Made by a program: the position numbers and the translations under genes. A stretch of 63,043 nucleotides of DNA, filler included, from Jimgerdemannia flammicorona (taxonomy: Eukaryota): assembly GCA_003990765.1 (NCBI GenBank). It is 3 parts of 3 records of this genome, joined end to end, with 100 filler letters (N's around TTAATTAATTAA, not from the genome) between each part and the next. Parts side by side here need not be neighbours in the genome. Positions count along the whole stretch, not along the records: positions 42,103 to 63,043 come from RBNJ01001563.1; 2 more parts are not named here. One strand, written 5' to 3'. Shown piece after piece: positions 1-63,043 of the stretch. The notes below the pieces were generated by a model, which worked only from the letters and a program-made list of their open reading frames with translations, did not search any database and was not told the origin of the DNA. How positions within the stretch are numbered: position 1 is the stretch's first letter; every line of letters begins with the position of its first letter.

Positions 1-9
1 AAAAAAAAA

Positions 10-1795
10 GACCTCTGTGTCTTCTTCATCTCCTTCCTCTATGTCTGGTAGGACTCCTTTGTAGACATTGATAGAGACTCATACCTTTCTTCCTCTGTAG
101 TTGATCTGCATCTTCTGGGCATTGAGGTCAATGATAGCCTTGGCCTTGTGAAGCCATTGGTTGCCAATAAGAATGTCATAGTTGGTGGTGCTTGTAACAA
201 TCACATCTACTGGGATAGTAGCTCCTCCTATCTTGATGGGGACTTCTCAGATTTTGCCAAGGGGGGTAGCTTATGTACCATCTGCTGTAACATAGACCAT
301 CTTGGTGGACTCTTCAATGTCCCAACCTAGGTGGTCAATTGCCTTCTTGCTCATGAGGCATCCTCCAGCACTAGTATCAATGATGGTATCAAAGATACAG
401 TCTTCAATCTGGCAGGGGGTATAGGCTGATGTCTTGTGCTGGTCTTTGGATTCTTCACCTGAGTTCTCAGATTCTTCTTGTGCATTGTGAGCTTCTACAA
501 TCTTGTACTCTTGATTCTTGATGGTAGTTGCAAGTCCTACTCTCAGCTGCTATCTGAAGGCAGGGACTTCAGCTAGCTGCCCAAAAGTGGCATTGACCTT
601 CTGTTCCTTGAAGTCCTTGTAGATGTCATACTGGTGGATCTTGGTCTTGTACAACTTCTGTTCCTTCTTACTCTTGCTTTCTCCTAAGACTGGAGTAGTG
701 CCTTCGATAATTTGGCAGATAGCTTCATCTAACTCCATATCTTGATCAATCTTCTCAGATTGGGTCTTGCTTTGAATAGTGACAGCTGGAGTCTTCTTTG
801 GTCTTCCAACTGGCTTGCTGTTGCTCTTCTTGTCATAGGGGTTCTGGTACCTTCAGTAGCAGGGTAGAATTCGAGCTCCTCATAGTATTCTTTATCATCA
901 GTATAACCAATCTCCTTGATGACTACTGCATTGGTTTGTTCTCTGGTTCTGCTAGCATTGCTTGGTTGGACTTTGCATCTTGTTTCGGTCATGCAACTCT
1001 TTGCATAGTGGCCTTCTTCTCCACATCTGAAGTATGTGATATTGTGTTCTTCTGTAGTAGCTGCAAATCTCTGCACTGGTCTCCTGTTGGTGCTTTGAAC
1101 TTCTCTAACAATATCACCAAGGTATACAGTCATCTTGGTGAACTGCTGGCAAGTTCTTCCACTGGGTCAGCTTTGGCTGTCTTGGGGGTAGGTGGGGTTG
1201 GTTGTCTGTTTACAACTGTGGCAGGTAAGATATTAGTTGACTTTGATGGCTCCATCTTGATACCAGTTATTTTCTCCATTGAGTGTTTGGCAGGGTGTCT
1301 GGCAGTCCAATATCTCTGTGCAAAGACCACTTTCTGATCAAGGGTCAGTGCAGCTGGAGTAGACCAGATTGCTAGGGCAATTTCGGAGTGAACTCCTTTG
1401 AGGAAGGTTGAATCTGCTATTTGTTCCTTGAGGTGGTCATTATAGCCAGCCAAGACAATCTGGTGGCAAATTCAGGTATAGAGTGAGTTGGGATCTTCAC
1501 TAAGTCTCTGGCAGATAGTATTGAGTTGATCCTTGAGAGCTTGCTTAATCTCTTCGGTATAATATGTTATTCTGAGGAAGGTCTTCATATTGGCAAGTTT
1601 GGCTGCACCAGCATCAGCAATGGTGGCTGCATTGAACTTGTCTCTGACAGGTCCTCTGAGGCTGACTGGTAGAAGGGCCAATTGAGCATCCACACCAAGG
1701 GCTCATATGGTAGCAAATTGTTCAAAGTCTTCAATGAAGGTCAGGATTGACTCTTTAGTAGTATATTCATAGAATGTGGGGGGACACATTTCCAT
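10..1795 (-). pseudogene. Gypsy A gag-protease polyprotein, disrupted
   Basis: ORF fragments 1472-1693, 1130-1453, 729-1133 and 550-738 join into gag with a zinc knuckle; aspartic protease motif downstream; several stops and frameshifts. Confidence 0.85.
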
Positions 1796-1899
1796 CTTAT
1801 CTTGAATTCTTGCAGCAGTGACTCTTGTAGTCAGGGTAGTTATTGTGGGGGTTGTTCATTTTTCAGCTTGAAAGTGAGGAATTCATCTTGAATCACCAG

Positions 1900-1912
1900 C
1901 CAATAGGCACCA
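1900..1912 (-). promoter_or_regulatory. Primer-binding site of Gypsy A (TGGTGCCTATTG)
   Basis: TGG-initiated segment 3 nt after the LTR's terminal CA; the priming tRNA cannot be assigned from this window. Confidence 0.65.
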
Positions 1913-1915
1913 AGT

Positions 1916-3461
1916 TGTCATGTAGTGGTCGCTGAGTCCTTCAAATATGTCAGATTCTCTTCAAGGTGTATCTCTTAGACTAACTCAAGTTGTTATAAGC
2001 AAGTTCTTATTAGAGTGCCTTCCTAAGGTCTTATAGTCCTCAAACTTCTTATCTTTAACTGTCTTGTTATCTTTTAGATTACTTGCAAGGAAGTGTGTGT
2101 AAGTGAAACCAGAACTGACTTTATTTTAGAGAAAATAAGAGGGGTATTTATACAAAATACAATTCAATGATTGCTAAGATATAAAGCTAAATATAAATTC
2201 CGATAACTAAAACTACTAAGTCTCAGAGTTGGTACTGATGGTTGTACAGGTTCAGGATACTGGCATTATTTAGTGTCACATCAAAATGCCAGTACTGGAA
2301 CAATTTCATATCACCTCAGAATACCAGTGCTGGTATTATCTAGTGTTACATGAGAATACCAGTACTGGCATTATCTAGTGTAACAAAGAACTTAGAGCAG
2401 AAAGTTCAGGATCATGGGGGCTTTATCATCATCATTACTGAAGGAGATGAGATCTGCGAATTCATCATGTAGGTCATGCGTTTCGCATACTTCACGTGCT
2501 TCAGGTATGTCACGTGGGATGATGTCATCAATGACATCATCATGTTCAGCTGTGGTGGGGAAATTGGGGACAAGGTCTGGAGCTCTCCAGTCTATGAGGT
2601 TCTCTTCCACAAAATAAGGAACAAATGTGGGGTCTTGGGGAGATCTAACTCAGATGCTTGGGCCTTGGAATACTGAGATCAATCCTTGTAGAAATTGATC
2701 TGGGTTGTCCTGAAAGATAGGGTGCCAGAAGTCTTCTACTTCTTCACTGCTGAGGGTGATGGTGGACCAGGCTTCTGTGGCCACCCTGGCTTTTAGTGCA
2801 TTGATACAGTGGGATAATAGGTCTCTGAAGTCTGAGACTCTAACATACTCCAAGTTGGGGATCGACCATAGTGCATGTCTGAAGATCTGATAGATCTTCT
2901 TAGCTGTCCTTGTTTTGTATATATCCATGGAAGTGGCATCTTGTAGCTCTTGGGTGCTGACCTCTGAGAACTTCCGGCAGAGGAGGTTTCCTATTTCATA
3001 CTCCTGCCATATTTGGAGGTATTTGGTAGCAATAGTGATCCTTGTTTCCATTTCACAGTAGTAGAGAATAAAGTGATAAGGGTCTGCAGTACTCAGGTTG
3101 ACACTAGGAGTTCTTCTTGAGCAGGTCCTCATGGCTCTTCTGATGTCTTGAAACATCCTTTCCTCAACTGAGATACCTTGGTGATTCCTTGACCTTGAGG
3201 TTTGGTGGGCAGCAGGCATTTCGTTTGTGGTAAGTCTTTGAGCTATTTTGGAATTGGTGGTTCTTGTTAGTTGCTGCTACTGCAGTTCCTTGATCCTTCT
3301 TTTATATTCTTCAGGATGCTTGTGCTGTAGTCACAATGACTCACAGTTGGTCATCATTGCTCATCTCATATGCCGTATGATCTTCTTGTGCTCTGATCTG
3401 GTGGCTTACAAGGAAAGGCTGTCTCCTGTGCTGATGTCATCATTCTAGGGTCACCATTACA
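1916..3461 (-). repeat. Gypsy A 5' LTR (~1.55 kb) with an internal ORF, a TATAAATACCCC box at 2141-2152 and ~32-bp tandem repeats at about 2255-2385
   Basis: Colinear with 35879-37420; TG/CA termini; adjacent PBS. Confidence 0.9.
2392..3357 (-). pseudogene. LTR-encoded accessory protein of Gypsy A (~321 aa, unknown function)
   Basis: ORFs 2650-3219 and 2392-2610 plus upstream sequence to ATG 3357 are one frame, broken only by TGA/TAG codons compatible with C>T changes; lies entirely inside the LTR. Confidence 0.75.
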
Positions 3462-6355
3462 CTAGTTAGGCTAAGAAAGAATTTCAGTTCTATAAGATTT
3501 GCTAGTTTAGGTTATTTATGAATTATCTCTATCTTATATAAGTCTACTTGAATTTCTTAGTAGCAATAATATGGTTAGGATATTTAACTTACTTTTTGAA
3601 AATTCACTCTTTTTGAGTTTTATATATAACTTATAGGATTTCTAAAACTAGGCAGATATACTTAAGATACTCTTCTTTAGTTATACTAAAGATCAGAATA
3701 TTGTAAAGATATACTAATAGAAAAATAAAGAGTTAGTCTTTAAATATCCTATTTATGAGAATCTGAAATATTGTAAGTATATTAGTGAGACCAAATACTA
3801 TATAATATCAAAATTTATAAAGTCTAAAGAGGGTTATAAAAGTATTCTTGGAGATATCTTCTAGCTAATACTCAGTTGAATCAAATTTATCTCTAATTCA
3901 ATTTAATTCAAAATATTCAAATCAAATTAAGGTCTAATTCAATTTAAAGTCTAATTTTGTTAAAATATCTTAGTTATGTATAGTAACTTAATATATAGTA
4001 GTACAGTCTGACTATATCATTATATAAATATCATTAATATATATAAAAGTATATAAGTTAGTATCAATAAATAACTTTCTTCTTTCTCTTTCCAATCTTC
4101 CAAGTATTCTATAATAAAATGTTATAAACTCCACTAGTAAAAACAGATAACAAATATATCTTTAATATATATACTATACTATGCTATAATATATCAACTA
4201 ATACTAATAGTATAAGTAATACACTAAGTTTAAGTAGTATAAGTAAAATGAGATCTAGAATGGATACTGATACCAATAGTATAAGTATGCTCAATATAAT
4301 GATCATGACTATGATTATTCCTACATTGATATCAATAATGATAAAGAGGATGATTCCTGTCTTTGATAGTAAAGATTATACTATATGAGTATATTATATA
4401 AAAAACCTCTTAAAAGAATATAGTTTGGAGAACTACTAAAAGCCACAGATATAAGTAATAGCATATAAAGCTATAAAAATTTACAGAGTACTAAGGGAGA
4501 TTATGTTTACTCTTTCAAATATATAAATGAAACTTATCATCAATACTATGATGGTAAATAAAGCCTGGGAGATCTTATACAATTACTACTAACAGATATC
4601 TATATCAAACAGATTCCATCTGAAAGTATAACTATTTAATCTCTAAATAAAGTTTAAGGAGAGTATCTGAGATTATACCAACTATATCAATGATCTGCAA
4701 ATTAAGTAAATTCTCTTTCTATGCTAGTAGATCTTATTAAAGATGAAGATAAGGTTCTAGTCCTTATATATAGCCTTCCTGAGGTATATAATATAGTTGT
4801 CACTACTATGAGAGAATCTAATAAACTATCAGACTATAAGTATGTTATTATAAGTCTTTTAAATAAGGAATTAAGACTGAGTAGCAATAACAATGATGAT
4901 AATGATGAAAAAGCCTTTTATTGAGTATATAGATAAGGCAAAGATAAGCCAAGCAAAGAATGAGATCAAGGCCAGCAATATAAGAATTTTGATAGTAAAT
5001 ATTTCTACTATAATAAGTATGGATACTGTGAGCAAGACTGCAATTATAAGAAAAAGGAAAAGAGTAGTTAAGATGAGCAATGTGGGCAATAATAGATAAA
5101 TATTATAAATACTAATAATAATAATAAAAGCAGTAAAAGTAGTGAGATCTGTTTTTTACAGAAGTAGCAATCTATCTATATGTAGAAGAAGTTATAGGAA
5201 TAAAAAATATTGATATAGATATTAGTATAAATATAAGCTATATACTGAGTACTTATATATATAGCAAAGAAGTCTGGCTTATAGATTCTGATGCAACATA
5301 GTATGATAGCTCACCATGAGTAGTTCTCAATATATGAGAAGTTTGAGTATCCTATACCTATCAAACTAGGTGACAATAATGTTATCTATACTCAGATAAT
5401 AGCAAAAAATATATCAACAAAGCCTTCAGATACTTCTTAAAGAAGTACAGTATCTAATACTCTATGACAACTTTCTATATATCTGAGCAGAATGGTATAA
5501 TAGAGTACTTCAATCAAATAATAGTAGAGATAGCTTGAATGATAATGAATACAGCTAGCTTACTGTACTTCTTCTGGGCTAAAGTAGTGAATATAATAGT
5601 ATATACTTGAAATTGTTGTATTTCTTGAGCTCTAAGAAAAGACTCTAGTAGATCTGGCAGATCTAATAATAATCAATGATTTAGAAATAATAGCAATCTT
5701 ATCCCTGAAGAATTATGGAGTAGATCTAAGTCAGATATTTCATACCTATAGATATTTAGGAGTAAGGCTTATATCTTGAATAAGGATAATAATAGAGACA
5801 AATTTAAGCCTAAGGTAGATAAGCATATATTTCTTAGATATAATAGAGTAGTATATAGATTGTAGAGCTCACAGAAATATCATATCATCATCTCATATAA
5901 TATTCAATTTAAGGAAACTAAGTATAGAAATTTCTATTTTGACCAATCTGATGATATAGTCAGTAATAACTATACCAACTTCAAAGGTGAGTAGAATGAT
6001 ACCTATATTAGTACTAGTATAACTCATATCTATACTAATAAGGCTATCAGAGTTAAGAATTATAGAAATTATAGATGAGGATGATAATGAGGATATCTCT
6101 CTAAAAGATAAGAAAAAATATAAATCTAGATTATATAATGAAGTAGAAGTGGATTTAGGAAGTTATTGGGATCAGTTTAAGGAATCTCATTATAACAATA
6201 AACATTATATAAACTATACTTATAAGTATACTTATATTGTAATAACTGGTAAACTAGTAAACTATGATAAAGTTATATTTTCAGATAATAAGAAAAAATA
6301 GAAAAAGACTATAGATGAGAAATATGATTTACTCATTGAGAATAACATCTGGGAT

Positions 6356-7477
6356 TAGTGCTTTTAATGAATTGAATTGAGGCCCAATTCAATTCAATTT
6401 GAATTTCAATTTAAACTTAAATTTTTGAAATTCAATAACTTGACAAAAACATATCCAAATTTAATGATCATTATTATATTGGATTCACCTTGTTAAGACA
6501 AATCCAATAAGCTAAAATACATCAAATTTAGATATGTTTTTGTCAAGTTATTGCATTTTGAAGTTTGACTTTGAATCAGACCTCAATTCATGAACCTAAA
6601 TATTTGAAATTAAATAATGTGATGAAAACATGTCCAAATTTAATAATCTTTATTGTACTGGATTCACCTTATCAAGGCAAATCCAACAAGCTAAAATACA
6701 TCAAATTTGGATATGTTTTTATCACATTATTGTATTTCAAAGTTTGACTTCAAATTAGACCTTAACTTATAAATCTAAATTTTTGAAATTCAATATCATG
6801 ACAAAAACATGTCTAAATTTAATAATCTTTATTATACTAGATTCGCCTTATCAAGGTGAATCCAACAAGCTAAAATATATTAAATTTGGATATGTTTTCA
6901 TTAAGTTATTATATTTCAAAGTTTGACTTCAAATCAGATCTCAATTCACAAACCTAAATTTTTAAAATTCAATAACTTGATGAAAACATATCCAAATTTA
7001 ATGATCTTTATTGTACTGGATTTGCCTTATTAAGACAAATCCTACAGGCTAAATATATTAAATTTGGACATGTTTTCATCAAGTTATTGTATTCCAAATT
7101 TTGATTTTCAATTTCAAATTGAATAGGATCTCAATTACAAACCTAAATATTTGAAATATAATAATGTGATGAAAACATGTTCAAATCTAATGATCTTTAT
7201 TATACTGGATTTTTCTTATTAAGGTAAATCCAACAAGCTAAAATATATCAAATTTAGACATGTTTTCATCAAGTTATTTAATTTCAAAGTTTGACTTCTA
7301 ATTTTGAATCAAATCAGACCTCAATTTGATTCAAAAATTTTGAATCAGACCCCCAATTCAATTTGAACTCAATTTGATTCAAATCTAATTCAAATTGAAA
7401 AATTCCCAATTAAATTTGATTTGAAACACCCTCAATTCAATTTGATTTGAATTGATTCAATTTATTTGAGAGCACTA
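6356..7477. mobile_element. Non-autonomous hAT-type element/MITE with five ~180-bp palindromic tandem units
   Basis: TIR TAGTGCT...AGCACTA; 8-bp TSD tctgggat (6348-6355) / tctgagat (7478-7485). Confidence 0.85.
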
Positions 7478-7595
7478 TCTGAGATCTAGTCTCTTTTGGT
7501 AAATAAACAACCACATCTTTCACCAGTAACATTTGGGTGACACAAGACTCAGACAACACTTTTTACTATGTTTTTGGTATCTGACAACTATTGAC

Positions 7596-9512
7596 ATGGA
7601 TGGCAATGATCGAACTGGTGAGCATACTGGCCAGGGGGGTGGTGGTGCCTTTGGCTGGTAGCAGGTGGAGAGGAGGGGAGATGGTTTGGGGATGCCAGGG
7701 GCCTTGATGGCTAGCCAAGGCCCTGGTGGTGGAGGGAGGGGTAGTCTGAGGCAGAGAGGAGGGGAAAGGTCAACCTTTGCTGACAAGGTCAGAATGGAGA
7801 AGATGGCCTCTGGTCTAGATAGTTGGCTGGGCCTAGGGAAGGCATTGACAGCTACAGCTGGAGGACAGAGAGGTGTGCCCAGGGGAGTTTCAGATGGTAG
7901 GAGAGGAGTGGGAGTAGGGGCTGGAGATGTAACTATTGATGGGACTGTGACTGGAGATCTGGCAAAAAATCCAGATGTAACAGTAGTTGACAATTCAGGA
8001 CAGAGAGTGGGCATAAGGCCTGAGGACCTGGCAGATGGGGTGACAGGCATGGTGTCAGCCCCATTACTCAAGAAGTCGAGGTCAGAATTTATGGTCACAA
8101 TGTGTTTCTGGGACTTGGTGGTGACAGCGAGAATAATTTTGGGGCTGGTGGCACAGGAGGCAAAGGGAGCAGTGTCAGTGAAGTTTTTAAAGAGGAAGGA
8201 AGGGGTTGAGGTGGGGTTCGAGGAGGAAGATGCCTTGCTGGCAGCCTTGGAGAAGGGGGTGATAGTTGGTAGGGTTGTGGTCCTTATGGCCAGGTGCATA
8301 TGCTAGGATCCCTGAGTGGTGCAGTTGATGGTATTGGATCTCCCTATGGTGTCAAAGAAGAGGACCAGGGAGTTGGTTGTGGAGGTGATCAAGGAGTATG
8401 GAGAGATTGTGGATATTGAGTTCAAGGTCTGAGAGGGTATGGAGCTTTGGACTGGTGACATTGATATCAGGGTGAGGCTGGCTGAGAAGGAGAATATGGG
8501 GAAGTCGAGGGACTGGTCAGTGATGCTGAGGTAGAGACTGGTGGAGTGCAAGGTCATGAGGGTGAAGGGGACCCAGAAGGAGGAGGAAGACCTGTTGGAG
8601 GCTCTGGAGGATCTGGAAGGGGCAGTTGTGAGGAGAAGATTGGCCTGAAAGGAGTTTGAGGCCAGGACAGTGGTGGGGGAGGTGGATGGGAAGAGGGTCC
8701 AGATAGAGAGGGGGGCCTGGGAGAAGATGCAGGGGAGGAAAATCCAGAAGGAGCTGCTGGTGAAGTTGGGTGGGGGTAGAGCTAGTGGAAGCTCAGGGGA
8801 GGGGGTTGCGAGATTGCAGGAGAGTGCCTGGGCTGAGGGGGGTGAAAGGGCCTGGGGTGGGGCTTGGATTGGAGTGGAGGAGGAGAGGGAAGGCAATATA
8901 GAGGCAGATGTAGAAATGAGTGAAGGTGTATGCCCTCAGTATAGTGTCCTGGGTAGAGCTGAGGGGGAGAAGGAGCTGCTGGATGTGCCAGATGAGGAGT
9001 GGGATGAGTCAGTGAGGAGGAGTGTGCTGGTGGACCCTAAGGTAGATGGGGGGCAAATCATTCAGAGTGTGGCAGAGGTGGTGGATAAGAAGAAGTGGAT
9101 GTGGAAGACCCTGGAAGGGGTAGTGGTAGAAGAGCTGGGGGGAGAGGATTTCAGGGTTATGCAAGAGAGGTATTGGGAGGATATCCTACAGGGGGAGGAG
9201 GTGCTGAGGAAGATGAGGAATGAGATCCTAGCTATTCTCCTGGAGTTGGTTAAATATCAAGTCGATGATCAGAGAGAAGAGGAACTTAGGAGGATTGTGA
9301 GTGACAGAGCATTATACTTGTGGAACTCAAGAAAGAGACCAGAGAAGTGGCACACAGTCTGCATAGACTACTGGTCAGAGATGGAGGTAGTGGATGGGGT
9401 GGAATGTCAGGAAATCTTAGAGGCACTAGATGCTCAGGCTAATGCAGAGAGTGACTTGGAAGCTGAACAGTGCTTGGATCTGACTGAAGATGAGATGAGC
9501 ATGGAATACTAG
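7596..9512 (+). pseudogene. LINE ORF1 (Gly-rich N-terminus, acidic C-terminus)
   Basis: Fragments 7665-8306 and 8670-9512 are in one frame; homologous to the intact 41081-42002. Confidence 0.8.
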
Positions 9513-9543
9513 GTTGGGGTCTCTATTACAATATTCTTTCAAT

Positions 9544-12500
9544 ATGAACAGTACAACTAGGATATTCTCTTTGAATGTAAATGGGTTATGGGGGGTGGCT
9601 AGGAGGAAGTATATATTTGGATGGCTTAAGGGACTGGATGTGAACCTCTTCTTGTTACAGGATATTCATTATGAGGTAGATGTAGATTTACAGGATTGGA
9701 CTAAGGAATGGGGGGGGGGCAGTGGTATGGAGGGAGAAAGTGGGTATTCTCATTCGGAAAGAGATGGAGGACATTAGAGATATTGGACATTGGGGGTCTT
9801 GGGTGGTGTGGGGAGTGTGGAAGAGGCCTGGATGAGGCTCATTGACAGTTGGGTCTTGTTACTGCCCAGCTGAGAGAGGGGAGAGGGTGGAGTGGATTTG
9901 CAGATTGAAAGAGGCCAGTGTCTTGGGAGAGGTTGGGTTGGACTGCATGGGGGGTGATTTCAACATGGAACAGATGAAGGAAGAGGCATGCGAAGTGAGA
10001 GTGGTGGGTTGGGTGACTGGTTGGAGACAGAGAGGTTGAGTTCTTTAGTGGACTCAGGAAGACAGTTTTGGAACAATCAGTGGGTGTACACCCACTGGGC
10101 GGCAGGGCTGGGCTCCAGGATTGACTGGGTTTTGACAGCAGAGTGTTGGGGAGCAGATGTCTGAATGGCACTGGAGGTAGTTTGGTGTCCATGGTCTGAT
10201 CACTGGGGGCTGCTTAGAGGGGGGAGGTTTGGGGGAAGTGAGGATGGGCCTGGACATTGGTGGCTAAATTCTTCCTTGTTGGAGGATAGGGCTTTGTGGG
10301 AGGGTTGGAAAACAGAGGTTGTCGGGAATATCAGAAGGTGGTGGGAATGGGGCCTGGGGATTGGGGACCACTAGAGGAGACTGAAGGCGAATGCTCAGAG
10401 GTATTGGAGGGAAGCAGAGAAAGGAAGGTGTGCCCAGTGATGGCAGCGGGTGCTGTGGACCTTGCAGCATCTGGCGGCACTCATGGGGAGATGGGCAGGT
10501 GTGTTAGAAGATGGGGAGGTGACTGATTGGCATATTGTAAGAATCTGAAAGGAGGTGGAGGAGCTTAAAGGAGTGTTACAAAGAGAGGAGGAGGTGAGGC
10601 TGTAGGGGATAGTGACCCAACTGCAGTGGCAGGGGCTTGAGGAGGGGGAGAGGTCTACTAAGTTTTTGATATGGTTGTTATAAGCACAATGAATGAAGCA
10701 GCAGTGGGAGGGAGTTCTGGATGTGAATGGTGAGCTAGTGATGGGGACTCTGGTGATTCTGGGTATACTGAGAACCTGTTGAGAGAATCTATGGAGTGAG
10801 GAGGAAGGAGGAGTGGATGCTTTGGACATTGAAAGGCAGCTGGGGGATTGGCACCCAAACCCTGCGATGGGCCTAGAGGCTTTGGGGAACCCAGTGAGTG
10901 GAGAGGAAATTTGTAAGGTTGTGGCCTTAACGAGTAAGGGGACAGCTCCAGGGGAGGATGGACTTCTCTGAGATTTTTAGAAGAAGATGGCTGGGGTGGG
11001 TAAGGTGCTAGAGGAAATGACCACTATGTATGATGAGGTTCTTCAGTCTGGTACTTGGATTGGGGGCCAGTGTTTAGGGCTAGTCTTCTTGCTCTACAAG
11101 AATAAAGGGAGGTGGGAAGATTGGAAGAACTGGCAGCCAATCATGCTACTCAATATGAACCACAAACTGGTGACAAAGATCTTGGTGATAAGGCTGCAAG
11201 GAATTGCTCAGCAAGTGCTTAGTGTGGAGCAGCATGGGTTTGTCAGTGGTCAGTTGATTTGCGATGGGACAGCTTGAGTATATGGAGTGATTGAAGATAC
11301 CTGGGCTACAGGGGTGGATGGCCAGTTGGTATTTCTGGATCAAGAGAAGGCTTATGATAGAGTGTGGAGGATCTGGCTAAAGGGAGTACTGAAATAGATT
11401 GGTATCTCCCTGGGGTTCTGAGGATCATTGATCAGCCTCTTGGAGGACAGTCAGGCGGCATTGGTCATTAATGGCCACAGGGGGGTGACCTTTCCCCTGG
11501 GGCATAGGGTGCTGCAAAGGGACCCCTTGTTACCCATATTGTATGCCCTCTCCTTAGAGCCCCTACTGGACAGGATTCAGCATCAGATTGGGGGTTTGGA
11601 CATTTTAGGGATTAATTGGAAGGTGGGGGCCTTTGCTGATGATATGGTGGTCAGGCTGGGTTCCTTAATAGATGTGGGGGAGTTACAGAGATCTGTGGAA
11701 TAGTATGAGAGGGGTTCTGGTGCTAAACTAAACTGGTACAAATGTGAGACTCTGGTACTGGGTGCTGGAATTGTTGGTGGCAATATAATTGGGACAGTGG
11801 TACCAGCTGGTGAACCAGTGTGGTATTTGGGGATCTACTTCTTGGTATTCAGATCTCTTCTTCCCCATGCATGGTGGAACTGACAACTTCTGGAGTGGGG
11901 AAATATTCTGCTGTGATGGGGAGGTCAGCATATATCCCTAGCTAGAAGAGTGATGGTGCTGAATGTGTATTGGATGCCGAAGCTGTGGTATGTGGGGTAT
12001 CATTTGGATTTCCCAACTTGGGTGGTCAGGGGGTTATTGAAGATGGCAAGGTCATGGATCTGGGGAGGGCAGCAAAGCCAGGTGGGTTGGGAGGTGCTCA
12101 CACTGCCCATGGAAAGAGGTGGGCTGAGTTTAGTTGACTTTACTAAGTGGCTTCACTGCTTGAGAGCTTGGTGGTTGAGGAGGGCGAGTGAGCTAAGGAG
12201 CCAGAAGTGGGTACCACTCATACAGAGGGTGTGGGAGGTTCAGTATTCCCCTCATGGTGACTCTGGTGACCTGCTTGCGATGGTGACCATGAATGGGAGT
12301 AGGAGGATGTGGTTTATGGGCTTTTGGTAGAGAGTGGTGGATGGCACTAAGAAAATTAGACTTTGGTGGTGAGGTGATGAAGCTGAGGAGGATTGGAGAC
12401 TGCAGATGTAGCGGTGGGACAGGCTTCTACTGAGTGGTGTTCCAGTGGAGGATTTTCAGCTTGGCGAGGGTATGGAGTATCTGCAGGGCTTGGGTGGAGA

Positions 12501-13200
12501 CCTGTGGCCTGAAGCCTGGCAGAGGGTTAGAATTGGTGAGGAGTGGGATTGAAATGGACTCTGGCTTTGGAGCAAATGGGTGAGGCAGTGGCTGCCCCCC
12601 AAGTTCTGGGTGGTGTGGTGGTGAGTCCTATGGCAGAATATGATATTAAACTATTGGTCTGGGCACTTGGTGGATGGTGGAGTATTCGAGTGTGAGGAAT
12701 GTTTCAATGTTGATCAGAAGGGAGGAGTGGTATAAATACCTGAACATTGGCTTGGCAAGTACGAGATTTTGAAGGAGTTTTGGAGATATATCATAGACTG
12801 GTTAGGGTTGTGTGCCTTGGAGGGAGGGGAAGGGGGGAGATGGGGAGAGCTCTGCCAGAGACTGGTGGGTGGGATTGGGGATGAATGGCTGACTCTTGGT
12901 TGGGCTCTAGCTATATGGGTTGGATTGGCTGGGCATTGGGTTCATATATTTGAGGAGGGATGGTGGGTTGGAGTTGGGGATAAGGTGGTATATTGGGAAT
13001 GGTTATTATTGGACATTTTGAATAGCTGGTGGTGAGGGTGGGGGCCAGGTGGGGGGAATCACAGGGGTTTGATATAGTATATCTCTCAGAAGAGTGGTGG
13101 AAGGATTCAGGTAGTGGGTGATTGGGTTGTGCTCAGGCAGGGAGAGGTCGAGGGGGGAGAGTTGGGTCCATGGGACATTGGTTGAGGGTTTGGGGTGACA
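9544..13200 (+). pseudogene. LINE ORF2 (AP endonuclease + reverse transcriptase)
   Basis: Motifs in ORF fragments starting at 9514, 10987, 11428 and 11950; many premature stops. Confidence 0.88.
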
Positions 13201-14098
13201 TTGTATTGTTAGAATTATAGACAGCAGTAATAAAGGGCAGTCTAAGGAACTATAAAAAAAAAAAAAAAAAAAAAGCAATAGAATCTCAATAGATATATAA
13301 AATTAAGCATAATAGTAATAGTGATATAGAGTGATATAAAGCTTAATTTGTAATAAAGAGGTATTTACAAGAATATAGTATAGACTATAATGAAACCTTT
13401 TTTCCAGTATTTAAGCTTACTTTATATAGAATACTTCTTGTGATTAAAGCTAAATATAACTATGAAATCTACCAAATGGATATTAAGACAGTCTTCTTGA
13501 ATAGTAACATAGATACAGAGCTATACATCTATTAACTATAAGGATACAAACTATATAATGATAAACAAAAGAAGCTTATATATAAGTTATATAAAGGTCT
13601 TTATAGTATCAAATAAGTGGCAAGACTGTGGAACTAAAAAATTGACAAATATCTCTTGAATAACAGATTTAAGCATTGTGAGACTAATCTATATATACAT
13701 ATATATCTAATATACATCCTTAGAAATAGTATACCTAGGAATTTGGATAGATGATATCATTCTAATTAGAATAACAAGTAAGATTAATAATGTAAAGATA
13801 ATACTATATCAGAAGTTTAAGATAACAGATATGAATAATATATCCTATTTTCTTAGAATATCAATTATATATAATAAGTACAAGTATACAATATACTTAT
13901 CATAAGCTATATATATTTAGACTGTACTTAAATGATTTGATATGAATAAATATAAATCTGTTAGAATATCTATAGAGATATCTATAAGACTAAAGAAGTC
14001 CAACACTATACTTAAAGATAGTGATATCCCCTATTGACAAGCTATGGCATTCCTCATATATCTTATACTTGGGACAAGATCTGATATATTATATGTAG

Positions 14099-15121
14099 TG
14101 TGATGAGTAACAGAATTATACCATCAAAATTATAAATTAGCCATATACCATATTTAGTACATTAAGCAACCAAGACTGCTTTACTGTATCAATCTGTATA
14201 ATTAGCCAGAGATACCAGAAACAGTATGTTTATCTGTACTGAGTAGGTATACTATGTATACTGAGTGGGTATACTGTACTGAGTGGGTATACTATACTAT
14301 CCAGGAATACTTACTATAGATAGCAATCTATAGTTAGTAATATAGTAATCAGATAGCAACTATAACTATATAAAATACCCCAGAGATAAGAGTGAATAAA
14401 CCTCAGTCTGAAATTCAGAATACATTTCAACTCCAGTTTACTTTCCAATATAAAGAAGAGTCTGAAATTTAAAGCAAAAGACAAGTCTATCTACTATACT
14501 TTGAGAGGAACTCTATAGCTACTGCTAGGAGATTGTGAGCTTACTTTCTACTCTGGTCCACTTTCTAATACAAAGAAGAGTTTGTTATGTTTTTAGTTTA
14601 CTTACCAGATAAGTCTGAAGAAATCTGCCAAGTTTGAGAAAGAACTTTACTGCTATTTGAGTAATCTACCACTTAAGGAATAAGCTGTCATTTTCAAGAA
14701 GAATCTGTATTCTCAGAGAGCTCTATAGGAACTTACCATAAGTTAGTCTTCTGATACAACTTCACAGTAGAGCCAGTCTATGACATAACTCTATACAAAT
14801 GAAGCCAGTCTTGATATAACTTGCCAAGAATCTACATCTGAGTTATCCCTACTATCCAAGTTATTTAAGTTATTTGTTCATTCTTAGTGAGCCCAATTTA
14901 GAAGAATCTGCATCATTTTCTATTTCCAGTAAGCTGCTAATTTAGGAGAATCTGTACCAAATTGAGTTATCTGTTAGAAATTACATACTTTTGGAGATTA
15001 CTATCACCTAAGAAGGAAATTACTAAAATTGCCAGACTGCTATATATAAGGAAACTGCTGCACTATATAGAGATCATCATGCAGAAATTATATAAGCATT
15101 ACTTTATACTCACATAACACA
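14099..15121 (+). repeat. ~1 kb LTR-like dispersed repeat, possibly a solo LTR of a third family
   Basis: Begins TGTGATGAGTA and ends TACTCACATAACACA; about 14560-14850 matches the reverse complement of about 34235-34530; no TSD found. Confidence 0.5.
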
Positions 15122-15159
15122 AACTTTGAAATATACTTTTGATCTATTTATTGAAGAAA

Positions 15160-18100
15160 GATACTAAGGTTATAGTGACCAACAAGCAAGCAGACATATA
15201 TACTAGGTCAGGTAGACCTGGGGCCTTTAACTAGCAACATGTCAGATATGGATATAGACTTGAGATGGGGTCTTTTGGTAGTCTGAGTGGGCAGGGCAGC
15301 TTGGGCAGTAGAAGTAGTACTGGTGGAGGAGCCAGAGGATAGAAGGGAAGGAGCTTTGCAGACACACTGAAGGCTGGAGGTTGGCTAGTGAGAGCTCATG
15401 GTGGGCAGGCAGAAGGAAAGAGAAAGCAGAAAGAAGAAGAAGTTGAAGATACTGGACCTCAGCTAGCAGGAGAAAGGGCTAGTGGAGTAGCTAATAGGAG
15501 TAGAGGCAGGACTACTGATGGTGGTGTGACTGAGAATCTGGAAAAAATCCCAGATGTGACTATTGATAGAGGGGCTGGGCAGATGGGTCCAAAGTGGAAG
15601 AGAGACCTGGCTGATGGTATGATAGAGCTAGTGGTAGCACTATTACTCAAGAAGTTGATCTCAGAGTTTATGGCAACCTTGTGCTTCCAGAGCTTAGCTG
15701 TAATGGTGAGAATGGTTCTGGAGATTATCTCAGAGCAGGTGGCTGGAGCTACCTTGGTGAAGTTCCTGAAGGGACTAGAAGGAGTTGAGGTGAGTTTTGA
15801 GGAGGTGGGCCCACTAGAAAAAGTGTTGAGATCTGGAGTAGCTGTTGGTGAGATAGTGGTCCCTATGGTATGGTGTTTGAGGTGAGACCCTAGGGTGGTT
15901 CAGTTACTGATGAAGGGGGTGCCTATGGTGACAAAGGTTGAGACTAAGAGGAGGGTGGAGGAGGTGATGGTAGAGTATGGTGATGTGGTCAATATTGGTT
16001 TCTAGATATGAGAGGGGACCACTTTCAGAATAAGAGATGTAGATATCAGGATTAGACTGGCTGAGAGGGAGGCCATGGAGAAGACAAGTGACTGGCCTTT
16101 GGTGATGATGTGGGGGGCTTTCATCTGTAAGATATCAAGGGTAAAAGAGAGTGAAGAGGAGGAGGAGGACTTGTTGAAGGCTCTGGAGGAGATGAGTGGA
16201 GCTGTAGAGTAGAGGGCAAAGGCCTGGAAGTTGTATGTAGAGTTAACACATTTAGAGATTGTGGATGGGAAACATATTCACACTGACAAGAAGAAGTAAG
16301 AGAGAGCTCAAGGGTACAAGAAGCAGAGAGAGCTGCTAGTGAGTATAGAAGGAGGGGTGAAGAAGAATTCTGAGAGCATTGAGAAGTCTAAGAGTATAGA
16401 GGCAAGTGTCTGGGCTAGTAAGGGAGGAGGAGATACAGAGTAAGACCTGGATGGGGCCAAGAAGATAATGCATAAAGATCTATTTGCTGATGGTATGTTT
16501 GAGATCTGGAAGCTGATCCTAAAAGATACTCCCCCTCTAGTCAGGTGGAGTCCTACTACAAGGGAACAGATAGCTGAGGATGAGCTAATATGGGGCACTC
16601 AGTGAGTATACTTTGGAGTTTCTGGTATGTCAAAAGGAGGACAAATAGTGGTAGTTGGTGAGGATGAGCTGATGGATATCTCAGAGGAGGAGTGGGATGA
16701 GGCTGCAAGTATAGAGACAGATACCACAATGCTGAATGTGGGAAGACTGGAGATGCCATGAGGGAAGGAGGTGGAAAACCTGCTGTAGATGAGTTGGGTG
16801 ATGGATAACCTCACAGCTGAGGAGTTGGGGGAAGTAGATCTGAGAGTGATGAGTGAGGAGCATTAGGTACAGATTCTGTATGGAGATGGAGTAGTGGAGG
16901 CACTGAAGGTGGAGATACTTGCTATTTTCCTAAAGAAGGAGGGATATGAGGTTAATGAGGAGAGAAAGGCTGAGCTGGCAGTTATTACTAGTGAGCAGGC
17001 TGCCTATTGTTGGGTAGAGTAGCATGGTTTACAGCTCTGGCAGGAGGTATGCCTGAAGTATCATGAGGACTTTGAGGAAAAAGAGGATGGAAAGATGGCT
17101 GAGCTTCTGGTTAGACTGGAGGCAAAGATAGCTGAAGAGGAGGAACTGGCTGCTGAATGTAACTTGGACTTAGTATAGGAGAGGTTGAATACAGATTTGT
17201 AGAAGATAGGCTTGATAATTAATATTATTTCTTATAAACAGTACAACTAACATTTTCTCTCTGAATGTGAATGGATTGAGGGGATCTGGACAGTATAAGA
17301 ATATTTTTACTTGGCTTAAGAGATTGGAGGCTGATCTCTTTCTACTGCAGGATATATGGTGTAAGGATGAAGAGGATTAAGTGGAGTGGACTAGAGAATA
17401 GAGAGGAGCTACAGTGTGGATTGGCAAAGTGGTAATTCTGATGAGGAAGAGTAGAGGAGATTTGGGTGGAATCAGGAGCTGGGGGGACCATTTGTGGGGA
17501 GAATGGCATTGGCCTGGGTGGGAGCCAGTGAGAGTAGGCTCTTACTACTGCTCTACAGCTAGGGGTGAGCAGATTATGTAAATTAGGGATCTTTTGAAGA
17601 AGGGCATTCTCTTAGATAAAGGAGTAGATGTTCTGAGAGATGACTTTAATATAGTGCAGAATCTTCAGTTAGATAGAACTGATGGAAGGAGGAGTGCAGA
17701 TAGGAGGAGGTGGAGAACCTTTACTCTTTAGGGGATATGAACAGATTACAGTGAGGAGAAAAGTAGGTCTACACACACTGAGTGAATAGACTGGATATGA
17801 GGATTGACTGGATTCTGATGGCCGAATGCTGGGGCATAGATATCTGGAAGACTCTAGAGGTAGAGTAGTGCCCATAGTCTGATCATTGGGAACTATTGGG
17901 GCAGGGGCAATTTGGTGGGAGTGGAGATGGACTCAGACATTAGCACCTTAACTTCTCCCTGCTGGCTGAGAAAGTATTGTGGGACCCATGGATAGAGGAC
18001 ATCTAAGTGAAGATTGCTAGCTGGATACATGAGGGTTAATCAGTGAGTATCTGGTGGATGAAGTTGAAAGAAACTATGAGGGTTTACTGGGGAGGGGCAG

Positions 18101-20952
18101 GTAGGGATGCTGGGAGGCAGAGAAGGAAAAGAATAAGATGTGCTTCAAATTAGTTGATTAGATTATAGATAGAATGGGCAGATTTGATATCTTCTGGAGA
18201 GGTGGGTGATTGGAGGTTAGAGCATGCAAAATTGGAGGTAATGGAGCTGTAACAGATACTGAGAGAGGAGGAGGAAGTACATATGAAAGGAATGGCAGCC
18301 AGGCTGAGGTGGCAGGGGCTTGAGGAGGTAGAGAGGCCTACTAGGTACTTATCAAGGCTCCTCCAGGCCAGGAGAGTGAGGCATTGATGAGATGGAGTCC
18401 TTGATACAGAGGGGGAAATGGTGTATGGCATACAACAGATCTTGGGAGTACTGAAGGAGAGGTGGAGGGGTCTGTGGAGTGAGGAGGAAGGGGGTGAGGA
18501 TGAGGAGGCAATTGGAGATATGTTGGAGGATTGAGATCTACTACAAGTAGAGGGCCTTGGTGACTTAATCCTATCAGTTCAAGAGGAGGAGATCTAGTGA
18601 GTTCTTATAGCAACTAAGCTTGGAACAGCACCAGGAGAGGATGGGTTACCTTGGGACTTTTGGAAGAAGATGGCAAAGGTTCCTGGAGTGATAGAAGAGA
18701 TGGCAGCCCTCTGTGACCATGTTCTTCTGAATAGTGAGTGAGTTGGTGAGTAGGACTTAGGGTTGGTGACCTTGTTATACAAATATAAGGGGAGGAGAGA
18801 GGACTGGAAGAACTGGAGACTGATCATACTTCTGGATATAGACAGGAAGATGGTGACCAAAGTGATTGTTGCAAGACTATAGAAGGTTACTAAACAGATG
18901 TTGGGTAAGGAGCAGTGGGGCTTTATTAGAGGCAGGCTTATCAGAGGTGGGACTGTCTGGGTTCATGGCATTATTGAAGAAGTATGGGCTTGTGGATTGG
19001 ATGGAAGGCTGGTCTTTTTGGACCAGGAAAAGACCTATAACTATGTTCGGTGGGTATAGCTGGGTAAGGTGCTGGATAGAATTAGTATTCTCAAATGATT
19101 TCAAGCTTCTATGTTGAATCTGTTGGAGGGAAGTAGGGCAGCACTATTGTGTAATGATCACTGAAGTCTAGCATTCTCTTTGAGAAGAGGAGTTCCTCAG
19201 AGAGATCTATTGTCTCTTATCCTCTATGCTCTTTTGCTAGAATCTTTGATGGATAGAATATAACAGAAGGTGGTAGAGTTCTCTATATATGGTGTGGTGT
19301 AGAAGGTGGGGGCCTTTGTGGATGATATGGTAGTTGGACTTAGCTCAGTAGTGGATGTTGAGATACTTAAGGAGACAGTGGAATGGTATGAGATATACTC
19401 TGGGACAAAACTCAACTGACATAAGTATGAGACAATAGTGCTGGGGAATTGGCTAGTAGGAGGGGATATCATTGGAACAATTGTCCCTACAGGAGAGGCA
19501 GTGAGGTATCTGGGCATCTTTCTTTCTATATATGGTTCTGTCTTACCATAGGTGTGGTGGGAGAGGAGAGTGGCCATTTGGGGGGAGGCTCTTAGAGGTT
19601 AGGGAGGTCACCACATCTCCTTAACAGGCTAGGTATCAATTCTGAATATCTACTGGTTCCCCAAGCTGTGGTATATTGCTTATCATTTGGACTTTCTAGC
19701 TTGGATTGTGAAGAGACTAATGAAACTGGCTAGAGATTGGATTTGGGCAGGGTAGTGGTCCCAGATCAGTTGGGATACTCTTGCAATACTGGTGGTTCAG
19801 AGAGGACTAGGTCTAGTGGATTTTCCTAAGAGACTGCATTGTCTGTGAGCAAAAGGACTTTTGAATTGCAGAGAGGGGGCTGGGTGCCACTGATGTAGAA
19901 GGTATAGGAGATAAGATTCTCCCCATAAGGGTCCTCAGGAGATTTTCTATCTCTGGTGGGTTTGGATGGAAGCTGATGGCTACAGTATAAGGGCTTCTGG
20001 TGGGGGGTGATGGATGGAGCACACTGAATAGGCCTGCACTGGTGTAGTAATGAGGGGGAGATGCTGTGGGGTCCAGCTATGTGGCAATAAGACAGACTAT
20101 TTCTGGGGGGTATTCCACTTGCTGAGTTTGACATTGGTGAAGGAGTAGAGTGTCAGTGGGGACTTGGTCAGGATCTATGGCCAAGTAGTTGGCAGGTAGT
20201 GAGGATTGGTGAGGAGTGGGACTGGGCAGGAGTCTGGTCATAGAGTGCTAAAGTGCAAAGGTGGCTCTCTCCCAAGTTCTGAGTGGTATAGTGGTGGATG
20301 CTGCAGAGGAATATCATGTTGAATTTCCATGCTGAACATCTGGTGGATGGTGGACAATTAGATTGTGAGGAGTATTATAATATAGGGCAAGTTGGAGGAT
20401 TTGTACAGATACCAGAATATTGGTTGGGAGAGTGTGAGGTTCTGAGAGACTTTTGGATAGTGGTAGGAGACTAGATAGATATGGAGAAGAGGCCAGATGG
20501 AGAGAGAGGTTACTGGGAGGATTTGAAATCTCAGTTAGTGAGTGGTGTGAATAATGGATGACTCACTATAGGGTGGGTTCTAGCTATATGGGTAGGGCTG
20601 ACTGGACATTGGCTCTTTGTTTTTAAGGAGGGGTAGTAGATGGGTATATAGGAGAAGTTGTTAAGATAAGAGGGGTTGATGGATGATTTGCTGACTGGGT
20701 GGTGGGTTGGTTGGGGTCCCCAGGGTGGGCAATATCACTATCTGGTAGAAGGGATCTATAAACAGAGTAGTGGGTAGATAGTGATAGTGAATAACAAAGT
20801 AGTCTTTTATTAAGAAAGAGTAGAGGGGGGGAGGAGCCCCCTAGGGGGATTGGGTAGGGGTGGGCACAGTGTATTATATAGAGGATAGATAAGGTATTAA
20901 TAAAGGAAGGAGTCTAAGTAACTATAAAAAAAAAAAAAAAAAAAAAAAAAAA
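15160..20952 (+). mobile_element. Second, diverged L1/Tx1-like LINE with poly(A) tail at contig end
   Basis: ORF1 homologue 15388-15885; APE start FSLNVNGL about 17255; RT GAFVDD about 19310; A-tail from about 20926. Confidence 0.88.
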
Positions 20953-21052
20953 NNNNNNNNNNNNNNNNNNNNNNNNNNNNNNNNNNNNNNNNNNNNTTAA
21001 TTAATTAANNNNNNNNNNNNNNNNNNNNNNNNNNNNNNNNNNNNNNNNNNNN
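20953..21052. other. Artificial contig spacer
   Basis: 44 N + TTAATTAATTAA (stops in all six frames) + 44 N. Confidence 0.97.
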
Positions 21053-21873
21053 ACTTTTAAAATCATAATAGCTTTTAAAAAAAAATTTACCAATAATTTT
21101 TTATATAATAATTCTACCTTTGGTAAAAATTTTATAAAAAAAAAAAAAATTGATTTTAAACAAATTGAGATATATTTTTAACAGAAAAACAATATTTCAA
21201 AAAATCATTTTTTTCAAACTTTAATTTATCTATTAAATGATTTTAAAAGACAATCTTATTTACAGACAAAGGGATATATGTATACATAAATATGCAAACA
21301 TATATATTGACAGATCAGTCTTCAATAATTTACAGTACTGATGATGCTTCAAGTCAAATATCTCTGATAGTTTCACAGAGGAAGAAGAAGGCCCAGTGGG
21401 AGCCAAGGGAGTAAACCTAGAGCCAGTGTCAAAGTGAATGGAAGACATGTGGAAAGGCATGTATAAGGGGGACGAATAAAGAACGTAACCAAAAATGCAT
21501 CAGCTGTTTATTGCTACATAGAAATGTGGTCCTTATATACAAAATATGATATCCCAAAAGGAAGGACATGCCACAACTCGGGGCAAACCAAATTAGGAAC
21601 CACATGACCACCAGAGATAGGTAGAGATAAAGGGGGAGCCAATCCCAGTTACAGGATAAAAATCACAAACAAACACAAACAAAACAAATCCAAATCAAGA
21701 TTAAAAAACATCTGCAGATCCCAGAGGGGTGAGCATGAGTGAGGGGTGAGGCTAAAATGGAGCGAGCCACAGCAAGCTCGAGCGAAGCAAGGGACCGAAG
21801 GCAGCAGAGGGGAGCAGAGTAAGGCTGAGACCTCAGAGTGAGTGCGAGACCCCGGAGGGGGCAAGGATGTTTT

Positions 21874-23928
21874 TTAATCCTCTCCAGCAGAGCTGGAGGC
21901 ACTAGAAGGTGATGAAAATGCAAAATAAGAGTGATGGATTAAAGAAGAAATGGAAGGAAGACATGAACGAGCAATCAGAGGGCATCGAGAAAGAGATGAA
22001 AGTCCATGACATGAAAGAGAAGAGTGCAGGACAGTATCAGGACATTGAGCAACCCAATGAGTATGATCAAATGGTATAACAAGAATCGGGGGTGAGAAAG
22101 AAGAGGGAGTATGGAGAGGGTAAGGGGGGAGAGAGGGAAGGGAAGGAGGATAAAGAGGAGAGAGGAGAGAAGAGCAAACAACAGACCATTCAATAGAAGC
22201 AAGCAGATCGCGAATGATAGAAATAGGGTAGGTATGATGATGGACCACAAAGTTGCTAAGAACCTGAATAGCAGACACCCAATCAGAATGACAGGAGCAG
22301 CAAAGTGCAAGATGACGAGCCTTACCATGAACATATTTAAGAAGAGTATGACAAGGATAATTGGACAAGAAGTCAGGGAACTGTTGGAAATGGGAAAAAT
22401 GGGAATAAACAACAGTTTGAAAGAGAGAAAGAGAAATGGAGAGGTTCAAAAAGGGAATACTAGTCATACTGCACACTCAGTTAATGGAATGGTGGGGAGG
22501 GTAGACATCCAAGAACACACTAGGAATATCTATACCAGCAACAGCAAAGACAATAAAGTCATCGATATATCAGTGAAAGAAGATATCTCCAGCTCGGAAC
22601 ACAATAGAAAAAGATGAAGTAATATCACGTAACACACACAACTCATGGGCCAGACCAACAAGGTTGGCAAGGGTGGGGGCACAATTCATTCCCATGGCGA
22701 TACCAGAAGTCTGGTGAAAGGAGCCAAGGGCTGACTCAAAATAATTAGAGCCGCAGACAAGGAGTATAAGCTCAACGATGGAAGCCAGTGAAACTAGGAA
22801 ATCTAAAGGAAAAACAATGGAGCCCAAGAAGTGAAGGCAGGCATTGATCTCATCAAAACGAATAGCAGTATAAAAGGAGGAGAAGTCATCAGAGGCCAAA
22901 TGGGAAAAATGGTGAACAGGCACAATGGTAGAGCAGAGAAGGGCGAGCTCCTGAGTATCATGAAGAATGGTATACTCAGGCCCAAGATGGTGTTATAAGA
23001 GAGCCATCCAGGAGAGAAAGAAGTGGGATAACTACTTCAAAATCTCAGTGGTAGGAGAACTGTAAGCAGCCATAATGGGACACCAAGCCAAAATAGGCTT
23101 GTAAACTTTAGGAAGAGTATAGAAAACCGGAAAAGAAATATCCAGGGAGGACAAAGAGTCCTGGAAGAAGTTAAAAATGGGGTTCGTGAATGGGGAATCC
23201 AAAAGCAATCTGGCACGAGCCAGAGAAACCCAAAGAAGAGTGAGAATCTCATCCAATCCAAGAGCACTAGGCTCATAAGCCATGGCTCGAAGGAGGGCAG
23301 AAAGGCCATCAAGGTAGAGCAACTTAGGAATAAGTGCAAAACCATGATTCTTATCAGTAACTGTGAGCAAATGCATAGGCAGTTGCTTGACCGATTTAAG
23401 CATGGTATGCATGGTACAGTCTGAAACCAAGCAAGAGTGAGCATGTCCAAGAACAGACAGTGAACAAGCCATGTCGAGGAATACGCAGTATAAAGAGACA
23501 TTGGGAGAGGGGACTCAATCACTAGGAACAAAATAGCGAGAGGGCATCTCACCACGATCTTGAAAGAAAATAGCAAGGTCAAAAGCATGATGAAAACATG
23601 TGAGATGAGCCAGATCAGTGAAGGAGAATTGTGAGGGAGTCACAGGAAAGACAAAGCGAGGATCCAAGGATAAGGCAAAAACTTGAAGGGGAGAAAGGGG
23701 GCAGTCAGCCAAAGAAAAAGAAGGAGACAAAAGAGTTCCAAGAGAAGAGTAAACCCAAAAGTTCGGGACAAGTAACTGGGAAAGATGAAGGGGGGACAAC
23801 ATGAGAAACTACTCAGGGTACACCAGAAGTGACAACAGAATCTGAGAAGGGATGGGGACACTGGGGGAGAACCATGCCGGGGGGAAGTTTAAGAGCAGGA
23901 GGCCTTCCCCTTCTCTCTGACTTTTTTT
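21874..23928 (-). pseudogene. PLE family 1 reverse transcriptase (ORF2)
   Basis: Fragments 23515-23802, 23032-23472, 22570-22923 and 21874-22476 carry PLE N-terminal, palm and thumb motifs. Confidence 0.85.
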
Positions 23929-25118
23929 GAAGGTGGCAAACCCGATGAACGGAAGCACACCCCATCAGAGTGCCACACCTTGTGACCACAGGCTTTCATA
24001 CAGCCCTTACATTCAGGGGTATGGGTGGAGGAGGCAGAGGAGGAACCGGCGGAAGAGGCCAAAGGTAAGCGAGCAGCTGAAGGGGCAGTAGTGCAAGGAA
24101 CACCACCATGAGGACAGATGGACTTGGCTGGGTGCCAGTAGGCATGGTGGAGGCGACTGGAGCAGACAGCGCAAGGCCAGGCCCCGACAGAGTGAGAACC
24201 AAGTTGGCGGCCATGCTTGGGGGCAGGGGGAATGGAGGAAGAAGCCTTGGCAGGGGAGTGAGACTGGGAAGAAGCCGATGAAGCTTGATTGGACTTAGTG
24301 GAGGTCTTGGTGGGGGTCTTAGAGGGGGCCTTGGCGGTGGCAGCAGCAAAGGAATGAATCTCAGCATGAGCAGCAGTACAAGCTTCAGCACAAATGGCCT
24401 CAGAGACCGAAACCTCAGGGGAGGTAGGCAGGGGAGCAGTGGCAGCAGCACGAGCAGTGGCGGCGGCACATGACATCTTCTGCTCGTGAAGGCAAGCAAT
24501 AAAGGAGGTGCTGGTGAGGAGGAAATGATGCACAGCATTGATATTGGCAGCAACAGAAGGAATATCTTGGATGGCAAAGCCACAGAAGGGGGCAGCATCC
24601 AAAAGGCAAGAGGAGGCAAAGGCCATGAAGACGGCACAGACATAGTGGAAGGAGGTGGAGGCAGTAATGGCAGAAGTAGCGGCAGCATCAGCAGTGATGA
24701 GCTTGGCAGTGGCAGTGGCAATACAAACCTCTTCAGAGAGGGCTTGGCGGTGGGCCTCATGGAGAACGGAGTAGCAGATGGTGGGCAGAGTGATGACATT
24801 GACATCATGATGGAGATGAGTCTCCTTGGCAGAGAGGACAAGAACCGACTGGAACTGGGAGAGGAGTGGATGACCAGAGGGACAAAGGTCCAAGGAGAGG
24901 GAAAGGATGGCAGATGAGACATACATCTTGAACAAGACAGTGGTAGGGGTGAAGGTGGGGGGAGGGGGAGAAGGAAGCTCCTCATCCATGAGCTTGTTGA
25001 TAAGGACAGAGGCCCCGAGGACAGGTGGTACAGCAGAGGAGGAAAAAGGCCCAGCGGGAGCCAAGGGAGTGAACCCAGAGCCAGTGTCAAAGTGAACGGA
25101 AGACATGTAGAAAGGCAT
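23889..25118 (-). CDS. PLE family 1 ORF1, Ala-rich, with two CX2CX8WHX4-5C motifs (409 aa, open)
   Basis: CAVCSSRLHHAYWHPAKSIC and CKGCMKACGHKVWHSDGVC near the C-terminus; directly upstream of RT. Confidence 0.75.
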   Translation of the reverse strand: MPFYMSSVHFDTGSGFTPLAPAGPFSSSAVPPVLGASVLINKLMDEELPSPPPPTFTPTTVLFKMYVSSAILSLSLDLCPSGHPLLSQFQSVLVLSAKETHLHHDVNVITLPTICYSVLHEAHRQALSEEVCIATATAKLITADAAATSAITASTSFHYVCAVFMAFASSCLLDAAPFCGFAIQDIPSVAANINAVHHFLLTSTSFIACLHEQKMSCAAATARAAATAPLPTSPEVSVSEAICAEACTAAHAEIHSFAAATAKAPSKTPTKTSTKSNQASSASSQSHSPAKASSSIPPAPKHGRQLGSHSVGAWPCAVCSSRLHHAYWHPAKSICPHGGVPCTTAPSAARLPLASSAGSSSASSTHTPECKGCMKACGHKVWHSDGVCFRSSGLPPSKKVREKGKASCS

Positions 25119-25298
25119 GTATAAGGGGGACGAACAAAGAACATAACCGAAAATGCATCAGCTGTTTATTGCCATGTAGAAATGCAGTCCTTATATACAA
25201 AATATGATGTTCCAAAAGGGAGGACATGCCACAACTCGGAGCAAACCGAATTAGAAACCACATGACTGCCAGAGATAGGCAGAGATAAAGTGGGAGCC

Positions 25299-27359
25299 TG
25301 TAAGAGGGTTACTTTTTAGGGTGACCATTATGTAGTTCTGGAAAGGTTTTCTGGATATTCTGGATATTCTGGAAGACCGTTTTCTTATAGTCAAGATCAA
25401 TTTCGTATGGAGTACGTCCTCTATGCTTATTGATTTCAAGATCGGGTTGATGTCTCAACCAAAGTCCTTTTTTGGACTAGTTCTGGATGTTCAGGATTTT
25501 CCATATTTCAGGAAGTTCAAGAAACTAAGACCAGCTTAGTTGAATTGGTGTATCGCTGCAGACAATACCCAATTAGGAAATTTCGTGACGTGGTTAGGAA
25601 TGGGAGCGGATTTACTTAAGAGTAGTTTGTGGGTTATAGAATAGGTTTATTTGCTATTCATGATATTGCTATACTAGAAGTAGTTGTGTGAAGAGATATT
25701 GTGGGGAAGTATTTAGAAATATTCTTGTGTATTTGAGTCTGTTCAAGTCTGAGATTCTGAGGTCTGGGGGAGGGGGTATTTATACTAGTGAGGGGCTATC
25801 TGGACTATGCTAGATATGGATATAGCACTAAGTGCCTTGCTGAGTCAGAATATAGTCATGTAGTACAAGTGTGATCTGATATGTCAAGAGATCGTCTGAC
25901 TGCTGAGTCAGTTCACAGTCACGTCGTACAATGCTAATCTAACTATACTATGACTGCTAGGCTATTTATGAGTTTAGGCACTATCTGGGTAGTCTTCGAT
26001 GATATCACCATCGATTGTATCATCTCTGATGAAGTAGTCATCTAGGAATAATGGTTTGTGGATTACTTCTCCTTGTTCGCTGAGGTAATAGTACATTGGA
26101 ACTTCGTCTCCATCTCACAGAATAGCATCGTCTGTCTCATATGCTGGATAAGGTATTGGTGAATGAAGAAGTAGTGCATCATCTTCACTTTCATCGGATT
26201 CGCTGTCTGCATACCTTCTATAGGTTACGGCACTGTGAGTTGCGAGGTTGTAGTATGCTGGCGGCTGTGGTTCATGTTGCTCGTACTCTGGTGGTGGAGT
26301 GGTTGGTTCGATTTTGAGGGTTGTCTGGAGGTACAGGTTGTGTTCTCCGGTCTCTTCATTGTAGTTGAAGTAATCAGGGGTGAATGCGAGTTGGTATTCA
26401 TGCCAGTGGTCATTGTCCCAATAAGTCTCGTATACTGTTATGAACTATTGTAAGTTTATTGGCAAGGTTGGCAGAGTGATCAGGGTTGGCAGAGATCCTT
26501 GACTAGAGGTCATGTCGGTATCAGAGGGATCATTGTCTTCTGCTTCATCTTCATCGAAGTAGATTATATCATAGATGTCCTTCATGGCGTATCCAACTTG
26601 GGGCATTTGCAGGATTTGATCATTAGGGTGTGAGAAGATTCTATCTGTAGTTTCGATGTACTCGAGGTACTTGTGGTTGAGTTCTTATATCATGTTATCG
26701 ATTTGGCCATAGGACAGGGTAGCAACCATTTCGCTGGTAGTGACTTGGAGGCAGGGAATAATGGTACTATACTCATAGAAGAGTTCTCGATGTTTGCGGG
26801 CGATGAGCTTCTAGTGTTGAGACATCTGGGTAATGTCTGTATCGTGGTGGTATTCAACCATGTCTTCCAGGAGGCGGCTGATCTGGTAGTAGCTTGAGAT
26901 TTGTCTGATTCGGTGGGCCTTGCTAAGCATGTTCAGAGCATTCCATCAGGCTTCCACGAAGTAGAGGGGTGCCAGGCTATGGATATTCATGAGGAGCAGA
27001 GGGGGTGTGGCTCAGTTGACAATGGCATTCCAAATGTCAGCGCGGATATGGTTGTAGATCTCAGTGGTCATGTTTGTATATTTGGAAGTTGTGGTTGTTG
27101 TTTGTTTTGGTTCTCTGATTCGACGTGTCTCGGTGCTCGGTATATATGCATTTGGTCCTGATTGGTATGATTCTGTTTGTGTAAATCTTGTATTCCGTGA
27201 CTTCGTATTGACTTAGCTTTGTGTGCTGTGACTTCGGTTTGACTCAGCTTCGTGATCAAGCAGGTGATTTCCAGGTTTATTCAGAGGTCGTGTGTGATTT
27301 CAGTGCCTTGTTCAGAGGGTGATGTATAATTTCAGTGACTTAGAGGTTGTGCGCTTACA
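25299..27359 (-). mobile_element. Solo LTR of Gypsy family B (2061 bp) inserted in the PLE pLTR
   Basis: Reverse complement of 49648-51678; TG...CA ends; 5-bp TSD GAGCC at 25294-25298 and 27360-27364; the empty site is visible at about 21635. Confidence 0.93.
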
Positions 27360-27921
27360 GAGCCAATCCCAGTTACAGGATAAAAATCACAAACAAACAC
27401 AAATAAAACAAATCCAAATCAAGATTAAAAAACATCTGCAGACCCCAGAGGGGTGAGCGTGAGTAAGGGGTGAGGCTGAAACAGAGTGAGCTGCAGTGAG
27501 CCTAAGTGAAGCAAGGGGCCGAAGGCAGTGGAGGGGAGCGGAGTAAGGCCGAGACCCCGGAGCGAGTGCAAGACCCTGGAGGGGGCAAGGATGTTTTTTG
27601 ATCTCGATTTGGATTTGTTTTGTTTGTGTTTGTTTGTGATTTTTATCCTGCAACTGGGATTGACTCCCCCTTTATCTCCGCCTATCTCCGGCAGTCATGT
27701 GGTTCCTAATTCAGTTCGCCCCGAGTTGTGGTGTGTCCTCCCTTTTGGGACATTGTATTTTGTATATAAGGACTGTATTTCTACATGGCAATAAATAGCT
27801 GATGTATTTTCAGTTATGTTCTTTGTTCATCCCCCTTATATATGCCTTTCCACATGTCTTCTGTTCGCTTTGACACTGGCTCTGGATTCGTTCTCTTGGC
27901 TTCCACTGGGCCTTCTTCCTC

Positions 27922-30412
27922 CTTATATAATTCTTACTCTAAAATCTGGCAACATTGTACTAAGATAAGAGATGATATTATTTGTAATTATTGTAGGTAA
28001 AAAATTAAGATGCACCTATTGACACTTTTTATTTGACACATACATGATATTGTTTCATCTACTCTTATAAACTGCATCAGCCAGAAGTTCAAAATACTTA
28101 GTAGTATGACTTCAAATATGTATTGATACATAAAAGACAAGTACTCTAACAAAATTAAAAAGAACATGGAGATAAATAAAATCAATATCCAAGCTATGGT
28201 GGATACATTTATCTGATTGCCCAACCATTTCTGTATCAATAATGCCATTTAATCAAAAATATTTAGCCATACTCTTTGGCAGAATTTCAAAATCAGCTTA
28301 TTTACTGGATTGTATATACAGACTAGCCATTCACAACCATCAAGAGTGATTAATTATATAGTATCTTTGGTCTCCTCAAGCATAATTTATATTTGCTAAG
28401 TACCGATACTATTTACAAAGATATCCTGGAGGCCTATAGAAAGGAGCATGATAATCTCTGCCAGATACTTTAGGTAAAATAAGGGCAGTATCACAATCTT
28501 TGCAAGCTGAATTATATAAAAGAGCTCACCAATTTAACCTCATATTCAATAAGCAGAATTCAGTAGGTAAAATCTCATTTACAATTAATACATAGACATC
28601 CTCTAATACAATTTTATTTCTGGATATTACTGGTCATTAGATTGACCTCAATTAGTAGTTTAAATCTCTCACCCTTAACTTTATCAAACTTACTGGCCCT
28701 CATTCTAGAGATAACATCACAGATGCTTTTATTAGTTATATTCAGGAGCTTGAGATCATAACTAAGGTAAAAAAGGGGGACTTGTTATCAGGTTGGCATT
28801 TTGAGAGAGGTCCTAAAATAAACTAGATTTTATTGGTTATTTATTTTCACATAAATTTGCCAATTAAATATTTCAAGTACAGATTTTGGTCATTATGATA
28901 GATAATATTACAAACAACTTAACATTTTTCTAAGTTTTAGTGGCCAGCCTCAAACAGGAAAACATGGCCTTCAGTATAGAAAGCTACTGTATATAATACT
29001 AGGCCTACATACTGAATCTCACTATTCAGGACTATCTTATATATATAGACAAAACATCTGAGAGAGGAGGGGCCCTGAGTATAATTTCCAAGCTATGCAA
29101 ACTGGTTGTGTTGGTCTGATCATCTTCATAATGATGAGACAAATTTACTGCATAGTATAGAACCTTATATTAGATGTCTGTATATATTGGAACTCAACAT
29201 TTGCAATAATCCAGCATGTTCTGGAGTTTGCTGTAGTATGCATTCTTTTTTTCTTTGGTCAGCTGAAGTAACTTGTTTCAGATAATTGAAGATTTATTTT
29301 TTAAAAAAAAAAAAAACAAAAAAAGCCAATAGATTCAACAGTGGCTACTGATAAGGAAATATGAGCTGAGGCTCTAAGTGAAAGCAAGTGAGATGTACTT
29401 AGGAATATTGTCAGAGTTTTGGAAGTAAGTAGTAATTGCTCTGACTTTATACTCATTTTGTCTATCTCTACACTTGTTTTGTCTACCTCTATATAATGTA
29501 ACACCCTCACCATATATAACTGCCAGTGTTTCAATAATTATACAAATAATATAGTCAAACAAATGACCCTGACAATAAGCTCTACAATACTAGTATACAA
29601 TCTTCTGATTGACCAACTAGAGGACAAGCTCAAGGACAGGCTAGAGGGTTATAGTAATTTATAGTTAAGTCTGGATTAGAGAGATACCATGGAGGTTGCT
29701 CTAAGCAAGCTCAGAAAATACTACTTCCAAACAGATACTGACATATATTTAATTAGTACAAGTATGTTAATGTTGGCATATAGTTATTGCCTCTTCCAAA
29801 ACAGAGAAACCCCTACAAAAACTCACTCTTCTTTTCTTTGAATAGTGCTGGACTCACACTTAAAGCTATAATACTATAAAGATTAGGGCTGAGAGCAGCA
29901 CTTTATTGAGAGCACCAAGCAGGCCATAATCAAAGTTTATTGAAAAAACTATACACCACTACAAGGTTCTGGCTGAAGTCCAGATGAATATACTGAGGAA
30001 TCTCTTTTATCCCACATTTACTTTAGCAGAAAGAAGAAGAGGGAGCCATCAGTGAAAGAGCTACTGTCAATAGACAAACTTACCATTTATTTTTCCAGTA
30101 ACTGTATGATCCTGCTGGAGAGTGTGGAGGTGCTCAACTAATAGAAGGTAGGTTGTCAGGCAGACATTAGGCCAATTTAACCCACCAATCTAACCACTGC
30201 TCTACTCACCAGGGTGTGCAGCTACATCAAACAGACTTCTCTAACCTGTATGGTATGACTCAAGACTACCTAGTGATTCCTGCCTCTAGTGCTCCCATCA
30301 AGTAGATGTTCTTAGGTAGGGTGGACCTCATTGTCCCAAAGAGGTGTGCACTGAATGCTGAGATAATTCAGACATATATGTGTCTGAAGTCTTGGTGGGG
30401 CTTGGGTTGCTA
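27922..30412 (+). pseudogene. hAT transposase with introns; 5' end continues at about 21310-21377
   Basis: BED-like SKIWQH...CNYC; LTGPHS; IDNITNN; LILDVC..WNSTFA; C-terminal dimerisation motif DYLVIPASSAPI...CLKSWW. Confidence 0.9.
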
Positions 30413-30529
30413 AAATTCAGTGGGTCCTGAGAGTTTGTGGATAAGTTGGTTGGCCTTATAGAGTATTTAATATCTTTCAAAAATAATAAAAAGGAAAAAA
30501 AAACCTAAGGACTTAGCCTGGAGTTTACA

Positions 30530-31148
30530 GCCTAAGTAGGGCAGTAGTTGGTGGGATTAGTGGTAGTGGTGGAGAGAGTGTACAATATTTGTAGCCCTCT
30601 ACTAGTAGTAAGGAATAGCCCCAAGCTGTCAGTGCCTAGATTGGTGGGCAGGTTAGTGGGTGAGCATGGGGTTGGTGGAGGGAGTGTGCAAAATTTACAG
30701 CCCTCTACTAGCAGCAAGGGGCAACCCCAAGCTACAAGTGTCCAGATCAGGGAGATTGGTAGAGAGGGGGGGTAGGCAGAGGGGGGGGGTAGGCAGAGAG
30801 AGCATGCAAAATTTGTGGTCCTCTGCCAGTAGTGAGGGGCAGCCCCAAGCTATCAGTGCTCAGGTCAGTGGGTGGGATTAGTTGGTGAGGTTGGTGGGTA
30901 TGGGGTTGGTAGAGGGAGTGTGTGAAATTTGTGGCTCTCTATCAGTAGCAAGGGGTAGCCCTAAGCTATAAGTGTCCAGGATGAGTAGGGCAGGTGGAGA
31001 GAGTGCATGAAATTTGTAGCCCTCTGCTAGCAATATAGGAGCAGCTCTAAGCTGCTAAGAAGTCTGGGGCAGAGAGTGCTTCTGGCAGCCAGAGGGTACT
31101 TCTGGTAGTCAGAGGATATTTCTGGCAGTCAGAGGGTGCTTCTGGTGA
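30530..31148. repeat. Tandem repeats between the transposase and cargo gene (about five ~100-120 bp units, then ~20-bp units)
   Basis: Recurring AAATTTGTRGCCCTCTRCTAG...CCCCAAGCT; CAGAGGGTRCTTCTGG four times at about 31070-31146. Confidence 0.8.
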
Positions 31149-31450
31149 TCAAAGTCTACTATAGATCTGAGCCCTATCACCAGTTTGGATCCCATGGACA
31201 CCCTGGCCCTATATTATAGCACTACACTGGTGGCACTACAGAGCAGAGCCAAGGAACCTGTAGGGCCCTGCATAATGGCTAAGCTAGTGCTACAGAAGAG
31301 GTACCCAGTCTAACTCCCTACATAAGACTGTCCAACCTATATAAAATAACTGCTTAACCCTTATGAAAGATTGCCTAACCCTCATAAAAGATTGCCTAAC
31401 CCTCATAAAAGATTGCCTAACCCTCACAAAAACTACTCCACCTACTAGTC

Positions 31451-33586
31451 TCAGGCCTTGATGAGTCTATCATCTATTGTGAGTGTGATGACTATTGTGT
31501 CCAAGCTCTCCTCAAAGGCAATGGTACTATGGTGGTCATGTAGTTGGAATAGGATAGCTGTATTGGCTGCAAATGGGACCCCAAAATCATAGATGAGGTC
31601 ATACCAGACTTTACCACTATTCTCCCAGGTTGGGCCCTTCCTTTCCAGAATATAAAACATTACTAGAGTAATATTGTTATCTATGTATATAGGTAGAGAA
31701 ATATTATGCCTAATATATCCTAATATGATATGAGCATATAGTTAGATGAACCCTTGGCCCAGGACCTCATACTGCTAGGCTGTACTGGTGAATATCTGTC
31801 CTTGGTCCAGCCCTGAGAGTCCCAGCTTGGAAACCTGTCAAAATGGATGGCAATCAGTTAGTCCTTTTTGCATGCAGGGGGGCAGAAACCTCCCAGGCCA
31901 CAGAAATCCCCCAGGCTGCAGCACCCCAAAAAAGCAGAGCTCCTCACCTCATATGGTATGCTAAATTGTACCAAGAATATATATATAGTCATGCTGAGAT
32001 CACCACTAAGCTGGCCTATCATATACTCTACCAATCTGCTCAAAGAACCCCAGATCATAGCCACTACTGCTACACAGGCTATATTGTACTCACATATAGT
32101 TTACTCTTTAACAGTACTTCTAAAGTTCTAGTAGAGATACAGAATCTCATGTATTCCTGAAATTATATCAAAAAGAGTATGTTGGCAAAGAGTGTGATTT
32201 ATCTGAGAAAGAGTAAAAAAAAAGAGAGATAAGTGTGGGGGATTTCAGAACTCCAGAACCCACCCTTCACTAGTATTAAAGTATACCCAATTTCCATTCA
32301 AACCCCCCTTCTTGCTTTTTTTGCCCTCTCTTTCCTGCTATCTGGTATTTGATGCAATCCTCATAAATCTCATTGATATGGCAGCGAAGCTCATTACCAT
32401 AGAGGTTCCTTACCACCATTGCAACCACCTCTTTATGTTCATTAATAATAATATAGTTCTCTTCATTATTAGTTACTCCTGCTGGTCAATGGACCCCTTG
32501 GTCAAGAACAATTGGCTCTGATTCAAATATAGACCCCTAAGCCTTGATGACAATGCTAGTATTACTCATGCTGAACATCTTGCCCTCAAATTTCTCTATT
32601 TGATCAGACACTGGACATAGTTGAACTTGGATAACTTTGAACTCTCCTTTCCAATAGAACTGAGCCCTAATCTGAGGGACCAAGATAAGTATTCAGACAG
32701 ATTGTATGTGGATAGGTTACATGTAGATAGATTGCATACAGATAGGTTGGGTGTGGACAGGTTGCATGCAGACAGATTGTGTGTAGGTGGATTGTATATA
32801 GATAGGTTGTATGTGGGTGTAGGTGTTTTTTAGGGAGAGACCATATAAAAAATGAAATTAAATAAAATACAAAGATAGATATTTCAGAAAAAGAGCATAA
32901 GTGAGTAAGTGAGTGAGCTGCATACCGATGAGTTACATACTGATGAGTTGCACAAGTTGCACAAAATTGCTCATGAAGGCTTGCTTCTGTTCCTTTTGAG
33001 ACCTCTGCTATGCGATGTATTGACTCAACAGTTCAGTCACCAAAGATATGTCCTGCAATATCCACCAGCCTTTCTTTATCTTGATCGGATGTTGTGAATA
33101 AAGTCAGCAGATCTTGCTGTAGAGCTGTGGACCCTAAGAAAAGTATAAGATAAATTGGATTATACTAGAGAAATTTAAATAAATATAAGTAAACAAGTGG
33201 CAGCTAAGTGAGTAACCTACATCTACTATTGGCTGCTCTAAAAAGGCTGCCATGTATATAGCTGTGAGGTCTGTGAATTCTGAGGTCTGAAGGGCTGCCA
33301 TAAGTTATTGCTAGAATTCTCTCTTATCTCTGCCATCACCACCACCATCACCACTGCCATTACCACCACTATCACCATTGCCATCACCACTACCATCACC
33401 ACTGTCATCACTCCTTTGGCTCTTGATGAGCAGCTTATATACTGCCCATATGAGAAAGAATCTAACATTATTAGTAGAGAGTATGTTTCTACCTTGAATA
33501 CTCTCTCTTTTGGTAATCATTGCAGGGTGAAAAATGAGTAGACTGGACCAATGTATGAATTAAGGGCTGCTGTTTTGTTTGCTCAT
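31451..33586 (-). pseudogene. Multi-exon decayed gene resembling fungal TET/JBP 2OG-Fe(II) dioxygenases
   Basis: One frame from about 31835 to 31451 reads GYIRHNISLPIYIDNNITLVMFYILER...SGKVWYDLIYDFGVPFAANTAILFQLHDHHST. Single transition reversals restore HxD and FQP..HHGT. GT-AG introns upstream. Recognised by eye only. Confidence 0.55.
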
Positions 33587-33844
33587 GATGTGGTAGAAAA
33601 GAACAAAGAAAAATAACAAAGAAAAGAACAAAAGAAGAGAGGGAACAAAAGGAAAGGGTAATGTTACCAAAGTATGGTAGAAAAAAAATAATAAGAGTGA
33701 AATGAATAAAAGAAAGGGTGATGTCACTAAAGATTTCAATCCAGATCAGAGCATAAGACCAATCTGAGTTGATTCAAATCTATCACATAATGAATCTGAA
33801 TCAAATCTCATCTGGATCAACTCTATCTGTTTGGAGTACTACTT

Positions 33845-34530
33845 GGATATAGTAGTGATTTAGTATATAGTATAGGTGTTCTCTATATAGTATGATAATC
33901 TCTATATAATATAATGAGTTTCTTATGTAATTTCTACATAACAATTATATTTTCAAAAGTATGTGATTTCTGGCATAATGATCTTAGTGGTATTCTGTAT
34001 ATGGATTTGACAGATGACTCAATTTGATATAAACTCTCTTAAATTGACTTTTCTGAGAATATTAGATAACTTGATAACTTGGATAGCTCAGATGATACAA
34101 ATAACTCAGATGTTATGAATTCTTTCTAAATCAAGCTAACTGGGAATAGATAAATAACTTGGATGGCAGATAATTCAATAACTTAGATAACTCAATATCA
34201 TATATTCTTTCTAAATTAGTGGGCTTCTGAGAAATAACTCAGATGGTACAGATTCTTGATAAAGTTATATCAAAAACTGGCTTCATTTATACAGAGTTAC
34301 ATTATAGACTAGCTCTACTGTGAAGTTATATCAGAAGACTGACTTGTGGTAAGAATAGTAGGCTTCTCTGGAAATAACAGATAATCCAAATGTTAAGAGA
34401 CTTCTTGAAAATAGTAGCTCTTCCTTAAATAGCAGATTTTACTTCAAAAGATAGTGAAGTTCTTTACTCAAACTTTGGTAGCAAATCTTCAGACTTATCT
34501 GATAAGTGAATCAAAAATAGACTCATTCTT
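33845..34530 (-). repeat. Fragment of the LTR-like repeat seen at 14099-15121
   Basis: Reverse-complement match to about 14560-14850. Confidence 0.6.
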
Positions 34531-34575
34531 TACACTATATTATAATATATTGATCAATACTAGTAACATACCTAG

Positions 34576-35209
34576 TAGTACTCTAAATCAGTTAATTTAA
34601 TCCAGATTAGATTCAGATTGGATTTAGATTGAATCTCATCTGAATAAACTCAGATGGAAAATGAGTTGATCCAGATTGATTCAAATTAATCATTATTTTG
34701 ATTTCCAAATTAGACAATTAAATGTTTATATTAATAACTTAATAAATAATTATCTAATTTTGATGATCTTAGTATTATTTGAAAGCCCTTAATAAGGCCT
34801 TTCTAATGATATCAAGAATATCAAACTTAGATTACACATTGCCAAGCTATTAAGGAAAATGTTCTTTTGAAGAAATATCCAAAATTAGTAAGTCAAATAA
34901 TTTTTAAAATTGGTAAGTTAGATATTTTCCTTGATAACTAAGCAATATATGATCCAATTTCAATATTTTTGATATAATTAGAATGGCCTTATTAAAGGCT
35001 TTCAAATGATATCAAGATCATCAAAATTTGATAATTATTTATTAAGTTATTAATATAAATATTTAATTGTCTAATTTGGAAATCAAAACAATAGTTGATT
35101 TGAATCAATCTAGATAAGATTTGAATTCCATCTGAGTTGATCCAGATGAGATTCAATCTGAATCTAATTTAAATCTAATTTGGATTAAATTGACTCATTT
35201 AGAATACTA
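34576..35209. mobile_element. Fully palindromic hAT-family MITE (~630 bp) inserted in a Copia fragment
   Basis: TAGTACTCTAAAT...ATTTAGAATACTA; the two halves are reverse complements nearly to the centre; TSD not recognisable. Confidence 0.8.
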
Positions 35210-35878
35210 TAGATTACCAAACTATATGCTACTAAACTTTAGCTTTTATAATAGATGTATGATAAAAAAAGCTTCCTGATGACCTTTTTAGAAATAGATA
35301 AAGCAAGTAACTGGTATTCTTAATATAATATATATAGATATATATATCTATAGTCTCATATAAATGGCAATATACTTTAGAAAGAAGTATTTTATTACTT
35401 TCATTGACAATTATACTTATAAAGTCTATATATACTTTCTTATGATAAAGAATGAGATATTTAAAAAATTCTGAGAATTTAAGACAATTGTAGAGAATGA
35501 AATGAGATATAAGATACAGACCCTATACTTAAATAATAGTAAGAAATATATCAACAAAGCTTTCAGATACTTCTTGAAGAAGTATAATATCCAATACTCT
35601 ATAATAGCTCTCTATACATCTGAGTAGAATAGTGTAGTAGAGTACTTCAATTAAACAATAGTAGAGATGACTCAAATAATGATGAATATAACTAACTTAC
35701 TATACTTCTTCTGGGCTAAAGTAGTAAATATAATAGTATATATCTAAAATTATTATATTTCTTGAGCTTTAAGTAAAGACTCTAGCAGATTCAATAATAA
35801 TTAATAATCTAGAGAACAATAGTGATCTTATCTCTAAAGAATTATAAAGTAGATCTAAGCCAGATATTTTATATCTAT
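35210..35878 (+). mobile_element. Copia integrase fragment, same family as 3958-14098
   Basis: KYFITFIDNY motif at about 35385; colinear with 5410-5750. Confidence 0.8.
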
Positions 35879-38800
35879 TGTTACATAGTGGTCACTAAGT
35901 TCTTCAAATACATCAGATTCTCTTCAAGGTGTATTTCTTAGACTAACTCAAATTTGTTATAAGTAAGTTCTTATTAGAGTGCCTTCCTAAGATCTTATAG
36001 TCCTCAAACTTCTTATCTTTAACCATCTTATTATCTCTTAGATTGCTTGTAAGGGATTGTATGTAAGTGAACTAGAACTGACTTTATTTCAAAGGAAATA
36101 AGAGAGGTATTTATACAAAATATAATTCAATGGTTGCTAATATATAAAGCTAAATATAAATTTCAATAACTAAAATAAAATGCTGGGACACAGAAAACTA
36201 CCAAGTTTCAATATTGGTACAGATGGTTGTATAGATTCAGGATACTGATATAATTTTGGTAATATAGAAAAAGAGTGCTGAAATAATTCTGAGTTATATA
36301 AGATCAGAATACCAGTAGAGAAATAGCTATTATACAGGAAAAGAATTCTGGCATAATTCAGTGTAACTAAGAGACTTAGAGCAGAATGTTCAGGACTATG
36401 GAGGCTTTATCCTCATCATTACTAAAGGAGATGAGATCAGTGAATATTTTGTTGTACATTTCATGTATATCATGCAGGATGACATTATTACCAATAATGT
36501 CATCACATTTGGTGGCAGCAGGAACAAGGAGGTCTGGGGCTCTCTAGTCTATGAGGTTCTCTTTCACAAAATAGAGAACAAATGTGAGGTCTTGAGGAGG
36601 TCTAACCTAGATGCTTGGGTCTTGAAATATTGAGATCAATCCTTGCAGGAATTGATCTGAGTTGTTCTAGAGAATAGGATTCCAGAAGTCTTCTACTTCA
36701 TCACTATTGAACTGGGCTTCTGTAGCCACTTGGACTTCTAGTGTATTAATATAGTGGGCTGACAGATCTCTGAAGTCTGAGACTCTAACATACTCTAAGT
36801 TGGGGATTGACTATAGTGCATGTCTGAAGATCTGATAAATCTTCTTAGCTATCCTTATTTCATATATATCCATAGGAGTGGCATCTTGTAACTCTTAAGA
36901 GCTGACCTGTGGGAACTCTCAGCAGAGAAGATTTCCTATTTCATACTCCTGTCATATTTGGAGACATTCAGTAATAATAGTGATCCTTGTTTCCATTTAT
37001 GGTAGTAGAGAATAAAGTGATAAGGATCTCTAGTACCCAGGTTGAGGCTAGGAGTCCTTCTTGTGTAGGTCCTCATGGCTTTTCTGATGTCTTGGAACAT
37101 CCTTTCTTTGACTGAGGTATCTTAGTGATTTCTTGATCTTGAGGTTTGGTGAGCAGTAGGTATTTTATTTATAGTAAGTCTTTGAGCTATTTTGAGATTA
37201 GTAGATATTGTTGGGTTACTGCTACTGTGGTTTCTTAGTCCTTCTTTTATATTTCTCAAGATGTCTATACTGTGGTCACAATGACTCATCGTTAGTTATC
37301 ATTGCTCATTTTATAGCCTGGGTGAGTTATACCATATGATCTTCTTGTGCTCTAATCTGGTGGCTTGTAAGGAAAGGCTGTCTCCTGTGCTGATGTCATC
37401 ATTCTGAGGCCACCATTATATCTTTCTCCTAAATAAGAATCTTCTTAAATATCCTTATTCATTGGTCCAGTTCTGAAAAATTTGTTGATCTCATAACCTC
37501 TGGCAGGGGGTTGAAAAGTGGTATTTATAGACTGGTATCTTCTTTATGTATTTTGGTATAATAGTGAAGAGTCACTCCCTTTATATAGAGTAAGGGCCTG
37601 ATTCTGATCTTGACCAATCAGTTAATAGTTCAAACTCCTTTAGCTTCAAAAGTCTTATAGATGAGTAGTTACTGGTGCCATATCTCTTAAAGAATGGTCC
37701 AGACAGATTGCTTGCTGATTATGGAATATACTGTTACAATTTGCAGACTAGAACCTTGCAGGTGGTCATCATATTTTGCTTCTCTTATATAGGTTTATAG
37801 TACTTCTTGAGTCTGTTTCTGTGTACTGTGATAGGCAGTATAGTCTCTGAGATTTTTCTAAGCCAAAAGGTAGTTCTCTTAATATCTTATATATAGAAGG
37901 GTCCTTTCTATTTAGGCTCCAGTTTTCACAACCATGAGGCTTCTACCATATTTTAATACAGTAGGACCTTTTCTCTAATTTAGATGGGTTCTAGGGTCTT
38001 GTGATTCTTTTCTGCATTCTTCTTTATCAGTGCTTGTAACTTGATGATATGATCTTCAGCCTTCTTTCTGATTTGGTATAGTCTCCAGATTTCTGAGTCA
38101 ATCTGTCTCTAAGTTAGGTCTAGATTTGTGGCTGAGATTCCATTGGAATCTTCTTCTCTAAAGAGCAGTTCTCTTGGGGTAAAGTATATACTCTATAACT
38201 GTATATCTCATAGGACAGAGAGGGCAGTTGGGAGGTAGTTATCCCAATTCTCATATGTATCTGAGATCTTCACTAGGATGTTCTTGAGGGTCTATTTCCT
38301 TGAGGGTAGTACATAGTAGTCTTGATGTACTGAATATTGTATTTCTGATACATTATCTCATAAAATCTATTGACAAATTCTGTACTGTAGTCTGTGATGA
38401 TTTACTTTGGTATCTAGTAGTGATAGATGATTTCTCAGTACAGGAAGTTGGCTATAGAGAGGACATTGGCTTCTTGTAATGCTCCTGTCTCTATCCATTT
38501 AGTAAAGAGATCTACAATAACTATAATATAGCAGTTTCCTGATAGTGTTACTGGTAGTGGCCCAATGATATCTATTGCAATATGGTAGAAGGAGATAGGC
38601 TCAATTCTTGATGACCCAGGTGTCTGGTCTTACTGATCTTGTTTCTGTTTTTGGCACTTATCACACTCTTTGACAAATTGGCACAGGTCTTCTTCCATCT
38701 TAGGCTACCACATAGTTCTTCTTACCTTATCATATATGTTAGTTCCTCTTAGATATCCTTGTTTATATACTTTCTTTATTATTTGATACTTCTTATATTT

Positions 38801-39130
38801 AGGTATTATGAGCTTTTCTCCTTTTCTAAGTATGATGTTGTCTAGTTTAAACTGTTTCCAAGTCTGGTTTATGATGGTGATTGTCCAGAGTTTAAGGTGG
38901 TTGGGTATCTTCCACTACTCAAGATAGCTGATTAATCTATAGTATAACTCCTTATTAATATTAAATAGTCTTGATGGGGGTATTTTGGAGTATTCTTGAG
39001 AGTATATCAGCATTGGCATTAGTTCTTCCTGGGTGGTACTTGACAGTACAGTTATACTCTTACAGTCTGTAGATTTATCTGACATATATTTCTTTGAGGT
39101 CAGGCCTTTTATACATGCTCCTCTATGTCT
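35879..39130 (-). mobile_element. Gypsy A 3' part: RNase H end, integrase, PPT and 3' LTR (35879-37420)
   Basis: YHPGRTNANAD, CDKCQK, IAIDIIGPL and a GPF motif; purine tract at 37421-37430 adjoining the LTR. Confidence 0.88.
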
Positions 39131-39295
39131 AAGCCACTAGGAGAGTAAGTATCTCAAGTTTTGGAGATTATAAATATAGGCTCCAAGGAGTGCCAACAGG
39201 TGTATCTCATCTCTTAGATATAGGAGTCCCACCTGGTCTTTTTGGTGTAGCCATAGCTTCTAGTTTCAGCAAGTTATAAAGATTCCAAGAATTTT

Positions 39296-40375
39296 GGGCA
39301 AGATGGCAAGATAGCAAGATAGCAAGATAGCAAGATGGCAAGATAGACAAAATGATAAGACAGGCAAGAGGGGTAAGATGGACAAGATGGGCAAGATGGG
39401 CAAGATGGTAAGATAGGCAATAGGGGCAAGATGGATAGACAATAAGATGGGTGATATGGGTAAGATAGGCAAAATAGGTATACAAGCAATACAGACAACA
39501 TGAGCAATATGAGCAACACAGATAACATGGACAACATAGGTAATATGGGCAATACAGACAGGCAAGACAGGTAAGATAGACAAGACAGGCAAGATGGATA
39601 AGATGACAAGATAGCAAGATAGGTGACATGGGCAAGATAGGCAGATGGCAAGATAGGTAACATAGACAAAATAGGCAAAATGTGCAATATAGACAATATA
39701 GACAACACAAACAACATGAGCAATACAGGCAATACAGGCAGGCAAGACAGGCAAGACAGGCAAGACAGACAAGATAGGTAAAATGGGCAAGACAGCAAGA
39801 TGACAAGATGGGCAACATGGGCAAGATAGGTAAGATGGGCAAGATGAGCAAGATGGGTAAGATAGGCAAGATAGACAAGATAGCAAGACAGCAAGATGGG
39901 CAACATGGACAAGATAGATAGATGGCAAGACAGGTGATATAGGCAAGATAGGCAAAACAGACAAAACAGGCAAAATGGGCAATATAGACAATATGGGCAA
40001 TATGGGTAGACAATATGAGCAATATAGATAATACAGACAATATGGGCAACATGGGCAATACAGGTAACATAGATAGGCAAGATGGGCAAGATAGACAAGA
40101 TAGACAAGATGGCAAGATGGGCAACATGGGTAAGATAGGGAGATGGTAAGACAGATGACATAAGCAAGATAGGCAAAATGAGCAAAACAGACAACATGGG
40201 CAATATAGGCAATATGGGCAATATGGGCAACATGGGCAATATGGACAGACAAGATGGGTAAGATGGGTAAGATAGGCAAGATGGGTAAGATGAGTAAGAC
40301 AGCAAGATAGCAATATAAGTAATATAGGCAACATGAGTGAGCAAGATGGGCAAGATAGGCTAGATAGGTAAGATA
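39296..40375. repeat. Degenerate 9-mer minisatellite (GGCAAGATG / GGCAATATG)n, ~1.1 kb
   Basis: Directly visible; accounts for the three overlapping low-complexity ORFs at 39207-40353. Confidence 0.92.
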
Positions 40376-40638
40376 GAAGATACTAATAGAGATAGGTCAG
40401 GTGTACTAGATACCAAATACTTGAGATGGTTGGGGCTCACAACCCATACCCACTGGGTGGGGCAGGCTGGGTAGGAGAATCTAGTTACTTGGGCAGTGAG
40501 GTTGCAACTTATATCCTAAAGGTATAAGGCTGAGTGAGTGTGAAGGTGGGTTGATATTGGAGTAGAATGGGGCTACTGATGTTATATGAGAATATGTGAT
40601 ATGTTATAGATAGTTAATAAATGAGGCTATAGCCTATA

Positions 40639-40641
<3 letters not shown>

Positions 40642-40696
<55 letters not shown>
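40642..40696. repeat. (AT)n microsatellite
   Basis: Directly visible. Confidence 0.95.
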
Positions 40697-40698
<2 letters not shown>

Positions 40699-41002
40699 CT
40701 TTGGAGTTTAGAGTGTAGAATGGCCAGGCAAGAGTGGAATGGTCTGTTTGAATAGTGAAGTATTTCCCAACTAGGTAGTAGTGGAACTTATCTACTGCCC
40801 AAACTACTACTAAGTATTTAAGCTTGTATAACTCATAGTTCTGTTCTGCTCTGGGGATACCTTGTCTTGTATAAGAGATGGTATATTTATATCCATCTTT
40901 CTTCTGAGCTAAAACTGCTCCAAGTCCTATAGTACTTACATCTGTCTACAGGATGAATTTTAGATTCTAATCTGGTCTTCTGAGAATGGATGCTTGGGGA
41001 CC

Positions 41003-42002
41003 TTTCACCGGTAACATTCAGGTGACACAAGATTTGGATAACACTTTCCGCGAAGTTTTTGGTGAAAAGCTACTATCAACATGGCGAGCAACGAGCAAAC
41101 TGGGGGGCAGGTCGGCCAGGGGGGCAGCCGGGCCTTCGACTGGCAGCAGGTTGGGAGGAAACGAGGAGATGGTTTGGGGATGCCAGGGCCGTCTGTGGTG
41201 GGCAGCGGCACTGGGGGTGGAGGGAGAGGTGGACTGAGGCAGAGAGGTGGGGGGAGGGCGACCTTTGCCAACAAGGTCAGGATGGGGAAGATGGCCACAG
41301 GGCTGGATGGTTGGTTGGGACTGGGAAAGGCGATGCCGGGTTCAGGAGGAGGGCAGGGAGGAGCCCCTATGGGAGCCTCCGTCGGTATGGGGGGAGGGGG
41401 AGTAGGGGTTGGAGATGTGACTGCTGATGGGGCTGTGACGGAGAATCTGGAAAAAAATCCAGATGTGATGGTGGTTGGTGGATCTGGTCAGAGGGAGGGC
41501 ACGAGGCCCGGGGACCTGGCAGATGGAGTGACAGGCATGGTGTCGGCACTGTTACTCAAAAAGTCGAGGTCCGAATTCGCGGTCACATTGTGTTTCCGAG
41601 GCTTGGCAGTGACTGCGAGGATGATTCTGGGGCTGGTGGCGCAGGAGGTGAAGGGGGCAGCTACGGTCAAGTTCATGAAGGGGAAGGAAGGGATTGAGGT
41701 TGGGTTTGAAGAGGTGTCGATGCTGGAGGCTATGGAGAAAGGGGTGGTAGTGGGTGGAGTGGTAGTTCCTATGGCGAGGTGCATGCGCTGGGACCCGAGA
41801 GTGGTGCAGTTGACGGTGCTGGATCTTCCTACGGTGTCGCGGGAGAGGGCTAGGGAGTTGATTGTGGAGGTGGTAAAGGAGTATGGAGATGTCATCGATA
41901 TCGGGTTCAAAGTCTGGGAGGGTACGGAACTTAGAACTGGAGATGTTGATGTGAGAGTACGCTTGTTTGGTCGGGAGAACACAGGGAAGGCGAGGGACTG
42001 GC
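41003..42002 (+). mobile_element. Young LINE copy, 5' end with open ORF1 from 41081; truncated by contig end
   Basis: Homologous to 7516-8515 but CpG-rich and free of stops. Confidence 0.88.
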
Positions 42003-42102
42003 NNNNNNNNNNNNNNNNNNNNNNNNNNNNNNNNNNNNNNNNNNNNTTAATTAATTAANNNNNNNNNNNNNNNNNNNNNNNNNNNNNNNNNNNNNNNNNN
42101 NN
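42003..42102. other. Artificial contig spacer
   Basis: 44 N + TTAATTAATTAA + 44 N. Confidence 0.97.
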
Positions 42103-42105
42103 AAA

Positions 42106-42158
<53 letters not shown>

Positions 42159-43411
42159 TGAAGCAGAAGACAATGATCCCTCTGACACCAATATGATCTC
42201 TAGCCAAGGATCTCTGCCAACCCTGATCACTCTGCCAACCTTACCAATGAACTTACAATAGTTCATAACTGCATATGAGACTTATTGAGACAATGACCAC
42301 TGGCATGAATACTAACTTGCATTCACCCCCGATTACTTTAACTACAATGAAGAGACCAGAGAACACAACCTATACCTTCAGACAACTCTCGAGATCAAAC
42401 CAACCACTCTACCACCTGAGTACAAGCAACATGAACCACAGCCACCAGCATACTATAACCCTGCAACTCACAGTGCTGTAACCTATAGAAGGTACGTAGA
42501 CAGCAAATCCAATGAAAGTGAAGACAATACACCCATCCTTTGCCCACCAACACCTTATCCAGCATACGAGACAGACGATACTATCCTGTAGGATGGAGAC
42601 GAAGTTTCAATATACTATTACCTCAGCAAAGAAGGAGAAGTAATCCACGAACCATTATTTCTAGATGACTACTTCATCAGAGATGATGCAATTGATGGTG
42701 ATGTCATCGAAGACTATCCAGACAGTACCTAAACCCATAAATAGCCTAGCAGTCATAGTATAGTTAGATTAGCCTTGTACGACGTGACTGTGAACTGACT
42801 CAGCAGTCAGACAATCTCTTGACATGTCAGATCACACTTGTACTATGTGACTGCATTCTGACTCAGCAAGGCACTTAGTGCTACATCCATATCTAGCATA
42901 GTCCAGATAGCCCCTCACTAGTATAAATACCCCCTCCCCCAGACCTCAGAATCTCAGACTCGAATACACAAGAACATTCCTGAATACTTCTCCACAATAT
43001 CCCTTTACATAACTACTCCTAGTATAGCAATATCATGAATAGCAAATAAACCTATTCAATAACCCACAACCCACTCTTAAGTAAATCCACTCCCTGTTAG
43101 GTCCCACTCCTAACTCCATCACAAAATTTCCTAATTGGGTATTGTCTGCAGCAATACACCAATTCAACTAAGCTAGTCTTAGTTTCTTGAACTTCCTGAA
43201 ATACGGAAAATCCTAAACATCCAGAACTAGTCCAAAAAAGGACTTTGGTTGAGATGTCAACCTGATCTTGAAATCAATAAGCATAGAGGACGTACTCCAT
43301 ACGAAATTGATCTTGACCATAAGAAAATGGTCTTCCAGAACATCCAGAATATTCAGAAAACCTTTCCAGAACTATGTAATAGTTACCATAAAAAGTAACC
43401 CTCTTACAACT

Positions 43412-43423
43412 TGGTAGCAGCGG
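43412..43423 (+). promoter_or_regulatory. Primer-binding site TGGTAGCAGCGG, probably initiator tRNA-Met
   Basis: 3 nt after the LTR; resembles the complement of eukaryotic tRNA-iMet 3' ends (TGGTAGCAG). Confidence 0.75.
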
Positions 43424-45361
43424 TTTACAATCCAATTCTGCTTCAAAATGCTTCCTCACCCTGCTACAAACCCTTCTGAGAATTCCTACAAGTTGGTATA
43501 AAGCCCAACCTCTGAACTGGAATTTATCCTGAACTATCTGACAATCTGGAGAGAATTGAACCTGATGTACAAGAACAATTTGACCTCCACACCTGCAACA
43601 AGTGGAACAAACTTCATTCAAAGAAAGAAGTACTCAGGTTAAACCAGCAAATAGGTGAAACCCTATTCACTGAACTCCTTGCACTACACCCAGCAAGTCA
43701 AGACAAAGAAGGTCTTATTGAAGCCTTCTTTACTCTTCTCAACAAGAGTTTTGTCAGCTCTACAAATCCGAGTAACCTAGGATAACCAGCAGCAGTCTTT
43801 CTAGCCTTAGTTTCTCACAAAGCCCAAGCCTCTATAGCTAAGTGGCTCAACTCTACCAACTTTCACCACACCAGGACCAAGACTGCCTTATACTACTAAT
43901 TCCAGAACAGCAAGGCCCGCCATATCCTTAAAGAAGAAGCAAGAGAAACCCTTCATCAACTACCTGACCCCGAACCTGAAGCAGGCCCTGCTACAGCCCT
44001 ACCTGAATCTGAAACCAATACTGAACCTGAACTTAACTTTGAATTAAGTCCATCTGAAATCAGATATACAACTGATTCTGTCTACTTTGATACCAAGCAA
44101 ACCCAATTACACAGGGACCAAACCGAAGAAGAGGAGGAGTATCTCAGTGAATTTGATCCCAGATATATCACCGAAGGAGAAGTACCTCCATCAGGACAGA
44201 ATACACCTACACAGTAACAAACAGTTATCTATCAAGCCCTCACTCCAGATCCACAACTACTACTCCAGCAACTTACACAGACCCAAAGAACACCATCACA
44301 CTCCACACTAGTATCTCAAGTAGTACCAGTAACACCACTACCAGTAGTCCAACCATTACTGCCTTAGCTGAACAGATCCGACCTACCAAAAATCTGAGCC
44401 TACCTACCTTCAATGGTACTGTACAAGAAGTCCAAAGCTTCATTAGTATAGTTGATACTAACTTTGAAGCCAATCAATGGACCAATGAGCGAGTTGCCGA
44501 CTGTGTTCTGACAAACAATCAAGACCACACCCTGGAACAACTCTTTGCTACCACTACAGCCTATGTCCACCGAGTTGTTACATTCTTCCGAGGACCTGCC
44601 AAAGAATGGTGGCAAACCCTCTCTGAAAAACCCCTCACATGGGATACCAGACCTGCAGTAGTTGCCCAGAATACAGCAAACAATGCCCCAGATATGGAGT
44701 CCATCCTGCAGCCTCTGGACTCAAACAACTTATAATTGCCCAATACTGCAGCAAAACCATGATCGCTGAATCCCAAGTAAAACTCTGCAACCTCAAATTC
44801 AATATATATGGCAAAGAAGAATTCGAAACCTTCTGTACAAAACTTGAGTCACTCCTGAACACTGTTGGCCTAGGATACATTGCCAATGATGAAGCACAAA
44901 ATGGTACAAGAGCAGACCATTTGTTTGATGCTCTGCCTGAATGGCTTACTAGAAAAATCCAAGAACAAGGTCGCCCAGTTGGTTGTGATCACCAACAATG
45001 GTGCCTGGCAAGAATCAAGACTATGGTCAAGCGAATTCTAACAGCTGGACCAATTCTGCCCCGAAGGCAATTCAACAACAAGGAAAAGACTTGGACCAAG
45101 AAAGAAGAACCCAAGCATGAAGCATCTCGAGCTCCCTCCACATCCACCTCTTGGACACCCAGAAATCATGAACCCACCCAGCTAAGTACCTTCAAGAAAC
45201 TTACTGAAGGCGAAAGGAATGAACTTCAAAGAAGTGGAGCATGCTTTTATTGCCAAAAGACAGGACACATGGCCAGTGCCTGCTCTAACTGAAAACCCCA
45301 AACAGCAACATGAGCAACTGTCACCACTCTGCACTACCTCAACAACCTGACCACCAGAACA

Positions 45362-45769
45362 CTAGACTTTGTCAAGCTAAGACAAACTGCTAAGGCCCCA
45401 ACCAAAGAAAGTCAAAAAGCAGCTGGATATGACCTGTATGCAGCCAAAGAAGCTACAGTTTCTAACCGAGAAGTCAAACAAGTCTACACAGGAATCAGTA
45501 TCCAAATCCCTGAAGGACATGTTAGAAGAATATGCTGTCGCAGCAGCCTAGTGTTGAAAGAACTCTCAGTAGAAGGAGGAATCATTGATGAGGATTATAT
45601 AGGCGAAATTATTGTCCTCATCCGAAACCACAGTTGGACACCCTTCAAGATTCCTATTGGCTTCTGCATTGCCCAGATCCTATTCGAAAAAATCAAGTCA
45701 ACCCTGACAGTCAAAGAAGTTCCTAAACTATTGCCCACTATCTGAGGATCCAAAGGATTTGGCTCATCA
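45362..45769 (+). pseudogene. dUTPase domain within the Gypsy B polyprotein
   Basis: All five trimeric dUTPase motifs: AGYDL, RSSL, GIIDEDYIGEI, IAQIL, (R>*)GSKGFGSS; in frame with gag. Confidence 0.92.
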
Positions 45770-45949
45770 AACAAAGCCCCAGCCCAATCTACCATGAGCA
45801 AAGAAGAACAATTCTATAAGAAGATCGAAGATGGATATGTACCAAGTGGCTGATGCCCTCATGGTATTGGAATGTACTCTTCCCGAATGATTGACAATTA
45901 CTTCTCTTGTGTCAATGAACTGGCTCAAAGAAGAACCAACAGAAGAAAA

Positions 45950-48900
45950 AGGCTCCTACAACTGAAATCACTACCATCGGATCAGACAAACTGCTCACCC
46001 TTAAGGCTTTTGTCAATGGAGCACCTGTCAAGATAATGATAGACAGTGGCGCCTCAGGCAACTTCATCAATGAAGAGACAGCCAACAGACTCAAGGTCTT
46101 TACCTCTCCAGTACAGCAAACTCAAGCAGTTGCTACAGCTGATGGAACCTCACATATCATCAGCAAAGAAGTCCACAATCTACCCTTCCAAATTGGCGAC
46201 TACCGAGTATATGTTACCCTCCAAATCGTACCACTTCTTGACAATGAAATCATCCTTGGGACTCTATGGTTAAAACAAGAGAACCCCATGATTGATTGGG
46301 TAAACCATTCTCTGACCATCAAGAAAGGATGCCACAACTTCAAACTATAAGGCGAAAAGGACTCACTCAACTCTAGTGACCCTGGACCAAAGATCACCCA
46401 CATTAACAAGCTACAACTCAAAAAATTGGCCAAGAAATGCCCTCTCTTCGCCATCTCCATCCAACCATCCAAAGGAGAATCTGAGAACTCTGAAGAAGAT
46501 TTTTCCAAAGTTGATAGCCATGTCAGACCACTACTCTAGAAATTCCAAGACATATTCCCAAAGAAGCTCCCAAAAGGCCTACCTCCCAAATGAGCAGTAG
46601 ACCATATAATCAAGACTATCCCAGATGCCAAACCAGCCTTCAAGTCAATCTACCACATGTCTCCAAGAGAAATTGATATACTCAAGAAGGAAATCAACGA
46701 ACTTCTGGAACAAGGATTCATCAGACCCAGTGTATCACCCTATGGTGCACCAGTACTCTTCATTGTCAAGAAAGGAGGAGATCTGCGAATGTGCATTGAC
46801 TACCATGATCTCAATGAACAGATCATCAAGAACTGTTGCCTACTACCAAGGATCGATGAAATATTCAATAGGCTCACTAACCCACAATTCATGAGCTCCT
46901 TTGATCTGTGAAATAGTTACTGGCAAATTGCCATAAAAGAAGAAGACATCTACAAGACAGCTTTCTGAACTCACTATGGATACTTTGAGTTCCTGGTTAT
47001 GCCCTTTGGCTTAACTAATGCTCCAGCAATCTTCCAGACACTGATGAATACCATTCTGCATCCATATCTGGATAAATTCATTATTGTCTACATTGACGAC
47101 ATCCTAGTCTTCAGCAAAACTCTGGAGGAACATCTCGAACACCTTGAACTAGTACTACTGAAACTCCAAGAAAACTGACTCTTTGCAAAACTCAACAAGT
47201 GCGAATTTCTCCTGAAAGAAATTCAATTCCTTGGACACATTGTCACTCCAAATGGAATCAAAGTGGACCCCAGCAAAATCTCTGCAATCAAGGGTTGGCC
47301 CAGACCCAAGAAACTGAAGGACCTCTAGTCATTCCTGGGATTAGCAAACTATTATAGGTGATTTGTTGCCAACTTTGCTAAAATCACTACTGCCCTCATC
47401 TAAATGACCAAGCACAGCAAGAAACAAGAACAACCCTGAACCATGAAACAAGAGAAAGACTTCAACAATCTTGTAAATTGGGGACACAAGCAAGATATCA
47501 CCTTTCAAGCACTGAAGGATGCCTTGATAACCACTCCAGTACTTCAAGTAGCAAATTCTGCCCTACCATATGAAGTCACTACTGATGCCTCTGACCTAGC
47601 TCTTGGAGCAGTACTCATGCAAGAAGGACACCCTGTGGCCTATCACTCCCACAAGTTCAATGATGCTGAAATCAACTATGCAACTCATGAGAAGAAAATG
47701 CTAGCCATCGTAGACACTCTGATCAAATGGTGACCATATCTAGAAGGAGCACACTTCACTGTATTGACTGACCACAAGTCATTAGTCAACATCAAGACAC
47801 AGGCTACTCTTTCCTGAAAGTAAGCCAGATGGATGAAAGTCCTCACCAACTTTGACTATGAAATCCAGTACCATCCTGGCAAGGAAAATATTGTTGCCGA
47901 TACAATCTCCAGACTACCAATCGAAGAGGTTATCCAAACTCTGACCTTAGTTACTAACACTATCATGGAACAAATCATTGCAGCATGTGCTGATGATAAG
48001 AAAGCTCAAGCACTCTGAGAAATCCTAAATAGTGATGATGCTGATAAGCATATCTGATACAACCAATACAAACTCAAGAATAATGCTATCTACTACAAGG
48101 ACAGATTGTATGTCCCAAACAACCGAGACCTCCGAAGGACTATCCTATTCGAATACCATGATGCTCCTACAGCCAGACATTTAGGATTTGACAAATGCTA
48201 TGAAGTTATGTATCTCCCGGAACTTCTATTGGCCCTACATGGCAGATCAGCTCAAAACCTACATCACTTCCTGTGATGCCTGCAAACAAAACAAGTCCTC
48301 AATACTAGCAAAACCTGGCTTACTCCACCCTATCTCAGTACCATCTGCAAATTGGGAACAAATCTCCATGGACTTTATTGTATAACTACCCCGAACCAAG
48401 AATGGGAAAGATGCAATTGTTGTCTTTGTGGACTACCTCAGCAAACAAGCCCACTTTGTACCTACTACCACTACTGCAACGGTACCAGACATAGCCATAC
48501 TCTTGTTTAATAATATCTTCCACTATCATGGTCTTCCTAAGATCATTGTTAGTGATCAAGATCTGAAATTCACTAGCTACTTTTGGAAAGTCCTCCATGC
48601 ACACCTTGGAACAAAACTTGCACTATCTACAGCCTTTCACCCAGAAACTGATGGTCAAACTGAAAGAATGAACTGAACTCTGGAACAAATGCTAAGGAAC
48701 TATGTTTCCTATAGATAAGATGACTGGCATGAATACCTCACTGCAGTTGAGTTTGTCTATAACAATAGCAAGCAAGCCTCTCTTGGAATGACCCCATTCT
48801 TCACCAATACTGGACAAAATCTAAACACCTCTTTGACACTTATCTGAACCAATGAAGAACCCTCTACAGTTAAAGCTATTGAAGAATTCTTACTCCGAAT

Positions 48901-49425
48901 GCACAATTTAAGCCAGATTGCCATTGAGAATTTATCACGAGCTCAAGAACAACAATCACAGTACGTTAACCAACACCACCAAGAAGAAACTTTTGATATT
49001 GGAGAAAAAGTTCTACTAGATATCAGAGGATACTGAGTTGACAACCTCAAGCACAGACCATCTACAAAGCTGAACAGCAAGTTCATTGGACCATTTGAAG
49101 TCATTGCACAAGTCTCTCCAACCTCCTACAAACTGGTGCTACTGGATACCATTAAGATTCACCCAGTCTTTAATGTTCAACATCTCAAGCGATACAATGA
49201 CAATGATGATGAGCTATTTCCAAACCGAACCACCAAACCACCTGCACCTATTATCATTAATGATCAAGAAGAGTATGATGTTGAACAAATCCTCAACAAA
49301 CATGGCAACAAGAGCCACCCTGAGTATCTTGTCAAATGGAAAGGTTACCCAATCTACGATGCAACCTGGGAACCCAAGACCAATCTCTAGAATGCTACCG
49401 ACCTAGTTCAGGAATATGATTCCTT
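45950..49425 (+). pseudogene. Gypsy B pol (protease, RT, RNase H, integrase, chromodomain)
   Basis: ORF fragments starting at 46036, 46657, 47443, 47833, 48428 and 49136; chromodomain YDVEQIL...YLVKWKGY...ATWEP. Confidence 0.93.
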
Positions 49426-49647
49426 GAACAACTAGAACCAAATACTCCACACCTATCCATACATACTATATACTATCCTCCTGAACATTATAATTATTGC
49501 AAACCAAACCAAGAACTCAGCAAAACAAGACAAGAATACTGACCCTTTGGAAAAATAGCCAAACTGAAAGCAAGCCTATTCTCCCTGTACCACTGAACAA
49601 AATTAGAAGGCCCTGACAAGGACGTCGAAAGCTAAGAAGGGGAGAGT

Positions 49648-51678
49648 TGTAAGCGCACAACCTCCAAGCCACTGAAATCACACATCACCCTCTGAATAAA
49701 ATCTGGAAATCACCTACCGATCATGAAGCTGAGTCAAACTGAAGTTACAGTGCACAAAGCTGAGTCAATACAAAGTCACAGAACACAAGATTTACACAAA
49801 TGGAATCTTACCAATCAGGACCAAATACATATATACCGAGCACCAAGACATGTCGAATCAGAGAACCAAAACAAACAACAACCACAACTTCCAAACACAC
49901 AAACATGACCACTGAGATCTACACCTATATCCGTACTGACATTTGGAATGCCATTGTTAACCAAGCCACACTCCCTCTGCCCCTTATGAATATCCATAGC
50001 CTAGCACCCCTCTACTTTATGGAAGCCCGATGGAATGCTCTGAACATGCTTAGCAAGGCCCACTGAATCAGACAAATCTCAAGCTACTACCAGATCAGCT
50101 GCCTCCTGGAAGATATGGTCAAACACCACCACAACACAGACATTACCCAGATGTCTCAACACCAGAAGCTCATTGCCTGCAAACATCGAGAACTCTTCTA
50201 TGAGTACAGTACCATTATTCCCTGCCTTCGAGTTACTATCAGCGAAATGGTTGCTACTCTGTCTTATGGCCAAATCGATGACATGATACAAGAACTCAAC
50301 CAGAAGTACCTCGAGTATGTTGAAACCACAGACTGAACCTTCCTCCACCCCAATGATCACATCCTGCAAATGCCCCAAGTTGGATACGCCATGAAGGACA
50401 TCTATGATATAATCCACTTCGATGAAGATGAAGCAGAAGACAATGATCCCTCTGATGCCAACATGACCTCTAGCCAAGGATCTCTGCCAATCCTGATCAC
50501 TCTGCCAATCTTACTGATGAACTTACAACAGTTCATAACTGCATACAAGACTTATTGGAACAATGACTACTGGCATGAATACCAATCTGTATTCACTCTC
50601 GATTACTTCAACTATAATGAAGAGACTGGAGAACACAATCTGTACCTTCAGACAACCCTTGAGATCGAACCAACCACTCCACCATCTGAGTACGAGTAAC
50701 ATGAACCATAGCTGCCAGCATACTATAACCCCACAACTCACAGTGCCATAACCTATAGAAGGTATGCAGACAGCGAATCCAATGAAAGTGAAGACAATAC
50801 ACCCATCCTTCGCCCACCAATACCTTATTCAGCATATGAGACAGACGATGCTATCCTGTAGGATGGAGATGAAGTTCCAATATACTATTACCTCAGCAAA
50901 GAAGGAGAAGTAATCTGCGAACCATTATTTCTAGATGACTACTTCATCAGAGATGATGCAATTGATGGTGATGTCATCGAAGACTATCCAGACAGCATCT
51001 AAACCCATAAATAGCCTAGCAGTCATAGTATAGTTAGATTAGCCTTATACGACGTGACTGTGAACTGACTCAGTAGTCAGACGATCTCTTGACATGTCAG
51101 ATCACACTTGTACTACATGACTGCATTCCAACTCAGCAAGGCACTTAGTGCTACATCCATATCTAGCATAGTCCAGATAGCCCCTCACTAGTATAAATAC
51201 CCCCTCCCCCAGACCTCAGAATCTCAGACTCGAATACATAAGAACATTCCTGAATACTTCTCCACAATATCCCTTTACACAACTACTTCTAATATAGCAA
51301 TATCATGAATAGCAAATAAACCTATTCAATAATTCACAACCCACTCTTAAATAAATCCACTCCCTGTTAGGTCCCACTCCTAACCCCATCATGAAATTTC
51401 CTAATTAGGTATTGTCTGCAGCAATACACCAATTCAACTAAGCTGGTCTTAGTTTCTTGAACTTCCTGAAATACGGAAAATCCTGAACATCCAGAACTAG
51501 TCCGAAAAAGGACTTTGGTTGAGATGTCAACCTGATCTTGAAATCAATAAGCATAGAGGATGTACTCCATATGAAATTGATCTTGACCATAAGAAAATGG
51601 TCTTCCAGAACATCCAGAATATCTAGAAAACCTTTTCAGAACTATGTAACAGTTACCATAAAAAGTAACCCTCTTACA
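49648..51678 (+). repeat. Gypsy B 3' LTR (2031 bp), TATAAATACCCC at 51192-51203
   Basis: Direct repeat of 42157-43408; full-length match to the solo LTR; TG...CA ends. Confidence 0.95.
49905..51002 (+). pseudogene. LTR-encoded accessory protein of Gypsy B (up to ~365 aa, unknown function)
   Basis: ORFs at 49800, 50115 and 50370 share one frame. Stops at 50064, 50334 and 50697 are sense codons (CGA, AGA, CAA) in the other LTR copies. Confidence 0.8.
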
Positions 51679-52490
51679 CTTCCTCTGGTATCTCCTTCAT
51701 CTGTGAAACCTTGTATTCAACTGATCCCTACTTAAGGGTTGCTGGTCAATCTCTTGCCTTCCCAGTATTCTCCCTCCTAGCCAGCCTCACCCTGATATTG
51801 ATATCTCCTGTCTAGAGTTCAGTATCCTTTCAGACTCTGAACCTGATGTTTACAATTTCTCTATATTCTTTGACCACCTCCACAATCAACTCCCTGGCCT
51901 TCTCTCTTGATACTATAGAAAGATCCAATATCATCAACTGTACCACTCAGAGGTCCCAGTATATATATCTGACTATAGGGACCACTACTCTATCTTCTAC
52001 TACCCCCTTCTCCACAGCCTCCAACAATGATACCTCTTCCTCAAATCCAACCTCAACTCCTTCCTTCTCCTTCAAGAACTTCACTGAAGCTGCTCCCTTC
52101 ACCTCTTATACCACTAGTCTCAAAATCATCCTTACAGTCACTGTTAAGTCTTAGAAGTATAATGTAATTACAAATTCTGACCTCAACTTTTTGAGTAATG
52201 GTATCAATACCATACCAGTCATGCCATCTGCCAGGTCCCCAGGCCTCATGCCCTCCCTCTGTTCTGATCTGCCAACAACCATTACATCTGGATTTTTTTC
52301 CAGATCTCCAGTCACAGCTCCATCAGTAGTCACATCTCCAGCCCTTACTCCCCCCTCTCTCCTACTATCTGACACTCCTATAGGGGCCCCTCTCTATCTC
52401 CTACCTGAAGCTATCAATACCTTCCCCAGTCCCAACCAACTATCCAGACAAGATGACATTTTTCTCATCTTGATCTTATCAGCAAAGGTC
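51679..52490 (-). mobile_element. LINE ORF1 fragment
   Basis: GDVTTDGAVTGDLEKNPDV (52151-52375), homologous to 7770-8515. Confidence 0.85.
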
Positions 52491-53253
52491 TTTTTTTTTT
52501 TATTATAAAACTTTTTTTTATTATAAAACAAGTAGATAATAGAGGAATAGTTTAGAGTGAGATGTGATACTATTATAGCAGATATGAAGGTCAGCAGTAA
52601 GAGGTCAAAACAGAGGAAGCAGTAATCTTATGTAAATTTTTATGACAGAACAAAAGCAAGCGGAATAAAGTGTTTTCTGAAGCAAGGTGCAATAGATCTG
52701 CAACCTGCCCATGACACTACAATATGCAGTAGTCTTTATTCAAAATTGAGAACAAAGTTTGGGTAAATAAAGACATGGATCTAACCCCAGAATTCTAGAA
52801 GTAAAATAGTGCATAAGTACCTGAGCCTTACCCCAATCCAAACAATGGTCCAAATCAGGCTTCATCGATCTACACACATGATGGGCCATTAAAAACCTAA
52901 TATAGAAACAATCAGGAAAAGGTACTGGTCATGTGATCTAATGTTACACATACTATAAACAATGCCAAAAATGGAACTAGACCAATGACATATCACATAT
53001 TGTCATATGATTATTACTTATAGGTTTAAAAACCTAAAAATCATCAGCACCTAAAGGTGCAGGCATCAGGCCTAGAGCCTTGTGACCAGAGCAGAGTAGA
53101 GCCTTGGCACCAGAGTGAGCGAAGTGAGCAGAGGTAGACAGACATCACAGAGCATAGGTACATAGGTATCAGGCCTAGAGCCTCGTGCTGGAGGTTGTCC
53201 GGCAATTTTTCACATTTTTAAACATCACATGGCACATACAGGCAGTGTGGTCT

Positions 53254-55265
53254 TTAAGGAGGACTTTGAGCAAAACTGGTATTTGAGATGGTATTAAGAG
53301 CAGTAAAACCATTCTTCTGGGCAATGATAGGTCGTTGGGCAGTCGCAGAGAAACCAAAATGAAGCAAAGCAGTACATAGAGTCTTGTCAGGCTATTGATG
53401 TAGCCATTGGGCCATGTCATATTGGACGATAAGCAACAGGGGAGGGAAAGCAAAGTGGGGGATGGGGGGGTGGAAAATAAGGAGAGGTGTGAGAAGTGAA
53501 GTTCGGATCTCAAGCCAATCAACTGAACTCAATTGAGTAGTTACAACATCAACAGGATATCCTTTTCTGTAAACCAGAAACTTGGCCAAAGACTGACACT
53601 CATCAAGCCAATTATGGCAAGATGAGCAGAGTAGCAAAAGGTGGTGGACCTCATTCACAATACATAGATGGAGTGTCTTCCTAGGATGATTGCTCAACTA
53701 GTCAACAAACTGAGTACTATGTGGGAATTTGGCAAAGTGGCCCATACAGAATGGTGTGACTCAGATTTCCAGGTCCAAGTAATGGTATGGTCCAGTGGAC
53801 AAGACTTCTCATTTGATATGATGGTGTGGAGGATAATGACACCGAAGATTGCAGCCAAGTCCATAATTGTGGGTGTAAAGACAATTAGATCATTAATATA
53901 CTGGTGGAACTTTAGCCTGGCTTCAACAGCTCGGCTTAGCAGATGGTTAGACACTTGCAAGGTATACAACTCATGAGCGAAACCAATGAGGTTGGCGAGA
54001 TCCGGAGCACAATTAGTCTCTATAGCAATACTAGACACAGAGTGGAAGGAACTGATGGTGGATGTGAACGTCATATGAGTCATGACTATGCGAACAAGGC
54101 CGAGAACAGCTTCAAGTGGCAAAGAGCCAGAGGGGAAGGCCACTGTCAACAAAAAGATGAGGCAGTTAATACACTCATCTAATGTGATCCTGGTGTAGAA
54201 GACAGCAAAATCCCCAGTAGTGACGTAGTTGCAATCTGACACATCTAGGTAATCTGATCGAACCAGCTGTAACAGTTCAAGCATATCACGTAGAGGTGAA
54301 TAATATGAATAACCTATATTATGGCACAGATGGGCCAACCACAGATGGAGAAAGCAAGATAGGAAATATGAAATCTCGGTCATGGAAGAGTTAAAAGCAC
54401 CAACGATAGGACGCCATGCCACATGAGTCCCTTTGTATACCTTGGGCAAAGCATGAAACATGGGCATCTTACAATCACTGAGCTTCATGAGGTGTTCCCA
54501 AATTGGCATACAATTCTTGTCACCAATGCAGAACTTGAGTAGACCAAGCAGGTCTAATCTCACTGATTCCTTAACATTATCAATCATAGAGGGATCATTC
54601 ACATATACAGAATCATGAAGGAGGGACTGAAGACTGTCGAGATATAGAGTGCACAGAATTATGGTGAACCCCAGATTTTTGTCAGTAAGACAGACTGTAA
54701 AGTCATCATGAGCACAGATGCCTTTGAGAAGGTGACAGAACTTCTTTAGTATAAGCATGCCAGATATATTCATCATGGGTTGGATGGCTTGATTCAATGC
54801 AGTACTCATATGGAGCATAATTTGCATATTTTCCATACAGTATGGCAGTTGCCATTTAGATAGCACCCAGGCGGAGATCTCCAGGACATCGTCGGGATTA
54901 TCCATAGAGGTCCAGAAGGTGGCAAGGTCAAGATATCATTAAAATGATAACAATGAAATCAGATCAATGGTACTGTTCATCGAAGCCAACCTAGGGAGAA
55001 CAAACTTAGGGCCAAAGTTCAGCATATACATGAGCTCAGGGATAAGCCAAGGCAGAGGTATATCTGTAACAAAGCCCTTCTTGGTAAACATCTGAAACTG
55101 AGGGATGAAAAACTGACTTAAGTAGGAACCGAGAAGAGAAGACACAAAGGCAAAATCCTCAATTGGTGTCGAGGCTGCTACCCCACATAGAATGGGGACA
55201 TCTGGGCCAAACCACGCTGTTGGGAAGTCATAAAAGACTTCTGGACTGGGGACCTCTAGTTTTTT
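53254..55265 (-). pseudogene. PLE family 2 RT, left arm
   Basis: LNFGPKF, DKNLG, FHALPKVYK..WRPIV, TGDF..FYT, NCAPDLANL; largest open piece 53694-54905. Confidence 0.88.
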
Positions 55266-56404
55266 GACACTAGAGGATAGACATTGCTGGCATTATGCCA
55301 GACGACATGACATTTGGTGGCAGTACACTTGTTGCACTGCGGCACAAATGCTCTGGTGGCGCTCTTAGATAAGTGGCTTGAAGTCAATGAGTAGCTAGTC
55401 CTGGTAGAAGCAGAAGAAATGGATGGAGAAGGTGAAGTCTTATACGCTCACTTGACTTCTTTTACAGAACCCACTGTCATGGTAGGGGCTAGGGGACAAG
55501 AACCCTGGTGGGCCTTTGTAGACACACCAAGGTATCCAGAACAGCTACGGCAGTTTGGCACAGCAGAGGCCAAAGTCACATCCACCACCTTGGCCTTTCC
55601 TGCAGCCTCCACAGGCACAGCAGTAGAGGGTGGAGGGGTGGGGACACTCTTTTTCAGTTGGGTGGAACTGGTGGCAGCAGAAGCAAACATGTGTTTAGCA
55701 CCCGGAGTAACAATCTCGGGGTGCTTCTTAAGCTCCTCAACCATGGCTTTGCAGGTGGTGGCAGAAATCCCATCTTGCAGGGAGGAGGATACAGGGACAG
55801 TCAGGCAGACTGTAGCAGCCACAGCTTTAGCAGTGGCAGCAGTGGCAAGATGGCGAGATTGATATATGACAACATCAAAACCATGGAGCAGAAACAAGTT
55901 CATCTTGGCTCAGTCAGTAGCAGCGAGAATAGCAATATTCTTACTAACCTCTTGAGTGATATCAATAGATATCCCAAAGAAGTTATGGGTATCAGAAGAC
56001 CCACCCATAGTCTTGTCAATTTTAGCATACTGGTCCTTAGCATGCTGGGCAGTAGCATCTTGATCAGAGACCACAGCCTCAATTGCGACAGTGGGGCAGT
56101 ACTTAGCTTCTGCCGAAGCAGTAGTAAGGGCAGCAGCATGCTGTTCCTCCAGAAGGAGGGTGATCACAGCAGAAACCTTCTTGGAAGAAGTAAACTTCCA
56201 ATTGGCAACTTGGGCTCTCAAAAAGTCAGCATAGTGCTCATGCGCAGTAGTAACCTCGAGAGTATGAAGCACTCTGGTGTAAGCAACATGGAAGCCAGCA
56301 GGGACCTCGACAAGTGAAGCAGCCAAGAAGATGGCCAGGTCATCAAAGTTCGCCAAATTGGCGAAAGAAGCTTTGGGGACAGCAGCATCGCCATCTAAAT
56401 TCAT
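55256..56404 (-). pseudogene. PLE family 2 ORF1, left arm
   Basis: Fragments 55910-56404 and 55448-55903; Cys/His motifs near the C-terminus. Confidence 0.75.
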
Positions 56405-57649
56405 ATTATCTGTTATGTTGTATATTATAAAACAAGTAGATAATAGAGAAATAGTTTAGAGCGAGATGTGATACTATTATAGCAGATATGAAGGTCAGTG
56501 GTAAGAGGTCAAAACAGAGGAAGCAGTAATCTTATATGAATTTTCATGATAGAACAAAAGCAAGTGGAATAAAGTGTTTTTCGAGGCAAGATGCAATAGA
56601 TCTGCAACCTGCTCATGGTACCACAATATGCGGTGGTCTTTATTCAAAATTGAGAACAAAGTTCAGGTAAACAAAGACACAGATCTAACCCCAGAATTCC
56701 AAAAGTAGAATGGTGCATAAGTACCCAAGCCTTGCTCTGATCCAAACAATGGTCCGAATCAGGCTTTATTGATCTACATACATGACAAGCCATTAAAAAC
56801 CTGATATAGAAACAATCAGGAAAAGGTACTGGTCACATGATATAATGTTACACATACTATAAACAATGCCAAAAATGGAACTAGACCAATGACATATCAC
56901 GTATTATTACATGATTGTCACTTATAGGTTTAAAAATGTGAAAATCACCAGACAACCTCCGGCATAAGGCTCTAGGCCTGATGCTTGCATACCTACACTC
57001 CATGATGCCTGTCTACCTCTGCTCGCTTTGCTCACTCCAGTGCCAAGGCTCTACTCTGCTCCAGTTACAAGGCTCTAGGCCTGACATCTGTATCTTTGGG
57101 TACTGACAATTTTTAGGGTTTTAAACCTATAAGTGACAATCACATGACAATATATGATATGTCATTGGTCTAGTTCCATTTTTGGAATTATTTATAGTAT
57201 GTGTAACATTAGATCATGTGACCGGTACCTTTTCTCAATTGTTTCTATATCGGGTTTTTAATGGCCCATCATATATATAGATCGATGAAGTCTGATTCGG
57301 ACCATTGTTTGGATCAGAGCAAGGCTCGGGTACTTATGCACTATTCTACTTCTGGAATTCTGGAATTAGATCTGTGTCTTTGTTTAGCTGAACTTTGTTC
57401 TCAATTTTGAATAAAGACTACTGCATATTGCAGTGCCATGGGCAGATTGCAGATCTATTGCACCTTGCTTTAGAAAACACTTTATTCTGCTTACTTTTGT
57501 TCTGTCATGAAAATTTACATAAGATTACTGCTTCCTCTGTTTTGACCTCTTACTGCTGATCTTCATATCTGCCATAACAGTATTACATCTTGCTCTAAAC
57601 TATTCCTCTATTATCTACTCATTTTATAATATACAATATAACAGATAAC

Positions 57650-58797
57650 ATGAATGTAGATAGTGATGCTGCCGTCCCTAAAGCTTCTTTCACCGATTTG
57701 GCGAACTTCGATGACCTGGCCATCTTCTTGACTGCTTCGCTTGTCAAGGTCTTGCTGGCTTCCATGCTGCTTGCACCAGAGTACTTCATACTCTCGAGAT
57801 TGCTGCCATGCATGAGCACCATGCTGACTTTTTGAGAGCCCAAGTTGCCAATTGGAAGTTTACTTCTTCCAAGAAGGTTTCTGCTGTGATTGTCCTCCTT
57901 CCAGAGGAACAACATATCACCGCCCTTACTACTGCTTCAGCAGAAGCTAAGCACCACGCCACTGCTGCGATCGAGGCTGTGGTCTCCAATCAAGATGCTG
58001 CTGCCCAGCATGCTAAGGACCAGTATGCTAAAATCGACAAGGCCATGGGTGGGTCTTCTGATGTCCATAACTTCTTTGGGATATCTATTGATATCACTCA
58101 AGAGGTTAGTAAGAATATTACTACCCTTGCTACCACCGATAGAGCCAAGATGAACTTGTTTCTGCTCTGTGGTTTTGATATTGTCATGCATCAATCTCAC
58201 CATCTTGCCACCACTGCTACTGCTAAAGCCGCAGCCACCACAGTTCACCCAACTGTCCCTGCATCCTCCTCTCTGCAAGATGGGATTTCTGCCACCGCCC
58301 ACAAAGCCATAGTTGAGGAGCTTGAGAAGCATCCCGAGATCATTACTCCAGGTGCTAAATGCATGTTTACTTCTGCTGCCACCAGTTCTACCCAACCGAA
58401 AAAGAGTGTCCCCACCCCCCCACCCTCTACTGCCATACCTGCAGAGGCTGCGGAAAAGGCCAAGGTGGTGGATGTGACTTCAGCCTCTGCTGTGCCGAAC
58501 TGCTGTAGCTGTTCTGGATACCTTGGTGTACCTATGAAGGCCCACTGAGGTCCTTGCCCCCTAGTCTCTGCTGTGACAGTAGGTTCTATAAAAGGGGTCA
58601 AGTGAGCATATAAGGCTTTGTCTTCCCCATCTATTTCTTCTGCTTCTACCGGGACTAGCTGCTCATTGACTTCGAGCTGCTCATCTAAGAGTGCCACCAG
58701 AGCATTTGTGCTACAGTGCAACAAGTGTACTGCTGCCAAATGTCATGTCGTCTGGCATAATACCAGTGATGTCTGTCCTCTAGTATCAAAAAACTAG
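57650..58797 (+). pseudogene. PLE family 2 ORF1, right arm
   Basis: Fragments 57650-57835 and 57808-58548, continuing to CNKCTAAKCHVVWHNTSDVC and TAG at 58795. Confidence 0.75.
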
Positions 58798-60803
58798 AGG
58801 TCCCCAGTCCAGAAGTCTTTTATGACTTCCTGACAGCGTGGTTTGGCCTGGATGTCCCCATTCCACATAGGGTAGTGGCCTCAACACCAATTGAGGATTT
58901 TGCCTTTGTGTCTTCTCTTTTCGGTTCCCACTTAAGTCAGTTTTTTGTCCCTTGGTTTCGGATGTTTACTGAGGAGGACTTTGTTACAGATATACCTCTG
59001 CCTTGGCTTACCCCCAAGCTCATATATATGCTGAACTTTGGCCCTAAGTTTGTTCTCCCTGGGTCAGCTTCGATGAATAGTACCATTGATCCGATTTTGT
59101 TATTGTCATTTCAACAACGTCTCGACCTTACCACCTTCTGGACCTCTATGGGTAATCCTGACGATGTCCCAGAGATCTCTGCCTGGATGCCATCTAAATG
59201 GTGACTGCCACACTGTATGGAAAATATGCAAATTATGCTCCATATGAGTGCCGTGTTGAATCAAGCCATCTGACCCATGATAAATATATCCGGCACACTT
59301 GTATTAAAGAAGTTCCATTGCCTTCTCAAAGGCATCCGTGCTCATGATGACTTTATAGTCTGTCTTACTAACAAAAATCTGGGGTTTGCCATAATTCTGC
59401 ATACTCTATATCTCAACGATCTTTGGTCCCTTCTTCATGATCCTGTATACATGAATGGTCCCTCTACAATTGATAACATTAAGGAATAAGTGAGGTTAGA
59501 CCTGCTTGGTCTACTCGAGTTCTGCATTAGCGACAAGAATTGTATACTGATTTAGGAACACCTCATAGAGCCCAGCGATTGCAAGATGCCCATGTTTCAT
59601 GCTTTGCTCAAGATACACAAAGGGGCTCATGTGGTATAGTATCCTATCATTGGTGCTTTTAACTCTCCCACAACTGAGATTTCACATTTCCTATCTTGCT
59701 TTCTCTATCTGTAGTTGGCCTATCTGTACTATAATGTGGGTTATTCACATTATTCACCTCTATGTGATATGCTTTAACTGCTATAGCTGGTTCAATCAGA
59801 TTACCTAGATGTGTCAGATTGCAACTATGTTGCTACTGGGGATTTTGCTGCCTTCTACACCAGGATCACATTAGATGAGTGCATTGACTATCTCACCTTT
59901 TTGTTGATGGTGGCCTTCTCCCCTGGCTCTTTGCCACTTGAAGCCATTCTCGGCCTTGTCCGCATAGTCATGACTCATATGACATTCATATCTGCCATTG
60001 GTTCCTTCTGCTCTGTGTCTGGTGTTGCTATGGGGACTAATTGTGCCCCGGATCTCACCAACCTCATTGGTTTCACTCATGAGTTATGCACCTTACAAGC
60101 ACCCAACCATCTGCTAAGCCAAGCTGTCAAAGCCGGGCTAAAGTTCTGCTGATATATTGATGATCTAATTGTCTTTACACCCACAATTATAGACTTGGCC
60201 ATGATCTTCAGTGTCATTTATCCTCTGTACCATCGTATCAAATGGGAAGTCTTGTCCACCGGACTGTGCCATTACTTGGACCTGGAAATCCAAGTTGCAT
60301 CATTCTGTACAGGCCGCTTTGCTAAATTCCCACATAGTACTCAGTTTGTTGACTGGTTGAGCAGTCATCCTAGGAAGATGCTCTATCTATACATTGTGAA
60401 TGAGGCCTGCTGCCTTTTGCTACTCTGCTCATCTTGCTGTGATTGGCTTGATGAGTGTCAGTCTTTGGCTGAGTTCCTGGTTCACAGAAAAGAATACTCT
60501 ATTGATGTTGTAACTACTCAATTGAGTTCAGTTGATTGGCTTGAGGTCCAAACTTCACTTCTCACACCTCCCCTTATTTTCCACCCCCCTATCCCCCACT
60601 CTACTTTCCCTCCCCCATTACTTGTCATCCAATACGATATGGTCTGATGGCTACATCAACAGCCTGACAAGACTCTATATATGTACCACTTTGCTTCATT
60701 TTGATTTCCCTGTGACTGCCCAATGACCTATCATCACCCAGAAGAATGGTTTTACTGTTCTTAATGCCGTCTTAAATACCAGTTTTGCTCTAAGTCCTCC
60801 TTG
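58788..60803 (+). pseudogene. PLE family 2 RT, right arm
   Basis: GVAMGTNCAPDLTNL, YIDD about 60153, YLDL, thumb region; no GIY-YIG domain downstream. Confidence 0.88.
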
Positions 60804-61608
60804 AAGGCTGTACCACCTGTATGTGCTGTGCAATATTTAAAAACACAAAAAATTGCTGGACAACCTCTGGTGCGAGGCTCTAGGCCTGATGTCTATATAC
60901 CTATGCTCTGTGATATCTGTCTACCTCTGCTCGCTTCACTCACTCTGGTACCAAGACTCTACTCTGCTCTGGTCATGAGGCTCTAGGCCTGACACCTGTG
61001 TCTTTGGGTGCTGATGATTTTTAGGTTTTTAAACCTATAAGTGATAATCATGTGACAACACGTGATATGTCATTGGTCTAGTTCTGTTTTTGACATTGTT
61101 TATAGTATATGTAACATTAGATCACATGACTGGTACCTTTTTCCAATTGTTTCTATATCAGGTTTTTAATGACCTGTCATGTGTGTAGATTGATGAAGCC
61201 CAATTCAGACTATTGTTTGGATCAGGGCAAGGCTCAGGTACTTATATACCATTCTACTTCTGGAATTCTGAGGTTAGATCTATGTCTTTGTTTACCCAAA
61301 CTTTGTTCTCAATTTTGAATAAAGACCACCACATATTGTGGTGCTATGGGCAGGTTGCAGATCTATTGCACCTTACTTCGGAAAACACTTTATTCTGCTT
61401 GCTTTTGTTCCATCATGAAAATTCACATAAGATTACTGCTTCCTCTGTTTTGACCTCTTACTGCTGACCTTCATATCCACCATAACAGTATCACATCTTG
61501 CTCTAAACTATTCCTCTATTATCTACTCATTTTATAATAAAAAAAAAAAAATAATAATAAAAAAAATAATAAAAAAAAAATAATAAAAAAAAATAAAAAT
61601 AAAATAAA

Positions 61609-63043
61609 TCCCCTCTGCTCTACTTCTAGTATCTGCTAAGTAATCTCCTGCAGCTTAGTCACCAAGATCTTTATCACTAGCTTGCAGTCTATGTCTAGAA
61701 GCATGTTTGGCTGTCAGTTCTTCCAATCTTCTCTTCTTCCCTTATCCTTATAGAGCAAGGAGACTAGCCCTAGGTGCTAGCCCCCAATTCAAGTTTCAGA
61801 TTGAAGAATCTCATCACACATCACTGTCATCTCCTCCAATACCACCTCCACCCCAGTCATCTTCTTCCAAAAATCCCAGAGAAGCCCATCCTCTCCTAGA
61901 GCTGTCTCCTTACTTGTTGAAGCCAAGATCTTATATACTTCCTCTCCCTGCACTGGGTCTCCTAGCATTTCCAGATCCAGAGCTGGGTCTGGATACCAAT
62001 TCTCTAACTACTGTTCAATGTTCAGAGCATCTTTCCCTCCTTCTTCATCACTCCATAGATTCTTCCAAGGAGTCCTCAGCAATCCTAAGATCTTAGAAGT
62101 CTCTGCCACCATCACCCTATCCTTATCCAAAATACCATCCCACTGCTGTCTGATCCTCTGAGCTCAGAGTAACTGTGAAAGAAATCTAGTGGGTCTCTCC
62201 TCTTTCTCTAACCCCTACCACCACAACCTTGCCACTATCCCCTTTAGCTAAATCTCTTCCTCTATTCATAACACTTTCTTTAACTCATTGACTTCTTTTT
62301 GTATCTACATAATCTGCCAATTGTCTACCCCCTAATCCTCCAACAACTCTGCCCACCTCTCCAGAAGTACCACTAATCTTTGTGAAGCCCATAGTACTTG
62401 CTGCTGCTACTGAACACTCCTTCCTTTTCCTGCCTCCCTCCAGTACCTCTGAGCACTCAATTTCAGCCACCACCAGTGATCTCCAATTACCAATTCCTAT
62501 TCCTACTACCTACCAATCTTCATAATAACTTCCTCCTCCTAGTCTATTCATAAGGAACTATCCTCCAACAGAAAAGAATTCAGTTACCAATATCCAGATC
62601 TATCTCTACTTTTCTCAAATCTCCCACTTCCTATCAGACCCCAGTAATCTGACCAAGGATACCAAACTACCTCCAACATATCCTAGACATTTACTCTCCA
62701 GTACTTTGCCATCAATACTCAGTCAATTCTGGAACCCAGCCCTATCACCCAGTGAGTATAAATTTAGCACTCTACCCAAAACTATCACTCTGAGTCAACC
62801 AAGGAGCTCAACCTCTCAATCTCTATCCAATTATCCAACCCACTACTTCTGCCTCTCATTTCTCTCTCACTATCAGTCCTGTCTATCTCATTATCATATA
62901 CTATATTGAAATCACCCCCCAGGCAATCGATCCCTGCCTTACTCATAATACCAGCCTCTCTCAAGTCTCTGATCTAATCTATATGTTTTCCCCTCTTAGC
63001 TGGACAATAATATGACCCAATAGTTAAAGGGTTCTACCCAGGC
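61609..63043 (-). mobile_element. LINE ORF2 fragment (endonuclease end to RT start)
   Basis: Reverse-complement homology to about 9845-11235. Confidence 0.8.

Follow-up and report, generated by a model that had tools for sequence, protein, structure and literature searches.

Two deeply diverged Ty3/Gypsy families of Jimgerdemannia flammicorona probably each carry a gene in the U3 part of the LTR, the two proteins having a homologous helical N-terminal domain followed by a variable acidic tail, and a regulatory function is favoured for them. Families A and B were studied in a window of 63,043 nucleotides (filler included), in which three parts of assembly GCA_003990765.1 are joined end to end. 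An initial annotation of this DNA had proposed that one LTR-borne accessory protein family is common to the two divergent families; the proposal is supported, by way of profile comparisons and not by the pairwise evidence first offered for it. The protein family is previously undescribed. Positions of all features are collected in Table 1.

Table 1. Features of families A and B in the window (positions count along the whole window)
Feature	Position	Strand	Remarks
Family A 5′ LTR	1915..3461	-	1547 bp, TG...CA; ends read and self-BLAST
PBS-like sequence (TGG) adjoining the A LTR	1895..1914	-	Next to the LTR
Family A gag and protease	1..1133	-	Zinc knuckle ORF 729-1133; protease Pfam match within 1-699
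TATA box of the A LTR	2141..2152	-	~240 nt 3′ of ORF end
Family A U3 ORF, open part	2650..3219	-	189 codons and TGA stop; ATG 3219, stop 2650-2652
C-terminal continuation of A ORF past the single stop	2392..2649	-	Read-through with X; conserved hairpin motif and acidic tail
N-terminal helical domain of A (~residues 21-147)	2779..3159	-	Part judged homologous to family B from profiles
Second family A LTR, decayed, probably solo	35878..37420	-	Frameshifted ORF copy; self-BLAST and ends read
Family B solo LTR	25299..27359	-	5-bp target-site duplication GGCTC at 27360-27364 and 25294-25298
Family B U3 ORF in solo LTR	25974..27071	-	365 codons, 6 internal stops, no frameshift
Family B 5′ LTR, cut by assembly gap	42155..43408	+	Gap (N) at 42003-42102; C-terminal 190-odd ORF codons; TATA box 42922
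Family B internal region	43409..49647	+	gag (zf-CCHC), dUTPase, protease, RT, RNase H, integrase, SH3_Tf2-1, chromodomain
Family B 3′ LTR	49648..51678	+	~2031 bp, polypurine tract ahead; self-BLAST and ends read
Family B U3 ORF in 3′ LTR	49905..51002	+	365 codons, 5 internal stops, no frameshift
TATA box of the B 3′ LTR	51192..51203	+	~190 nt past ORF end

Family B is a chromovirus of the Ty3/Gypsy group (Metaviridae), with the order protease, RT, RNase H, integrase and a C-terminal chromodomain. Pfam matches were obtained for RVT_1 (8.6e-33), RT_RNaseH (5e-31), rve, SH3_Tf2-1 (1.7e-15) and Chromo (1.1e-14), and a dUTPase (4.3e-31) lies between gag and protease. Many stops and frame changes interrupt this internal region. 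The family A element continues off the start of the window, its 3′ part lying outside, and zinc knuckle and protease are all of gag-pol that the window holds; both come downstream of the LTR and the PBS-like TGG. The two hosts differ, as had been claimed, in gag, PBS and dUTPase: the zinc knuckle is all that their gag regions have in common, the sequences that follow the A and B LTRs are unlike, and no dUTPase was found between the zinc knuckle and protease of A. Their proteases are 24% identical.

The limits of the LTRs were fixed in both families by alignment of copies, and in B also by the target-site duplication at the solo LTR. Self-BLAST of the window aligned the two A LTRs at 78.8% over 1595 columns (1915-3459 against 35878-37418); the flanks of the second read AAAGA and ATAGA. 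Both ORFs were said to be LTR-borne, and both do lie wholly within the LTR bounds and upstream of the TATA box. The ATG is placed inside the LTR by about 243-245 nt from its 5′ end in A and by about 258-260 nt in B. Read along the minus strand, family A thus has its ORF (3219-2392) and then its TATA box inside the LTR, with AATAAA 27 nt beyond the box. The 12-mer TATAAATACCCC reported to follow both ORFs was confirmed on their 3′ side, at 2141-2152 (-) in A and at 42922 (+), 51192 (+) and 25773 (-) in B, the last beyond the complete ORF of the solo LTR. The ORF is oriented like gag-pol in two of two A LTRs and three of three B LTRs of the window, one of the latter being cut by the gap. Since it is wholly inside the LTR, the ORF is doubled at both ends of an element and kept in solo LTRs. 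Every one of the five window copies is broken, the A copies by one stop or a frameshift and the full-length B copies by 5-6 stops, and therefore nothing active is present there. Outside the ORF, the DNA of the A and B LTRs (1.5 and 2 kb) shares only 26 nt rich in A and C ahead of the ATG (E 0.009) and a 12-13-mer at the TATA box (BLASTN E 1.3); this similarity was judged unconvincing.

The A ORF had been assigned to 2392-3357. Its 5′ end on the minus strand was drawn too far out: two in-frame stops fall within the 46 codons from 3357 to 3220, ahead of the ATG, and the ATG at 3219 is the start of all full-length relatives (P0005, P0010, P0011 and the L001 ORF). The 3′ end stands only if the TGA at codon 190 is read through. 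The continuation past this stop aligns to relatives, in which it is open and ends at the same point, and because these relatives are open over ~271-291 codons the full A gene reaches 2392, the window copy being broken by one stop. Both protein strings quoted for A occur verbatim on the minus strand (2980-3081 and 2851-2916), within the open part. For B, the second string is verbatim at 50163-50228 (+), while the first is a composite present in no single copy, with a stop inside it in the 3′ LTR copy and differences elsewhere in the solo copy.

Relatives in public sequences provide the evidence for coding. A search with A gave 28 candidates, among them four A-type relatives at 70-85% identity. 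An exhaustive A-profile search gave eight matches at E <= 1e-3, six of which were accepted (P0004, P0009-P0012 and P0015), down to 20-28% identity. P0013, with nine stretches of ankyrin-like repeats, and P0014, a repeat protein with five stretches, came from the A-profile search as well and were excluded as spurious before the alignments were built. The distant A-type members in the profiles are public metagenome proteins, and relatives occur in soil metagenomes. A metagenome scan turned up one locus, with an intact ORF of 291 codons that is 43% identical to A; its 1535 bp do not suffice to reveal LTR ends. No RNA run was among the sequencing runs listed for the family, and the four that were aligned consist of contigs, which carry no information on starts, splices or strand. 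In at least one soil-metagenome run the family is highly abundant, with 1874 contigs at 80-99% likeness; where the window copy differs from such contigs it mostly has T or A against their C or G, which is decay of that copy and uninformative on selection. B-type relatives are P0008 (63% identity, 247 C-terminal residues, open) and P0016 (84% identity, 128 N-terminal residues, open from the B start). No relative of A or B was found in viral contigs.

It could be argued that the ORFs are relics that now play no part for the elements, either a captured fragment of a host gene or frames open merely through youth and A-richness. All five window copies are broken, as this would have it, and in the B LTRs substitutions per site are higher in the ORF than elsewhere (10.7% against 7.8%). 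We regard the argument as very unlikely to hold. Frames of 200-342 codons remain open, with the conserved motifs kept, in relatives that are only 28-47% identical, the position of the gene is the same in two families as diverged as their proteases indicate, and neither profile nor Pfam searches found a relative with a cellular look or a Pfam domain. Moreover, the 1098-nt ORF differs between the two B copies by 117 substitutions and no gap (44/22/51 by codon position), against 75 substitutions and four gap events in 960 LTR columns outside the ORF. The pN/pS of 0.37 between these copies is discounted, because transitions make up 107 of the 117 differences and lower the neutral expectation. To judge from independent public sequences that keep the frame open at 28-85% identity, the U3 ORF family is real coding sequence.

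The relationship between A and B is not visible in pairwise comparison. The ungapped match initially put forward turned out no better than chance. BLASTP had its register as the best match between A and the solo B copy, with 24/99 identities at E 0.22, and against the other B copy it was not reported; in Smith-Waterman tests of five A-B pairs the real score was reached by 91, 242, 309, 385 and 718 of 1000 shuffles. A colinear likeness near the C-termini (YFVEENxIDW in A, AYETDDAILx and YFIRDDxIDG in B, a [YF]-acidic-I-x-W pattern) gave E 0.5 in BLASTP and hhalign and was not counted; the tails are otherwise unalignable. These values suit the simplest alternative, that the two ORFs are unrelated and owe their likeness to chance or to convergence of helical, compositionally similar proteins at a like place in the LTR. 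So does the hhalign E of 0.33 obtained with close A relatives only (five A-type sequences), and so do the ~17% identity of the aligned domain and the reverse HMMER search, in which a shallow B profile found no A-type protein above shuffles.

Comparison of profiles points the other way. The HMM-HMM alignment that had been suggested as a check recovered the noted register at hhalign E 3.8e-5 over ~122 columns (A 21-144, B 8-129), above shuffled controls. The E-value fell from 0.33 to 0.0042 and 3.8e-5 with 5, 9 and 10 A-type sequences, the register remaining constant, and this steady climb of the score with the diversity of the A profile argues against unrelated ORFs. The real score was 39.8-41.6. 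A score of 28 was reached by none of 200 column shuffles of B (maximum 21.6), none of 100 shuffles within the B N-terminal domain and none of 60 shuffles of local 12-column blocks, which keep local composition, so that 0 of 360 came near the real value; the reversed alignment scored 16.3. Using HMMER, the A profile matched P0016, the intact B-type fragment, at positions 5-126; the match scored 30.7 bits, and the best of 5000 shuffles reached 8.6. When all six frames of the window were scanned with the A profile (E <= 1), nothing was found but the A copies and, in both full-length B LTRs and in the correct frame, the N-terminal part of the B ORF. Gene position and helix order are colinear as well. 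Taken together, these results make unrelated origins unlikely.

Much of the A-B profile signal hangs on one bridging sequence, P0015. Leave-one-out tests gave hhalign E <= 1.2e-4 on dropping any of eight sequences and 0.0039 without P0015, and the HMMER match to P0016 went down to 16.4 bits without it, with the best shuffle at 9.9. P0015 itself is tied to the other A-type proteins by an hhalign E of 6.6e-10, but its link to the A family in the library search had an E of 7.2e-4. On the evidence of the alignments, homology covers only the N-terminal helical domain of ~120 residues.

The AF2 model of A is helical, with pLDDT 80-95 over about residues 60-160, and disordered at residues 217-271 (pLDDT ~30). 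The model of B (pLDDT 31) is unusable for fold comparison; its predicted helices stand at places that match A in the hhalign register. The N-terminal domain is about neutral (net charge -3 to +5). The acidic tails described for both proteins are indeed present; their net charge lies between -16 and -44, and F, W, Y, L, I, M or V make up about one third of the residues. A-type proteins conserve the short motifs DLIxF and VLNF(L/T), and an arginine-rich N-terminal stretch is seen in close A copies and is absent as a conserved feature from distant members. No env or fusion family was found in Pfam at E <= 1, and the model is that of a soluble-looking helical domain with an acidic tail. Sub-threshold Pfam matches to SWI-SNF_Ssr4_N, RAMP and ATG5_HBR (E 0.06-0.09) are noise. 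A sequence profile search of PDB gave no match at E <= 10, a Foldseek search of the A model, of which ~100 residues are confident, gave none at E <= 1e-3 in PDB and viral models (BFVD), and P0005 in Protein Atlas gave no lead (best feature score 0.83, structure TM <= 0.33). In a wide VIA-align comparison the best Z was 3.7, below the level that the tool treats as meaningful. Titles identify about 20 of its 50 rows as HTH proteins (TetR, ParB/SopB/KorB/VirB, sigma domain 4, MarR, DeoR and CENP-B), aligned on A residues ~65-153 and all at Z <= 3.7; Pfam gave no HTH match. HTH titles among such sub-threshold matches to a predicted model are only a lead.

Because it lies in U3, the gene would stand at the 3′ end of genomic RNA, past pol and the polypurine tract, and would be copied into both LTRs. 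From this location we infer that a subgenomic message is needed. Splicing could supply it, as it does for accessory genes of retroviruses; alternatively, transcription could begin at a promoter within the first 250 nt of U3 and stop at the poly(A) signal of the LTR itself. The nucleic-acid-binding regulator or silencing suppressor envisaged at the outset is a guess. Given a real family, we tentatively favour, with less than even confidence and by analogy, a protein that acts in trans to regulate the expression of its own element. Its helical domain would attach to LTR DNA or to a host factor, and the acidic-hydrophobic tail, with motifs such as DLIxF and VLNF(L/T) in A-type proteins, would be the module for activation or recruitment, much as in foamy-virus Tas.

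A competing view accepts the homologous family and has it act after transcription, as an adaptor, comparable to Rev or to CERV of Cer1, for export or packaging of unspliced genomic RNA, or against host silencing or mutation; the acidic tail would bind a host protein without activating transcription. CERV is an accessory protein with such an export role in a Ty3/Gypsy element (PMC10309623). The N-terminal domain of the U3 proteins is not basic, unlike many DNA binders, and neither Pfam nor PDB sequence search returned a DNA-binding family. A counter-defence gene would plausibly be useful here, because the window copies show heavy transition decay. Against it, no RNA-binding or known suppressor domain was detected either by Pfam, PDB or Foldseek searches, and distant members do not conserve the arginine-rich N-terminal stretch of the close A copies. 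The data do not separate this view from the transactivator idea, and we hold it to be possible, on balance rather unlikely. A further idea takes the LTR as a gene cassette, with a U3 promoter and its own poly(A), that moves between unrelated Gypsy lineages. Any LTR, solo LTRs included, may then make the factor, which would act in trans to switch on or protect the whole family. Spread by recombination would explain the presence of the gene in elements with such different proteases; this idea is improbable.

The U3 placement in two diverged Gypsy lineages implies that LTRs are carriers of a protein gene as well as promoters, and that solo LTRs retain the gene. If the trans-acting regulator favoured here, or any other control of transcription, RNA fate or host silencing by this protein, is borne out, retrotransposons would have independently invented control of the Tas/Tax/Rev type, and the family would also serve as a marker with which to follow how element lineages have recombined.

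Accessory genes set complex retroviruses apart from simple ones, and MMTV sag, the foamy-virus bel genes and lentiviral nef lie in or overlap U3. The A and B genes resemble them in their place within U3, at the genome's 3′ end, and, as we infer, in the need for a subgenomic message. Foamy-virus Tas joins a DNA-binding part to an acidic activation part, and this would be the arrangement favoured for A and B by analogy. In contrast to the retroviral genes, those of A and B reside in Ty3/Gypsy retrotransposons without env, and the A protein, modelled with confidence over ~100 residues, gave no sequence or fold match to Sag, Nef or Bel/Tas in Pfam, PDB or viral-model searches. The phrases "LTR-encoded" and "ORF in the U3" occur in MMTV and foamy-virus papers. 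Few accessory genes of LTR retrotransposons are, to our knowledge, understood. No other LTR retrotransposon whose U3 harbours a conserved ORF was found in open-access text; element maps in supplements might show more. The aORFs are similar in being extra sense-strand ORFs downstream of pol, present in most copies of a family and without cellular similarity, but they occupy the internal region, whereas the A and B ORFs are wholly in the LTR (U3).

Three further systems can be compared. CERV of the C. elegans Ty3/Gypsy element Cer1 is a lineage-specific regulator, made from a spliced message and described as having no homologs outside its group; its function in genomic RNA export was shown experimentally, whereas the A/B family is known from sequence (PMC10309623). 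In bdelloid rotifers, ORF3 types common to divergent retroelement lineages suggest modular sharing of genes (PMC5408684). One type of accessory ORF across divergent retroelements is also what A and B present, but the rotifer ORFs are internal and encode recognisable enzymes or env-like proteins, while those of A and B are in U3 and carry no known domain (PMC5408684). ORF0 of rice Retrosat2, RIRE3 and RIRE8 is likewise a fast-evolving extra ORF, conserved in related families of Gypsy elements with unusually long LTRs, here of 3 kb (PMC3485330). It differs in belonging to plant elements and in its internal position upstream of gag-pol, whereas the ORFs of A and B lie in the LTR itself (PMC3485330).

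The proteins encoded in the U3 parts of two Ty3/Gypsy LTR retrotransposon families, A and B, are likely to be homologous over an N-terminal helical domain of about 120 residues, as judged from sequence profiles. The initial annotation had proposed a shared protein family from an ungapped pairwise register, and that pairwise match is itself at chance level. BLASTP of A against one B copy gave E 0.22 (24/99 identities) and reported no match with the other, while in Smith-Waterman comparisons of five A-B pairs the real score was reached by 91 to 718 of 1000 shuffles. When an A profile was aligned with B in hhalign, the same register was recovered every time and E fell with growing A diversity: 0.33 with five close A sequences, 0.0042 with nine A-type sequences and 3.8e-5 with ten (71% probability, 122 columns, A 21-144 vs B 8-129). 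The real scores were 39.8-41.6, against maxima of 21.6 for shuffles of all B columns (n = 200, mean 14.3, sd 2.3), 22.8 for shuffles inside the B N-terminal domain (n = 100) and 20.6 for shuffles inside 12-column blocks, which keep local composition along the chain (n = 60); the reversed B alignment scored 16.3. What was first observed holds in part, and the proposed shared family is supported by HMM-HMM alignment with shuffled controls over the N-terminal domain. The tails of A and B do not align.

In leave-one-out runs, E did not exceed 1.2e-4 when any of eight sequences was omitted and went back up to 0.0039 without P0015, a bridging A-type sequence, which aligns with the other nine at hhalign E 6.6e-10. 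Independently, HMMER with a profile built from these ten A-type proteins gave 30.7 bits to P0016, an intact B-type fragment (best of 5000 shuffles 8.6, reversed sequence -0.8); without P0015 the figure was 16.4 bits vs 9.9 for shuffles. In a six-frame translation of the 63-kb window, searched with a cut-off of E <= 1, the A profile matched solely the copies of A and, in both full-length B LTRs and in the right frame, the B ORF over its N-terminal part. The reverse search with a shallow B profile found no A-type protein.

On comparative grounds, both ORFs are real genes. Both A peptides quoted initially were found inside the A ORF, whose range had been set at 2392..3357. The 5' end of that range did not hold, as the 46 codons above the ATG contain two in-frame stops, and 2392 is reached at the 3' end only behind a single TGA. 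A word-based search yielded, among 28 candidates, four proteins at 70-85% identity that are open through the stop position of the window copy and have the same C-terminus as A. A HMMER search with the alignment of these close relatives, run exhaustively over 1.84 billion representatives, returned eight matches at E <= 1e-3; P0004, P0009, P0010, P0011, P0012 and P0015 were kept and two repeat proteins were dropped. The kept A-type sequences are open for 138-342 residues, show identities with the full-length relative P0005 down to 47, 43, 28 and 20%, and retain the blocks W-x-EYEI, AKK-hHQhFRH-P, hPxL, LS-x4-L and F-[QE]-GP-x-I.

A metagenome contig of 1535 bp, L001, carries an intact 291-codon ORF with 43% identity to A. 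Directly 5' of the ATG, a leader of ~17 nt (AAAGACTTACCACAAAC) is near-identical between the window A copy (3219-3245, minus strand) and L001 (350-378), and this may reflect either a conserved cis element or coincidence. Read in reverse complement, the leader includes GGTAAGT, which is the textbook word for a 5' splice site. L001 also has a 33-nt direct repeat (82% identity) at 170-202 and 1481-1513, 1311 bp apart, which brackets the ORF and may mark a repeated unit. The LTR at 1915-3459 is covered many times by contigs of four public runs, with 1874 contigs at 80-99% likeness in one soil-metagenome run. Nearly all well-supported differences set T or A in the window against C or G in the contigs, so that the window A copy has decayed by C-to-T type transitions. 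Over the variable acidic tail of A (2435-2590), contig depth falls almost to zero.

In the case of B, one of the two quoted peptides occurs verbatim at 50163-50228, while the other is a blend of two copies and is in no single one. P0016 (84% identity to B) is open for 128 residues from the same start as B, and P0008 (63%) is open over the last 247 residues, including the stop site common to all three window copies. The ORFs of the 3' and solo LTRs differ by 117 substitutions in 1098 nt with no gaps (codon positions 44/22/51), and the non-ORF LTR columns by 75 substitutions and 4 gap events in 960. These differences fit a history in which the copies first diverged somewhat under constraint and then decayed; pN/pS is 0.37, a value hard to interpret because 107 of the 117 differences are transitions.

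An AF2 model of A from ten sequences (pLDDT 80-95 over ~60-160) predicts a bundle of helices at residues ~60-160, then a weak hairpin at the conserved PYFVEENxIDW block and a disordered tail. The B model reached pLDDT 31 and its fold comparison with A failed, owing to too few B sequences; at that pLDDT, its helices (2-21, 30-52, 56-75, 85-102, 105-115, 121-141) do lie at the places to which those of the A model (18-31, 47-83, 89-95, 100-113, 117-122, 128-132, 136-150) map in the alignment. The protein had no Pfam family match, no match in a PDB sequence search and none at E <= 1e-3 in Foldseek against PDB and viral models. The best VIA-align Z against 48,161 chains was 3.7, below the tool's own bar, and about 20 of 50 rows, all below that bar and a lead only, were helix-turn-helix DNA binders by title. 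The N-terminal domain has a net charge near zero (-3 to +5). The tails, acidic as first described, are strongly so (net charge -16 to -44, a third of residues hydrophobic), and A-type tails keep the short motifs DLIxF and VLNF[LT] within acidic runs.

The window is made up of decayed transposable elements in a mosaic arrangement; self-comparison defined the two LTR families.

Features of the window, with positions along the joined stretch
Feature	Position	Strand	Remarks
Family A 5' LTR	1915-3461	-	Self-comparison; then PBS-like TGG, gag, protease on minus strand
Family A LTR, second copy	35878-37420	-	Self-comparison; 79% identical, decayed
Family A gag frame	729-1133	-	CCHC knuckle; then protease
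Family A U3 ORF	2650-3219	-	ORF call; 189 codons
Family B 3' LTR	49648-51678	+	Self-comparison; ~2 kb
Family B 5' LTR	42155-43408	+	Partner of 3' LTR; cut by assembly gap (N at 42003-42102)
Family B solo LTR, third copy	25299-27359	-	TGTAAG start, CTTACA end, GGCTC on both flanks
Family B U3 ORF, 3' LTR	49905-51002	+	Frame reading; 365 codons, 5 internal stops, no frameshift
Family B U3 ORF, solo LTR	27071-25974	-	Frame reading; 365 codons, 6 internal stops, no frameshift
Related repeat copies	7517-8516; 41002-42001; 51708-52490 (inverted)		76% identity
Inverted duplication	52491-56935 vs 61569-57119		4.4 kb, 87% identity
Repeats at ends of inverted duplication	52519-53223; 56404-56951; 56928-57631; 60859-61559		530-700 bp
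403-codon ORF	53694-54905	-	No Pfam family
Tandem array	6388-7421		179-bp period, ~4-6 copies, 82-84% identity
Low-complexity array, long	39207-40396
Non-LTR-type reverse transcriptase fragments	10987-12330; 19302-20946		RVT_1 E 0.0023, below Pfam cut-off

The third family B copy is a genuine solo LTR; near its 5' end (27290-27359, minus strand) it has a tandem duplication of ~35 nt relative to the 3' LTR. At the two joins, 20953-21052 and at 42003-42102, the N form two pairs of 44-base runs that were read as assembly gaps. The B 5' LTR has lost its 5' part to the second gap, after which comes a poly-lysine-encoding run. A very strong strand asymmetry was seen at 8000-26000 and 40000-42000. 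Most 2-kb bins of 8-22 kb, and likewise 40-42 kb, have a GC skew of +0.39 to +0.56; in three further bins, reaching to 26 kb, it is +0.22 to +0.32. ORFs in the skewed region had no Pfam match. The inverted duplication (52491-61569) may be another, unclassified element type. The low-complexity array, with minus-strand frames of 319 and 375 codons made of C/L/S/P/I/Y repeats (internal repeats 68-74% identity), is probably a minisatellite rather than a gene. The second non-LTR-type copy is 63% identical.

Between its LTRs, family B encodes gag (zf-CCHC), dUTPase (4.3e-31), protease, RT, RNase H, integrase, SH3_Tf2-1 and a chromodomain (1.1e-14), with stops throughout all these genes. The stated difference of the host elements in gag, PBS and dUTPase was borne out: the gags have only the knuckle in common, the sequences after the LTR differ, and among the A and B sequence of the window dUTPase occurs in B only. 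The proteases are 24% identical (23/96, E 1e-6) and the accessory domain ~17%, so that it is about as diverged as the rest of the elements; the comparison covered the A sequence within the window, which stops short of its RT. This degree of divergence is compatible with a gene already present in the common ancestor of A and B, and exchange between the lineages could also have occurred.

The TATAAATACCCC box, said to be shared, is present in the A and B LTRs except the decayed second A copy; a 13-mer common to LTRs of such size has BLASTN E 1.3, and 8 of its bases are a plain TATA box. The gene lies in U3 on the sense strand, 5' of the TATA box. Given this position, genomic RNA lacks it at the 5' end and carries it at the 3' end, after pol and the polypurine tract; each cycle remakes it in both LTRs, and solo LTRs keep it. 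For expression, a subgenomic message would have to arise by splicing or by initiation in the first 250 nt of U3, and the product would act in trans. If the family is real, the putative role we tentatively favour is regulation of the element's own expression, in which the helical domain would dock and the acidic tail recruit. RNA export or packaging, or counter-defence, comes next, at a probability only a little lower.

Retroviruses are known to have coding sequence in U3 (MMTV sag, the foamy bel genes and nef). Text searches of the open-access literature listed no conserved protein gene within the U3 of an LTR retrotransposon. CERV of Cer1 is an additional-ORF case whose role in RNA export has been proven (PMC10309623), Retrosat2 ORF0 is positioned before gag (PMC3485330), Boty brtn is cited as an additional ORF and grouped with antisense ORFs in a review, and ORF3 types are common to several retroelement lineages in bdelloid rotifers (PMC5408684). 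Accessory genes of LTR retroelements are already known; here the accessory gene is carried by a protein family without a known domain.

Follow-up and report, generated by a model that had tools for sequence, protein, structure and literature searches.

Did a hAT transposon, now dead, carry a gene for a TET/JBP-like dioxygenase in the genome of Jimgerdemannia flammicorona? The question is raised by a stretch of 63,043 nucleotides (the window, three parts joined with filler) in which a hAT-like transposase on the plus strand faces a decayed gene on the minus strand, a pair that a sequence-only reading had taken for a single element with its dioxygenase as cargo. The explanation I favor, at a probability of roughly 55%, is that the pair is the dead remnant of one hAT transposon with a convergent TET/JBP-like dioxygenase gene of the rust (PU) type. 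The features on which the argument turns are collected in Table 1.

Table 1. Features of the candidate element and its left-hand neighbor, in window coordinates.
Feature	Position	Strand	Basis
End of a repeat family, unrelated and younger, that cuts off the hAT on the left	27360..27923	+	self-BLAST
Decayed, 5'-truncated hAT transposase remnant	27924..30410	+	Pfam domain match and ORF fragments
Tandem-repeat spacer between the convergent genes	30560..31431	.	self-BLAST, Tandem Repeats Finder
Last exon, double-stranded beta-helix core, 3 in-frame stops	31430..31831	-	tblastn, alignment
Middle exon, N-terminal half of the domain	32262..32692	-	P0003 and P0005 alignments
Upstream block, acidic G/D-rich repeat	33212..33514	-	phmmer, P0004
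Terminal-like sequence, probable right end of the element	33804..33846	+	likeness to both MITE ends

The transposase is the more easily named of the two genes. A C-terminal dimerisation domain of the sort that defines the hAT superfamily (Dimer_Tnp_hAT, PF05699) is present at 30222-30395 with E 5e-5 and 23.4 bits, above the Pfam cut-off of 21.4, and so bears out the claim of a hAT transposase on this strand. A zf-BED match at 27938-28042 is weak and falls under its cut-off (E 0.11, 13 bits). Pieces of the open reading frame are spread across all three frames and interrupted by many stops; some blocks look by eye like those of the hAT catalytic core (RNase-H-like DDE). The hAT frame had no match among PDB sequences. 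In 12 long ORFs from the rest of the window Pfam found zf-CCHC alone.

On its left the transposase ends abruptly. Position 27922, which had been read as the start of the element, turns out to belong to the end of another repeat family: 27590-27923 matches 21712-21379 (87%), 27664-27923 matches 25296-25037 (89%), and all three copies in the window stop at one base (27923, 21376-21379 and 25034-25037). Since 27923 is the end of this younger repeat, the hAT is truncated at its 5' side, within 15 nt of the BED finger. The difference in age can be seen in the CpG dinucleotides, whose observed/expected ratio is 0.43 in the younger repeat (27360-27923) and 0.01 in the hAT.

The opposing gene is a multi-exon gene on the minus strand, extending from about 33514 to 31430. 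When 31451-33586 of that strand, with stops written as X, was compared by phmmer (E<=0.001) with 1,835,955,588 proteins, five were matched (P0001 to P0005), the best, P0001, at E 1.5e-47 and 68% identity. For the last exon the matches are P0001, P0002 and P0005, whereas P0003 aligns to 32602-32285 and P0004 to 33514-33212, so that three separate blocks of the pseudogene are each recognized by independent proteins. These relatives confirm what had been read by eye, a spliced and decayed gene convergent with the hAT, and the last-exon peptide quoted in that reading is the open reading frame 31451-31741 of the minus strand.

By tblastn, residues 4-133 of P0001 lie on 31819-31430 (67% identity, E 8.5e-54), P0002 matches the same exon at E 4.6e-27, and residues 234-345 of P0005 align to 31831-31502. 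The middle exon is broken by two in-frame stops and probably by a frameshift near 32303; residues 10-111 of P0003 lie on 32602-32294 (E 6.6e-21), and residues 92-153 of P0005 on 32485-32303, with a weak out-of-frame continuation at 32318-32262. The upstream block, matched over query residues 25-125 by P0004 (45% identity, E 3.5e-14), is either a 5' exon of the TET-like gene or a separate small ORF. P0005, the only full-length relative (29% identical to the window gene), lacks the acidic G/D-rich block. A likeness seen by eye between the P0004-like block and an ORF upstream of the gene in a metagenome locus, L001, found no support (BLASTP E 25). A search with P0005 for proteins of near length yielded P0006 only, and one at shorter lengths yielded none. 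P0006 in turn led to two metagenome loci, L001 and L002, that hold more distant relatives of the gene, while the same locus search with P0001 gave no confirmed locus.

What kind of protein did the gene encode? The last exon holds the double-stranded beta-helix core. Of the intact relatives, five span that core (P0001, P0002, P0005, P0006 and exon 3 of L001), and all five have H-x-D followed later by H-G-[S/T]. The window copy keeps the aspartate (31679-31681) and the second histidine (31529-31531), with a triad spacing of 52 residues. Its first ligand, encoded at 31685-31687 just where the sequence-only reading had placed it, is tyrosine instead of histidine, and because of that change the copy itself lacks the full triad and is a pseudogene. 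That reading had supposed an inactivating change from H to Y, which the relatives support, and had predicted three ancestral residues, H, P and G, all of which are present in the closest relative: PIYID in the window stands against PTHTD in P0001, and FQLHDHHST against FQPHDLHGT. TET/JBP dioxygenases have, beyond the second histidine, a conserved arginine to which 2-oxoglutarate binds; no invariant arginine follows H-G-[S/T] in the aligned segment, in an alignment that is shallow at 5-6 rows.

The step from an iron triad to the TET/JBP family is longer. A match to Pfam Tet_JBP, suggested earlier as a check, did not materialize for the window gene or its six relatives: neither PF12851 nor PF20515 was found at E<=10 in P0001 to P0006, two L001 exons or the pieces from the window, nor at E<=1 or 0.1 in the frames of the window and of L001. 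PDB sequence searches with P0005 alone and with a profile (A2) gave no matches. Two AlphaFold models of P0005, both low in confidence (mean pLDDT 45.1 and 43.9, the second built on a 9-row alignment that did not raise it), predict a double-stranded beta-helix 2OG-Fe(II) fold to which TET-family structures are the nearest solved, NgTET1, TET2, CcTet and CMD1 being the top four among 48,161 chains in each model. In the second model ranks 2-4 lead generic 2OG oxygenases by less than 1.5 Z, and no Foldseek match reached E<=0.001. The best fold matches, CcTet of Coprinopsis cinerea and NgTET1 of Naegleria, are solved TET dioxygenases that share the H-x-D...H triad with the relatives of the window gene; aligned identity is about 8-15%, and there is no match at the level of sequence.

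The protein language model leads to the same family by another route. In the ESM Atlas P0001 falls with a Basidiomycota cluster labeled 'Tet-like 2OG-Fe(II) oxygenase' (score 0.91, 178 shared features), 72% of whose members have PF20515, and the top match of P0005 (0.96) is a Basidiomycota cluster in which 15% do. Neighboring clusters also carry PF12851; these links to the Pfam models are indirect. The triad in all five relatives, the four TET structures at the head of each list and the neighbors with PF20515 together support the predicted identity of the minus-strand gene as a TET/JBP-like 2OG-Fe(II) dioxygenase, and I consider it improbable that it was some other 2OG-Fe(II) oxygenase, prolyl-hydroxylase-like or AlkB-like, rather than a base oxygenase of the TET/JBP kind.

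If there is one element, it ought to have an end beyond the gene. Members of the hAT superfamily have short terminal inverted repeats (TIRs) with the consensus YARNG and 8-bp duplications of the target site (TSDs). The terminal-like sequence to the right of the gene begins AAGTAGTACTC and its counterpart in a neighboring foldback MITE (34571-35214, arms of about 300 bp) begins TAGTAGTACTC; their starts, TAGTA and AAGTA, do not fit YARNG. Likeness to both ends of that MITE is what marks the sequence as a terminus: 33804-33846 forms with 34571-34613 an inverted repeat of 43 nt (74%), and the 20-nt motif at 33804-33823 is the exact reverse complement of 35134-35153. From this likeness I would probably place the right end of the element at about 33844, possibly as far out as 33900. 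A 'hAT-type terminus at 33841' had been claimed, of which the terminal-like sequence stands and the assignment to hAT is not established. Subterminal repeats are found at this sequence, on the 5' side of the TET-like gene, and CACTAC occurs on the reverse strand at 33854-33859, some 15 nt outside the point where it aligns with the MITE ends. Neither a partner (left) TIR nor a further copy of the terminus was found in the window, and at the element, whose left end is missing, no TSD can be read, of 8 bp or otherwise. The sequences flanking the MITE, ACATACC and GATTACC, agree by eye at 4 of 7 positions, which is not decisive, and an attempt to recover its insertion site through a neighboring repeat (14590-14846 against 34234-34517) found no continuation.

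It might be supposed that the gene was never cargo at all, that it was an ordinary gene of the host, now a pseudogene, which happens to lie beside a hAT fragment. It occurs once in the window, after all, and has the exons and introns of a cellular gene. I find this highly improbable. The gene has lost an iron ligand and acquired at least five stops; on its 5' side it runs into the terminus-like sequence with its subterminal repeats; its only relatives are short metagenome fragments, as is typical of repeats; and its CpG erosion (observed/expected 0.05) equals that of the repeats around it. Just 5 CpG are left in the 5.9 kb between 27924 and 33846, and the strong erosion of repeats asserted earlier is confirmed by observed/expected ratios of 0.01 in the hAT part, 0.05 in the TET-like part and 0.16 in the window as a whole.

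A more serious contender, though still an unlikely one, is that two unrelated transposon fragments abut: the hAT remnant (27924-30410) and an element of another superfamily that carried the TET-like gene and would own both the terminus near 33844 and the MITE. Harbinger/PHISTA, EnSpm, IS3EU, Dileera, ESTA and Helitron are candidates. In Kojima's survey, PU-type TET genes are carried by seven transposon lineages (PMC12730594). Nesting is heavy in this region, where no fewer than three further repeat families occur within 8 kb, and a junction could be concealed in the 1-kb spacer, which is made of units of approximately 110 bp (30567-30980), 20 bp (3.8 copies, 31070-31145) and 21 bp (3.9 copies, 31351-31431). 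The misfit of the terminus to the hAT consensus and the arms of about 300 bp in the related MITE, unusual for derivatives of hAT, also count against a single element, as does the gene's occurrence in L001 and L002 with no hAT domain detectable in the 730 bp upstream of it or the 1.7 kb downstream.

Against two fragments it can be said that neither a terminus nor a repeat boundary was detected between the two genes, that self-BLAST of the window showed no other repeat boundary from 27924 to 33846, that the TET-like gene lies between the transposase and the terminus-like sequence shared with the MITE, and that the hAT and TET-like halves are equally CpG-eroded. The marks of the other lineages, given as TA for PHISTA, 3 bp and CAC..GTG for EnSpm, and 6 bp and TAYGG for IS3EU (PMC12730594), are absent where the three ends align (there is no TAYGG), the CACTAC further out left aside, and hAT, with twenty families, is among the TET+ lineages richest in families in that survey. 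That the TET-like gene was cargo of the hAT is plausible, and unproven because there is a single truncated copy without a TIR pair or TSD.

On the reading of a single element, its source would have been a non-LTR, cut-and-paste transposon of the hAT superfamily, comprising a transposase and, convergent with it, a gene with introns that encoded a TET/JBP-like Fe(II)/2-oxoglutarate dioxygenase. The enzyme of the once-active element would have held Fe(II) through its H-x-D...H triad and most likely oxidized 5-methylcytosine in the element's own or nearby DNA, activity and target both being presumed. Such oxidation would counter both the silencing of the transposon by methylation and its methylation-dependent mutation from C to T. 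The present copy appears to have lost that contest, as judged by the few CpG left to it, its stop-ridden genes and its tyrosine ligand, and the younger repeat has taken away its left end at 27923.

The sequence-only reading knew of no described hAT-TET pairing, a premise now outdated. Twenty TET+ hAT families ('hAT7'), with TSDs of 7 bp, are described from six species of Puccinia by Kojima (2025, Biology 14:1741, PMC12730594), and the 8-bp TSDs expected for the window element differ from that published length. As in those families, a hAT transposase accompanies a rust-type TET-like gene in a CpG-depleted, transposon-rich fungal genome. The likeness extends to predicted structure, since PU-type TETs are closest by HHpred to CMD1, CcTET, NgTET and TET2 in the same account, the very structural neighbors of the window gene's relative; CcTet itself is there classed as AG type rather than PU type (PMC12730594). 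The layout differs from that of three of the families: hAT7-1_PCor, hAT7-2_PCor and hAT7-1_PHor have their TET gene upstream of the transposase, both reading in one direction (PMC12730594), whereas in the window it is downstream and convergent. Kyakuja-Dileera-Zisupton (KDZ) transposons of Basidiomycota are also described there as DNA transposons with TET/JBP genes (PMC12730594); the transposase in the window, by its Dimer_Tnp_hAT domain, is of the hAT superfamily and not theirs.

Because the combination of hAT with TET has been in print since December 2025, the locus opens no new question. One might go further and see in it a PU-type TET captured independently by a hAT outside the six Puccinia species, with a new layout, an extra acidic G/D-rich block and long-armed MITEs that share its terminus, an idea I hold to be rather doubtful. 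If true, it would add both a new host and a new architecture to the documented shuffling of TETs among transposon superfamilies. Otherwise the value of the locus is that of an annotation point, possibly a new family, host or layout for the catalogue of TET+ elements. Transposon-borne TETs have been proposed as a counter-defence against methylation silencing and C-to-T mutation in fungi, and this heavily mutated fossil would be one further example, fitting an arms race that the element eventually lost.

The minus-strand gene is real, multi-exon and decayed. Its translation (33586-31451, -, with X at stops), compared by phmmer with 1,835,955,588 cluster representatives, found five proteins at E<=0.001 (P0001-P0005, table), each of them a singleton on a short metagenomic or Logan contig. 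These matches are joined by tblastn placements in separate blocks, P0001 at 31819-31430, P0003 at 32602-32294 and residues 92-153 of P0005 at 32485-32303, and the conclusion, already drawn in the sequence-only reading, follows from the two together. The last exon contains 3 in-frame stops, the middle exon 2 stops and a probable frameshift, and the window holds only one copy of the gene. The acidic block matched by P0004 is absent from P0005; it could belong to the gene as a 5' exon or form an ORF of its own. By eye it is like an ORF upstream of the relative on metagenome contig L001, a likeness that failed BLASTP.

Features of the locus, its relatives and the rest of the window (window positions unless a contig is named)
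Feature	Position	Strand	Details
P0001, 136 aa	last exon		E 1.5e-47; 68% identity
P0002, 134 aa	last exon		E 1.1e-18; 42% identity
P0003, 128 aa	32602-32285		E 2.1e-14; 36% identity
P0004, 112 aa	33514-33212		E 3.5e-14; 45% identity
P0005, 374 aa	last exon		E 1.6e-09; 29% identity; only full-length one of five
Unrelated repeat family	27360-27923; 21376-21879; 25034-25298		three copies, common end base
Tandem-repeat array between the two genes	30567-30980		~110-bp unit
Tandem-repeat arrays between the two genes	31070-31145, 31351-31431		20- and 21-bp units
Tandem-repeat array in intron of TET-like gene	32702-32814		15/30-bp
Tandem-repeat array encoding acidic G/D-rich stretch	33330-33411		12/24-bp
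Foldback/MITE-like element	34571-35214		~640 bp; inverted arms 34576-35000 vs 35209-34784, 79%; outer 146 nt 85%
ORF with zf-CCHC zinc knuckle	44627-45292	+	Pfam E 2.9e-4
Contigs with relative of TET-like gene	L001 1-3666; L002 1-2870
L001 gene	L001 733-1185, 1266-1448, 1531-1953		at least three intact exons; reads VHVD...VHGTT

What the gene encoded is best judged from its relatives. In the ORF at 31451-31741 (-), whose peptide had suggested a broken iron triad, codon 31685-31687 does read Y. P0001, the closest relative, has PTHTD opposite the window's PIYID and FQPHDLHGT opposite its FQLHDHHST, and so carries the very H, P and G that had been supposed ancestral. All five intact relatives that cover the core (P0001, P0002, P0005, P0006 and exon 3 of L001) carry H-x-D, followed downstream by H-G-[S/T]; the histidine on which the sequence-only reading staked its case is therefore there. 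In the window copy this first iron ligand is gone.

Neither PF12851 nor PF20515 matches any relative or window piece, so the Pfam Tet_JBP comparison put forward earlier came back empty, and I make no claim of membership at that level. A search of PDB sequences with P0005 and with a profile gave no match. Structure prediction gives TET structures as the nearest folds, but the models are of limited quality. AlphaFold2 gave P0005 a mean pLDDT of 45.1 and pTM of 0.53 from a 5-row alignment (model 1), and 43.9 and 0.46 from 9 rows (model 2). With model 1, the best ten PDB rows in Foldseek are all NgTET1 or CcTet (top E 7e-3, probability 0.82), followed by PHD2 and CMD1, and 0 of 500 counted rows reach E<=0.001. 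With model 2, VIA-align again ranks NgTET1 (13.1), TET2 (11.1), CcTet (10.3) and CMD1 (10.2) first to fourth, the next score being 9.8. Nearly all rows besides TETs are 2OG-Fe(II) oxygenases. In the ESM Atlas, P0005 adjoins a Basidiomycota cluster (score 0.96, PF20515 in 15% of members) and P0001 a 'Tet-like 2OG-Fe(II) oxygenase' cluster (score 0.91, 178 shared features, PF20515 in 72%); a structural neighbour cluster has PF12851 in 28%. According to Kojima 2025 (PMC12730594), the PU-type TETs of rusts are closest by HHpred to CMD1, CcTET, NgTET and TET2, the same four structures nearest to the P0005 models. The predicted structures are thus consistent with a TET, within their limited quality, and a TET/JBP-like dioxygenase is very probably what the gene encoded.

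The plus-strand transposase stands as first described: a Pfam Dimer_Tnp_hAT match at 30222-30395 (translation with stops as X; 23.4 bits, E 5e-5) exceeds the curated cut-off of 21.4 bits. A zf-BED finger at 27938-28042 (+) matches weakly (E 0.11), and the blocks between the two resemble, by eye, the motifs of the hAT catalytic core. The frame has many breaks, with pieces in all three frames, and matches no PDB sequence. Position 27922, earlier read as the transposon start, is no such thing: at 27923/27924 another repeat family ends, whose three window copies all stop at one base (27923, 21376-21379, 25034-25037), and so the hAT is cut less than 15 nt from the BED finger. The agent is a younger insertion or rearrangement. 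With CpG observed/expected of 0.43, the truncating repeat is far less eroded than its surroundings and therefore younger than the hAT: 27924-33846 has 5 CpG in 5.9 kb, the ratio being 0.01 in the hAT part, 0.05 in the TET-like part and 0.16 in the whole window. The hAT 5' part and left TIR were not found within the window. The repeat copy at 27360-27923 has an internal 77-nt inverted repeat (27360-27436 / 27590-27666, 94%). Nearby, 27000-27310 matches 49976-49665 (89%), so pieces of the latter region are repeated beside the locus.

Were the two genes one element? The TET-like gene has the transposase on one side and a terminal-like sequence (33804-33846) on the other, and 27924-33846 showed no further repeat boundary. 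The terminal-like sequence matches 34571-34613 in inverted orientation, and it shares with the other arm of the foldback MITE a 20-nt exact motif, subterminal in the MITE; the alignment of the three ends runs inward from CC[A/T]AGTAGTACTC. The MITE, whose ends resemble the element's right terminus, may be a non-autonomous relative. An alternative view is that the gene merely lies beside the hAT. There is one copy, its left end absent, and no TSD; the MITE flanks (ACATACC vs GATTACC) agree by eye at 4/7 positions. The consensus for hAT termini is YARNG, which the right terminus mismatches at the fifth base, and the outward limit of similarity may fall anywhere in 33844-33900 because the flank is AT-rich. 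L001 and L002 (99% identical over 2717 nt), more distant relatives, show no Pfam domain whatever over the flanks their contigs cover, 730 bp upstream and 1.7 kb downstream. Their CpG content is normal (observed/expected 1.2; GC 34%); L002 has no ORF of at least 80 aa listed over the third exon, and short repeats of the GATTTGA/GATTCGA type at the L001 3' end are reminiscent of the subterminal motifs in the window. On balance a single element is somewhat favored, and I put the joint reading, a TET-like gene that is cargo of the present hAT, at about 0.55.

Elsewhere in the window, the zinc knuckle is the only Pfam match among 12 long ORFs scanned, and its ORF probably encodes an LTR-retrotransposon Gag. 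The stretches 8000-13000, 15000-21000 and 39000-42000 combine strong G-over-C skew (0.3-0.57) with several frames open simultaneously, which points to low-complexity or satellite-like sequence. At 20953-21052 and 42003-42102 there are four 44-nt runs of N.

The pairing of hAT and TET, thought undescribed, is in print, since TET+ hAT families appear in Kojima 2025 (Biology 14:1741, PMC12730594); a full-text search on hAT7 gave no further relevant paper. In the three hAT7 families compared, TET is upstream of the transposase and co-oriented; unlike these, the window element has it downstream and convergent, a layout I do not call new because only three families were compared. According to the same paper, TET genes have moved repeatedly between transposon superfamilies, and they are proposed to let their carriers evade methylation-based silencing and C-to-T hypermutation. 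The present locus is a real but dead, truncated example of this recently described class. The enzyme of active copies would have bound Fe(II) and 2OG and oxidized 5mC, which may have shielded the element from silencing and deamination; the transposase and TET-like genes would have moved together.

Follow-up and report, generated by a model that had tools for sequence, protein, structure and literature searches.

Accessory genes situated within long terminal repeats (LTRs) are a hallmark of complex retroviruses. Mouse mammary tumour virus (MMTV) carries sag, the ORF of its superantigen, in the U3 of its LTR, and nef of HIV and SIV and bel2/bet of the foamy viruses overlap U3. An LTR is an unusual place for a gene, which is doubled there at every jump and left afterwards in single repeats. 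The population genetics of such a gene are accordingly its own: it comes in two copies per insertion, survives recombination between LTRs, and rises in dosage with the number of solo LTRs. Annotation pipelines, however, treat LTRs as non-coding by definition.

Additional ORFs (aORFs) are known from plant LTR retrotransposons, such as Ogre, Retand, Athila, and the elements with an ORF0 (Retrosat2/RIRE). ORF0 of Retrosat2 precedes the gag-pol ORF within the internal region (PMC3485330, in the portion available), and in the available part of a review of plant aORFs (PMC7264820), the phrase in, within, or inside the LTR does not occur. A different kind of LTR-borne unit is found in Cassandra TRIM elements, whose LTRs each hold a 5S RNA gene with an internal promoter (available text of bioRxiv 10.1101/2023.07.14.548913). 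Gypsy elements with both a dUTPase and a chromodomain are known from basidiomycetes and Tuber, namely PosPlaTy3 of Postia placenta, an element of Phanerochaete chrysosporium, and Tmt1 of Tuber melanosporum. In the accessible portion of the source (PMC2864245), no LTR-borne ORF is mentioned for these elements, and a figure legend names an 'add. ORF' with its location unstated. A full-text literature search of partial coverage returned no report of a retrotransposon with a protein ORF in its LTR.

The stretch of DNA analyzed here (the window, 63,043 nt) is made up of three contigs, joined by linkers of the form N44-TTAATTAATTAA-N44 at 20953-21052 and 42003-42102. The third contig carries on its + strand a degraded Ty3/Gypsy element of the chromovirus type, and an earlier note on this DNA had described within its 2-kb LTR a frame of 366 codons (365 plus a stop), sense to gag-pol and 5' of a TATA box. 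The frame is there, as is the TATA box, TATAAATA, and so are the three copies of the frame that had been reported, which alignment places in the 3' LTR, a partial 5' LTR, and a solo LTR (Table 1). From the sequence features described below, we put at roughly 60% the probability that the LTR of this chromovirus family bears a real, once-coding gene for a protein of 365 residues.

Table 1. Coordinates of the element, its LTRs, and the LTR-borne frame within the window.
Feature	Position	Strand	Basis and remarks
Solo LTR, 2,061 bp	25299..27359	-	89.4% identical to the 3' LTR; same termini
ORF copy in solo LTR	27071-25974	-	6 internal stops
5' LTR, 3' part only	42155..43408	+	alignment of copies; upstream part lost at contig join
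Last ~192 ORF codons in 5' LTR	to 42732	+	4 stops
Internal region	43409..49647	+	Pfam matches; many stops and frame changes
Primer binding site (PBS), TGGTAGCAGCGG	43412-43423	+	behind the 5' LTR
Polypurine tract (PPT), AAGAAGGGGAGAG	49634-49646	+	just 5' of the 3' LTR
3' LTR, 2,031 bp, TGTAAG...CTTACA	49648..51678	+	alignment with solo and 5' copies; termini read directly
Candidate promoter module 1	49730..49835	+	TGAGTCA at 49730 and 49761, CCAAT at 49811, TATATA at 49830; motif scan
LTR-borne ORF, 365 codons + stop	49905..51002	+	copy in the 3' LTR; 5 internal stops
Candidate promoter module 2 and poly(A) signals	51066..51355	+	TGACTCA at 51066, TATAAATA at 51192, AATAAA at 51315 and 51350

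The internal domains of the element comprise gag with a CCHC knuckle, dUTPase, protease, RT, RNase H, integrase, SH3, and a chromodomain. Pfam matches along 43301-49600 include dUTPase (4e-30), RVT_1 (3.6e-32), RT_RNaseH (1.7e-30), SH3_Tf2-1 (7.3e-15), and Chromo (3.5e-14), as well as protease families, Integrase_H2C2, and rve. The order PR-RT-RNaseH-INT with a chromodomain at the C-terminus is that of a Ty3/Gypsy chromovirus, and the element has the TG...CA ends, PBS, and PPT of an LTR element, the short target duplication being seen at the solo LTR. As far as description allows the two to be likened, its backbone (gag, dUTPase, PR, RT, RNase H, INT, chromodomain) is that of the PosPlaTy3/Tmt1-type elements, as they appear in the available portion of PMC2864245. 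Identity between the 5' and 3' LTRs is 93.5% across 1,254 bases. The 5' LTR is indeed truncated, as had been noted, but the cause is the contig join and not biology: the N linker at 42003-42102 is followed by a poly-A run and then by the remnant of the LTR, in which the ORF is present from residue ~174 on. Since the truncation reflects the join between contigs, the solo LTR lies on a contig other than that of the element. That is the second contig, on which it is oriented opposite to the element.

This solo LTR is a true one. Its ends are those of the 3' LTR, and it is flanked by a 5-bp direct duplication, GGCTC, at 27364-27360 and 25298-25294. Because a solo LTR exists with the same termini and with a target duplication, the whole span from TGTAAG to CTTACA, the frame included, is LTR, and the ORF moves inside it. 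A complete copy of the ORF lies between the target duplications, which bears out the earlier proposal that the ORF is copied with the LTR and survives in solo LTRs. It also sets the ORF apart from the plant aORFs, so far as the available parts of the sources describe them, as those are in the internal region and this one is inside the LTR and complete in a solo LTR. To the same extent, there are likenesses: the ORF is a lineage-restricted orphan that travels with gag-pol, and like ORF0 of Retrosat2/RIRE, it evolves faster than pol. Further copies or relatives were not found elsewhere in the window. Derivation of the ORF from the element's own gag-pol was considered and rejected, as no similarity was found.

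None of the three copies is intact, but the pattern of their interruptions is informative. Two proteins from outside the window, P0001 and P0002 (described below), help in reading it. The ORFs of the 3' LTR and the solo LTR align over all 1,098 bases with zero gaps. Internal stops of the 3' LTR fall at residues 54, 144, 265, 269, and 319 (bases 50064, 50334, 50697, 50709, and 50859), and the only column that holds a stop in the solo LTR as well is residue 319. There, both LTRs of the element have TAG and the solo LTR has TGA, each a single G>A step from TGG, and P0001 has W. The earlier note was thus right that the stops are copy-specific apart from one TAG/TGA column. Residue 54 is CGA in the solo LTR and R in P0002; residue 144 is AGA in the solo LTR and R in P0001, and of the contigs from four public runs that span position 50334 (31, 11, 4, and 14 contigs), all have A instead of T there. 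Residues 265 and 269 are CAA and CAG in both the solo LTR and the 5' LTR and Q in P0001, which reads W, R, Q, Q at stop positions of the window.

The five other frames contain 7-32 stops per copy, of which 4-24 are common to copies (13-32 in the two other sense frames). Shuffles of the ORF average 18.6 stops per frame, and five or fewer were reached in 0 of 2,000. Since the stops are copy-specific and few in comparison with the other frames and with the shuffles, the ancestral frame was open, beyond what chance or a G-poor composition would produce. Closure of the consensus frame had been set in advance as a test of the gene; by the comparison of stops, the ancestral frame was not closed. An in-frame ATG at 49800 was considered as an alternative start and set aside as a product of decay, since one copy has ATG at that codon where the other has ACA.

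Codon-position periodicity is strong in the ORF, both in the 3' LTR (chi2 68.6, p=8e-13) and in the solo LTR (chi2 77.2). The pattern, with G at 0.26/0.10/0.14 over the three positions and third positions rich in C, is almost the same as in the PR-RT-RNaseH and integrase regions of the same element. The LTR sequence on either side of the ORF lacks periodicity (p=0.38 upstream and 0.75 downstream). Gaps are distributed similarly. Between the 3' LTR and the solo LTR, there are 0 gap events in the 1,098 bases of the ORF and 5 in the 903 other bases of the LTR, and in thousands of family contigs from the four public runs, the best 12 of 29 indel rows are all outside the ORF.

Comparison of dN and dS across the copies in the window, which had been suggested as a check, turned out to be uninformative, because the differences are those of decay after insertion. 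Transitions account for 91-98% of them, and their extent is like the divergence between the 5' and 3' LTRs. Codon differences between the 3' LTR and the solo LTR (35 synonymous, 55 non-synonymous, 10 involving stops) make no selection visible. The three copies are dead, inactivated after their insertion through C>T/G>A decay. Against P0001, conservative replacements are 0.48 of all replacements, compared to 0.30-0.32 in simulations of random mutation, in which the observed value was reached in 0-2 of 1,500. The decay control, however, 3' LTR against solo LTR, gives 24/55 (0.44) and itself falls within the neutral model (145-185 of 1,500), so the excess of conservative replacements is less decisive than the raw count would suggest.

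Relatives of the ORF product were sought by word-indexed searches of 5.8 billion proteins in public metagenome-derived sets, and exactly two were found, both derived from short contigs. The queries in these searches were decayed copies rather than a consensus, at some cost in sensitivity compared to an undecayed ancestral sequence. P0002 (128 aa, open) is 84% identical to the 3' LTR copy and 87% to the solo copy, and it begins with the same MTTEIY as the frame. P0001 (247 aa, open) has the same C-terminus, YPDSI, and aligns with two gaps of two residues, in-frame only. It is identical to the 3' LTR copy at 154/243 residues and to the solo copy at 158/244 (about 63%); if a match to any copy in the window is allowed, so that decay is discounted, the figures are 173/246 identical (70%) and 210/246 positive. 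Its first residue is an internal Met (residue 115 of the ORF), and the part upstream may be missing or broken. The conserved residues of P0001 are clustered along its length, the observed variance being reached in 10 of 5,000 permutations: residues 175-196 form a variable acidic linker, and blocks such as ~237-318 are conserved. In neutral simulations, 247 codons stay open in 0.6-1.6% of cases at 61% identity and in 1.8-5.5% at 70%. With neutral survival at this level and databases that hold open frames only, the openness of P0001 is by itself weak evidence.

Beyond these two proteins the family has few traces. Scans of metagenome, viral, and genome contigs found no DNA of the relatives, and a search for longer or fused forms of the protein gave 878 candidates, zero of them significant. 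A profile search of 1.84 billion representatives added only the weak matches P0003 and P0004 (E about 3e-4, six stretches each), which were rejected as matches of composition, both being internally repetitive. Looking up the clusters of the homologs supplied no extra members or names. Searches with four members of the family gave no Pfam family at E<=1, and a sequence search of the PDB gave no match at E<=1. With no match in either and no relative beyond P0001 and P0002, the protein is an orphan, belonging to no known family.

Such an orphan might be no more than a passenger. A host orphan gene, or an mRNA copied back by reverse transcription, would have been caught by the LTR through template switching and carried along while the family amplified in a burst, of no service to the element, its frame open merely because the capture was recent. 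In favor of this is the absence of any relative other than P0001 and P0002 among 1.84 billion representatives, and of Pfam or PDB matches; the ORF also has a start, a stop, and possibly a promoter of its own, and its lack of similarity to gag-pol points the same way. Recent capture, however, fits poorly with the lineage of P0001, which at ~30-37% protein divergence is still open over 247 codons, with gaps in-frame only and conservation in clusters. Also, the codon-position composition of the ORF equals that of pol, which argues for a long residence in the element. We therefore regard a passenger as unlikely.

The protein is very acidic (pI 4.05-4.28; 60-64 D+E vs 17 K+R), with ~9% Tyr and no conserved Cys, and its last ~200 residues are strongly acidic and rich in Tyr and Pro. 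An AF2 model from a four-row alignment has a mean pLDDT of 30.9, with helices suggested in residues 1-141 and little order beyond, so that the N-terminal ~140 residues may, with low confidence, be predicted to be helical. The Atlas model of P0001 has a pLDDT of 0.39, and all of its structural neighbors have TM <= 0.30. Hydropathy over 19 residues reaches a maximum of 0.6-1.6 (KD19 maximum of 0.57-0.97 in the undecayed relatives), and by this measure the undecayed relatives contain no hydrophobic or membrane segment.

Two identities for the protein were considered and rejected. An envelope protein, such as the env-like ORF3 of the Gypsy/Athila type, would be marked by a signal peptide and/or TM segment and by a position between pol and the PPT; here, the undecayed relatives have no hydrophobic stretch, and the ORF comes after the PPT, within the LTR. 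A membrane protein like Sag is ruled out by the missing hydrophobic segment. Perhaps the acidic, aromatic-rich C-terminus served as an activation or chromatin-interaction domain, which, as speculation from composition, it resembles more than it does anything suited to a structural or envelope role.

The likeness to MMTV sag, nef, and bel2 that had been drawn earlier therefore needs to be divided. It holds for position: as in those viruses, a sense ORF lies in the LTR ahead of the presumed genomic promoter and is duplicated with each integration. It does not hold for kind. No Pfam family or PDB match (E<=1) ties the protein to Sag, Nef, or Bel, the model of the ORF product is too poor for a comparison of folds, a hydrophobic anchor is lacking, and the carrier is a chromovirus retrotransposon without env. 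The retroviral U3 genes are thus the nearest analogues by position, and the orphan additional ORFs of LTR retrotransposons are the nearest by kind.

The LTR itself offers some suggestion of how the gene might have been expressed. The ORF lies upstream of TATAAATA, and a second TATA-like box, TATATA, precedes it, 75 nt 5' of the ATG. Matches to TGA[CG]TCA, a heptamer that we take to be a bZIP site (of the AP-1/Gcn4 type), number three in the LTR, against about 0.24 expected (an estimate from base frequencies), and all three fall in the two promoter-like regions; the one in module 2, TGACTCA, sits 126 nt upstream of TATAAATA. TATA[AT]A, on the other hand, has two matches in 2 kb, about the level of chance, and a separate promoter for the ORF is for this reason weakly based. 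The two modules share nothing with each other past 7-9-mers.

Module 2 is presumed to mark the boundary of U3 and R, and the arrangement of TATAAATA and AATAAA would place the frame in U3. On this layout, the genomic RNA would most likely have both its start and its end at the TATAAATA/AATAAA module, and the ORF would be reverse-transcribed within U3, doubled into both LTRs at each insertion, and retained in solo LTRs. The mechanism that we prefer, with modest confidence, is that the LTR is a unit of two promoters. Module 2 would drive the genomic RNA, and module 1 would drive a monocistronic ORF mRNA of ~1.5 kb, terminated by the poly(A) signal of the LTR itself. That mRNA could arise from either LTR and from solo LTRs, and its product might act in trans for the element, perhaps as a transactivator or as an anti-silencing factor.

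In its fullest form, the proposal would make every LTR of the family, the many solo LTRs included, a self-contained pol II gene, complete with promoter, ORF, and poly(A) signal, for an acidic factor that acts in trans for the element, and in this form, we consider it unlikely. Were it true, the retrotransposon would be spreading, besides itself, its own regulator in hundreds of copies that could be expressed, and a regulatory gene like those of retroviruses would have evolved independently in a fungal chromovirus. If the product does regulate transcription or silencing, then a soil or root fungus would hold a retrotransposon-encoded regulator open to direct test, and there would be reason to inspect long LTRs elsewhere. 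Among autonomous gene units that reside in LTRs, the 5S gene of Cassandra comes closest, to judge from the available text of bioRxiv 10.1101/2023.07.14.548913. There, as (putatively) here, an independently transcribable unit lies within the LTR and hence in every copy of it, but Cassandra carries a pol III RNA gene, whereas the ORF described here is a protein frame of 1.1 kb, presumably transcribed by pol II.

The same signals could be read differently. Genomic RNA might begin at the TATATA at 49830, in which case the ORF would be the first cistron within an R of 1.5 kb, a 5' additional ORF, like the plant ORF0/ORF1, that is repeated at the 3' end and not a gene of U3. The TATATA is suitably placed before the ATG, it has CCAAT and two copies of TGAGTCA upstream, and the first AATAAA past the ORF comes only at 51315. 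With an R of ~1.5 kb, however, an efficient poly(A) site would come to lie in the 5' LTR at 1.5 kb past the cap, where it should truncate most of the genomic RNA. Also, TATAAATA at ~120 nt before AATAAA is what retroelement biology would lead one to call the classical arrangement of U3 and R. This layout strikes us as quite improbable, and we retain the placement of the gene in U3 as the more probable one.

That there was no gene at all, the frame being a by-product of a G-poor, A/C-rich sense strand (GC skew -0.2 to -0.3) and the database proteins artefacts of gene callers, is disfavored as very improbable: the skewed composition of the window does yield other long frames, such as three overlapping ones of 361-391 codons at 39210-40396 (-) without a Pfam match, but shuffling the ORF's own composition does not recover so few stops, the flanking LTR has the same composition without three-base periodicity, and a relative ~63% identical aligns end to end with gaps in-frame only.

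The dUTPase-bearing chromodomain Gypsy elements reported from basidiomycetes and Tuber (PMC2864245, available portion) fit a soil or root fungus as host. Soil and root metagenome runs contain the family in great abundance, and it is abundant as well in a coded 'organism A'. In contigs from four public runs, the LTR is covered tens of times more deeply than the adjacent internal region.

The copies of the LTR belonging to the degraded chromovirus-type Ty3/Gypsy element (the 3' LTR, part of the 5' LTR and the solo LTR, compared in alignment A1) have decayed by transitions, which make up 91-98% of the decay differences among them. Inferred C>T changes, 68 in number with 13 at CpG, fall alike in CpA, CpC and CpG contexts, so the decay is not plain CpG deamination. 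Between-copy difference in the same alignment is greater in the part carrying the 366-codon frame (9.8-11.3%) than in the promoter/R/U5 part (4.0-7.5%). The solo LTR has at its 5' end a duplicated CACTGAAATCACACA-containing unit that is extra relative to the 3' LTR.

The regions 8000-21000 and 39000-40400 show extreme strand asymmetry, with GC skew of +0.35 to +0.57 across 13 kb, and also include a purine-rich stretch in which the minus strand has three open frames, 361-391 codons long, that overlap one another. None of the three has a Pfam match, and they appear to be pseudo-ORFs that owe their openness to composition and lie in other repeats that have decayed. The 3' flank of the Gypsy element is directly adjoined by a large inverted repeat, whose arms (~4.4 kb each, 87-90% alike) contain open frames of 270-413 codons, again with no Pfam match.

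Within the element itself, a dUTPase domain lies flanked by gag and protease, its frame still open over 143 codons. Since the window consists of three contigs strung end to end, adjacency across both joins is not genomic; poly-A runs occupy the contig ends beside them (20926-20952 and 42103-42156). The 179-bp-period tandem array lies in an AT-rich stretch.

Repeats, domain and contig joins located in the window
Feature	Position	Strand	Details
RT/RNase H remnant, short, other Gypsy-like element	3643-3861	-	45% identity to Gypsy element's pol
Tandem array, 179-bp period	6412-7421		3-4 copies, 84% identity
Contig join	20953-21052		N44-TTAATTAATTAA-N44
Tandem duplication, CACTGAAATCACACA-containing unit	27359-27290	-	~32 bp; solo LTR vs 3' LTR
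RT/RNase H remnant, short, other Gypsy-like element	40730-40945	-	38% identity to Gypsy element's pol
Contig join	42003-42102		N44-TTAATTAATTAA-N44
dUTPase domain	45314-45742	+	Pfam 4e-30
Large inverted repeat	52512-61549		arms 52512-56950 vs 56941-61549
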